From Hydrolagus colliei (taxonomy: Eukaryota): 64,000 nucleotides of DNA. Shown here one piece after another: positions 1-64,000 of this stretch. Location: contig CM068748.1 in the NCBI GenBank assembly GCA_035084275.1, forward strand, positions 12,462,001 through 12,526,000, in the 5' to 3' direction. The stretch's first letter is position 1, and each line of letters starts with the position of its first letter. A model generated the notes under the pieces. That model did no database searches. It was given only the letters and a program-made list of their open reading frames with translations, and was not told the DNA's origin. The position numbers and the translations under genes are program-made.

Positions 1-2595
1 TGCCTTAGAGAGGATTTTTTTAACATGATTTTAAGAGGAAGAGATATTCCAGTGTTGTTGGATCTGCTTGCACTAGCCAGTTCTGCAGAGTTTTGGTTCT
101 GATGAGTGTGGTTATTACTAAATTATTTTGTGGACATGGAATTGAAACAATGCATTTGTCGAACAAATGTCATGTAAACGTGCGATTGGATCTTTTAATC
201 GCAACTGAGTAAAGATAACACAAATAACGATCAGAGTTAGTGCCAATTTAATTGGAACCAACAGATTGGTTGGGATGGTGATGGGATTAGTGAGGGGAAG
301 CTGCAATAGCTTCCAGGTGGGAACAGGTTAATGCAGGGTTGCTGATAACTGTACCAAGTAACCTGGGATAAATAATCATACCCAATCACACCCACCAGAG
401 AGGTGCAACCTGAGAAACAGTGCATGAGCAGAAGACACGTAACCAGTGAAGACCAATACTTTCGACACAAGAGAGAACGTTTATACTCCCACAATTGTTC
501 CTCAGCTTATTTTTTTTTCATGGGAGGTGAATAGCTACAGGTCACTTCAGGAAGTGGTCGCTCTAAGAAACAGATCCCAGGCCTTGAAGGTAATCTGATG
601 AACCAGGATATTAAACTGACAGACCAACCAACTGTATTGAATTCTTAGCCTGTCGTAATCCACAGTTCACAGGATCACGGTCCCAGCAGGTTGCTGTGTT
701 GCAGAATAATTAATCATTTAGGTGCATCCCTATTATTATCTTCATTCCAGCCACACATTCATGTAGCTATTTTAGTAAAAAAAAAGGAATTAACTTCTTC
801 TATTGAGATCTGTTTTACATATCCAAAATCTGTTAACAAGCATGCACCTTTTCATCCCAATTAGGAGGTTCAACTGATTCATTTTACACTTATAACCTCC
901 AAATCTAATATCACAGATTAAATTAAACATGTTGCTTATGGTTTTATTATATCAATAACCTTAAGTTAATTAATTTGTTTAATCGGGTTTTATATTCGTA
1001 CTTTGGTGAGACAGATGATATAAACCAACCAGGCACTGCAGTATGTTTCAGTGTTATTCCATCCCGTTCAGAAAAAAAAATCTATCAATCTCCTGTTCTT
1101 GATTTCAATGCACTGACCCCTGTTGGAGATGCACATGTGTGGATGTTGGGGTGGGTTGAGGTTCAGGCTCAGTTGTGTTGAGTCAGATGGTTGAATAACC
1201 TAACATTCAGTTTCAAGACTCATACATGAATAAGGACAGGGTACCAGAGAGCAACTGTTGCCCACAGAACTATACAACAGCAAAAGCAGAAAAGAGAATC
1301 AAATATCTTCAGAAGACAGGAGAGGGTGAGATTTTGCAGGAAGAAAAAATAATAGTAAAATACAGCAGTTCCCACAAAAAAAATACATTGCAGCTGTACA
1401 TTATCTAGATCTGAGTACAAATATGGTCTACACTAGGAATCAATCCAAAAAAAACCTCATATTTATATAGCGCCTTTCACGTCGAGAGGACATCCCATGG
1501 AACTTTACGTTGTTAAATACTAGTAAATCTCTCACAGAGTTTTACCTGAAAACAAAATATGACAGCATCAAAGCATCTGACATTTCAGTTACATTTAAAA
1601 AAAAAATGTTTTGTACAATGTTGTGCTAGTGCGGAATAGATTTTGTTTTAAACATATGGATCTCTTTAGAAGATTTTCTTTGCATATTTAGATATGTGAA
1701 TGTCATGCTTTCCAATTCAGTTCCTGGATTGACAACAGTTCCTGTTGTCAGATAATAACGGTTCCTAGACTGCTGTCAGATAATGATGCTGAATTAGTCC
1801 AGACCTTTGCTGCTCATGTAAGAGCGAGCTGTTCACTCTTGAAAGGAAATATGACTTCTCTGACAGCTGAAAGCTGGCATTGTCTATATGTTGTCTATTG
1901 CTCAGTCTGATTGCTGGATTAACTTAGCCCATAATGCATTTTAATATTTTCAATCTGAATCACAAGAGCTGAACTCTTTTCTAAAACTGTTTTTTTTTGT
2001 ATGTAGTGCAACATCCACTCATCCACTCATCTGAAGCTTATATTTTAATGTGTCACTTTTCTGCTGCCCACTTTGTCAGGAGGGTTCAGTAAACTGCATG
2101 TACTACTCAGTGACAAGAGTCAAATAGTTAAAATGTTGGCAATATTTATTTTCTTTTTTGTTTTACTGTCACCGATGATGGATTTACCGAGCTCTCCACT
2201 TTACCCCACTTGATAAATTAAGTGCATATTTTTTCTTTCATTTGATAAGATACTGAAGCTTCAAAATGAGCTTCATTCTTTACTTCCAGGAACTGAGAAC
2301 TCACAGGAGCAAAGTTTGCATTTGCTCATTCAAGAGAGTGCAATTGATCCCAGGCAAAACAAATACCTCAAGGGATTTCAGATCTCAAAGTGTATGATTG
2401 AAGAAGATTAAAACATAACAATTATACTTGCATTTGATATAACATCTTATCACTGCATGGAGATTCTCAAAGCACTTCACAGGATTTTAATGTGAAGTGT
2501 CGTGACTGTATATTTTGTAGAAGTTGGTTATGTGAGAAATATATTTTGGAATATATTATAATATCAACAAGATGGAAGCCATACTCTTTGGTTTT

Positions 2596-3394
2596 CATCG
2601 ACGTCTTCTGTCCCATGGTTCCGACCACCTCAACCTACCCGACCTGTCCTTAAAACTCTCTGAATCCATGCAGAATTTGGGCATCAGGTGATCCTCAGTT
2701 ATCCTTCTCACCACCCCCACCCCCAAAACTGATCCCTCACCAACACTGCTTTCTTCCATCTCCGCCACATTGCCCGCCTCCGCCAATACCTAACCCCAAC
2801 AGCTGCCAAAACCTGAGTCCATGCCTTTTACACCACTCAGCTGGACTACTCTAATGTCCTCCTCATTGGGCTCAGCTCCTCCACCATACACAAAATTTAG
2901 CTCGTACAAAACGCCATAGCCCACATTCTCAACACCACCAAACTTCATACCCCAATTGCCCCAGTCCTTGCCAAACTACACTGGTTCCCTGTCACAGAGC
3001 GGATTGACTTCAAGATCCTCACTCTTGTGTTTAAATCACCCGATTACTCTGCAACCCACTACCTCTCTAACCTCTTCTCTCCTCATAGCAGTACCCATTC
3101 CTTCCACTTTACTGGGTCTAGCCTTCTTCTTGTCCTCCAAATCCTCTGCTCCACCATCAACAGCCGTGGTTTCGGCCACTATGGCCTGAAACTTCTGAAC
3201 TCCCTCCCTCAACTCCTTTGTCTCACTCCCTCCTTTCCCATATTCATGTCATGCCTGAAGACCTTTCTCTTCGACCACACTTATGGTCACTCCAGGGCCT
3301 CCCCCTGGCTCGGCCTTGGGCTCCGCCATTGTGATGGGCTCTGAGATGTCGCCCGGTGTGGAGGGTGCTATATAAATACAAGTTGTTACTGTTG
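2596..3394 (+). mobile_element. L2-clade LINE 3' fragment (degenerate ORF2 C-terminus plus tail)
   Basis: Broken frames give AFFHLRHIARLR, LDYSNVLL and LHWFPV-ERIDFKIL, typical of L2 ORF2; tail ...ggtgctatataaatacaagttgtt. Confidence 0.85.
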
Positions 3395-4789
3395 TAATAT
3401 TTTGGGAGATAGGCACTGATCTGAAGGACATTTTGCATTATTTGGCACCCCAAATTTTCTCCAATTCCTTCCCCATCTCCTCCACTCCATGTGGTAACTC
3501 AGATTTGAGTATAGCTTCAGAGGCACAAGCAGTCTATGGAACTCGGGTCACCATTCTTCAAACCGGGACTGCAACCTTGACAAAGTATATTTCAGTGTGT
3601 TTGGACAAGTGGATATTACATTATACCGGGTATGTGTGTTCTAGTTTGTTTCCAATACTACCCAAATTGTTTGTGTTTTGTTGGAAGGAAGGAGGGAACC
3701 TTACAAACAACCTCAGCCACCAGCACTCATTCCAAATGTTGTGTTTGCATTGCTGTGATATTTTAAGTGAAGTGGGAGATCAACATCCTGATGTTCTAAC
3801 AATATTTATTTATTTATTTTCTCTGACAGTTCAGTTACCAGACCGTGCAATTGCTGCTGGTTAAGTGGGGGAGGAAGGAGGTTTGATTCTTGGTGGTCAG
3901 TGCTCGTATCTATTCATCGTCTTAATCAAATCAGTGGTGCTTGGGGAATAGTCAAACCCAAGCAATCTGTTGGTAGAATACATCGGACATGTATTAGTCT
4001 TGTTTTCTTCCACTGGTCAGATCCTACCGAATAATAACCCAAATTACCCAAAAAACTGATGCAAATTTATTACACAATTTATCACACAAGTTCAAATTCA
4101 AAGGAAACTTCAAATTGTTTCTGGAGGAAACAATTGGGTAAAAGTGCTGTCCATCACTGCTTTTTAATAGAAATTTACAACCAATTTGCCTGTTAAGAAA
4201 GACATACAATGTGGACCTTAGCCAGCAGAGGGCATACAAGACTGAAACAAGAATGTTTGATCTCAGATGCTGCAATGCTGCATTATTTTAGACATTTTAA
4301 AATGAGTAAATAATCCTTGTTCTTGATAGATTAGTCTTTTTCTTTTTCACTAAACAAGATGTTTTATGTAAAATGTGGAGGTGTCCGTAAGCAGAAGTGG
4401 AAGCTTCTTGGGCGTAACTTGAAAAAGGGGAGAGAGGGGGGAAAGCAGAGGGATTGAGGGATGAGGTTACAGAGAAAGGGGACAAGCATTGTACCTTTAC
4501 TGCTTGGCCACCCATTTGTGGAGTGCTCATTTTTGATCAGTTTCTAAAAGAAAAAATCAGGACCAAATTTGTCCAACTGTTTCCCAGTGGTTCTGTGCGA
4601 GCACTCATTGTTTCGATGCACCGTAGTAGCTTCTTGAAACATACTGCTGGCTGGCTTCATGTTTAGTTAGGTGTTGTTCCAAAGGTAGTGACATGCTAGA
4701 GAACCTCACCAGGCTCAATAACTCACAGCACTACTCTGAAGTATCTTAGCAGCACTTTGAAACAAAGCCATGTAAGAAATTACAAACAG

Positions 4790-4853
4790 AAGCAGATAGA
4801 TAAAATAATCTCAGTAAATGAAAGCAGATAGATAAAATAATCTCAGTAAATGA
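4790..4853. repeat. Perfect 32-bp tandem duplication
   Basis: aagcagatagataaaataatctcagtaaatga twice. Confidence 0.95.
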
Positions 4854-7800
4854 TAATTCTTTAAATGCTGTGATTTTATCAGGACCGAAGGTTGACACAG
4901 ATGCCCTTTTATACTGATGTGGTTTGTTAGGTAAGTTGCTATATATTATTCAATTGACCGAAGGCGCCTTCCTTCAATTTCAGTCAGTGTTTTATTGAAC
5001 AGTTTTAGTTTTGCACAAAGCAGTTATCTCAGTAACGTGTGTTTGCTTTCTCATTTGAACCCTGTTCCATTTCTCAAAGCAATTTGTGATGTTAACAGGA
5101 AATGACAGCGAGCAGTATGTATTGCCACAAAAAAGGTTTCATCGTATAAAAGCTAAAGCAAATCCTTCAGCTAAAGAAACTAAGCAACCCATTCTTGAAT
5201 ATTGTCCCGTCTCTGGGAGCAAAGTGGAGTGCATTAACAAAGCAATGTCTGGAGGCTGTCCAAACATATAAAGGTTGCACCAAACGCCAGCTGTTTAAAT
5301 GACCTTAGATGTTAAAGGAGAGTTGGACACCAATGAAAATTAGACAATGACAGCGACGCAGAGCAAATATCAGAGTCACTGGAGTTCATTAAACAACTAT
5401 CACATTACTGTTCTTTCTCCCAGTAGACATCGAGATAAAAATCTGTGCCAGATGGCAGGCAGACCTCACATATCTCTGCTAAACAAATCGAAACCACACC
5501 TGTTTGTCAGAATTTGAAATTAACTCTGATAATGTATTACAAATCCCCCAAATCCTGAATTACAAAGTGAACTTATTGCAGGCATAAGCCTCAATAAACC
5601 TAAGAATGTATATGGACTTGAGTATGTAATGCTGCACACTCAAACATTCAGAAACAAAAAGTGGATGAAGAATGTGATAGGCAGTTTGTTATGAAGCTGC
5701 AGCATGCTCAAAGGGTTCAGCTGATCTCATGAAATGCAACAGCAAAGTTTGAGTGCTTTACAAAATTGTCTGAAGGCTGTGAGAGCACTACAGCTTGGCT
5801 ATAATACATTGACATGAATGGGAGGCTTCTTTTTAAAAAAATACACACCAATATAAATGATTTTCTCTGACCTTTTAAGTGGCCATTTTTCATGGGTGAG
5901 CTGAGACAGTCAGTGCCAGCATAATACTCCAGTGTAGAAGCCCAAAGCTAATAAGTCCAATTCTGTTCACAGAAATTAGTTGCTAGCTATTCATAGGGGG
6001 CTTGCTGGGTTGAGTTAGCTTCAATGGTAACAGGTAGCACTAAATCAACTCTGAGGCTGTCTCAGTGGTTTAACAGCTGAGACAGTCAGGTGCATATTGT
6101 TCCAGGGTCCAGTGGACTGTCCAGCTGACCTGGTTTGTCACTGAAATGTGAAGTAGACTTGTCACAGGGTGGAAACGTTTCCTCTCTCCAACTATTGCCA
6201 ATGTATAGTTTATGTAAGCATCATAGCTAAGCTTGATCTTGTCCTCTCCCAAAGCCTACACAGGTATCTTTGAGGTAGGGCCTACAGAGGCAGAAATCCT
6301 GGTAGAATACTTTTCTCCTCTCCAGCTCAGGACATCTGAAGCTGATTGCAATGCCCTGACTACTGCCTGTATGTGATCAGCTATCAGTATGGGCCAATGA
6401 ACCCCACCTGGAACTGAGCAATTGTTGGACAAATCATTCCCAAATAATCGCCATTGCACAGAAACCTTAATCTATCCATTTACAGTAAATATAAAACCTA
6501 AGCTGTCCTCTATTTATACCTGGGGTGAATCTTTTCTGGATCCTGCCTGGTGATTTCCTTCAACGGTAGAGCTATGATTGGAAAACTATCATGTGGGGAG
6601 TGGCAGTTTAACTCTGATTTAACCACTTCATCAGACAGAAGGTTCACTGTTTTGATTGAATCTTTTTTATTTTGCAGTTGCACATCACTACAGAAAAGCG
6701 AAGATTTTCCTCTGAATTCAGAGCACAATTTGGAAAAGTAATTACTTCTGTAAAAAGGCTTTGTTGGTTAATTACTTTCTGTTTTTAATGTAAATTGAAT
6801 TGTTGAATGAATCATGATGGACCACAGCACAATGATGAGAGGAATTGATTACTCAGATGTTCATCAAAATTGTAATTCAAGCACAAATTTCACGTGGAGC
6901 TGTTATGTGTGCATCAAATTGAAACTAAATTATTTACATAACATTTATTTTCTTAGAACATTAAACACCTGCAAAATTCAAATGAAATCAAACTCAATCT
7001 ATCACAGCATGTGATCCAGGGCGCTTTGCTAGAAGCAGAACAAAAGTTTGTGCCAACTCCGTTTTCACTTACCATTCCTATCCCCCATAGAGTCCATATT
7101 CATCAGTAGGAATGATCAATAGGAAATTAATTCACGTCTGTACCTATCATTGAACAGTACTCAAAGCATCAGCAGAGGTACACATGCAGGTACATTCTTC
7201 GGGCAGAAGCTTCACTGTGAATGGGCGCTATGCAGTGGGTACTATTATTACAAACATTTACAATTCTCTCCACTTAGAATTATAGAAAATAACAAAAGCT
7301 GCCTGGAAGATTTTTGCTGTGCATCACTCGCTATCATAGAGCAGTTAGAGTTTTCTGTTTTGCTCTTTGAAAAGGGTAATGCAGATTTCAAGTAAGGCCA
7401 ACATAGCACAGTGAATAAGCTAATGCATTTACAACATTGGGTTAGGTCCCTTCTCGTGGCTGGCTGTTTTAACATGCTATCTTATTGTTATTTGAATCGA
7501 ATAATTTCCTGTTGAAATGAATAATTTATCATCAGATCATTAATATTCATTAATTGCTACAAGAGGAAGTAAAATCATCACGCTCATATAAATGAGTAAG
7601 TATATCAATTTGTCAGTTTACATTTTTTTTAAATGCTCTTTGTTATGGGCACACACAGTCATTTCTAGCATGTCATTTGATTATGGTAGTAATCCTGATC
7701 CAGTACTTAGTATCGCCTCAAAGCGCTTTCCAACATTCACTGCAAAGGGTAGTGAGTATATAGGACACACACTTGTCAGGAAACACAGTAGCTAATTTGC

Positions 7801-8129
7801 ACACAGCAATGATCCACAAACAACCATGAAGGGATTGATTAATTTTATTTAGGGGATTGTTGGCCATGACACTGGGGAAACTCCATGATTTTTTAAGTGT
7901 CATACTGAAGTAATCAGTGGTCTAGCAAGAGCCAGGTGTATCATTCATGGTGCAGTGGGCATGGCTTCACTCTGATAGACTCAGGTTGAGGATATAGAGA
8001 ACAGTAATTCTGCATCTCCTGGGTCTGGAAGCAATGTAATTTTGTTTCCATCCAACAGAGTGACATGAAGCAGGAAGCTTGAATTTTACTTCCGACTTCA
8101 TAAGATCACAAGACAGTCCTAACACGATC

Positions 8130-8520
8130 ATAAGACAATCTCAAGATCAGATTGAATGAAAATGGCCCTTTGGCCCATTTGAAATCATCCTTCAAGAATA
8201 AAACATTCCTCCAATCACAGCATCAAGCTGCTTTTTAAAATGAGTCCAATGTCCTGACCTCAACCATTCTTCTTAGCAACCTGTTCCGGCCTCTAATTAC
8301 ACTATGGGTAAAACAGTACTTCCTGGTGTCTGTCCTGAAAAATGTCATTTGCAAGTCTATGTTCTCTTTTTGTTCTTTCTTGGTGCATCTTAACCTATTG
8401 TTCTGGATTTACATTTTCCACCCCATATCAAATCGTACATACCGCCAAGGTACCCTCTGTCTCCTTCAAGATGGAGGATATCTAGCTTGTCTAATTATTG
8501 TTCATAATTCATTCCTCCAA
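8130..8520 (-). mobile_element. Old CR1 LINE 3' fragment
   Basis: Reverse strand resembles a CR1 ORF2 end and 3'UTR; the block acagcatcaagctg(c/g)tttttaaaatgagtc recurs at about 38777-38806. Confidence 0.6.
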
Positions 8521-8734
8521 TACTAAAATACTCAGTACATCACATTGATAATAGCTCCCATTTCTGATTTCTGTGCATGCATAATTAAACATTATCAAAG
8601 GGGAAGTCTCAATAACATGAGTGCAGCAGTGTATGTTTGGTGCAATGGCCAAAACAGCCCAAATCACATTGTACTGTTGCATTTATATGCTGTATTTCCA
8701 CTCACCTTACAAACGAACAACTTGAGTTCAATTG

Positions 8735-8950
8735 CAGGTCAGGGTGAAACCTTGGGCAAGGTTCTTTACTCCACACTCATAATAATAATCCCTAAAAAAA
8801 AATAGGTTGGTCATTTCAAATCACGATTGTTTGTGGGACACTGCTGTGCGCAATTGGCTGCCGTGTTTCGCCCACCACTTTACAGTATATTCTGTGAAGC
8901 ACTTTGACACATCCATAAGATCATATCGAATGCAAGAATTATTATTATTA
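8735..8950 (+). mobile_element. 5'-truncated copy of the tRNA-derived SINE
   Basis: cagggtgaaaccttgggcaag...gtttgtgggacactgctgtgcgcaattggctgcc...(tta)n, shared with the full-length copies. Confidence 0.85.
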
Positions 8951-9663
8951 CATAGCAATTGTGAGAATCCAAGTACCTCCTCAAATTGGTCTCAAAAGTG
9001 GGAAATCGAGGACAAGAAGCTTCTGATTTGAGTTGTTTATCCCTAATTTATGTTTCACCATCCAGAGCAAGAATTGTTCTCACACCCTCAGGCAGCACTG
9101 ACATTTAGTGGTCATTTGGAAATTCTCTGTATGGCAGTTCAGCTGAAGTCAGGCACTGGCTCAGTAAGTCTACAGATAATCATCACCTGGGATCGGGAAT
9201 CTTTTTGTTCCTGGTGTCTGATCAGAAGTAATTTATATAAAGTTATTAATTGCATGGGTGAAAATTGGTCTTTCAAGCTCACATTACTTGATTTGCCTTC
9301 ATACAATAAAAGTGTAGGGTAAGATTATCACGAGTTATTGTAAGAAGTTTGTTGTGCATTATACACGTCAGGTTCATGGTCTGTAAACAATGGAAATCAT
9401 GCCTCTAAATAAAATGTAGGCACAGCTATTGAGTGATTGATCTCAGAGAACCATTCCACAAACTCTAGTTTTATGAAACAAGGTTTATAAAGAGCTGATG
9501 ACCTCCCACTGCTAATTGACTTTACTTGTATATTTACACAAGCACTTTAAAAAAACCTTCTTTTCAAAGGCTTTTCATTAAGTGTCTGCATATCTCCCTG
9601 GAGGTCAATTTATTTTTGCTTATATAATTGCCAAAAACATGTTGGCAGCATTATCGTATTTAA

Positions 9664-10200
9664 ATCTTATTTAAAAAAGGATATACTTGCCTTAGAGCTG
9701 GTGCAGCATAGATTCACTGTTAGTTCCTGGGATGAGGGGATTAATTTATGAGGATAGGTGGAATAAACTAGGGCTTATTCTCTAGAGTACAGAACAATTA
9801 GGGGGGAACTTATTGAAACATATAAGATTCTTAAAGGGCTGGATAAAGTAGAAAATGAGGGACTGTTTTCCCTGGTAGGAGAATCTATATCCAGGGTTCA
9901 CAGTTTTAAAATTAAGGGTCAGCCTTTTAGAACAGAGTTGAGGAAACATTTCTTCACTCAGAGGGTAGCCCAGAAGGCTGTAGATTCTCAGTCCTTGAAC
10001 ATTTTCAAGGCTGAGACTGATAAGATTTTTTTTAAATAGAGGGAATAGTGGATATGGGGATAGGGCAGGTAATTAGAGTTAGGTCAGAAGATCAGCCATG
10101 ATCTTATCGAATGGCGGGGCAGGCTCGAGGGTTAGGGTTAGGAATGGACCCATCCTAAGGATAGAATGGCCTACTCCTGTTCCTAATTCTTATGTTCTTA
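9664..10200 (+). mobile_element. CR1 LINE 3' end (chondrichthyan-type)
   Basis: Decayed ORF2 (..LIETYKILKGLDKV.., ..RKHFFTQRV..) followed by gatcagccatgatcttatcgaatggcggggcaggctcgaggg...gaatggcctactcctg and a (ttcttatg)-type tail. Confidence 0.88.
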
Positions 10201-11839
10201 AGGTCTCAATTGCTAGCTGGCACAAACTTAAAATGCTAGTTTCCACTGTCATTTATGTTTTTAATACTTCACTATTTAAGATTTTTTAAAATAACGTTTA
10301 TTAAATTAAGTCTAAAATTATTTTTATACAGTGCTAATGATGAAGTGTAATCCTGCGAGTAATGAATGATACGATCACCCATACATTTCAATAAAAAGTA
10401 AAATGCTGCTGCCACAGAAGAAAACATCCCAGATACTGCTCCAAAATAACCAGCAGCGAGTCACACATACCCGATGTCTGGTAGCGAGTTATGATGCAGC
10501 CAGTTCTGATACAGTTGAGTGCTTCTGACAATATCAAACTGCCAGGATGATGCCTAAAGATAATTTACTGCATTGTTAGAGTTTACAATCATGATAATGG
10601 GATTTTAATATGTTTGTTGTGCATCAGCACCTACACCAACATAACATATACTGATTGACCTGTATTGTTCAACAGCACAAAGGGATCTTAGTTATCTGCA
10701 CACTTTAATGTTTTTCTTCAAGTTTTCACTATTTCCAGAATTCAACTGAACCAATATTCTGGGAACTAAATTCATATTGTGCTAAGAAAAATATTCATTC
10801 CATTCCCATCCCAGTGTATAAAGGTAAAGCTTCAGAGTCAAACATCTTGGAATTGTATTTGCCATTTCTTTGGTATAGTTTGTGCTGGGTTTCATCTGTA
10901 CTACTAAAATATACAGAACATACACATTGAAAAATGGTTCCATATTTACTGCAAAACGTGGCAGCCAATTGTGCACAGAGGTGTCCTACAAACAGTTGTG
11001 AAATTGAGTGACCAAACTATTATTAGTGTTTTTTAAAGAGATTATTACACCAGCAAAAGCAATCTGCAAATCGATAAACAACTGGTTTCCTACTTAATGA
11101 TAGATAAACAAGCATGTGGAGAAAGGAAACTTCCCTAAGTTTTCACCCTGCCCGAGTATCAAATCCAGGTCTTCTCACTTGAGAGGCAAGTACTCTGATC
11201 AACACGCTACTTCACACTGCAGTCACAGAAACAAATCATGCAATTGATGTGTTTCCCAACAGCATTGCTGTGATAAGCAGTAAAGCCACTGCCTTAAACA
11301 ATTTTGCAACTTCAAGGAAATAAAATAATAATTCTTACATTTGGTATTTCACAATCGGATGATATCTCAAAGTGTTTCACAGAATATACTATAAATTGCA
11401 GTGACTATTTTGAGGGCAAAATGTTGCACCCTCAAGAATGAAACAAGTGCTGAAGTATCTGTACAGTGCCATTAGGTTTTGCTGTATTGGAACATGCATT
11501 GATGAAGCTTTCAGCACTGCTCTGAGAAATATATGAATCATCTCTTCTTTCAGTTATATAACCTGGAGCCACACACTGATGGTCACAGTGGTAGCAGTTA
11601 CCACAGCAACAGAACATGTTCGGTGGTGCAAGAGGTCTAAAATGTGAAAAGAAATAAAGCTGTTCACATCCCAAAGACTAAGCATTTTCATGGCAGGATT
11701 GCACTGATTAGCCACCTTCACAAAAACAAACAACAAGACCATAACACACACCTGTAGTTTGTAGTCTTTCTTGCCTTTTTTACCTCCAATTTAACCAAGC
11801 CTTAAAATTAATTTGACTGCACTAACTGTAGCAAAATTA

Positions 11840-12300
11840 CATTTGTAAAACGCCTTTCACGTTTGGAGGACTTCCCAAGGCCCTGAACAGTCAGGGATGA
11901 AAGACCGAGGCTGGGGGCCGGGTTGGAATTAGGGAGGGCAGAGAGGCAGGAGGGTGGCTAAAAGGTCGAAAATAATGATTTAGAGTCATGCTTTGAAGGA
12001 TGTAAGGGTGGGAGCAAGGCCAAGGGATTGTGAAATGAAGTTCTCATCAATAGTAGGGCGAATTGGAAGGGAGACATGGAGCAGGCTAGAGCCTGCTGAA
12101 TGGTGGGAGTCGACAGGTTGATAGGAGTTAACAAGTCAGAGAGGTAGGAGGAGGCAAGGTTGTGGATGCTCTGGATGCTCTGCAGCTTGTAGAGAGAAGA
12201 GTTGGGGAGACCGACAAGTAGGAAGTTTCTGTAATCGAGCCTCAAGGTGACGAAAGCCTGGATAAGGGTTTTGGCAGCCTGAGGGGTGACAAGCACAGAT
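11840..12300 (-). mobile_element. L2 LINE 3' fragment
   Basis: ORF 11958-12305 contains AAKTLIQAFVTLRLDYRNFLLVGLP, an L2 ORF2 motif. Confidence 0.8.
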
Positions 12301-13329
12301 TTCAAAGCTTTTACACTTATGCTGTATTCATACTATTGGAGCAAAGCATATGCACAACACAAATATCAGATATTTAGTCTTTACAGTTAGAGAGGTTGCA
12401 TGATCAGTCTTTAACATTATAAATGCTCCATTCAAAGTTCCAAGGATATCCAAAAGTCATCTGAGATGTTTGCAAAGAGAACGGGGGAGTGAGCATAGTA
12501 TGTGCCGCATTCATACTGTGTGGGTGGAAATTATATTGCTCCTGGATCTATCTCCTTTGGACAGTTTCAGGGGCACATCTCCAGCATGATTCATTAGGAC
12601 TCATACATTGTTTATATCACATCTTGGTGCTATCAATGATGAAAGAAGCTTCATGCCCCCTTGTGTTTTCCAACCATCTTTTACACTGACTTGAAACATT
12701 AAACTTGCTCGGTAGCGCCCTGAGTTGCCTCTTTTTAATGAAATAAATCTTGACTGAATATGTCACAAGTGTTCTGGCCCAATTCCCAAACCGTTTACAG
12801 CAAATATGAACTCCACATCATACATGCTCCTCAAGGATGAACTGCAGAAATCCCCAAATTTCAAAATGAACATTCCTTCCCACACGTGGAAGTTTGCAGA
12901 AGAGAGATTTACAAGGCACCACAGCGCAGTGTCTAGTGTCAAACTGTTTTCAGAGACCTACTGTTGGACTCCAGATTCAGAAATATGAATACATGAGGAT
13001 ATAGTGAAGCTGTCTGGTTTCATACCTCTAGTTTGAAAATATCATGTGGCAGTACCCCGTGCCATTAACAGCCTAATTTGTTTCAGGCTAGCAGAAGTCA
13101 CAATCCTATACATGTTGAATAAGCTCAACTCAGCCATGGGTGTGATGATTGCCTTGCTGCAAAGTGCTGGGAATTTGCGTGAGAACACAAATGACATTCG
13201 TTAGCTGACGAGACATGGCTGAACAATACAATACTGTATTCCACTTTGAATGCCTTACTCTTGCTTCTCAACACAGCCAGTTGAGGTGTAAAATGAATGG
13301 TCGAACCTTAAAAAACACAGGTCCTCAAC

Positions 13330-13700
13330 AACACGCGTTCACACCAGGTAAAGACTCAGAACGTTGAACAGTGGTGGATCCTGAGTCTAGGAGGGGAGGC
13401 AAAATAAAGAAGATTTTCAGGTGAGACTTGAAAAGGGGGGAGAGATGGGGCAAGGCGGAGGGATTGAGGGAGAGTGTTCCAGAGTTTCGGGGCGCAGTGA
13501 CTGAAAGCGCGACCTCCAAAGGTGGAGTGGAGGGTGCAAGGGACAAACAGGAGGTCAGTGCCAGTTGAGCAGTGAATTGGGGAGTGAGGAAGTCAGAGTG
13601 ATAGGGAAGTGCCAGAGAATTCATGGATTTGAACACAAGTGTGAGAATCTTGAAGTCGATCCATTTGGTAATGGGGAGCCAGTGGAGCCTGTCCAGAATT
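13330..13700 (-). mobile_element. L2 LINE 3' fragment
   Basis: ORF 13325-13771 contains SPILDRLHWLPITKWIDFKILTLVFKS and FKSHLK. Confidence 0.82.
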
Positions 13701-14289
13701 GGTGATGTCTTATCAAATCTTTCCAACAGCTTCCCAGCACATAGCCTCTCTGATGGAAGCTCTTCCCCCAACAGTTAAAAGATCAATTTAACCACAGTAA
13801 ATCACAGCTCTTATATTCCTAAACAAATCTAAAGGCCATTCATCAAAACTAATTTCAGCATCATCACCATATTCAGGTTTAGGAGCTACAGATAAATTCA
13901 TAATGACAAAGTTAACTCCTGATTTCAACTACCCTGACTGGTTTTCTTGTATGGAGCCTTGGGTAATGGTATTGCATTAATTTTAATCCCTCTTTTATTA
14001 GTAAGGAAATATGTGTTACATTCACTGAAAAGAGAAAGGTCACGGCATAAATATTTTAATCAACTAGCAATTCTAGGCTTTCCTGATAATTGCTCAGATT
14101 AATATGTGCATAACCAGCTAGTTGAATATCAATCTCTTATTGAATAGTGAGAGAAAATAGGTGAAAGTACTGGTAGGTGAATAACTAGCTGTAAGATGCA
14201 CTTGGATTCCAAGAATAAAAACTCTCTTAATACTTGCAAATTTACTAAACATATATAGCTAGGTTCTGGGTAATCTGTATCGTATACAT

Positions 14290-14570
14290 TTCCTTTCCCC
14301 TCCCACCCCTCTTCTCCTCTTGATTCCCCCTGTCTTCATCTTTATCACTTAGATTTCCTTTTTCCCCTCCTCTCCCCTAGATTTCCACCTTTCCCCTCTC
14401 TTCTCTGGATGTCCCTTTTTTCCTTCTATTCTCCTCTTGAAATCCCAATTTTCTGCTTTCTCATCTGGATTTCCCTTTTTCCCTCTATTATCCTTTGAAG
14501 TCCCCCAACCTCCACTTTTCTACACTTCTCTTCCCCCTCACTTCTCCTCTGGATTTCCTGATTTTCCCCC
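14290..14570. repeat. Degenerate ~30-bp pyrimidine-rich minisatellite
   Basis: Repeated variants of gatttcccttttcccctctcttctct; strongly polypyrimidine/polypurine. Confidence 0.75.
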
Positions 14571-14710
14571 TACCTAAAGCGTAGCCCTCCACTACTTCAG
14601 AAAACACACAACCAGAAATACATCCATAATACTGATTGCAATGACAATTGCTCATTTTCAACTCTTTCTGCATATTATATTGACATGAGGTACTCTTAGC
14701 TCTGGCTCTC

Positions 14711-14940
14711 CAACAACAACAACAACTTGGATTTATACAGCGCCCTCCACGCTGGACGACGTCTCAGAGCGCTTCCCAATAACAGATCCCAGGGCCGAGC
14801 CAGGGGGAGGGGGAAGAAGGTGACCAAAAGCACGGTCAAAACGAAAGGTCTTTAGCCGAGATCTGAAAATAGGAAAAGAGGGGGCGAGGGGAAGGGAGAG
14901 AGGAAGGGAGTTCCAGAGCCTCAGGGGGTAGTAGCTGAAA
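14711..14940 (-). mobile_element. L2-type 3' end
   Basis: (caa)n followed by ttggatttatacagcgccctccac is the reverse complement of the tail at about 3350-3394. Confidence 0.75.
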
Positions 14941-17399
14941 GTAACAGAAGGAAGCCATGCACTTTGTCAAATCTGCTCCACCAGATTATTAGCGATTAGA
15001 TCACCAACACAATCCTTTGTATTGAGTGTATTAAATCTTACCTTAGCAGAAGGGGCTTTTGTTATTCTTATCTTTGAAGCTAAAAGACTTTCCCTCATTA
15101 CTTTTGTCCTGCAGTTAGCTGAAGGTAGTCTTGCACAGCAATCGGAAGGGTGTGCACAGCATCTGATATAAAAGCTTCACAGTCATGGGAGCTGTTCGCA
15201 CAAGTCAGAGCAAGTTTGTATACAACTGCCCATGTGAAGCCAGTTGAATTGAAGCTGCACTATCACAGTCTCGTCAGGTGAAATATATTCAGGTATCACA
15301 CAAACAAATGTCACAATTTCTTGAAAACCTGGAACATGATTTCTGTGAAAATGGCCTTAAGCAAGGCACACATTATAATTAGGAGGATTAGGTTGCCAAG
15401 TTATTAGGAGATGGATTTCTACTTGCAAATTTCTCCTTCATTGTAACCAGCCTGCTGCTGCTTCTCTAATGTCTGCCATTGTCCTTGAACAGTTTCAGCA
15501 GGAGGTACATCCTTTAAAAGTCATAGTTCAAAGATCAAACCATTTATCCAAGTGATTATTGTTGTGGTCAAAAGACCGACATTTTTGTAAATACTAATAA
15601 AGTATTTACATGTGCAGTGTGACTTCATTTTCACTAAAAGCTCTTATTACGAACAATAACATTATATCATATTAATTATTTGTAATTGTGTAAGACATTT
15701 AAGGTATGTGAGAGCAGCCAGATGGAGAGAATCTCCCAACATTCCTGTGCTATTCCTACATAGGGTCACCCAGCATCCCTCCAGATGGTTCTCCAGAAGT
15801 TAGAAACTTACTGGACATTGAATTCCAGATGTAATAAGCAACACACCATTTGGCAACACATTTGTACACTAATACAGTGGAAGACAGCCCAGAGAATACA
15901 TTTTGAGCCAATAAATTTTGTAAAAGAAATTCATGACCAGGTGAAACCAGTGCCTTGGGACGTCCTCCAGTGTCTTGGATGTCTTCCCAACGTGAAAGGC
16001 TCTTTACAAATGTCATTTTGTATTTTTTGTGCAAACACATTTGTTTATCCACCATTGCAATTATATGTTTACGCTGTTGCGTTACTGGAACATAATTTAG
16101 CATGTGATGGGAAACTAATTTCTCGTGAGAAAGATTGAATCTTTAAAGCCACAAAAAACAGATGCTGGTGGCCATCTTCATGCCAGAACCAAACCTCCAA
16201 GAGATCAAAATCAGAACAGCACCTACAACATTCGCCAGGATTTAACGCAGACCTGAATCTTTATGCATAGAATATAAACATTGGTCCAGGTGCACTTCAA
16301 CTGTGTGAAGAAAACAAAATTGTCTGCTCAGAATCTTCCAACAGGCTGTGGATCTGTATCCTTGGCAGCACCTAGTTAACACTATTATTTCCTTTAGAAA
16401 TTCAAACACTGAAACTAGCACCTCGTCCTGAGAATTCTCATTACAGGTCCCCATATTTGCATAAAATTCACTTCATGCCCTAGTTTATATTCCACTATTC
16501 TACCTGCTCCCTTTGCTCAGCTGGCCTTCCTCATGTCCCTCATCCCCTCCGTACCTCCATCATGCTTTCACCATCATGTCCCAAAATTATTCGCACTTCC
16601 AGGACGCTACCCTGTGTGAAAGGCGCTATATAAATTCAAGGTGTGATTGAAATTCTGGTATTCTCAGGCTCAATCTCTCCCCCTAGGCCTCCTCTTTGCC
16701 ATTTAAAGATTGCACCTGATGATCTTCCACTTTGCCCGTGTATACAGTCATCTCTCCTCTTTCCCTGGGTCTGTGCCAAAACAATTAAACGCGCCAAGAC
16801 ACAATCCCATGTGAAGAGCACTACGTGAATGCAAGTTTGAGTTTATTTGCCTTCTTAGCACAACACATTTTTTTTCAAGCTTTTTGCTCCTAGCAATAAC
16901 GGGGGTCAAAAGTCCAAGGTGACAAAGATTAAAAAAGTATAGTGTTTCATCTGATCCTTGTGATTTTTTTTGTTCATTGGATTAAAATGAAATCTCTCTG
17001 GTTCATTACCACTGTATTACTTTCCAGATGAGTTAAAAGGCAGTAATCTCTATGACCGAGCTGAGCTAAGAAACCTGCTGTGCAAGTTATTAGGTTTTAA
17101 TAATAATCCTCACATTTTTTGGTAATGTTTTAAATAACAGGCAGGCATTCAGAATAGATGTGATGCTGAAATGTGTTTCTCTGGAGATAATAGCAGTAAG
17201 GCTTCTCACCACTCAGTAGCAAAATGGTTGCAGAATGATTTGATGTGAAAGACAATCAAAAGGTCACACAGCTCACTAAAAACCTGCTGTGTTTCTATCA
17301 GCAATCGGAGCAAACAGTCTCATTCCTGCTGTAAAGTAAAACAATCCACAATCCATATCAACGTATAGTCTGGACTGTTTCTCCTGTTCCATGTTAAGG

Positions 17400-17690
17400 G
17401 AGTGTTGCGTTGTTGAGGATGCTATCCTTCGGATGAGATGTTTAATGGAGATCTCGGGTTTTTTTCAAAAAAGAGAAGGGAGCTCCTCTCAGTAACCTGA
17501 TACATAATCCTCCAGATTAAAATTGGTTATTTGTTTTAATAGCTGTTTGTGGAACATTACTGTGGGCAATTTAGCTGCTGTTTCACCTACAAAATACATT
17601 CACTACTCTACAGAAAATAACTGAAGCAAGTTTGAGACATTTGAACAATGTGATTAAACTTTATATCAAATGCAGCGATTATTATTATTT
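17400..17690 (+). mobile_element. Old Deu-domain SINE relic (SacSINE1/AmnSINE1-like)
   Basis: ccttcggatgagatgtttaa...gctgtttgtggaacattactgtgggcaatttagctgctg...(tta)n; recognised from memory of the Deu core. Confidence 0.6.
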
Positions 17691-18525
17691 CCCCTGAAAG
17701 TTAATTCCAGCAACCTCATCTGCGTTCTCGAAGCAACGGCATGGGACAGGAATAGTTCCTTCCAATGATGTATCTTGCGGGAGGTGGCATTAACAAAGGT
17801 TACAGGTATACCCATGGGCTGGAGCAACTAGTGTTCACCGGGAATCATTATCAGGAATGTTCAGGTTGTTTGATAATTGAAAAAGGTATGTGTGTTTGCC
17901 TGTTTCTTATCAGAGTATAGTTTTCTCACACCAATTAGTGCTCAAACAGCAGATTCCAAAATTTATACCAGTTATCCAAAATAAACATGTTTGTGGGATT
18001 ATACTGTGTGCAAATTGACTGATGCATTCTCCCACAAAACACAGTCACTCAACTTTACAGTAACCATGAGAAATGCTTTGGAACACACTACAGATGTGAA
18101 AGGGGCTGTTTGTAACAAATGTCAGGATTATTATTTAACTTTAGCATAGGAACATGTGCCACCTCCTTTTTACTCTTCCCTTTTGGAATGAAATCAGGAA
18201 TTAAGTTATTAAATGAAGATTGTGAACAGTGTCTATTTTAGAGTCAAGAATTTGGGGAGAATTATATCTTGAAAGTATATATTTAAACAAATTAACTGAT
18301 ATTGAGGTTTCCATATATCTTGCAGAAAGCATTTTAAAAATGCATTTTGTTGCCCTCGTAAAGGTGCTGTCAATGCAGCAATAGATCACAGGTTTGCAAA
18401 GAAAATTGCTATAAAATGAACTACAATTGACCTGGAAGCTCCTACAATCGTAAGCACAAATGTGAGAAACATTACATTTTAAAAGAAAGCATGCAGCATT
18501 TGATTCGTTAAACTAGGAAATATAA

Positions 18526-18531
18526 TTTATT
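18526..18531 (-). terminator. Putative polyadenylation signal AATAAA
   Basis: Plus-strand tttatt; on the transcript strand it is preceded by TGTA motifs (TGTAAATA at 18570-18577) and followed by U/GU-rich sequence. Confidence 0.6.
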
Positions 18532-20775
18532 GCATAAAAATTAATTTGTTACAATAGGAATGCTAAACGTATTTACAATTGGTAGTTTACAGAATGAACA
18601 AATACATGAAAAGAGGGACACAGCAATAGATTCTAGTACTTTCTATACATATAAATATGAAAAGTATACATAAAGAACTGCTGCCTTTAAGGTAAGTCTG
18701 AAAATGAATAATCTATGTACTTGCATAGCACTTGGGAGTGAACAAAAAAAATTAAAGTACTATTTGCTAACGGTTTGGTGTAATGATCCCTTACCACAGC
18801 AGAAGGAGGATTATTGATTAAAACACCTTCAGCTATCATCACCAAAGAATACTGCAAAATACTGGTTAGCAGCTGCTAAAAGGTAAATGCCAACCCCCCA
18901 TCAGCAGTCAACAGAATTATTGTTAATCCTGGTTTGAAATCTTAATTACACCGTTGTAAGAAATAGCCCCAAGAGTCATAATGAATCTTTCAAATATAAT
19001 TTTATAAAAACTAAGCATCTAGAGCAATAATTCATAATCCGCTGACATTTTAGCTCACTGCTGTACATATTATATATAAATTCTTCCATTAAAAAGAGAT
19101 CAAATAGGAGTGTGTGATTTTGTGTACTTCGGTTGCAGTAACTGAATGCTGGATAACTAATGTAAAATTATAATAAATGGAACAGAAAAAGCAGTTATTT
19201 AAAAAAAGTCTTTCATATACTGTACTTATTGACGTAGCTTAAATGAGTTTCATAATAAAAAAATGTGTTAAGCTAACTTGATATCCTGTTGAACCAAATA
19301 CTAAAAACAATTAAAAAGGCAACATTTACAAATAAGTAATATTTGTAGCATTTTATGGTGCAGTTTTATGTATTTCATATTCAGATTCATACTAAGACCA
19401 CATTAATATTGAATACATCACACACTCCTACATCCAACACAAGTCAATCTATTTCAGGTTGACTTTACCTTTTAGTTAGCTAAAGATCTTTCAAAATCAA
19501 TGGAAATGTAAAAGATCTCCATAAGTGTCAAGAAACAAATATTACTGAAAGGTCTGTTCCAACACCTAAAATAATCTAAGGTGTTTTTTTTTAAAAAAGG
19601 CAAGTTTGCATTGGAGTAAGACATCATTGGGCATTTGTCCCTAAGCCAGGAGTCAACTCAGGAACGCTTCCCGAGGGCATGGGGCGGGGAGGGTGGTCTG
19701 AGGGATTTTGTGGAAAATGACCATAACTGCTGGACAACACTCTGCCAGTGAACGTTTTGTACATGTTGCTCATTACAGAAAGGCTCTTTTCCTACATGAA
19801 GCACTTTCAGCACATTTGCTTCACCACAATTTCAACATTCAATTCCAATGTCTTTATAGAGACTTTGTTTGTTTGTTCTGGTTCCCATGTTTCTAAATCA
19901 TAACAAGGCAATAAGATGTTAGGGCCCCAAGTTATATCAGTGAGGTTTAACTGAGCAGAGTTTCTATTCAAGTGCCAACTGATACTTTTTTTCATTTTAA
20001 ATTAAATGGGAATTTGGGAAGGGTGATGGTGGGGGGTGGGTTGTGGATGGAGGAAAAGTGTTAAACCTTAATCAATGACAGATTAAACACTGTTCACTAT
20101 CAGCGGGCATACATGTGCATTTCCCCACTATGATATCCCATCAACCTTAGCGGACTACTCCATTTGGTGTTCAAATTAAAATGAACAGTAACAAGCAATA
20201 CAAGATAAAATGGTGCAGATTTGAAGCAAATGTGGAAAATTGAAGAAACTGATAGTGTCATTAACAGTATGTGAAAGAGAAAGCTAGTGTCGACCCCTTA
20301 ATCAGAAAAACTATGAGGAATCCCACTACAAATATTCAGCTATCTTTCTCTTTCAGATGCTGATTGGTTTTCAGCATTTTCCCTTCATTTCAGTAACAAA
20401 CATCAATTTAGAAGTGATAAATGTTACTGAAATCTCACAACTGAAACAGTAAAATCCCTGCATCCATAATAATTCTTCAAAACCCAAATTACTTGGCTGG
20501 AGCTGGGGGGAAATCACAAGTATTCAGTTGTACTACATAGTATCTTTGTATTATGTGAGGACATTGTAATGTTGCTGGGTAGGATCATTTCATATGTGCT
20601 TGGGCATAGTAGATTATTTCAATCAACTGGTATTGCTTTGCTGCACTATCTTGAATCTTAATCCATCTTAATACTGGACCACACCATTGTGCAGACTGGG
20701 TGAGAACTACTGCAATGTATTTTATCAGGATTGTGGGAGTTCAGAATAGAATACCCGCATTGAAGTTTCAAAGTA

Positions 20776-21500
20776 TAGTAGAAGTCCATTTATCCATGAC
20801 TCGATGAACCGGCACATCCGTTTAACCGGCACGCCAAAAAAAAAAGTCCACATTTGATAAACTGGAACTTATCCGGAACAATAGTGGTGGAGCATTTGTA
20901 AATGCATAAATAACATAATAACATAATATTGTATTGGTCCTTATTGGTAAAACTACTCTCTTGCGCATTTCACCTTTGCTGGTAGATGCTGCGCTTGAAG
21001 CCATGATGCTGCGGTTGAGGTTTATAGTCCAGTGATTCTTTTTAAAATGAGGCACACCAAGCGGGTGAAAAAAACGGAACGTGACTTTAAAGCCATACTA
21101 GCAGCAAGCCGATAACGCTAGCCGATAACCGACATTGTCACGCAAGTGCAGTATTTTGGTTTGCCGCTAGTAGAGTCTAGGGCTATCGGCTTGCCGCTCG
21201 TAAAGTCGCACGCTGCTGTTTTTTTCACCCGCTTGGCGTCCTCCATTTAAAAAGAATCACTGGACTGTAAATCTCAATCAGTAAAGGTGAGAAAAGCAAG
21301 AGAGTAGTTTTAACAATAAGTACCAATACAATATTTTGTTATTATCTGTTATTATTTAGTCTGGTGTGTATGGTGTGTGTTAAAAGAACTTCAATTTTTT
21401 TTATGGTGGGTTTTCGGCCATAGGCCGCCCGAATATCCAGCAGGCACTTTAACCGGCATTGGCCAGGTCCCGCGGGTGCCGGATAAACGCGCTTTTACTG
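20776..21500. mobile_element. 725-bp Tc1/mariner (pogo/Tigger-like) MITE, copy 1, in the putative 3'UTR
   Basis: TA|tagtagaagtccatttatcc ... ggataaacgcgcttttactg|TA: terminal inverted repeats with TA target-site duplication; colinear with 50604-51328. Confidence 0.9.
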
Positions 21501-22152
21501 TACTTCCTGCTAATTGGTAATTTTAGACAGACAATATGAGCGAAAAAAAGCTTTGGAAATTATGGGTCTAGAAAGGAGAATTCCAGACAGATGTAACACA
21601 AAGCAAAAAAACCTAACTCTGCATCAACCTTTTTTTGAGTCTGAAAGGAGGATTTCTTTTGTTATAAGAAATAAAAATGAAACAGAATAAAAATGCAACA
21701 AGTAGCCCCGAGGATTGCAACTGTCCTGCCTGACTGCATCTGTGATATGTCCGTAAACAGGTGGGTGTGTGTGTGTGTGTGCAGCTCGGACCTCCTCCTC
21801 CGCCCTCTTCTCCTGTAAAACTTGTGCATTATTATCTGAACAATGTCTACATAGGCCAGGCATGTAAACAAGTCATTGGGTTTCATACAAAGTTTCAATA
21901 TAGAGCAAAAAGCATCCAAAGATATGGATAATAAATTAAATGCGTTTCCTAAGAAACTGTTGACATTTATAAGCTGTCCAAAGCTTTGATAGAAGAAAAA
22001 GTTTGTCTAGATTGTACTTGACATCTGCAGCTCTCTGTATAAAATGCTATGTCCTAATTTGCTTGTTGCTGTGTGGAGCAGGAGACCCAGTCCTATAACA
22101 GTTACCATAGATGCTAGATTTTAAGCATTGTGTTGTAAAGGTTATCCACAAT

Positions 22153-22315
22153 TCAGCATTCTTCTGTTGCTATGACTACCATCACATCACTTTTGCCCAT
22201 TTCCTCAAGGGCACTAGCGAGGGAGTTTATGTCTCCATCATCTTGGTGCTGCGCTTCCCACAAGTCCAGGATGACTCCAGTCGGACTAACCTTCGTAGCA
22301 AAATAGGTGAGATAT
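22153..22315 (-). CDS. unc5b: unc5b exon 17 coding part (death domain C-terminal part, TGA stop)
   Basis: attcag|A TAT...; encodes [53 protein letters not shown]. Confidence 0.96.
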
Positions 22316-25300
22316 CTGAATGTGAGAGAAAACAAAACATCCTTCGTAAAGCGCTTGGTATTGGATTCATTCTGCATCCTTTCCCACACACAAATAATTG
22401 AATTTCTCAATATGATTTTGTATAATGCTAACTCACTTATAGTCTTGGGACTGAGCATTGGACCTTTTAGGTCTGTATGAGTCAGTTGACTCTGAGTTTA
22501 CCTGCTAGACCATTGGCAAAGCTAGTATTTTTAATGTCTAATCTAGACAATTGTTCATTTGTTTCACAGATATTCAACCACAACTTTCTATTGTCAACTG
22601 CTGCTCACCTGTCAACCCCTAGTTTCTGTGCTAGGAGCCTCCAGTCATTGCCTCTAGTGTTTGGTGCATCCAGACTGGTGCAGATCTTCTGCCTGATGGA
22701 GTATGGAATTTTAAAGGCATAAGGGCCCACCTGGGTGGCCATGTTATTGCCAGCTGGTGTGTGAAATGGACTGGCACATTTGACATTCTGCAAAATGGAA
22801 AGAAAAAAAGAATGAATTTCTACAATACAAATTTACATTTATATTGCATGTTTCACTTTGGGAGGATGTCCCAATGAACTTCAGAGTACTAGCTTCGAAC
22901 CCAAGCTGCAGTTGGAAACTAGGGAGAGGTGACTGAAAGTGTGGTCGAAGAGTGTTCTTATATAAAGGGATTAAGGGGTATGGGGATAAGGCAGGTAGCT
23001 GGAGTTAGAGTAGAATGTCAGCCATGATTGAATGGCAGGGCAGGCTCGAGGGCCGAATGGCCTACTCCTGCTTCTACTTCTTATGTTCTTATGAAGAGGT
23101 AGGTCTTGAGGTGGACCTTGAACAAAGGTGGGAGCAAGTTGAATGGACTTCAGGATGGAGTTCCAGACAGTGGGGCAAATCTATAGGTATCTTATACCTA
23201 AATTGATACTTGTAGAACACAATGGATGAGATTGAGTATACATTTGGAGAGTGTAAAGATTTATTGAGGGTGATAAAGATTTATTGATATTTAATACAAT
23301 TCACACAAGTCTAAATGCAATTGTGGACCTTTGCACCTCTGTATACATGAAACATAGCTTTACACATTTGTCACATACCCTAAATATTTCTTTGTTGGAG
23401 CCCAGTTAATTTACTTTCAAGTCAGGTTGATCTTACCTCTCCAATAGTTGTATGTAACTGGAATATCTGGCCTTCTCCCTCCACTTGCCTGACACAGATT
23501 TTGCAGGAGAGTTCAGTGGATGCCAGGGTGTACCTCTCCAGTGTGAAGGTGCAGTGCAGTCCTCGTTGGTTGCCACTCCAGATGTGATAAAATGGAATTT
23601 CCTGAAGAAGTCGGGGAATGGAAAATTTTTAATGAGTTCACACCTGTGTGGTTTACAACCGTCACCTGAACCCTCTTGATGGGATTCCAGCATCGCTCCT
23701 ACAGAACCATACTATTGCCTACCTTACAGCATTTCTACAATGGAAATAGTGATCAGCAATACACTGGTGGGCAGAGACCAAGATCGTAACCTTCGCTACT
23801 GCTGAGCATCTTTGATGTATGCATAAATGTAGTTGAACATACTGTCAATATACAGAACAATAGCTTCATTCAGAAGTGCTTTGGAACATCTTCCCAACAT
23901 GAAGGGAGCTACATGTTATATTGCAAAGAATGAGTTCCAGGTTTTTTTCCCCCCAATTAAAATAAAAGTATTTTTGAAGCAGTGGCTCAGAATCCCACCA
24001 ATAAGTGAGGAGTGAAACAGGGCTTCAGTGCCACATGGCTTTGCAATCCAATAGAACTTGTCTCACTGACCACTGATATTGTGTGAACCTAAACAGTGAG
24101 TTCCAGCAACCTGTCTTCATCCAATGAACACACAAACACACTCCAGAAGAGTAGAATTTTTTAACTCGCTGAATGAGAAATTGAGGTGCTGGGAGAGGAG
24201 AAGGAACACTGAAATAAATATAGTCCAGCACCAAAACTACTTTTTGGTGGTAGACTACATGTTACAGCCAATACAGAACCATTGTAGTTCACTATCGGTC
24301 ATAAATGCATCAAAAGGCACTTCTCACAATCTCCTGCACAACCAACTTGAAACATGCTCACTGAATGTTTTCTGCTTTTAGCTCTCAAATATGGAATTCA
24401 TCAAGCATTTTTCCATATTAAAGATTAATAAATACAAAACAGGCAATTACATATTTATGATTCACTGATATTTTCAGTTTAATTGCAGTATAACATTTAT
24501 TGCTCACGATAATGATGCTGTCAAACGTAAAGGCTGTTACACTAGAATGAGATGAACTCCCCAAAAATAAGTTATTTGCTTATCCCTGCTCTTAGAGGTA
24601 CTTGAAGAAGATTTTCCAACCTGATATTTGGCCAGTAATTTGCTCCTCCAAAGTGAGTGAGGAATATCATGGATGGAAAGCCTTAAGTTATGGTAACTAT
24701 CTTTGAACAGCAAGCTTTTGGGTTCCTCAAGCAAATATCCTCCCAGGCTCCTTTCCAGCTCCAGCACTTCCTGTAATCGACAGAAACAGAGAGATATAAA
24801 GTGTTAAACATTATGACCAAGGATTGCCTGTAAATCCTCCACAGAAACTGGCAAGACTGCATGTGGCTCCTAGTAATAGCAGCTCACACTTTTGATGGAA
24901 TGAAAAAAACTTGTGATTTATATAAGAATTTGCAATTTACAGTAATAGGAAATGCTCGAAATATAATGATCATTGCTGATTGCAATATAGATCATTGAAT
25001 TAATGTTAATCTTCTAGGGGTTAAGGGAGAATTTAAAGAATATAAAAATTATATAGTGCCTTTCAAATTGGAAGCATGTCTTCAATGCATTGCACAATAA
25101 TTATTGTGATCTGTAGTGACCTGTAGGCAAATTCCATGTTAGCATTACAACATCAACAATTACTTTTACAGAGTGGAGGATGTCCAGCAGCTAATCTGCA
25201 CTCAGCAAAGTCCCACAAACAGCCATGAAGTTGAATGGTCAATTTTATACAAAGACACTAGGAGAAACACCCTTCTCATGATCTTTTACGTCCATCTGAA

Positions 25301-28300
25301 AAGGCGGTCTCAGCTGAAAGTCAGTACCTCTGATAATGCAGCCCTTCCACAGCACTGCGTTGGAGGGTTAGTGGAGAAAAGCGGTTTAAAGTCCCGACGT
25401 CAGGTTTGAACTAAAAACCATCTAACTGAGAGGCAAGAGGATTACCAAATGAGCTTGGCCAACAATTAATACCAAGTCAGGGATATTCTTTCACCAGCAA
25501 ATAAGTAAGTCATTCAATGACCGAATAAATTGCAGTGATATTTGGACTGAGATGGTTTCCAATCATTGAACTCCTCATTTCTACTTCAAAATACTGAAAA
25601 GTTCTCAATGCTTTGCATTAAAAAAATGTTGTTCAGTGCTTTTAAAGCGTTTTCATTTTACCTAAAGCTCCTTCATCTCTTTTAGCCCAAAACATTAAAA
25701 ATGACTTCATACATGAACAAATTCTACTGCAGCAAATGCAATCAATAACATTATCAAAGCTGCTGCAGACAGCAATTACGGAGATGTGATTTTGCCAATA
25801 TATTTATAATTAAAACAGAAAATAAATCTGTCATTTATTCGCTGAAAGCCTAAATGGCATTATTGATATCTGCGTTAAAAATGAGCAATAAATTAAATGT
25901 TACAGAAAATGAGGTGACTAAAGTGATTTGGAGACTTCTTGTACTTGAACCAAAGTCACTTTGAGTGTCCCTGATGCCCATACTAGGCTACATGCTGTTT
26001 TATGAAAACTTGCACAATTCTGGAGACTAGCCAGAATTTATAATTTATATATATAATTTATAATCCCAAATCAGCTCATAGAAAAGAAAAAGATAAAGAA
26101 ACAGATTGACAAAGTCATACATCTTCACACAAATGCAAAGTTATAATAAGAATAACCCTTACATTTGTTATAGTGCCTTTCATGTTTTGAGAGGATGTCC
26201 CAAAGTATTCCACAGAAAATAACATAAAGTATGTTTTTGTGTGTGTTCAAATGGAACTTGTTGCTAATTCCTGAAAGTTCATTTATAAACTTTCAACAAA
26301 CTGACTAACATAACATTTCCTTCATAACTCACACACAATATTGATAAGATGTACAGAAAATCTAACAGATTTTTAATATTTTATATCCTCTCTGTGTTGA
26401 TGGTAAAAATTACAGGTATTATGACAGTAGGAAAACTGGATATAATTTTTTTAAGTTACCATATCATGGATGTGAGACTGGCATAGTGACTAGTGTCAAC
26501 CTATCGATTAAATGATGAGGTCGAATATTATGAATTACCAGGTCGCATTTCAGAAAATTGTCTTTTCTACATTTTTGCCCAATTAACCAATCGAAGGATG
26601 TACACAACCTGCTAATCCTCATATCAGCAAATAAAAAATGCAAGATTTAAAAAATAAAAATCTGTCTCAGCGAATGTGACTTTTGCATTTGGGGGTGAAA
26701 GCCTGGATTGATTTCATTTGGACTCATTAATGACTTTGCTAACTGCTCATTATGAGTCCATTAAATATTTACAATTTCCCCTTCATGGTTGTTTGCTTCA
26801 AATGTTACAAACCCTGGGCACATCAGGACTGATTTCTTTCTTAATGGCATTAATGAGTGACAGCAGTTACGTTCATTTCATTGTTCAGGTTACTAATGAG
26901 GAAACCATATATGCATTTTTCCAATGCATATATCTCCCTGACTTACTTGCCTTCCAGCAGGATTCTTAAAATAGTGTTATAAAGTGGGACTGACTTGGAA
27001 TAAAATGTTATTTTGAAAACAAAATCAACACAGAGGGAGTTTAAAAATAGTCTGTACCTTTAAAGCATCAGGAGTGTCGTCCACACAGTACACTTTAAGG
27101 CTGTACTCCAGAGAAGTACATGAGGTGGGTGCAAATATGGCAAGCTGGAGTCTTTTGATGGCAGATCTTGAGAAAGACTCTCCAACAAGTGTGTAGGTGC
27201 CAAGCTGATCCAGAAGGATGTGGCAGGACTGGGATTCCAGCTGACAGTAACATGGAATGTTTATTCTATCCTCATCAAGTGTCACCACATCCTGAAGAGA
27301 GAACAGATAAGTACAGTAGTGCATTGCAGATGAAAGCAATGAAAGAAACAATGCTCACCTTTATAACAGTCAGCCTATTTAGAAATAATTACATAGAAAC
27401 TTAAAGGGCCACTTAAAGGCACTGAAAAGGGCCAGCTCAACTGTAAAAAAGACTGAACTATAAATTGTTATTATACGGTTAGAATGATGGGAGTTCCATT
27501 CATTTAGACTCAAAAGCTACCTTTCGGTAAGTGAGAAGCAGAAATATCGCCTAAAGCAGACTTCAGACAGTGGCAAAAGTTACTGCCAGCTACATCTCTT
27601 CTGAATGTATTGCCAAAGATAACTGATTGAGCACGCCTTGATGTTTTTAAACCAGCAAACTGTTAGCCACACCATTAGTTGAATAGTGGAGTTCCTCTTT
27701 ACTTGAAAGGGCAATAGATAAGGGCACAGACATTCAAGACATTTAGAATACAAGCCAGAGATTTATGTGCAAACAACTCAGCATGAGCTCATTACCAATC
27801 TTGCAATAATATCAGCGGGTATTTAAAAAGTAGGAATCTTAAAATGGTCACTCCGTGGATCAAGTTTGTGCCTTCTGAAGTCAAGAATACAGCCTACTCT
27901 AATGTTGCAACAACACTAACAACAAAATTACACTTGTATAGCACCTTTCACATCAGGAGGACATCCCAGGGCACTGGACAGTCATTGTTTCAGATCTGAG
28001 CTAAGGTTGGGGATGGGGAAGGGAAAGGGGGGAATTCGAGGAGGCCGACAAGCAGGGCGTTTGTGTAGTCAAACTGGGATGTAATGAAGGCATGAATAAG
28101 GGTTTCCGTGGCCTTGGGGGTACGGTAGTGGTGGAGTTCGGGCAATATTGTGGAGGTGAGGGAAGGCAGAGCGAGTCATAGCTTGGATATGGGTGAGGAA
28201 GGACAGTTCAGGATTGAACAAGACACCTAGGTTCCTGACTGGCTTGGTGAGGTTGCGTATGCAACGTAATGTAAACTGTATACACCCACCCCACCCGTCT

Positions 28301-31300
28301 TTGTCTATCTTCCCTCATATTTCTTTGACCAACTCCATCTGTCTTGTCTACTTGCCTCATTCCTTTGAGCCTCCTCACATTGTAAGCTGCGCTTATATCT
28401 ATCTACCTAGGTCTAGAATTGCAGGTTGCAGTCTTCCAGTTTACATTCTTTCTAGATTACTTCTTTCACATAGTTTATTTCAAACATTTTAAAAATTATA
28501 TATATAGATATATACATATATATCTATATATATTTGGCTTTGCTGAGGCAAACATTTTGCTGCAGGTCAGAAAATCTAATGCTAATATATCTTTAAGATA
28601 GGCAAAATCAATCCGAAGGCTACCTTATCATCTAATCAATCAAACAATGCATCTGAGCCCAGACATTAAGTAATCCTCTTCAGACACTTAAATCTGATAA
28701 ATATGACCTGATGTCATATTCGAGAGGACAGAATTTAAAAGGTTTTAGTAATCTATTTTTTTTACATAGCTTTGTCATTATGACAAGCAAACAAGCCATA
28801 TTTCATTTGGTTATTGCCCTAATTTGAAGTGAATGCAGCAAGCTTTCACACTGCAATTCGATAAAGCTCTGGCATCTATCATCAATATGAATAAAGAATG
28901 ACAAAGAAGCGTGAGGGCCACACAAAACAAACCGTGAGTTACACAGGCCAGCCTGGTGGGTGTTGGCAGTGTCGTAATGGATCTGTGACATCCACAAAAC
29001 AAGTACCCAAATTCAAATGTGTCACTGGATAGGAGGGGTAAGTGAGCACAAAGCAGAGGCAAGGGGCTTTCACACAGATCAGAGGGCTAACATGAAGAAC
29101 CTTCTAACTGGAAGATATTGATAAAACCAAGCAGCAGTCTACCAGCTCTCTCAGCTGGGGATGTTGCACATTTTGCAGGAGACTAAGCAGAGTGATGGGA
29201 AAATCCACGTACATAAATGAGGTTTAAAAAAATCTGCACAATATGCGTGCACGTCTTTATAATTTTTCAGGATACATTCAAACAGGTTATTGAAGCTGAA
29301 ATATTTCATCAGCAGCGAATTCTCACTCCTTACCTCCCACATTCCTTGGTGAGACTGCGTCTTGAGTTTTAAGGTCCAGTCTGATCCAGTGGCGTCTGCA
29401 CAGTGGGGGATGCTTAGTACAACAGGTCGACACAGCAGCATCCCTGTAGGGCCACAGGTTACCATGGGACTTAGGACATTCTGTGAACCATCAGATGGGG
29501 GCCTTTGAAAAATAATATTCAGAGCTCAGTCATCATTGAAGCAACAAACAAGGCAGTTTTCCCATCCAGAATTTTTCTTAGCACAGTATTCACAGAAAAT
29601 TGAACAAATAGGCTATTATGTTTACCTCAAGGGGGCAGCACAGTCTTTTTTAAAAAAAAACCTTAAAAGGAACATTCTTATAGTTTTGATAGTGTTTTTG
29701 TTGCTGATTTACACTTGTATAATTCACACACACAAAAAAAAGAAAGTAGCAATACTCTGACAGCTGACTCTTGAGATGAGGCCAGGGATGAAGTCTAGTA
29801 TAAGGAATGTTTTCACAATGCAGGAGTAGAAATTCCCCTTGGTACTAGAGTTACTCTATTTAACATAGTATTTTAGAGTGCACAGAATTTGGCAAATTGT
29901 TCAGTTTACTTTCAACTAGGAAGCTCGTTTTCTGTCATTAAAAGAGCTTTCAAGACTCACCTCTGAGACAATTGATTTAGTTTGTAGAGGTTTGTTATTG
30001 AGCTTGTGATAGGAGAGAGAAGCTTGTGATACAATCAACAGGTGAAAAACAAATGCATGGCAAGCACCATCCTGCAGCAATAATAATGGGTGTACAGTAC
30101 ATACACCTCTACACACACACACACAAACTGACAGAATAATTTGTTGCAACAGTGAGAAAGAAGTCAGGTGCTTCTTTCACCAACAATATTTCAATGTCTT
30201 CTGAAGCTACTCACTTGCATTAAATTTAGGGCATTTTTATTGGCCTTCAAATAACAATGATGAGCTACTGTATTAAAACAAATCTGAATTACTTTAAGAA
30301 GGATAAATAAGTGCACTGTACTTGTGAGGCTTTCTTTTTTTGGCTTGTGTAGACTAACTCCCTTTAGTGCACTTGTTTATTTGGAGGATCATTGGATACG
30401 CCTCATAAATTTTCTCTCAACAAGCATTACCAAAACAACATTTTATCTATCTTTGTGAAAATTTACAACATATACAACATTTCTTTAAAAAAATGTACAC
30501 AGTATGTAAGACCACCACTGCTCTGGTAGTCCTATATACTGTATGAGTAAAGTTTTTGGAGCTATTCTTCCAGGGTCATAGCTTGCCAGAAAATTTCCCA
30601 ACAAAACCCATGTAAAAGGAGCCAGGAAAGAGAAGGAATGGTGGTGACTTATAAGACGAAGGTCAAATGCATGTTATTGTGGAACTTGAACATGGTGCTG
30701 CAATTGAATGTTGTTAGCACAACAAGTTCTGCATTACTGAGGTGTTACTGTACAGTTGCAGTGCTTAGGGTCATTGTGTCATTCTGTCTTCAAAAAATTC
30801 CTAAGAAATTTTCTCCTCGACCTTGTCTAGGTGAACATACCAGCTTGGTGTCATCTTTGTAAAGCAAAGGAGCAGTTTCTCTACGGGAAGTGGCATACGA
30901 TTGCAGGCTGTTGTGTACATGGTGCACATACCATGCATCAAATATTCACATTAGAAAGCATAATGGAGTCCTGCAGCTCAGTGGTTAGAACACTCGCCTT
31001 ACAAGTGGGAGACCTGGGTTCAATTCTAGGCAGGGTGAAACCTTGGGAAAGTTTCCTTAATACACACGCCTAATAATAATTCCCCCCCCACCCCAAAATA
31101 ATAATAAATTGGTCATTTCAATCCATGACTGTTTGTGGGACACTGCTATGTGCAATTGGCTGCCCCATTTTGCCCACAAATCTACAGTCAATTTACAGTA
31201 TATTCTGCAAAGCGCTTTGAGATGTCTAGATGTGAAAATACACTATATCAAAACGCAAGGATTATTATTATAATGCTGTACTTACAGTGTGTTCTCCCTC

Positions 31301-34300
31301 TTGTTGATTATTAGATACATTTCATAGAATTTGCCCTGAGGAATTGCCCCCTGGGGTACCAATAGGCTGACACCTGATGAGAAAAGGAAAAGGGTAAAGT
31401 TTCTTCTAATATTGTAGGAAGAATCAAGATGGATCATAATTATACTTTTAATGTAGAACATGATATCAAACTATATTTTAGATCGAATAGTGTATCCTCC
31501 ATCAAGGCAATAACATTGTATTCCAACCACCTTTAATATTCCACAATCTCCATTACACTGCTGTTTTGAGCAGCCAATTTGTCATTGACATCCTCTCTCT
31601 GTAACAGGACCAAAACAGTAGAATAATCCATAGCTCCAGGTGCTCAGTGGATGGCTGACATCCTAGATGAATACTATAGCAACAGCTCGCTTTGGATAGA
31701 GTCATTCACACAAAATTAATACCTTGGAAGTGGTTACAGAAGAGATCCAAGCCTTCCAAACTGAATAGGCTGTCAATATGGCTGAGGTTGTTGAAGTATT
31801 GAGTTTCTCCTCCTTGGCATTGCTTGCATGTTTGGTAAACTCAAGTCATGAATCAAGCTGAAGGATTCTTAGGCAGAATATCATTAATGCTCAAATTTTG
31901 AACCTTGATCATTTTGTATTTTGTTGGAAATTCCTGACATTTGGAAAAGGAAATTCTGCCGAAATATTAGAATTCTTGCGCCCCGAAGTGACCTCACTGA
32001 ACAACTTCTGCATAGAATTACAAAGATCAGTTTATGGTTCATAAACTAATCCGAATGTGTCATCTTATTCACTGCCTTCCATCTGTCACACCTGCAAAAT
32101 GCTACAGAAATCTGCAGTTTATCTACATGGACTAAAGCGGTACAGGCTCTCTGCTTGAGGCTTAAAATCCAGTCTGCCATCCTTGGTTCTACATCATTAC
32201 TGAACAGAATGAGAGAATTTTTCTGAGCGAATTGGGAGCTGTCCTAATCATGCCAATGTGCCTCAGGGGAGCTGGTCTTAGAAAGTCACCATGTAACAAT
32301 TTACTCAGAAATAATCCATGGTTTTCATACTCATTATTCTAAGTAGAAGTGGTAGACTAGATCTCATTCTGATCATTTTTCTCTTTGATCGTGCTTACAC
32401 TCATCTTCCCCTTCCCCCTGGCTCGGCCTTGGGCTCCGTCATTGTGAACCACTCTGAGATTTTGCCCGATGTGGAGGGTGCTACATAAATGTAAATTGTT
32501 GTTATTGTTGTATTTTCCACTTGGTGAATACAGTGGTACGCCAGAGTCTTCTATTGCAAGAGGCTTTAATATGTTTACAATCTATGTAAGAGTATCCGAT
32601 TGCTTCCTATTCACTCATTAAAGAAACACACACAGAACATCCTCTCTATATTACAACACTCGCTATAACAAGTAACAAATGACCATGTCCACCCTTTCAA
32701 CGGCTTCATTTCTGAAATCTTTACAGAGAACCCATTTAAAGCAATGTCTCTTAACACTTCCCTGACTACGAAATGCCTCTTCAACATGAACTTACATTAC
32801 ATTTCCCTATCACTCCCAGTTCTTCACAAGTAATTATTATCAAATGCAGAGATTTTGTTTCTATGAAACATGACAGCCATTTGTGCCAAATAAGTCTCAC
32901 AAATAGACATGGGGAGGATCAATTTATCTGGAGCGTTATTGCCCTGGACACAAGAAGAATTTCCCTTCTCTGTTTGAATAGTAGGTGGAGATCTTTTATG
33001 TTCACCTGAACAACAAACAGGCAGGACCTTGATTCAGCCTCACTTCGATAGAAGATCTGGTGATCAATGAGTGACACCCCCCACTTCACACTCCCAGTCC
33101 TGGATTAGAGTCAGTCAACACGATGAGCTCAAGTCTCAACACAGATCTTGTATCCATAATCTTCCGTCCCAGAGCCAATTTTTAACATGATCTTGTGTAG
33201 AAAGTGCATTTCCTTATAAATGTCAGTCTTGTCCTATATAGTAAAGGTAGATACAGTATTAGGCGCAACGGGACATAATGGTGAAAAAGTACAGAGGGAG
33301 CAAAGGTAGGATTGCAAAGCTTATGGAATAAAGCTTCTTTCTAACATTTTGATGTGTGATACATGCTAAAATGAAATACAACTGAGTAGAGAGCAGTCAT
33401 CTGTGTTGTTATTATATTTTGTAATGAACAAACAATACTCTCAGTGATACTCAGTGACAAGAGTGTAAGTCTATAGTGCCTTAAGGAGTAATTGCTTCTA
33501 ATAGTTGTCTTGCAGGTTTCTGCATGATTTTATATTCACATACACTAAACTGCTGAGGCCATTTTTAATCTACAACGATGCTGACATTTAAAGAATGCTT
33601 GTGTCAAAAGTAATGAAATCTGTTTTAGAGTCTTAAGTGCTGCAGTGTCTGTAATGAAAGTTTGGTTTTCGTTAATGTACTTGACAGATGACATTTATCA
33701 AACTATAAATTTATATCACCGCAGATTTTGTGGAATGTTTTGCACTATAACTTTTTTTAAAAAAAGATGTTGGTACAGGAGTAAGAGCAGAAATTGGTAT
33801 TAACTTTACTTTATTAGTTTTTGTGATTCTGAACTGAAACAGGAAATTACAACAAAAAAGAAACGTTGCTTTACATGTGAATTCAATCGTTTCCTTTGGA
33901 TTGGAGCCAGCTGTTACCTTTTCCTTGTCTGAATAGAGACAAGTGTAGTTATGATATAAATTTTGGTGCTATATAATACGAGAGGCGGAAGCGACCTGTG
34001 ACCTGAAATTAACATGCTTGGGGAGTTTTAAGGTAATGTAAACATTATATTAAGGTGTCAGTATTTCCTCAATCTGCCCCAGCACTTTATGTGGTGTATT
34101 GTATCACCAGCTGCCCGAGATCCAGAGCTGACTGATGGCCAGCAGCCAAACACTCTTAAATGAAAGATCGTGTTACTGTCTAACATCATTGCACTAATCT
34201 ATCGGTAAGTGCTGGCAGTTTTCTGTTAAGTGTTAAGTTATCCTCCTTTCCATTTCACAGCATATACCAGTTGAACTGCACCTGAAATATTTCTGCCAGA

Positions 34301-37300
34301 CATGAGCTGCACTTTTAGGAGAAATTCCAGGGAACAAACAAAAATCCTCATGTTGCTAAGTGCCATGACATAGATTACGCTAACCCCTGACATTCCGTCC
34401 CTGTTATCGTAGATCATCAATGTCATTGCAATGAACCACACCACGCGAGGAAGGTTTTATTCATGGATACTGAGAATTTACATATGAAACCAAATTCTCC
34501 CAAGGACCCCTGACAAAGCCTTCAGTTCAAATATGCATAATTGGGGTTATCAGAATGATCTTGCTGTACTGTGTTTTGCCAAACTGCACACTGTAAAAGG
34601 GGGCTATGAGATCAAAAGGAAGGAGTGGGTAGGCTGGAAATCTGAAATAAGTGGAGACATTACTGGGAATGCACAGGTCACTCACTATTTGAAAGGCAGG
34701 GTAAAAGTGCAGGTGTGACCCTCTCAAGCTTCATGAAGGGTCATACGAAACTTTAACCCGAGCTTTCTTTTGCATGTGCTGAAAGATCTGCTGTGTTATT
34801 TCCAAGGTACATTATCTGAGAGGCTAGCGTGCTCAGGTGAAGAGATACGTTCATTTTGAAATGTGACTGTACATAGGATTTTCTGGTAACCAGATGTTCA
34901 TAAACCTGTGGTAATAATGTTATGGTGATCACATCTCTGTTGTGGATGTCAAGGGGCTCGGACCATATCAGTGCCTTCAGCTGTTGAAAAAAATCCACTG
35001 AAAAGTGTACTTTCCCCTTCCTGAACTCATATTAAATAAGACAGTAACTGCAAGGCATTCTAAGTTGTCGAGGTGCCTTACATACATAAGATAATGAGTA
35101 CTGAGGGATTGAGATAGTTTATGCAGAAAATAATGGACAATTGTTACTGAATTATGGAATGGTGATCTTAACTGAGGGCCTCAAATTGTTTCTATGTAGA
35201 ATAAAGAATCCCTCGGAGTAAGTTACAAACCAGTTAACAAATCCAATTACTTTCTTATTACAATCTGAACCACTCAGTGAAATTACTGTCTGATAGTTAC
35301 CTCCGGGTAGCTATTATTCTCTATCTACTCAAACAATTCCTTACAACCGATATCGTTCACATGATGCCTGTTTTTTGGTAAGGAATGCAATGCTCACAGC
35401 AAGTGGCAACATTTCCTCCACACCTTCCCCTCCTCCGCCACATGTTCATTTCCAAAAGGCAATGGCAGAGGCAATGGCACCAATGTCAACTGTTAAGCTT
35501 CCAGCAGCACATTCATCACTGAACTTTGGAAAATACCCAAAGTTGTGCTAATGGAGACATTGCAAAGTTAATGCAATAAATAGCATCGTAAATATGAATG
35601 TCATCATCCATTAATAACATAAAAACAGACCAAAAACAAATGAAGTGCACCCACAAAATTGACAGTAGGAATTGGAAACTAATGCTAGACATATTTGGCT
35701 GAATCTAATCTCTCAAATAACATAGAGAGAAACTATTTGATCTTCACTCTTGAATCTTCTGATAAGATTACTGTCTTATAAATCACCCTGAACCATTCCC
35801 TCTTCACCACACTGCACCACAGCTAAAATGTGAAACTCATTACAAGCAGAGTTACACACACACACATACTCAAAACACAAACCTGAATTAAGCACTGTGA
35901 GGCGACCACCCAAACAGCCGAAGGTTCCACTCGCACTGTTCCCGGGCTCCCTGGGCAGTGTGTTCAGATGCTGAGAGCTGAGCGCTTTGTTCCTCATGTT
36001 CATAACATTATTGTCCCTACTGTTTCCTCCTGGGTAAGTACCCAATGGTGCCTTCCCAGGATGATCAATTCCGTCTGTCAGTCCAGCAGTGGTTGTTGAA
36101 GAATTATATACTTTAATCTTCAGGCTTGGCAGTGGGTCAAGTAGTGGAGAGTTTGTCATTGGTATCTTGTCAGCTGTGTCCTGCAGGGTGTACATGGGTC
36201 CTCGATAAGAGCCAGCGCTGGCTGTCAGATCTGGTTGCATAGAGGAGTTGAGCAACTGAGGATGATCTGTAAAGGGAAAAACTCAAGTTAATAGAAGTGA
36301 AATTTGGTTATGCACAAGATACGGCCAATTCAATGCCCCAAGAAACACAGCCTTTTTCATTGGTATAAAATAGGGTTTAAATCATTCACTTTCATGCTGC
36401 TATATTTTAAAAAAATCTCGGGCACTTGGATACGATGGTGAAACTACTTTCTCTGCCCCCACCTCCCAATCCTATCCAGTTTGAAAATATAGAAATTTGG
36501 TTTCTATCCAAAAAGAGAGTCAGCACAGGTATCCCAGAATGAGGAATATTTGTTTCTGCCAATCTATTGGGAGTGTCACAGCAATTCTTTGTTGCAGTGC
36601 TGGTCTATATTAATTACAGTCAGTACATATTTCACACTCACATTGATGGCTCCCTTCCCATGTAGAAACAAGCTACACTTTTTCTCACCATTGCATTAAA
36701 TCTTTGTCTTGCAGCTGCTTTACGGACAGCAACCATTAGACTTGTCAATATTGGAACAATTATGCAGAGTGACTAACTGCTTCTTAGGAGGAAGTATTGC
36801 CTCCTATGAATGTACCATTTAACAGATTCCTAGTGAAGAAAATGGGGAATAAAGCGTGAGTTGCATTTACAAGACAAATGGCCCTGGAAGTACAATGGAG
36901 CAGTTTTTCAAACCAATTTTATCTTGTGGGTTTGTGTGTGTATATTTGTAACATAAAAGCAACCAATGTCACCCTCCCCTCTGCCCCCAAGGAGCAATAC
37001 ACATGTAGTGCACACTTGAATTCTGATAAACATCCAGCTAACTGGACAGTAAATTCTAGCCCAGGGTTTGGATATTTAGGAACTGCAGCTAAAAGTAAAA
37101 CTTTTTGTAAATCTTGTGACTTAATGAAGCCTGTTGAATCATTCATTCCACAATTCAATCGAGACAAACATAACAGAAGACGTTAAACATCACACAGAAG
37201 TGATGAGGCGCTTGAAAGCCGCTGCTGCCTTCAGAAGAATTACTGCAGCAACTATGAGTGAGGCCACAGAAGTCCAGGACATTGTCACTTCACCAATGTT

Positions 37301-40300
37301 GACCCTTTTCCCTCAGTCATTTTCTCCCCTCCTCAACGTGAAGGTTTAGGGTTTTGCTGGATATGGTTTTTGCATGGTCAGATGACCTCGATACCTCAAC
37401 CAAGTGGCCATTTTTCATGGGACTGACCAGGCAGTGAGCATCCAAAGCTTATTTCCTTGGGAAAGGGAGGCATTGGGTGCTTGCCCTGCTCTCAAGCTAC
37501 CTGCCCAACTATCAGATGGTATGTTGAGGATAGCTCAGAGCAGGCTTCATCCTGTCTCACAACTTGAATTGCATTGCAGTTAAGGTCCAAACACTCAAAA
37601 GCAAAAGGGGAAACAGACCTTTACTATGATGAATGTACACACCATCAGGAACCTTTTCTGCAGCTCTTTTACAGATCGGAAATATGAAAAAACAATTAGT
37701 GTAAACAATTTGATTCAATATTTCGGTACCAATATCAGATAGAAGTTACTGAGCCCAACTACAGGTGTTCCCTAGATTTGTTATTGTACCTTTCACGCCC
37801 CAAAGCGTTTCAGGGGTAAAACTGTGCAGTTCAGTGTGTACTTTGCAGGCAAACATGGCAGCCAATATGTACAAAGTAATTTACGTTCCACAAAGGAAAT
37901 AAGGAAAAGCAGCTATTCCATTTTAAGTTGGTATTCTGCTGATTGATGTTTGCAGCATATTCCCATGTGAATTATTACAACAAATTTTTCAATAGAACAT
38001 CAGCCTTACATTTGCATTAACCGAATCATCACAGAATATGTTCTTCACTGCCAGCCTTGTAATTGAAATAAAAATCAATTGCAATAAAAGACTGTAACTT
38101 TAGCTGTCATTGTGACTCGCATTGTATTGGCATCTCATCAAAATAACTAAATGGAACTGCATTACTTTCCAGCCAGCAATACCATTTGCAATATTCAAAT
38201 GACTGCAAGTTTCTCCCGTTCTCATTAAACAGCAAGAAAACACATTATAGTATTCATGCACACGTCAAAGTTTAATAATTTAGAAGAAAAACAGACATGA
38301 GGGAAATTACTGCTACCAATGTCTGTATTGCTGGGGAAGGAAAAGAAATCCTTTCCAAACCAAAGTTTCATAAAGAATGTTTTTCACACACACAAACTGC
38401 TGCTCCATCTGAAAAATCACATTCTCTGCGGCTTGCACTACATAATTCCTGCCAGTTCTTCATCGAATAAAGGATCATGTTACTGCTTGTCTGAAGAAGT
38501 GAACTGCTCTTTGAGATTTACCGCTAGTAGAGCTCAATGAACAATACGGTGCGCAAGACAAACTCCCTCTACAGGGACCCTAGGTTATATACAGGTCATG
38601 TTGAAGGCCACAAAGAGTTCACCAGAGATCTACAGATTGTTTGTTGGAACACAGTTGTGGGCAAGATGTAGAAGCAAATGTAAACTAATATTTCACAAGA
38701 TTGGTGTGGATAAAGAAGGCCCTTTGTTCCACCTGATCTCATCGTCCCAGAACACCCAGCCTACCATTGTCTGATCACAGCATCAAGCTGGTTTTTAAAA
38801 TGAGTCTAATGCCCTGACCTCAACCACTTTCCCTAATCATCTTTTGTAGACATTTGATTACTCTCTGCTTCACATGTATGGATATTGTTCTGTGGAACTC
38901 GCACTGACCTGAACCTCATAATATACCTGTCTTGAAGCGTTGACCAGCCATTTATCCATGCTAAAAAATGTCTGAGGTCTCGATTGTTCAGTTGGTTAGA
39001 AAGCAGCGCTAATGTCACTTTCTTTCCAAAGCACAATTGCCACTGATGTAGCTCTATGAAGGAGATAACAATATGTACCAGACGATTGTCCACTTACCGT
39101 GCCTGGCAGTCTTGAAGTTCACAGGCTGAAAGCCTCCAGTCAGAGCTGCGGAGGAGTCTGTGATGTCTGTGTCGAAGTCCCGGCAGCTCCTCTTGTACAC
39201 GATGATGCCAACCACAAGCAAAATAATTACGAAGATGAACACAGCCACAACTAGACCTGCGTACAGAGCCACGTCGGCAGTTGCCTCTATAGCTGAAATA
39301 AAAAAAAGATGCTTCACATTAGCTGCAATGTGGATCAAAACCCGGGTCGAATTCTGGAAAAGATTGGCTGGCAAACTTTGTCCGTGAAGTAACAATCTAT
39401 GAATTATTAAACGTGTTCAGTAATCAGTCAGCATAGTAGTGATTCCACAAGCTGAGTTTTATAGTGGAACCCTGTTATATAACGTGTGTCCAATTATAAC
39501 GCAAGTTAAACTTCACGGTTGTGGAGCCTGACATTTTCTTACCTAAACCTTCTGATATTGCACCTTCCAAATACAGTTGCGTCGCCTAATGTGATCACAT
39601 CCATTCTTGTCCTTTTGACAACATTGACCAGCTGATAACATTAACCAAAAATCAGTTCATGAGGGGATTGCTGGGGAATTGGTTAGGAGGTCACAATGCA
39701 ACCCCTTTCGTAGAGAGACGGGATGGTGTGGTATATAATAAAACAACTCAAAAGCGAGGGAAACGCTCATTAAAATTCCTACAGAGTAAAACAACATTGT
39801 ACTGGTGACATTGATGTGCAATTCCTTTTTTTTCCTACCCCCTGCCCTCTCCTTGGTGAAACCTGGTACAGCCACCTGCAGATGAAAGAGGTTCCCCTTC
39901 CCTACACAAGATGGGGTGAGTATAATTGGAGGCTCTCCTCTCCTAGGTCAGCTCTAAGCCACAGTGAACAAAGTACGTGCTGTTGCACTCCCTCCGCCAG
40001 CTCGTGCTAAGCAGCCACTCAATCAGTACTGGATCCAGGCCGTGTTCAATCCAGAACCCCGCACACCACCTGCCTTTGTAGGCATCAGTGACTCTTGCTT
40101 CTCCCATTGGTTTGCTGCCGCGCCCCGTCCTGCCTGCCTGCCCTCCCACATGTGACAAGCGCTCAGCTGGCAGTCTCATCCCATGAGAGTGACTGATAGA
40201 GACACTATCCCATCTCTCTCCCCATCTCCAGCTCGGGGTAAGAGATTTGAACATAAAGGTCGGATTTTAATTTGATAACATTAACTGTCAGATTGTTAAC

Positions 40301-43300
40301 AATATCCAGAAACTTTTATTGATATAAAATGGGATTTAGTTGTGCTTTTTTATTTTGATAACATCAACCGACTGATAACATTAACCAGTGATCACGTTGT
40401 GCAGCACCTACGGTACATCGACGTATTTCAAACTGGGCATGAAATCTCGTCATCTCACTTCAAAATGAGTCAGCACAACAACAGGATGTGAAAGCTGTCA
40501 ACGGGATGTGAAGCATTTACAGTGAGAACTTCGCACCCTCTTATGTGGATGCTGAGTTCTGTTGTTCATCAAGAGGCTCGCAGAGAGTTCCTGGAACCTG
40601 CCATCCACATGGGGATAGCTCAATGCTGCTCTTGTCGAATGTGAAATCAATATCTTGTGTTTATCCTCCTGGGAGAGGAGAAGGTAAGCAGGGTCTACTT
40701 GGTTCTCAGGTTTGGTTTGTTAGGAATCCAAGGCACACTTTGAGATCCCCAAGCCTTGTCTCTCACCATCATGTACCTAATAAGTTTCTTTCTAGAATTA
40801 TGTAAGCAGGTTGAGTTTAAGCACTCTGAGACATCACCCGGCATGAAGGGTGCTATATAAATGCAAGTTGTTGTTCTTGTTGCAGGGATGTATTGCATTC
40901 CAGAAACTGGGATTTCCACGTAGTGGTGGTATGTATATGTGTAAATGTATCTGGTATGGATAGTCTTGAGCACAGTGATGTGTTTCCACATGTGTCAGAC
41001 ACCCAGCTAACCAAAAGAAAACATGACGCATGTTGGTTAGGTTAAGACAAGATACATTCACCACTCAGATCCATGGCTGTACAGTGTCTCATAATGAATG
41101 ATTATTGTACGCCACTTTCACATCCAAAAATGAATTAAAAATAATGAAATGGAAACTTACTAGTACTTGTTGGTTCGTTTAAAAGCTTTTCATCTGTTAA
41201 AAAAGAACGAAAATAAACTCAGCATGAGAAAGATAATGAAAATTAAATGAACTGTAGATGCTAAATGTACACAGAAATAAAACTTGCAAAGGAAAATAAA
41301 TTGGACATACACCACTTAATCTTACCCAAAACACATCCACACGTACACACTCACACACTGAATCCAACAACCAAACCTTTATATCATGAGAAAATGATTG
41401 GAAGAATGTTAAACTAATTAGATGGATAATGCTCTTAGTTGTGCCAATACTTCATTGGGAAGGCTTTATTCTTACCTGATTACTCTTATTATTCTTACCT
41501 TAACTAAGACCTTATTTCTGCTGCCTGATACCCTAGTGATATAACTACAATTTCAAAACATGAAATAAAGGGGCACGGGTTTATGCTTCTGTATTTACTT
41601 TGTGGAGGTTTGCTTTATATACCAGAGAGAGGCTTTTAGATTAAAGCAGAAATGCCTCATAATAATCCCTCCCCAAAAAAACACAATAGCAAAATTGGTC
41701 ATTCCAATCCACGACTGTTTGTAGGACACTGCTGTGCACAATTGGCTGCCATGTTTCGCCCACAAATATACAGCCAATTCACTGTACAGTATATTCTGTG
41801 AAGCGCTTTGAGATGTCTAAAAGATGTGACAAGCACAATAAAGTGCAAAGATTACTACAGTAAAAGCCCATTTATCCAGCACCCTCTGGACCTGGCTGAT
41901 GCCGGTTAAAGTGTGTGCTGGATATTCGGCCGAAAACGCAAATAATAATAATAATTTCTACGCATTTTTCTGGATAAATTCCGGTTAATCGAATGCGAAC
42001 TTTTTTTGCGCAATTCCGGTTAAAAGGAAGTTGCGGTTGATCAGGTGCCAGATAAACGGGCTTTTACTGTATTATTATTATGATGGACAAAGTGACGACA
42101 GAAATACAAGCAGCTCATGAGCTCCATTTGTTGCCTTCCTGGTCACCACTAATGTGTTCTTATTTCATCAAATGTGCAGATCTATAGAATCATAGAATAA
42201 GAGTAGAGGAGGAGATCATTTGGTCCATTAAGCTCAAGCAGAAGGTTGTTGCTAGTTTCAAGGTCATAACAACAGGGAATCTGGCACAGGAAACTGACAG
42301 TGAGAGGCATCCGGCTGCAGGACCCTGAGCTTTTGGCAACTTTACACTAAAAATCTAAAATTGGAAAAAAGGATGAATATGAGCTTCAAGTGGAGACTAC
42401 ATTTTGGCACATTTTCTGCCCTAGTCCTTTTCTATTGTTACTAACTCTTTTGCGGGTAATGTTCTATGAGCAACAGCACCCTATCGTACATTTGCTTCCT
42501 GATAATTATACTCAAGCCTAATCCTGTTTCATCAGATGTTTACACCGGGCGCACTGTTTGACTGGAGCAGAGTGGGTACCCTCTTTGACTTGTTGCTTCC
42601 CTAGTGGAGGGACGCTGAATTCTATTGGCTCCCAGGTTGGGATCCGCCACCTCGATTCTCTCCTCTCCCCATGTTCAAACAGATGGAATTTTACAGTGGA
42701 GCAGCTGCTTTTTCCCTTTCTCGAACCCAGGGAGACTGAGGCCAATTCCAGCGTACGTACCTGGTCCTATGTAACCCACTGCAGATTAAGAATGTTAGGT
42801 CTCCAGACGTCAGTGCAACGAAGTTCCAGCAAATAGAAGGAGTTTATAACTTCAGAGTTATTATAATGATAATAATAATAGTAATCCTTACATTTGATAT
42901 AGCGGTTTTCATGTCTTCTAGACATCTCAAAGAGCTTCACTGTAAAATGAATTGACTATATATTTATGGGTAAAAAATGTAGCAACCAATCGCGCACAGC
43001 AGTGTCCCCACAAACAGTCATGGATTGAAATGACTAAGTTATTATTATTTTTTGGGGGGGGGGCGGGGGGGGGAGAGATTATTATTCGGCCTGTGGAGTA
43101 GGGAAACTTGCCCAAGGTTTCACCCTGTGCCTGGAATTGAACCATGGTCACTTGCAAGGCGAGTGCTCTAACCACTGAGCTACAGGACTCTACACCCTAT
43201 TTAGTATCAGCAGCAAACTTGGGACACAATTCCTTTACCAAACCAATCATGTAAAAACCAATGGCCCCAGTACACGCTATCAGTTTGACGAACATCTATT

Positions 43301-46300
43301 CATTTACACACTGTTCATTAGAATTGCGAGTCATCCACTTGGTACGATATTGCTCATTCCACACAGGAATCTGGCGAGTAGTTTAAGTAAAGCCAAGCCT
43401 TTCACATGTAGATTTGTGCACACAGTTCTGCTAACCAAAGCAAATATTTGGAATGGATAGATTATTAAGGAATGTAGGTACAAAACATCGCAAATTAGCC
43501 CCGTTCTATTTCTTCCAGCGCCTTGTGACGTCCTCCCAATATGAAAGGCAATTTTTTGTTGTTGTAAACTAAAAATAAGATGGACCAAAGCTCTTCCTTC
43601 TCTATCCCAAATTAACTGCAGCAGAAGTTCTTGAAATTGCTTGTGTCCAATATTCTCTCTCTAAAAGCTGTAAAATAATAATGAGTATACACAGAGCAGA
43701 GACAAGGCAGCCTTTAGCTGGGGCTGAACATTGAAATGGACAATTAGGAATATATTATGTGGTATGAATGCAGGGAGGGCCCAGCTCTCGTTGTGCTGGA
43801 ACAGCTGTAAGGCCAGCTAGAAATGGGACAAACAGTACCAGGAGCTGACACTGAACTCCAGGCTCAGCTGAGTCTGTCACATTCATTGCATGTTCCAAAT
43901 GTATGACACAAGGAATTTGGTTGGAAAATTGTAGCAAATATGTCTTGAGGGGATATTACTTGCTGGTACTGAAGACAAAAGCTGATTTAACTCGACAAGA
44001 GTGCCAGTCTAGCCTTTTAAAATACTAATTTATAATACAGAAAAAGCTTGGCTGTGAAGTTGCAATTAATATGTAAGGTCAAGTCCAGGACACATAATTT
44101 CTGAAAAATTATTCATATTTTTGGAAGTCAGCCTTCGGACATGTCAGTTTACTTCATGCAACACTGAATTGCAGTTATTTTGATTTGCTTTATTATCCAG
44201 GGTCAATGAAACAAGCCATTTCTAAGCAATATACATTTTGAACAGTGCGGTACTGTAGTCTCAGTCCTGCTGCTGTGGATTACATTGTGAAGTACAGAAC
44301 TCCTAATTTAGCATTATTTTGATAGTGAAGAAGTAGCCGCCCTCAAACATATAGCTCGTGTGGGAAATGGAACGTCACCTGGAACATTTCTTCTGAAGTA
44401 AGGGTCAGTGTTCATTGCTCGGAAATGGAATGAGGTTTACTCTGCTATATACGATGATACAGAATGATAATAACTACAGTAACATAATAATATTTATATA
44501 AGGCCTTTCACATCGGGAGGACAGCCCTAGGTGCTGGACAGTTAAAGCTGTGGTGGGGGCAGATAAGAAGAAGGTACTGATGTGGACCTTGAAGGAAGCA
44601 AAGGAAGGGGCAAGCCGAAGATACTCCAGGATTAAGTTCCAAAGAGTGAGAGTATATAATCTGAAAGTCTGGGTGGGATAGGGTATGTGCCTTCTTGTAA
44701 ACAATTATAATCCTTCCCATTGATATAGTACTTTTCATTTTGAGAGGACATCTCTAAGTGCTTCACAAGAACTACTGTAAAATGCAGTCACTTTGTAGGC
44801 AAACACAGGACATGGAAATTCTCTACGCAAACAGGGTTTGTCATCGGTGGAGGAATGGCCCATTTCCCTGCAACAGTATCTCTTACATTGATGAGAACAA
44901 GCCACTCCAAAGCATAATACAATTTTAATACTAAAGATCATGGATATTGTCATTTTCATGTTTGGAGGATGTTTTAAAATGCCTCAGATTATGAGGTTCC
45001 CTCTCTCCCTACCCATCCAATTCTACCTTTATTTCCTTTCTTCTCAAAGCAGTAACGCACATAGTGAGTGTGGTTCTACAAACACTAGAATTATTCTAAT
45101 ATCTCATATAAGTGACCACTCTTCATGGTTCAGCATCAGTAAGTTAAATGAACTGTGGGACCATCAGTCAAAACTTTCACATCTTCAAACAGACTTTCAC
45201 TTACACATACATTCTTCCTTTTCTGCAGAGGTCACTGAATAGCTTCAAAGCACAAGAACCATGACAAACTTTTCCTGTCTAAAAATGGGATACTGAGAAT
45301 CATTGCAGTTCTTTTGCTGCCAAACCTCCTGATTTCAGCTAACTGAGCACATGAACCAACGACAATCCTAGTATGTGATCCACAGAACCATGCCAAACAA
45401 GGGCCAACTGAGCCATTGATGTTCATTTCAAACTCAGTATCAGACACCACATACAAGAGTGATCTCTCACTCATTATTCCATAACACGGAAGAGCCATAT
45501 GCAAAATTCATTATAAACAACTGAATTATGTCTAAATATTAACTATAAAACAAATATTCGTAAAACTGTGAAAGAATTTCTGGGGATGGAGGGATCACAG
45601 GGTCTGCCCAGCAGTCACCGCAATGGAATGCTTCAAATCTCAACTGGTAAAAAGAGATGGTCCAGCTGATGTGGAGGGTTGTGGCTTGACCACAGGGCTT
45701 AGAGCTGTAGGACAAGAGTGGGATACTAGCCGCTCGCTGCACTGGTCACAAGCACTTACTGGAGAAAAGCATATGTGAAGATCTTCATGGGAGGGAACGT
45801 CTTACCTTTTGAACTGAGGAGAAACAACAGTGGAAGGGAGAAGGCATGCATCAATTAAATAAACTTAGGGAGAGAATCGAGGGCTGCAGAATGGAAACCT
45901 TTACAAGCAGTGCATTCTTCTTCATTTGGGACTTGATCAGTCTTTCTTGAGGGGCCCTTTACCTCCACCACTGAAAATCAGGGCAAATTTAAGTAACTTT
46001 GTGCTCTCGTTTATCAACAGCATTTAGTGTAAAACACCAGGATTGGAGCTCTGCGGACAGTGTGGATTGCGCGCTTAAATCAACATTGTTGACTTCTCCT
46101 GCTGCTGGTGCCTCACAGATGTAGCACATTGCAAGCACAGCATCTGTGTGATGTGCCACAGCTTTCACCTGCTGCTAGAGCCCACCCCTGCAGAGAAATT
46201 CATCCAATGGCAATCTGTGCTACTTACTCTGCATACAGAGCCCATCTGTGCAGTTTTTGGACACCAGCACTAGACCAGAGCAGTCTCTGCCTCCGTTTCT

Positions 46301-49300
46301 GGGGGACGGTGCCGCGCACTTGCGGCTTCTCCAGTGGGTGCACTCTGTGCTGCAAGCCGACCATTTGCTCCACTCTGTCCAGCCACCGTCAACTGCATTT
46401 TACCAGGGAAAAAAAAATAAGAAATAAAATAAAAATGACTTCGGGTCACATCACAGCCAGCCAGACCTGCTTGAATTAAAACACTGTTTCTGGGGCTTCA
46501 CATCTGATGCTCTGATTCAAGAAGCTGCAAGCTCACTCTACAGACTACAATATTTCCCTCACTGCCAGGAGCACAGATCAAAGGCATACACCAGCACAAG
46601 GCATGCTTGAATAGCCTATTAACTCTTTGCCTTGACTGGTCTACTTGCTTTGCCATAAGGCAGTAATTTGCCATGTTGTGTGGTGAGTGGAAAATGTAAT
46701 TAGTAACTATTACACACCATCTTATCATGAACGTGCTAAGCAAGCTGTTTTTTTTTAAAACAGAACAGAAGCACTGATGTTTGTGGTGGATCGAAAACAT
46801 TGAGGCAGACGTCATCTGTTTTTAATGATTGCGTGTCAGCACAGTATTTACAAGTCCACTTCAAACATCCTGCATCATTCTGGGTTACCCCAGTTGCAGA
46901 AACCCTCCCCTCCTCCAGTTAAAATGAAGGACAGATGCCTCAGTGCCATTGACACTTGCACGTGTAAACACATTGCTTGCATGTTGCCTTCACTACTCGT
47001 AATTCTGGCCGTTAGATCTCCCTCAATTACTGGAGCCTCTGGAATCAGCAGGACAACTTCAATCACCCAACAGTGCTGTCATTGGAAGCCAAGCTGTCAG
47101 TTTGAAGGATATTACCCTCCAAATGTGCCTTCTCAGCAACTGCACTTCTTTCCTGCGATCTAATACTGATCAGAACAATTGCTACAGTTACAAATTCTCC
47201 TCTGCAATGACTGACCGTCAGTACAATGGAACTGCAGGTTCAAGTGGCAAACATAATTGTGGAAAGGTGAGTCTTACTCTTTGCAGATCACCATAGTACT
47301 GTTTTCATTTGAGCACACTTGCCTTGCACAGTCGTTGACCTGGTACAGAAGATCCTGACAAACACCATTTTACATTCACTTTAAAGATGGCATCTGATTC
47401 ATGCACTGTGAAACCTTGTTAGAATACAGTGGTTGGGATTAACAAATTTCCAGCATTGCAACAGAGATGTAACTCAATTTGTGGTATAAAGAAGTATGTT
47501 TTTAACAAGGCTGCCTTGTATTAAGAATCAAAGATTTGAATCCTGGATTGACCTTCTCTGCCCAACGCTTGACAAATGGGAATTAAGATTTAAATTGTAT
47601 GTATCTGGATCAACTTTAGTCTGATCTCAATCTTCCCTTGGAGCTTTCAGTCAATTAGAATACATGTGGTAAAGTTTTGAGAAACATTTTCAGTCTTGCT
47701 TCTGTTTTTTTCACCAGTGTGAATTTTGGTTGGATATTTTAATTCTCTACTAATTTAAAATCTCCAGTGGAATAGTTAACATTGTCATGATGGATGATGT
47801 GTGGAAACTGCTGAGCAAATGTTTTCCCCCTGCAAAAGCATCTCAAAAATATCCTGCAGTTTACCCAACAAAAATGTTTTATACTATACATACAGTATAC
47901 ATAGAATCATTCAGTTCATATAGCCTTTGAGGGAACAAACCTCATATCTCACAGTGGATGGAGAATAAATTCAATAATAAACAACACAATATGCTTGAAA
48001 TAATTTGGAAGCTTTTGTGTATAATATGAGCAAATCAAACACAACACAACCCCCCCCCCCCCCCCCACACACACACCAAAGCCACCTCTTCTGTCACTTC
48101 CAGTATTGCTTACACCACCTAAAATCAAACTCACCTGGGCACATAGTGCTGCAGGAAATCCTCTGGGATGTTTGTCCATCACAGAAGGCCCCTCCATTTA
48201 GTGGTGCTGGGTTGGTACATGTTCTTGTACGCTTCTGCCAGCCTCGGCCACAGCGGTTGCTACATGTAGTCCATTCTGTCCAGGTGGACCATCCACCATT
48301 TACTGGGGGAAAATCAGAACAGGATATCCTTGGTTGAAATGTATCTACAAGAAAATCTTTGCATTTGATACTGCACACTTCACATCAGGAGGACATATAT
48401 GAAATCCTGCTTCACTGGATACACTGTAAAGTGTATTGAATGCGTGTTTTGTAGACAAACGCAACAGCAAATCTGCATGCAGCAATGTCCCACAAAGAGC
48501 TGTAACAGATTTTATTTGGGAGATTGTTGGCCAGGAAACCAGGAGAAAATCCCTTCTTTTTCTGAATAATACCATGATATTTATTGTCCACCTAAACAGG
48601 CAGATGAGACCTCAATTTAACATCTCATCCTAAATATAGCATGTCCACCAATGAAGTTACACACCCAGGATTGCATTGCGATAGCAGCTTGGACTAGTGA
48701 GTGTAAAGTCCCAATGTGGAAATTGAATCCACGGCCATCTGACTCAGTTGCACGATTGCTATCACATCATCCAGGCCAGTACCTGGAAAAGAGAGCTGTG
48801 CAGTACAATCCTTTGTACTGCATTCCCTTCATTTTAGTCCAACCAAGTAGAGCTTGTCTAAACCGTATATTCAACTATCCCACAACTGACATTTCAATTA
48901 CACTCTACAGAGGGGATTGAGCTGCCTAAATTGGACAGCCTCTCAATAAAAATGATGACTGTCGCAGTGCTGTGGTTCTTCCAGTCAAAAACCATATAAG
49001 ACAATTTGAACTGGATAAATGTAACCTATTCCAGTCCAGAATCTACCCTTTGCAACTCTGAAGAAAAGATTGTTCAAGGTTTTTTTTTTGTCTGAAATCC
49101 AGTATTGCTTGTTGGATTGTGAGTGTACTTCAGAATGCTGAATGTACCCTGAGATGTGCTTTGCATTATTTTTAGCCGGGAATGTACTTGGGAAAATTTG
49201 GGTCCCTGAAATCACAATTAATCTGGGAATTTCTTAATTTCTGTCTTTTGAATTGCTTCTTCCATCTTCTCCTAGAAAGACAAGATTCTTAACAAACACC

Positions 49301-52300
49301 AAACTAATTGCCCCCAACTTTCCTATTGGTTAACTCCTTTTAAAACAAAATACCTGCATAAGTGACTGCCTGGAAACGGTACTGAAGAGCACAAGGACAA
49401 GTACAAACTGAGATGGACAAATACTTCATAGGACCTAATGTTGTCCGTTCTGCTGGGACCTGTTAATGAGTAGAAAAACTTTGGCTTTGGAAGGAGAAAT
49501 GCCAGGCTTGAACTGTAGAGATATGGACATGGATAAATATTACGGTGTTGATACTCGTTACAATTGGGGATCAGATTGCAACCATACAGAACTATACAGA
49601 TACAGCTAGTGCGGGTGGGAGTAGTTGACAATAGTGTCTTCTTTTTCCACAGTCTATAGAAGAAGTGGATTTGTGGGCTGGTCAACTTTTTCTTGTTTCT
49701 TATTTCTGACTTTGCTATCACTCATTGGCGGCCAATCTTCAGGCCTGCATGTGAGCCTATCTCACGTCTGCCAAGTATTACGAGATTAACCCTGAAACAC
49801 GTCACACCGTCTAAGCACAATGCAATTGTTGAGCCGTGTTAATTATTTTGTTGTTTGCATCAGTAAATCCTGAGATCCCAATAACAATGCCCCTCTTTTT
49901 ATTGTAACCCATTGGCAGCTCTGAAGGCTGAAGATTATTCTGCATCTTTCATCTTAGATCCTATCAACAGCATATTAATTCCTTCTAAATTCCTTTACTG
50001 TACTGCTGCATATTGAATAGACCGCACACATTTATTATGTGTCTTCCCCTCTTTATTTTTCAGACAAGAAGTCGGGGGGAAAAAAACAACCATCAGCCAG
50101 AATGATGCCAAATATGTAACATTGCTGCTGAAACTGGAATCCTGTAAGAATTTTAATCTCCTATTGAAAGCTATATGTTGTCCAACATGTCAAGTAGAGT
50201 CCATATTAATTGGGATTCTGCTGCTTCCAAAACCTTCAACAAGTAAATTACAGATTATTAACTCGAGTTGTTATTGCTTTAGGGGCTAGCAGCGGAAAAG
50301 CTGCTGACGTACAAGCAATTAAACTTTTCATATTTAGAATATTAATCATCAGAACAGCTCATTGCACAACAACAGGCTGAACCCATGCTATACCTGAATC
50401 TGTTAAAAGTCCAGTTTGTTGCATTGATGTGTCAGAGGAACTTTTCCTCCATAACCCCAAGGTGTACTGGCGGGGAGCATTCAGGCACATGTTGCTGTTT
50501 CACTGGATGTTCACCTATAGTGTATACTGATACATATCCAGCTATAATATAGTCAGTAAATGAATAGCTATAATGTACATTGGTCCAAATGAGAAGATTG
50601 TTACAGTAGAAGCCTGTTTATCTGTGACTTGATGAACTGGCACTTCCGTATAACCGGCAAGCCCCAAAAAACTCCCCATTTGATAAACCGGAACTTATCC
50701 GGAACAATAGCGGTGGAGCATTTGAAAATGCATAAATAACATAGCAACAGAATATTGTATTGGTACTTATTGTTCAAACTACTTTCTTGCGCTTCTCATC
50801 TTTGCTGGTAGATGCTGCGCTTGAAGCCATAATGCTGCGGTTGACGTTTATTGTCCAGCGATTCTTTTTAAAATGGAGCATGCCAAACGGGTGAAAAAAA
50901 CGGAGCGCAACTTTAAAGCCTTACTAGCAGCAAGCCGATAACGCTAGCCAATAACCCACATTGTCGCGTAGGTGCTGTATTTCGGTTTGCCACAAGTAGA
51001 GTCTAGGGCTATCGGCTTGCCGCTAGTAAAGTCGCGCAAATTGCCGTTTTTTTCACCTGCTTGGCGTCCTCCATTTAAAAAAGAATCGCTGGACTGTAAA
51101 CCTCAATCAGTAAAGGTGAGAAGTGCAAGAGAGTAGTTTTAACAATAAGTACCAACACAATATTCTGTTATTATTTGTTATTATTTAGTCTGGTGTGTAT
51201 AGTGTGTGTCAAAAAAAACTAATTTTTTTTGTGGTGGGTTTTCAGCCGTGGGCCGCCCGAATATCCGGCAGGCACTTTAACCGGCATTGGCCTGGTCCCG
51301 CGGGTACCGGATAAACAGGCCTTTACTGTATTCTGTTTTGCAACAAGCTTTGTTTTCTCCATACAACCATTAGCTGTGGAGCTGTGGAGTCCTGTAGCTC
51401 AGTGGTTCGAGCACTCGCCTTACAAGCGAGAGTCCCGGGGTCGATTGCCGGACAGGGTGAAACCTTGGGCAAGTTTCCTTTACTCCACACGCCTGATAAT
51501 AATCCCTCCTAAAATTTGTTAATTCCAATCCATGACTGTTTGTGGGACACTGCTGTGCAAAATTGGCTGCCACATTTCGCTCATGTATCAATTGACTTTA
51601 CAGTATTTTCTGTGAAGCGCTTTGAGACTTCTAGAAGACATAAAAAGCGCTATATCAAATGCAAGGATTATTATTATTAGATGTCCCGAATACTGTAAAC
51701 TCTAGACCTGTGTCTTACCGTATACAAGCACTGTGGCAGTGGTACTCCGCCGCTTGGCAACAATGTTCTTAGCCACACAGGTGTAGTTTGCCGTGTCTGA
51801 CAGGCGAGCTTGTTTGATGATCAGATTGTGGTCAATTGTGATGAGGAAGTTGGAGTCTTGAACTGAGTTGATAACATCTTCATTCTTCAGCCATTCCACC
51901 TAAATGAAATAATGAAATGGGTGATTGGGGGGAAAGTGGTGGTGGAGGTGGGGGGGTGGGAGGGGCAAGTGGAAAGAAGAGAGTGTGTGATTAAACGCAA
52001 GTATCCCTCAAGATGCCAATGTGCTTCAATTATTCTTGGCCAGTAAAAAAAAATCTTTGAAATCTTAAACTAATGTGATAACTTGTGAATTGATAAAATG
52101 AAGAAAGTTAGAGTTCAAGGACAGATATGGTTGGGTTGAGTCACAAAAGCCTCCAGGTATCAAGAGAAAGATTTGCATAATTAGTGCACTTCTTTCCCAT
52201 TAGTGAGACTAATTGCCACAGGTTGCCGTGCAGAAAGACTTCATCAATTGGGGACTCTGAGGTAAAGGAAGATTTGATGGCTTGTGTGCCACAGTTTAAG

Positions 52301-55300
52301 GAGCAGAAACAAATCAAAGCAAAAGAATGAATTGCAAGATGGAGAGCGCTTAGCACTCACTCAACAATGTCTTGTTTGTTTTTCTTTTTGTGAAGAGAGT
52401 TTACGTTACCCCTGAACCTTTTAACAGTTCACTGCAGATGGATGCTCTAGCAATACACACTCAGAGATGCTACTTCATCACAATCTGGTTAAGACTTGAC
52501 AAATAGCTATTCTCACATAACAAACTTATTTCAATTCTCTTCCCCTTTTCTGTCCCAAATTATTTAATCATTAGAATTATAAAAGTATGAATTCAAAATA
52601 CATCTGTATCAAATGATATTAGCTGCTGGCTGCCTAATCCTCAGTTGTCAGATCCAGCCCCAGTGAAGCACATGGAGCTCCTGTGGTTCAGTGGTTAGAG
52701 CACTTGTCTTGCAAGCTGGGGAGACCAAGCTGGGGAGATATGTGTTCGAATCCAGGCAGGTCAGGGTGAAACCTTGGGCAAGTTTCCTTACTCCACACGC
52801 CTAATAATAATCCCTCCAAAAAAAAAACACAATAATAAAATTGGTCATTTCAATCCACAACTGTGTGTGGGACACTGCTGTGCGCAATTGGCTGCCGCAA
52901 TTCGCCCACAAATATATACAGTCAATTCACTTTACAGTATATTCTGTGAAGCGCTTTGAGACGTCGATAAGATGTGAAAAGCGCTATATCAAATGCAAGG
53001 TTATTATTATTATTAAGCATGCAATTTAATCTGTGAAGGACACTGAATCATTTAATCCAACAACCAAGCGAACTGACTCAGTAAGCAAATTTTTATTATC
53101 ATTAGTTTTACTGCATTTCTAATTAATTTGTTCCTTTTCTCCCCACACATAGTTGCAAGTGTTAAGTGATTAATCGGCCCGACCCTAAGAGTTATTTTCT
53201 TAATCTCCTGCGATATTGACTTGCTATTAAACTGTATTATAATAAATTGACTATGTCTGCAGTGGCACACACTTGTTTTCACACACAAAGGCTTTGGTTC
53301 TTCAGAATTTACCTCTTGTGCACGTTGATGTTTTAATCTAAACTTTACTTGTCTCTTACATGTCTCTGGAGGCAAACATTAAGGCAAGCATTTACAGCGA
53401 GTGCTGTCTGGAAAAGTAGACAACAACTTTCATTTATGCCTTCGATGTAGGACAATGTTTCACACAGGTGGGGTTGAAAGGGGAGGTGAGAGGAAGCGGA
53501 GGTGATCATAGGATAGATGGAAAGGATAAGGTGCAGGAGGATAGAGGCAGAGACTTTCAGAGGTTAGAGGCGTAGACTTAATATGACGCCTCTGATAGAC
53601 AGGGACACACAAATAATTCTTGTTAAATCAGAGACATTTCAAAGGCCCTATGGTGAGGGATTACCTGTGCATTAATTAACCATGTCAAACTGGGTAGCTG
53701 GAAACTGCTTAAGGTTTAGGAATTCACATAGTGAGTTGTTTTGTGGCAATGAACAACTAAAATGATCAGCTAGATTATCTCTGAAAGACACATCAAGTAA
53801 ATTCTTCAAGAGAATTTCATTGCCCATTATGCCTTTATGTAACACACATTCTGAGGAATTAAGACAGTGGTCAGGCATAGTGGGAAGCCAAGAGAAAGTA
53901 AAACAGGAGATAAGCAAAGAGGAGGGAGAGAAAGAGACCAGGATGTATGTTTTCCAAATACAGTATCAAGTTGTTTTTAAACAAGTCCAGTGTTCTAGTC
54001 TCTGTGGCAATCTGCTCCAGTTGTTAATTACCATAATATGCTCTTTGCGACTCTCAACCTATGTCCTCTTACTCTACTGCCCTGGTGCATGCTAAAGTAT
54101 TGCTCTGGTATTACTTCAGGCTGGGAAGTGAAATACTGTAGAAAGGAATAGCCAAGTGGGAAATTACAAATGTGATAGACACCAGCTCAACATTTTGGGT
54201 CCTGTGCCCATATAGGTGAGAAATAACAAGAGAAGCATGTCAATTTCAAATGGAAACCCAGTCTTTGCATGTTTAACACTTACAGTATACAGTATACAGA
54301 AAAGGCAGAATTAAAAAAATCACAAAACTGGAAGAGTGTTGCTCAAAAAAAAGTCTGTTTGTGATATTCAAAACTGGCTCAAAGACCGAATATAACAATT
54401 TAACACATTAAGCATCAGTCTTGAGGATCCAAAATTCAGGCTCCAGGTTACTGACATACAGTATTACACTTATGAAGGATGAATCTGATTGCTCTTAAAC
54501 ACTCAAGAGTAAGAGACATAATTTGAAACCCGCAGTCTCATTGGGTTCCCTGGTGACTGCATCAAATATGCAAATAGCTTCAGCAACTGGGTGGTGCATT
54601 TATGTATAAAATTGCCAATGGGAAACAATGAATTATTAACCAAATGACATTGAGAAGATGTAACTCATGAGCCTGAAGGCTGAGCGAGTCACCTGCTTCC
54701 TCATGTCCTAATTTCAATCATGTTGCTCAATCCCACTGCTCTGAAGTAGGTAATTCTATTCTTATCGATACTATAATAAAACTGCTGGTAGCGGGCTGAT
54801 CTCCTTCTAGACTCGAAGTCCTGTGAGACGACTGGCTTTCGTGAATTGCTAAGTAACCCCTTGCCTCTCTAATTCATTCTTAGTTTTCTCCAATACAATT
54901 CCCCAGCTCACTCAATCCAAGTACTCCACTCCAAAGGAGGACAGCAACCAAACTCCTCTCACTTTTAGAACACAGATTTGAAATGTTTTAAAATTCAATG
55001 TTTATTTCAAAGGGCATCAAGGATGAAACTGGATACAAATGCCTAAAATATGTCATGAATATGAATATACATATTCATTGAGATGTAGATTGAACAGCTA
55101 CTTCTAGCAATGCAGGGGGACTTAATATGAAAACGATGGGCCTGAATGAACAAACTAAAGTTTGATAACCCAAAAGCTGCAAGAAACTTAGGGGATGCCA
55201 TTGTCAGGAGACTTCCAAAGAAATGAAATTTCAGGCCTGTGATTTGCTCCCTTTCCAGGTCAACTTGTGCCTGGTGGCCAGCTGATAGCAAGTTACCAGC

Positions 55301-58300
55301 TTCCAGGAATAAGGGACACTAGCTTCCCAGGAGAACTTCAGGCTTCATCATTTATTGTGACCAAGTCAAGAAGCCAACTTAGTAGAGAGTTTGGCCACAT
55401 GCGAGCAGGCAAAGCACATGCTTCCTATCAGGTTTATGCAAGAAGATTACTTTCAGATATCAAACTTTTCAGACTTGCCCACTTGACTGTCTATCTCTTA
55501 GCTAAATGACATTTAATGACTTAAGCCTACAGAAAGAAAAAGAATGGCTCAGCAAAATCATTCCAAGGCAATTCAATGATGCTGGCCAACTCATGCCTCC
55601 ACCTATAGAAGACAACATCACAGGCAATTGGATAGGTGGGAAGGCTAAGTATGTTGTTAGATGTCAAAACAAACCACATAAGCCATTGTAAATGTTATAT
55701 TTCAGTAACGATTTCTTGCGGGGCTGAATCAGAGACATTCATCAAAGCCCTAATGGGTCTGTCGAGGATGGCTAATTTGTCAGAGCCATCCAATAAACTA
55801 ATCAGAGAACAAAGACTGCTCACTCCCTTCCCATTTCAAACGCCATTTGGCACCTTTTAATCTGGCAGCAACAAATTCTGCCGCCAGATGATGTGGAAAT
55901 AAAGAGTGAAAGAGAGACATCACAGTCATTTTAAAGGATTCATCCACACCACACCAAACTTCGCAATAAAAAACACTATAAAACAGGAGCGAAACAACCA
56001 TGAAATGCTGCTATATAATTTATTATAAAATCTGATGTACACATTGCATCTTCATGAATATATTTATATCCTCTAAATATAACAAAACAACTTCAGTATT
56101 AACCAACTAACAACCACAACCAACCTTTACACTGGATTGTGTGGTTGTGTTTATAACACTGCGACAGCATGGTAACCACTGGGACATGGGGAACTCAAGA
56201 ACTGGGGTCAAGAGAGCCCAGGACAGACGGTTAAATGCTCTCTCATGCTGCCTCTAGGTGTGCTAGCAGGCACGTTCCACAAACTGCTGGAGGATGAGTC
56301 TCGAGCCTGCAGTTAGACAAACAGTAGCCAGGGCAATAGTGTACATCAAGTCAGAGCTGGCCTATGCAGAACCACCCCAAAGACCAGAAAATGCCCCCGC
56401 CACCTGACCATAATTATGAAATGCTGAATTGGAAACCACTGAGCATGTGAAAACCATTGATTCAGATTACATCCTCCGGCAGGATCAATCCCAGCACTAA
56501 AGCTCCAATAAACATCATGATGCAGTGAATGAACAGTCAAAAGGTTCATGTTAGCAGCTCTTTTGAGAATGTCTTACAAAGAGTTAAAAAATACCTCCAG
56601 GCTTTTTAAAAAGGAAAGAGATCCTCTGAATCTCATAGCTATTATAGCTTTTACATCTCTTCTCTGAAATGGAAAGAGAGATTAGAAGTCCCAATCTTCC
56701 AACAAGGATTTTAGAAAGTTGCGGTTTCAAGACCTTTATAAGACTGGAGCACAATCCGTGTCTTTACCACCTGACACCATGTTGGAATTAATTGTTGTAA
56801 TTGCTTTGCCCCCACATTCAAAGAAAGGGGAGGTGGGGGGTGCGGGGGCGGTTGGGTGGAAGCTGAGGTAATAAATGATCACTGGGTGTTTCTGCAAATC
56901 GAGAAGGTAAAACAACAGGCTGAGGGAAAATCATCTTCAGCACCTTTCAGTAGCTGTCACAGGAGAACCCTGGCAGTGAAATGCAAACACAGGTCCACTG
57001 TCTAGATGAGAGTGGGAATTTTACACTTGTCTGAGGTGTACTACTGAGAGTGGGAATAAAGCTTTGTGAATCCTATAACCCATACAAGTGAGAGTGGGAA
57101 CTTTAACATTAGCGGTCAGTGTGGTGTGTATACCTGTGCGGGTGGGAGTGTGAATTTAACAGATGGGAAGGGGGGAAGAACATACCTCTGCAGGTGGGAC
57201 TCCTTCTGGTGGGCGGCATTGAAGCAGCACCTCATGCTCCAGCGAGACGTCTGTTCCAAGCGGTTCCTGTTCAAAATTCTTCCTCAAGTCTGCAACAAAA
57301 GCAATGAAACTTATTATCATGGGTGGTGGGGGGGGGGGGGGGTGGTCTCCTCAGAAATCACTGAGTTTAATCCATCTTTACCTCCAATGTCACTTGCTTT
57401 GTATGATCATATCCCATGTGCTTATCCTACTCCTACTAATGACTGGCTACATACAGATTCAGCGGTTTAATCTTCCCCAAGTTTATTACCCATCAATGAC
57501 ATCTATGCTGTGCACATTCAAGCTGGTCGCTGCATGAGGATTCACAAAGCTTTATTGGTCTCTCTGTGCTATTTGGATTTATAATCCATGCCGCCCTCCA
57601 CATGTTTTGCTCAAAATAAAAAGTTTCATAAAAAGAAACACAATGGCTTCTTTCAGCTGCAGCCATAACATCGACTCCTCGCTGAGCTTCTTGGCTGAAC
57701 CATGAAAAAACCCACCATGAACAAGCCTCAATAATATCTGCTTCAAGCATTTCCTTTTGAAAGGAACGATCAGCAGGATGTGCTGGGAACAGGGGCGAGA
57801 GAAGCAGCAACATAGATCAAAGTTGCTCTGTGCATTTCTTTAGCCTCTCCCACCCCTGAATTTCTAAGTGATTTTTTTTGTATTAAGACTTATCTACAGG
57901 TCAACAAATTAAACAGAGGATTGCTCTTGGGGCCTTACTCAAAAACTTGTCCTTGCAGTTACATCGTTGTCAAAAACTCATCTTACAAACGCCGAACATT
58001 CGTTTACACAACAGAACTTCAACTTGTGTCTCTAACTGATGATCAATAGCTTCACTGAGTCAATCAATTGACAGGTGGCATTAATGGATAGTAATGGAAA
58101 ACAATCTCCAAATGAGCTGTGTTGTATCTACACACTTAGTATTTTCTGTTGTTTTATGCCATAAAACATACAACTTTTAGGTTTTGCTCTTTTATATTGA
58201 TCTGAAAATCCTTTCCATCGATTACCTTCTTTTATAGAATTCAGCCTTTGCTACATTCAGTCAAACTCATATTTGGCTAAGAGGTTGGTGTGTGTGTGAG

Positions 58301-61300
58301 ACAGACCTTCATATTAATATAGATATTGGGTGATGTTTATTTCAGATCACATATCAGACTTTTGTATACGCATGAGCTGTGGTTAGTGATGCAGAGAACA
58401 GGCTGCACTTGGGAGTCAGACTGATACTGCTAATATCAATCAAAGAACTTCCCAAGTCGAGAGAACAAATCTGAATGTCCAGAGTGGTCATCTGAACACA
58501 GACAAGATTCATTACAGACTTGAAATTACTTGCTGGATTCTGTTTTGTTACAATACATATGTTTTTAAAATGGTGTGTGTGCTTTGTGAAAACTGGGTGT
58601 GAGAAGTGTATGTCTCTTTATATAGGGTTTTGAGGATGTGCAGATTTGTGTGAGGGGCTTTTGTGTGTGTTGTGAGAGAGAAAGGGAGTGTGTGTGCACT
58701 CACAAAAGTGGTACACGAGTGGAGAGTGCAGCCAGGATGGACAGTTTTGATGTGTGTGCAGTATGCAATTGATTGTAGCAAAAGCTAAACTCCAAACAGG
58801 TAGTTTTTTGTGTGAATGTTGACTTTGGGCTTCATCCAGAGCTGTGTTGGAAAGATACTGAAGGCAAAATCAAACCACAGAGGCTAATCCAGGTTCATTA
58901 AGTTCATTAAGTACACAGTGTTTAAGAGATACTCACAAGCAATGCGGACATAGGCTCTCCTGCTCTTTGTTGTGCCTGAGGCACTCCAGGCTACACACTG
59001 GCACCAGTAGTCTTCCAAACCAAACAGTTCCTCCACTTGCTGACGTGAGACCTCGATGTGAACCTCTCGAACCACAAGTCCTGCACGAGAGAGAGCGACA
59101 GAGAGAAATTACAGTGAGATCTTATCAAATTCAGCCCATTTTATAGTCACGTGTGAACTTGCTTCCTTTAAACAAGAAAATCTTATTTTTCTTCCTTCTT
59201 CATGTGTTGGGAGTTCATAGCCCACAATTTTGCACAATTGTAATATAGGCTAACAATAACAAATAGACATGAAAAAAGGGCATGAGTTCTCTGGTGTACA
59301 GTTTCCACAGACATATCAAATCACTTGCTGTTTATTTACAGTGTTGTAGAGTCTGCAACTATTTCCCAAGAGAAATGTGCAGTTCCTGGTTTTGTGGCAT
59401 TTTACAACATTCTCTAGCACCAGTGTTGATAGTTTTGTGGGTGAAACAGGTAAATAGATAATAACTGCTTTTCATTTATGGTGATAAATATTTATTTCAT
59501 TCAATGGAAGTGGTAGGGGATAGTTTCCATCCATGAGGTGGGTGGATGGAAACAAACTTAATTTTTCTTCTTGCCAAATATCAATGCTGGTCAGTCACAG
59601 ATGAGGGTTGGATATGGAGGATGGAACTCCCTCCATAGCACCACAACATGTGCCTTCAATCAGCCTCAGAGAAACAGCCTGGAGTGCACCAGGTGTGACA
59701 GTTCAATTGATCATAACAGACATTGCCATGTTCTCTCTGAGATTGCTAATTCCATGGTAGATCACAGCTGAACCTTCTAGGAACAGAAGTGGGACAGAAG
59801 GACTGTACTGCCAACAAAGAGATAGGGTTTGTGATTTTGTGGACTGGATTCACATTCTTACCCTCTCGACAACAGCAACAACTTCAGCGTTTTACATAGC
59901 GCCCTTCATGCTGGGCATTGTCTCAGTCACCATTTCCCATTTTATAGAGAAAGCCATGTGAATGGATTGGAAATGACATTTTAATAAATGTTAATTCCCA
60001 GTGGTTCCAATATTTTGCTTTAATTTGGGATTAAAATGTACTGCTGTGCTTCATTCAAAGTCAGCATGTCTTCAGCCAGAAATGATGCTCAGTGATTTTG
60101 TATGTCTGCCTCAAATTGCCCTTTTCTCTAAATAGAAATAACCCTGAAGACATAGCTGTGATGTGGCAACACACTGTGTGTGGAAGTGTTGTTTGGGCGC
60201 ATGGTTGAGCTTGAGAAAGATGAGCTGAAATACTTGCCCAGAGAAAGAAAAAGCCAAGCCACCCCTTGCTGCTCCTGTGGGTCCCTGAGCAGTGAGCGTG
60301 GTCGTGTACACGACAGAGCTTTAACTTGTGTCTCTAACTGATGATCAATAGCATCACTGAGTCAATTGACAGGTGACAGCGATGGATAGTAATGGAAACC
60401 CATCTCCAAATAAGCTGTGTTGTTTAAACACATGTTTAAAATACGACTTTTAGGTTTTGCTCTTCTATATTGATTTGTTCTTTCTGAAAATCCTTTCCAT
60501 CTATTACCTTCCTTTACAGAATTCTGAAACTCCTTTTCATCAATTACATCCAATCCTTTCCATCTATTACATCCAATCCTTTCCATCCATTACATCCAAA
60601 CTAGACTTCTAATTTCCTGCTCACTGAGCTCTCCAGTAGCACACTGCAGCTCACATCTTCTGTACACCCATGCCTGCCCAACTCCACCGACATGCTATCC
60701 CCCCTACAGACCAGGAGAAAGATCATCGTCCTCAACTTCTAATGCCTCCATGATCTTGCCGAACTATTAAATGGAGGGAAGTGTACTATTCCAATGCCTT
60801 GGGATGTCCTCCCGACATGAAAGGCGCTATACAAATATAAGTTTCTTGTTGTTGTTGTACCTCAGGATCCTCTAGCAGTTTGACACATGCTACAGCTTGC
60901 ATAGACGTAGGCATCTGACTTCTTAGCCCCAAAGAACAGAGGATCGGAATGGAAGAGGAATGGAGATTAAAAAGTAAGATTTAAAAGTAAAAATAGTGAA
61001 AAAGTAGAAAGACGCCACAAAGTCCCTCTTTTAAAAAAAATTGGAACACCAGCTGAATACTTAAGTGTCTCCAAAATTGTTGGCAGCATATCTTTCATGT
61101 CTGCCACTCAGTCTGTTTTTGATTCACCATTTACTTTTTAGAAAATGACATTGATCGCAGGCACACTTTTAAATGCAGGGTCATAAAAGCAGAAATCCAC
61201 TTTTGCCGTGCTGTCTGTTCATGTCACAATGAGTGCAGTTAATTAGTGCAAGGAAATAAAAAGTCCTACTTACAAGCGTGCATTAGGTCTTTGTGCTGTT

Positions 61301-63632
61301 AAGCAAAGGGAAAGCAAATAAGCAGTACTTAAAAAATAACATATGTCCTGACACCACAAAGAGTATTGACAGAAACATGCCATTGGTGCCATTCAGGTTG
61401 GCCAAGAACAGACATTATGGAGACAGTGTTCTGAATGCATAATTATAGGTCTGCTCAAAGCAGGAAGAATACTCCTTGTAATGTAAACACACATTAGCAT
61501 TTAACACTAGTTTAAGCTGTCTGCAGTTCACGCTCTGCATACCAGTGAGGTTGTCTTTTTAGACCAGCATTTGTGCCTAATTGGCACAAATGTATATGAA
61601 AAAAATTATAACAGAAAGCCTGGCTGGTAGCACTAATTGAGGGAGTTTTCTACCAGGAATGCTTCTTGTGCCAATCGGGTAAACGGATTTGAAGCTACGG
61701 ATCAGATTCAATTCGCTGGGATACTGGGAAATGATTGCCCAACTGCACATCTGACCCTGGACACTAAGCAAATATCACAAAGTGGGCTTTGTGCAGCTTC
61801 CTTATGTTCGCTTATAGTTCAGAGTGAGCAGTTGCAAGCAGCATGTATTAGGGGACAGTAAAGGCATTAAAACCAGGCTCAGCATTTGGGGTTTACCGAT
61901 ACGACAATCAGCCAGGGTTTCAACAATCTTGAGGCTTGCAATAAAAACTTAACTTTGCCTAAAAGACCATTTTGTCTTAAAAATTAACGTGGTGAAGCTT
62001 TAATGCCCTTTGCAGTTGAACAGCCGATTGGCACTCACTGTGTAGTATTATTAATGTTATTATTAATGTGTCACTGTGTGCAAACAAAGAAGTGTACTTT
62101 AGTAAAGTTATTGCATAGCTGTTGGTATCTGCAGATCTACACCTCACACTACGAATATGGGCCTGTGTTGCTAAGAGGAGAAAGGGGTGAGGTAAATCAT
62201 TCAACTAAGAAATAAATTATCAAGGGGAAGACAAGCAAGCATTTCCTTCCTTTTGATCTTCCTTCTAAAGAGTGGGCAAGAACAAGCCAAAGTTGTATCA
62301 GGAAAGCACTTGGAGTTCATTGTGGCCTGTAAACCAGGTGGTTGCAGACACAAACCCATATACTTTCAGCTTCTGAAGTTATTTGCAACCTGCTATACCA
62401 CCAGAAATGAGCAACAGTGATCATTTGAGTCTTGCCCACACAGCGTGAGGGAACAAAAACACATTTTCTGTGCAGTTTAATATCCACATATAGCCACTTT
62501 CACAGCAAATCAGATGAGGGCCACATCTGAACAAATAAAACAAAGTGCTACATAAAACCTCCTACTGCAAATACTCAGTTAACAAATAACCTTTGAAACT
62601 TTCATAGATTTTGTTGAATGTTTTTTTTATTGAAGGTTCAACCATTTTACAAAAATAAGTCATGGAGTTTCCAAACCTGTCGTGCTTATTTATGGATCAA
62701 ATATAAGATGGCAACTAATTCTCTTCGATTTTGGGTTCTTTATTGCCCTCTGCTTTTTGCGATAGATTTGTCCATTACCAAAGCCAAAGCTGATTCAATT
62801 CTGATGCCTGACAGGAGGTGCATCAATCAAGAGAGTGATAGGGTCACTCAACACTCTCTCAAAAACTTCTTTTGCAGAAGCCAGGTTATCTTCAAAACCA
62901 GCCTAATGACAATCTGCCTGGTATACCAACCAGGGCAAAACTTTGAGCAAGTTTCCTTACTCCTTACATGCCTGATAATAATCCCTCAAAAAAACAATAA
63001 TAAATTGGTCATTTCAATCCATGACTATGTGTAGGACACTGCTGTGTGCAATTGGCTGCCACATTTCGGCCACAAAATACAGTCAATTCACTTTACAGTA
63101 TACTCTGTGAAGTGCTTTGAGACAAACAGAAGACATGAAAAGCACTATATCACATGCAAGGATTATTATTATTATTATTTTATTTGCCACGGTCATCCTA
63201 TTATCACACGTGAGATTTCCATATGATCAACCAAGGCAGAATAATAATAACAATAGGAAAATCTGTGTTTCTATGTATAGAAAGGCACACCGGGTGAATT
63301 ATAAAGGACGAAAGAACACAGAACCAAAATCTGTGAGTCTTGCTGATAGCACACACCTAATGTGCTGCTGGAATCTGAATTCCTTAATGTGGTGGAAAAA
63401 TGATTCCTACCTGAGACCGGGTCCACATTCTCTTCAGTCACATGATCCTTTTGGTGCACCCAGTCCCCATTGCACTTGAAGTAGATTTGGGTGGCTGGAG
63501 TGGCTGTACAAGTCATCACCACAGGCTTGTTTTTCACAATGTAGGCATCCGATGGCTCCACCAGGAATTGAGGCAGTGGTTCCGCAGTGGCCGACGGGAA
63601 GGACTCGGGCAACACATCACTGTAGTCGCTTC
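22153..63632 (-). CDS. unc5b: Netrin receptor UNC5B, multi-exon CDS (exons 2-17; exon 1 and signal peptide outside the window)
   Basis: 16 exons with GT-AG ends and compatible phases total 2744 nt (2 nt + 914 codons including TGA). Domain order is Ig-Ig-TSP1-TSP1-TM-ZU5-UPA-DD. The juxtamembrane motif [17 protein letters not shown] is the UNC5B-type sequence as I recall it (UNC5A and UNC5C differ here). Confidence 0.96.
22609..22787 (-). CDS. unc5b: unc5b exon 16 (179 nt; death domain N-terminal part)
   Basis: ttgcag|AAT...GACAG|gtgagc; encodes [60 protein letters not shown]. Confidence 0.94.
22953..23092 (+). mobile_element. Short CR1 3' end inserted into an L2 fragment (intron 15)
   Basis: Same 3'UTR and tail as 10040-10200; flanked by gaagag at 22947-22952 and 23093-23098. 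Confidence 0.8.
23437..23601 (-). CDS. unc5b: unc5b exon 15 (165 nt; UPA)
   Basis: cttcag|GAA...GAG|gtaaga; encodes [55 protein letters not shown]; the ORF track shows a different frame here. Confidence 0.95.
24621..24770 (-). CDS. unc5b: unc5b exon 14 (150 nt; UPA)
   Basis: ttacag|GAA...CAG|gttgga; encodes [50 protein letters not shown]. Confidence 0.96.
25050..25460 (-). mobile_element. Old Deu-domain SINE relic
   Basis: gcagctaatctgcactcagcaaagtcccacaaacagc...gatcttttacgtccatctg...ctctgataatgcagc is the reverse of the Deu core. Confidence 0.6.
27058..27291 (-). CDS. unc5b: unc5b exon 13 (234 nt; ZU5/UPA)
   Basis: cttcag|GAT...AAG|gtacag; encodes [33 protein letters not shown]...[18 protein letters not shown]. 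Confidence 0.96.
27905..28255 (-). mobile_element. L2 LINE fragment(s)
   Basis: Reversed L2 tail plus the reverse complement of [30 protein letters not shown]. Confidence 0.75.
29334..29502 (-). CDS. unc5b: unc5b exon 12 (169 nt; ZU5)
   Basis: tcaaag|G...GAG|gtaagg; encodes [56 protein letters not shown]. Confidence 0.94.
30965..31270 (+). mobile_element. Full-length tRNA-derived SINE with L2-like tail
   Basis: Head ggagtcctgcagctcagtggttagaacactcgcc (A-box) and ggttcaattc (B-box), shared body, (tta)n tail. Confidence 0.9.
31286..31373 (-). CDS. unc5b: unc5b exon 11 (88 nt; ZU5)
   Basis: catcag|GT...ACACT|gtaagt; encodes [29 protein letters not shown]; not in the ORF track. Confidence 0.95.
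35883..36266 (-). CDS. unc5b: unc5b exon 10 (384 nt; cytoplasmic linker into ZU5)
   Basis: ttacag|AT...TCAG|gtttgt; encodes [19 protein letters not shown]...[24 protein letters not shown]...[16 protein letters not shown]. Confidence 0.95.
39098..39292 (-). CDS. unc5b: unc5b exon 9 (195 nt; transmembrane helix and caspase site)
   Basis: tttcag|CT...CACG|gtaagt; encodes [64 protein letters not shown]. Confidence 0.96.
39574..40413. mobile_element. Older pogo/Tigger-like non-autonomous DNA element
   Basis: TA|cagttgcgtcgcctaatgtgatcac ... gtgatcacgttgtgcagcacctacgg|TA: imperfect TIRs; subterminal tgataacattaacc-like motifs at both ends. Confidence 0.6.
41161..41193 (-). CDS. unc5b: unc5b exon 8, 33-nt frame-preserving microexon (extracellular juxtamembrane linker)
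   Basis: Pyrimidine tract ttttcgttcttttttaacag|ATGAAAAGCTTTTAAACGAACCAACAAGTACTA|gtaagt; phase 1-1; encodes (N)[10 protein letters not shown], matching the position, length and partial sequence of mammalian NKKTLSDPNSH as recalled. Confidence 0.85.
41660..41857 (+). mobile_element. 5'-truncated tRNA-derived SINE
   Basis: Shared SINE body; its tail is interrupted by the MITE at 41858. Confidence 0.85.
41858..42069. mobile_element. 212-bp MITE related to the 725-bp family, in the opposite orientation
   Basis: TA|cagtaaaagcccatttatcc ... gataaacgggcttttactg|TA; both ends are homologous to the reverse complement of the 725-bp element's ends. Confidence 0.88.
42863..43191 (-). mobile_element. 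Full-length tRNA-derived SINE, minus strand
   Basis: Reverse complement of the family from head (gagtcctgtagctcagtggttagagcactcgccttgcaag) to (tta)n tail. Confidence 0.9.
46228..46392 (-). CDS. unc5b: unc5b exon 7 (165 nt; TSP1 repeat 2)
   Basis: atgcag|TT...CAGA|gtaagt; encodes [55 protein letters not shown]; not in the ORF track. Confidence 0.95.
48135..48302 (-). CDS. unc5b: unc5b exon 6 (168 nt; TSP1 repeat 1)
   Basis: cccag|TA...CCAG|gtgagt; encodes [56 protein letters not shown]. Confidence 0.96.
48350..48760 (-). mobile_element. Old Deu-domain SINE relic next to the exon 6 acceptor
   Basis: cagcaatgtcccacaaa...ggccaggaaaccaggagaaaatccc...cacctaaacaggcagatgagacctcaatttaacatctcatcc. 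Confidence 0.62.
50604..51328. mobile_element. 725-bp Tc1/mariner (pogo/Tigger-like) MITE, copy 2 (intron 5)
   Basis: TA|cagtagaagcctgtttatc ... gataaacaggcctttactg|TA; same length and orientation as copy 1. Confidence 0.92.
51386..51679 (+). mobile_element. Full-length tRNA-derived SINE
   Basis: ggagtcctgtagctcagtggttcgagcactcgccttacaagcgagag head, shared body, (tta)n tail. Confidence 0.9.
51719..51899 (-). CDS. unc5b: unc5b exon 5 (181 nt; Ig2)
   Basis: tttag|GTG...TACG|gtaaga; encodes [60 protein letters not shown]. Confidence 0.96.
52674..53015 (+). mobile_element. Full-length tRNA-derived SINE
   Basis: Head with an internal 14-bp duplication (caagctggggaga c/t twice), B-box gttcgaatcc, shared body and tail. 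Confidence 0.9.
57186..57289 (-). CDS. unc5b: unc5b exon 4 (104 nt; Ig2 start)
   Basis: ttgcag|AC...GAG|gtatgt; encodes [35 protein letters not shown]; not in the ORF track. Confidence 0.95.
58000..58242. repeat. Direct repeat copy A (intron 3)
   Basis: aacttgtgtctctaactgatgatcaatagc...ttttaggttttgctct...ctgaaaatcctttccatc, colinear with 60302-60524. Confidence 0.9.
58937..59080 (-). CDS. unc5b: unc5b exon 3 (144 nt; Ig1 C-terminal part)
   Basis: gtgcag|GA...GCTT|gtgagt; encodes [47 protein letters not shown]. Confidence 0.96.
60302..60600. repeat. Direct repeat copy B (intron 2) with a 23-bp tandem extension
   Basis: Matches 58000-58242, then about three units of aatcctttccatctattacatcc. 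Confidence 0.9.
62930..63178 (+). mobile_element. 5'-truncated tRNA-derived SINE
   Basis: cagggcaaaactttgagcaagtttccttactcc...gctgtgtgcaattggctgcc...(tta)n. Confidence 0.85.
63411..63632 (-). CDS. unc5b: unc5b exon 2 (222 nt; Ig1 N-terminal part)
   Basis: ctgcag|GA...TCAG|gtagga; encodes [38 protein letters not shown]...[11 protein letters not shown]...DPVSG. Confidence 0.95.
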
Positions 63633-64000
63633 CTGCAGATAATAAGAAAACAAAGTAAGGGATTACTGGGAGCAATTGAGAGAATTATTTATCTGCATGG
63701 CATTTAATTCACATTATAGGAGATAACAGGAAATAAAGATTGTCCATTATCCAGAGACAATGACACAAGTTACTGAGTCTCCTCTCTAGCAGTCAATCAG
63801 CCTTGGTGGCTCAACAAGTGTTTGCCACAAGCCAATATGTTCACACGCTCGTACCAGACATAAGAGAAAAGTAATCATTTGTTTTAGCACAAAGCCAAAT
63901 CATGCCAGCTGCTATATTACACCAACAGTATTTACAATTGGCTATCCTTCAACCTGCCCAAAATTCCTCTCATATTTAAAACTGTATGACATTGCATTAA

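What the first reader, a model, noticed from the sequence alone, without database searches (positions are those of the whole stretch)
41070..41250. 33-nt unc5b microexon 8 flanked on both sides by YCAY (NOVA-type) clusters
Seen: an in-frame 33-nt exon (41161-41193) with a strong gtaagt donor. YCAY motifs on the transcript strand (plus-strand atga/atgg) start at 41073, 41094, 41098, 41130, 41144 and 41149 downstream, and at 41224, 41236 and 41247 upstream. Known: in mammals UNC5B exon 8 is alternatively spliced, and the skipped form is reported to be NOVA2-driven, netrin-insensitive and pro-apoptotic. Inference: this splice switch may date to the jawed-vertebrate ancestor. Clusters on both sides leave the direction of regulation unclear, and AT-rich DNA inflates YCAY counts.
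Basis: partly seen in the sequence, partly recalled or inferred. Interest (0 to 1): 0.7.

Follow-up and report, generated by a model that had tools for sequence, protein, structure and literature searches.

The report
Ancient UNC5B optional exon in chimaera
This is the chimaera (ghost-shark-type fish) copy of a known 33-base optional exon of the netrin receptor UNC5B; it is likely skipped in some cells under control of NOVA splicing proteins as in mouse and zebrafish, which would date a known switch to the first jawed vertebrates but is otherwise ordinary.

Summary
The gene is unc5b of a holocephalan (98% to Callorhinchus milii UNC5B). Exon 8 (33 nt, phase 1-1) is already in the C. milii RefSeq model, and sawfish and zebra-shark annotations hold both forms, so the exon and probably its skipping date to the jawed-vertebrate ancestor; a similar peptide in fish UNC5D suggests the exon is older than the B/D duplication. 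The NOVA signal is real but modest: the upstream trio is at background (27% of 100-nt windows match it), the downstream six are rarer (1.3%), each cluster only just reaches the published score threshold (0.6), and exons 4 and 5 have more YCAY. One amniote-type locus has clusters on both sides too, sharing YCAY at +9 and +14 (shuffle p 0.011). Only NOVA1 was found in this assembly; NOVA2's absence may be an assembly gap. Splicing in this species and the direction of NOVA control were not testable. Not an SRRM4-type microexon. Known event, extended to cartilaginous fish; no earlier scan note on it was found.

The parts
41161..41193 (-). unc5b exon 8, 33 nt, phase 1-1 cassette; encodes (N)[10 protein letters not shown] of the stalk between the second TSP1 repeat and the membrane
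   Evidence: 10 of 11 residues match C. milii RefSeq XP_007896056.1
41194..41223 (-). polypyrimidine tract and acceptor (...taacag; the last 6 bases are the same in L015)
41224..41250 (-). upstream YCAY trio (TCAT at -57, -46, -34); cluster score 0.60; the -34 motif overlaps a yTnAy branch-point consensus (41224-41228) and the only nearby UGC (-31)
41155..41160 (-). donor gtaagt
41130..41152 (-). donor-proximal YCAY trio (+9, +14, +28) in a U-rich stretch (19 T in +7..+36); score 0.60; +9 and +14 shared with L015
41073..41101 (-). distal downstream YCAY trio (+60, +64, +85); score 0.60; not matched in L015 (single motif at +68)
46228..46392 (-). exon 7 (second TSP1 repeat), upstream partner; intron 7 is 5034 nt
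39098..39292 (-). exon 9 (transmembrane), downstream partner; intron 8 is 1868 nt
22153..63632 (-). unc5b coding exons 2-17 (16 exons, open frame of 913 residues); exon 1 lies beyond the window

Best explanation
The 33-nt exon is the holocephalan orthologue of UNC5B exon 8, an in-frame exon that is likely skipped in part of the transcripts, likely when a NOVA protein binds the flanking YCAY motifs. Shown: exon, frame, orthology, motifs, a NOVA1 gene. Inferred: NOVA on the upstream trio would cover the branch-point region, and NOVA on the +9..+31 trio would sit beside the donor on a U-rich tract, lowering exon recognition as in mouse and zebrafish but probably more weakly, since the upstream cluster is much weaker than in the amniote-type locus. 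Inclusion would give the long 11-residue stalk (netrin-responsive, sheddable in mouse); skipping would give the short-stalk receptor reported to be ligand-insensitive and pro-apoptotic.
For: Window protein is 898/913 identical to C. milii UNC5B and nests in UNC5B with 100/99 support with shark. Of 18 elasmobranch UNC5B entries that could be read at this junction or tried, 13 include the 11 residues, 2 lack exactly them (Pristis X2, Stegostoma X2, each with an inclusion form in the same species), 2 lack exons 8 and 9, 1 was unresolved. Mouse, human and zebrafish skipping is NOVA2-dependent through an upstream YCAY cluster (PMC8358048). Each of the three trios reaches the 0.6 cluster score of PMC2014790; both flanks do so at 1.1% of positions in the gene. 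TCAT count in the paired 100-nt flanks is 7, the single maximum of the 41-kb gene (0.1% of positions; motif chosen after seeing the data). L015, an amniote-type exon 8 from host DNA in a metagenome, has clusters on both sides and YCAY at the same +9 and +14 offsets (p 0.011 by shuffle; 1 of 1045 GTRAG sites in own-genome DNA has both, and it is this one). The paralogous 57-nt unc5c exon has 0 and 1 YCAY in its 100-nt flanks, so the motifs are not a generic feature of such exons. A NOVA1 gene with an intact KH2-KH3 exon is in the genome.
Against: Upstream trio is at background and scores 0.60 against 1.45 in L015; 9.7% of 100-nt windows reach 0.6 and the gene holds 79 such 45-nt clusters. Flanks of exons 4 and 5 score higher (1.2, 1.51). 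On the standard NOVA map YCAY at +10..+40 goes with enhancement, not silencing (PMC4054596). The C. milii RefSeq entry retrieved is a single inclusion model; the one skipped C. milii entry sits among 6 of 9 entries with implausible linkers. No NOVA2 locus was found in three searches. Conservation of the flanks rests on one locus whose neighbouring exons I could not see.
Confidence: 0.55

Rival explanations
1. The exon is a cassette, but the YCAY motifs are by-products: the upstream TCATs are branch-point-like sequence and the downstream ones are part of a U-rich TIA1-type element that helps a short exon be recognised; NOVA plays no part here.
For: yTnAy matches at -58, -47 and -35 coincide with all three upstream motifs. 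The +7..+36 stretch has 19 T of 30, the most of 15 donors (others 8-15); TTTT, CATT and ATTT are as enriched as TCAT. TIA tetramers TTTA/TTAT are enriched downstream of enhanced exons (PMC4054596). Combined dinucleotide-shuffle p is only 0.08.
Against: The orthologous exon is a validated NOVA2 target in three species (PMC8358048). L015 keeps YCAY, not merely U-richness, at +9 and +14, and its likely branch point (CTAAC at -22) lies apart from its YCAY cluster.
Confidence: 0.2
2. NOVA regulates the exon but, with two downstream trios against one weak upstream trio, it promotes inclusion (or has no net effect) in this lineage, for example in NOVA1-rich neurons.
For: 6 of 9 motifs lie downstream; +14 and +28 fall in the r3 enhancer zone, and only -34 falls in the r1 silencer zone. 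The +60..+88 trio has no counterpart in L015. Position predicted direction in 24 of 24 chicken and zebrafish cases (PMC2014790).
Against: L015 has the donor-proximal cluster as well (score 0.9), yet the orthologous exon is silenced by NOVA2 in mouse and zebrafish; downstream motifs here are mostly TCAT, which that paper ties to silenced exons when upstream, while enhancers favour CCAT.
Confidence: 0.15
3. Exon 8 is constitutive in holocephalans and the motifs are relics or chance.
For: Consensus donor gtaagt and a long pyrimidine tract; the C. milii RefSeq entry retrieved has the exon and no second isoform.
Against: Skipped forms are annotated in a shark, a ray, bichir, reedfish, paddlefish, carp and tetrapods; length and phase are kept across 36 distinct peptides.
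Confidence: 0.1

Closest known systems
UNC5B exon 8 / UNC5B-delta8 (VastDB HsaEX0069379, MmuEX0050632, GgaEX0006169; zebrafish unc5b; Pradella et al. 2021, PMC8358048)
   Same: Same gene, 33-nt length, position and frame; YCAY cluster upstream of the exon.
   Different: Upstream cluster is minimal (3 motifs, score 0.60); an extra downstream trio at +60..+88; NOVA2 not found in this assembly; splicing not yet measured in any cartilaginous fish in the papers I found.
Isoform-dependent shedding of UNC5B (Sugimoto et al. 2025, PMC12480741)
   Same: Mouse long form is cut at Asn361/Asp362, 16 residues from the membrane; the window peptide has Asn/Glu-Pro at the aligned place and the same 16-residue spacing to VALY.
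   Different: The following Lys (22 of 36 peptides) is Thr here, giving P-T-S-T-T, a possible O-glycan patch that by the authors' hypothesis would hinder shedding (inference).
Stalk segments of paralogues UNC5D (11 residues) and UNC5C (57-nt optional exon)
   Same: Fish UNC5D stalks resemble UNC5B exon 8 (3 of 3, shuffle p 0.0007-0.006); own-genome unc5c has a 57-nt phase 1-1 exon at the same junction, with both forms annotated in Pristis.
   Different: UNC5C peptide is not similar (3 of 3, p 0.25-0.77) and its flanks lack YCAY; UNC5D exon borders and skipping were not seen (0 of 4 Festucalex isoforms skip); no unc5d was found in this assembly.
SRRM3/4-dependent neural microexons
   Same: Short, frame-preserving, conserved, long pyrimidine tract.
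   Different: 33 nt is above the 30-nt limit; one UGC at -31 here and none within 78 nt in L015; known regulator is a silencer, not SRRM4.

Membership tests
UNC5B exon 8 cassette | Host gene is UNC5B | tested here: met
   98.4% identity to C. milii UNC5B; tree; best hits all UNC5B
UNC5B exon 8 cassette | 33 nt, phase 1-1, between the TSP1 exon 7 and the transmembrane exon 9; skipping keeps frame | tested here: met
UNC5B exon 8 cassette | Peptide homologous to N-K-K/R-x-L-x-E/D-P-K-S-H | tested here: met
   N1, L5, E7, P8, S10 match the commonest residues of 36 distinct peptides
UNC5B exon 8 cassette | Both isoforms are made in this species | not testable with these tools
   needs RNA reads; only indirect support from annotated shark and ray isoforms
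NOVA-regulated exon | Cluster of at least 3 YCAY in 45 nt, score 0.6 or more, near the exon | tested here: met
   three trios, each exactly 0.60 (rules; base-10 logarithm and a score of 2 for two 10-19-nt gaps were my reading of the rules)
NOVA-regulated exon | Cluster density above background | tested here: inconclusive
   upstream no (p 0.71), downstream modest (p 0.018; lowest of 30 flanks, not significant after correcting for 30)
NOVA-regulated exon | Cluster conserved at orthologous position | tested here: inconclusive
   one comparison only (L015): both sides have clusters, +9/+14 shared, p 0.011; no shark or mammalian DNA was available
NOVA-regulated exon | NOVA protein encoded | tested here: met
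   NOVA1 on G000:C17; NOVA2 not found, gap not excluded
NOVA-regulated exon | NOVA binds the flanks and its loss changes inclusion | not testable with these tools
   needs CLIP, knockdown or minigene
SRRM3/4-type neural microexon | Length up to 30 nt (PMC7821500 listing; 27 nt in the stricter definition, recalled) | tested here: not met
   33 nt; meets only the 51-nt definition (PMC12064062 listing)
SRRM3/4-type neural microexon | Conserved UGC in the pyrimidine tract | tested here: not met
   one UGC at -31 in the window, none within 78 nt in L015; TAF1 example has them at -18 and -29

The most novel reading that the evidence does not exclude
A two-sided NOVA switch on UNC5B exon 8 has been kept for about 450 million years, and its most conserved part is not the upstream cluster that was mutated in mouse but a YCAY-t-TCAT doublet 9-17 nt after the donor, an untested element that breaks the usual 'downstream means enhance' rule or lets NOVA1 and NOVA2 push the exon in opposite directions in neurons and endothelium; the exon itself predates the UNC5B/UNC5D duplication, and chimaeras run the switch with NOVA1 alone.
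Probability: 0.15. Interest if true: 0.55.

Novelty: new member of a known kind. Interest (0 to 1): 0.25.

Why it matters
If confirmed it moves a validated NOVA-to-UNC5B splicing link from the bony-vertebrate ancestor (zebrafish-mouse) back to the jawed-vertebrate ancestor and points to one cheap experiment in mouse: mutate the donor-proximal YCAY doublet, which the published minigene work did not test although a reviewer noted NOVA2 signal in an intron 8 region. That is an incremental gain: the exon is already annotated in cartilaginous fish and the mechanism is published.

Tried and rejected
RNA evidence: no RNA holder listed; the one run listed behaves as DNA contigs of the same or a near genome, covers the exon (record 40988-41680) with no listed difference in exon or clusters and shows only repeat-driven joints; it says nothing on splicing. 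The query included introns, which made it a poor RNA probe. First protein search with the short exon-6 peptide gave 6 fragments of no use. Pattern scans for more exon-8 loci: 1 hit in metagenome contigs, 0 in prokaryote genomes, 0 in viral contigs; L015's record could not be extended to see exons 7 and 9. NOVA2 loss as a claim was rejected: genes recalled as its human neighbours were also not found (IRF2BP family 2 hits, one beside NOVA1; symplekin 0 with one Pfam model and one weak hit with another, which proved to lie in an unrelated gene in a rhodopsin-containing region), so a missing chromosome piece or an insensitive search explains it as well. RBFOX (TGCATG) and QKI (ACTAAY) motifs: none within -200..+300 in window or L015. 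A cassette exon in unc5a intron 7: none by similarity or splice pattern. Invertebrate Unc5 stalks are long but horseshoe-crab and bug isoforms do not vary there; one hemichordate stalk scored p 0.013 against exon 8, taken as chance among 8 tests. Saito 2016 (PMC4930328, passages) has nothing on exon 8. Earlier scan notes: none fit.

Full report
Observation. The window holds coding exons 2-17 of an UNC5 receptor on the minus strand; all 16 have AG acceptors, the 15 internal ones have GT donors, and they join into an open frame of 913 residues. The feature is exon 8, 41193-41161, 33 nt, between ...taacag and gtaagt. Included, it reads [27 protein letters not shown]; skipped, [16 protein letters not shown], in frame.

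Identity. The protein is 898/913 identical to Callorhinchus milii UNC5B, 89% to a shark, 83% to coelacanth and 77% to mouse, and groups with C. milii and shark UNC5B at 100/99 in a 16-row tree. The genome (1.0 Gb) is therefore a holocephalan close to C. milii. The exon is already in the C. milii RefSeq model XP_007896056.1. Of 9 C. milii entries, 2 include it, 1 skips it cleanly and 6 have other linkers that look like gene-model errors, so the skipped entry is weak evidence. Of 18 elasmobranch entries (15 listed of a 58-member cluster, plus 3 of 6 from a second cluster; 3 partial entries dropped), 13 include the segment, 2 skip exactly it (Pristis X2, Stegostoma X2; both species also have an inclusion form), 2 skip exons 8 and 9, and 1 could not be read. 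Paired forms also occur in bichir, reedfish, paddlefish and carp. These are annotation models; that RefSeq isoforms usually rest on RNA-seq introns is recalled, not checked.

Are the motifs more than chance? Upstream, no: 3 in 100 nt against 3.14 in dinucleotide shuffles (p 0.71), and 27% of 100-nt windows in the gene do as well. Downstream, modestly: 6 against 3.16 (p 0.018), 1.3% of windows, 1.0% when GC-matched; at 200 nt p is 0.10. It is the lowest p of 30 flanks but would not survive correction for 30; the exon was, however, picked beforehand from mammalian data. Exons 4 and 5 have 11 motifs each, mostly CCAC in C-rich tracts. With the cluster score of Jelen et al. (PMC2014790, passages) each of the three trios scores 0.60, the threshold; 9.7% of windows reach that, both flanks together 1.1%, and exons 4 and 5 score 1.2 and 1.51 upstream. 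Counting TCAT alone, a choice made after seeing the data, exon 8 has 7 against 0-3 for the other 14 internal exons and is the single maximum of the gene. The three upstream motifs also match the branch-point pattern yTnAy, and the donor-proximal stretch is the most U-rich of 15.

Conservation of the flanks. No vertebrate genomes are held, but a degenerate exon pattern found one locus in metagenome contigs, L015. It has a 33-nt exon with cag and gtaagt whose peptide, NKRVLSEPKSH, equals that of bird and turtle UNC5B entries; its neighbouring exons could not be seen. L015 has six YCAY at -67..-33 (score 1.45) and three at +9, +14, +20 (score 0.9). The +9 and +14 motifs and 8 bases in a row (+10..+17) are the same as in the window; 1.1% of 20,000 shuffles share two offsets, and 1 of 1045 GTRAG sites in own-genome DNA at hand has both, namely this donor. 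So the two-sided layout is probably old, the upstream side is weaker in the chimaera, and the +60..+88 trio is not shared. This rests on one comparison, and L015's own 100-nt counts are not significant by shuffle (p 0.08 and 0.11).

Regulator. A NOVA gene lies on G000:C17; its last exon is 95-98% identical to NOVA1 proteins and about 80-85% to NOVA2. Searches with the KH profile, the KH3 domain and a shark second-NOVA protein found no other locus, though sharks and rays have one. Genes recalled as NOVA2's neighbours were not found either, so loss cannot be claimed; 'NOVA2-driven' is simply unproven here.

Paralogues. Own-genome unc5c has a 57-nt phase 1-1 exon at the same junction (G000:C1:85329502-85329446) with 0 and 1 YCAY in its 100-nt flanks; unc5a showed none; unc5d was not found. 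Three fish UNC5D-type stalks resemble UNC5B exon 8 (p 0.0007-0.006), UNC5C stalks do not, and the tree pairs B with D (86/84) and A with C (97/96). The segment likely predates the B/D duplication; exon borders in UNC5D were not seen.

Known work. Pradella et al. (PMC8358048; abstract, sections 6 and 8, passages, and passages of the peer-review file; supplementary figures and one image-only file not seen, and they may show the exact mouse, human and zebrafish motif positions) report the event in human, mouse, chicken and zebrafish, NOVA2 binding upstream, reduced skipping after mutating the upstream motifs, and a netrin-insensitive pro-apoptotic short form. A reviewer noted NOVA2 signal also in intron 8 region B, whose position I could not see, and called one zebrafish effect small (97.6 vs 92.1%). 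Sugimoto et al. (PMC12480741; abstract, part of Results, Discussion) place a shedding cut inside the exon-8 peptide, matched by Asn/Glu-Pro here at the same distance from the membrane. Cereda et al. (PMC4054596; passages, section 13) give the map by which +10..+40 motifs go with enhancement. Eight literature searches listed no paper on this exon in cartilaginous fish; subscription journals are largely outside the library. The 450-million-year date is from the listing of PMC6238376.

Mechanism and verdict. Most likely an old cassette that sets stalk length, skipped in part under NOVA control as in mouse and zebrafish but with a weaker silencer (0.55). Rivals: motifs incidental to branch point and U-rich tract (0.2), NOVA enhancing here (0.15), constitutive exon (0.1). 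It is a true member of the UNC5B exon 8 group, a plausible but unproven NOVA target, and not an SRRM4-type microexon. Interest 0.25.

Noticed in passing
window 51900-51999 (minus strand, upstream of unc5b exon 5): The densest YCAY stretch of any flank in the gene: 11 in 100 nt, 7 in 45 nt, score 1.51, ending TCAC-CCAT-TCAT-TCAT right at the acceptor; much of it is a C-rich CCAC tract (dinucleotide p 0.09).
   Followed up: partly
window 57086-57389 (flanks of exon 4): YCAY on both sides (5 up, 6 down in 100 nt), again mostly CCAC; shows that two-sided clusters occur at a presumably constitutive exon.
   Followed up: partly
G000:C1:85329446-85329502 (in L012): unc5c has a 57-nt phase 1-1 exon at the same junction, with a very long U-rich tract and no YCAY; both forms are annotated in sawfish.
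   Followed up: partly
proteins P0143 (Mobula birostris X2) and P0139 (Rhincodon): UNC5B models that join exon 7 to exon 10, dropping both exon 8 and the transmembrane exon in frame; would be a membrane-free form if real.
   Followed up: no
G000 whole assembly: No nova2, unc5d, third IRF2BP gene or symplekin was found by exon-wise searches; may mark a missing chromosome piece.
   Followed up: partly
window 41670-43400, 40840-40880 and many other places: A very high-copy short interspersed repeat family dominates the introns (contig depth up to 2 million; recurring '[12 protein letters not shown]'-type frames).
   Followed up: no
window 44700-44760 (minus strand, intron 7): The intronic frame ...[15 protein letters not shown] resembles the linker used by one UniProt C. 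milii model (P0010); probably a gene-model error rather than a second cassette.
   Followed up: no
G000:C20:1700001-1900000 (L032-L051): Region fetched as a control holds a rhodopsin-like opsin gene and neighbours, three runs of N and long simple repeats; no NOVA sequence.
   Followed up: no
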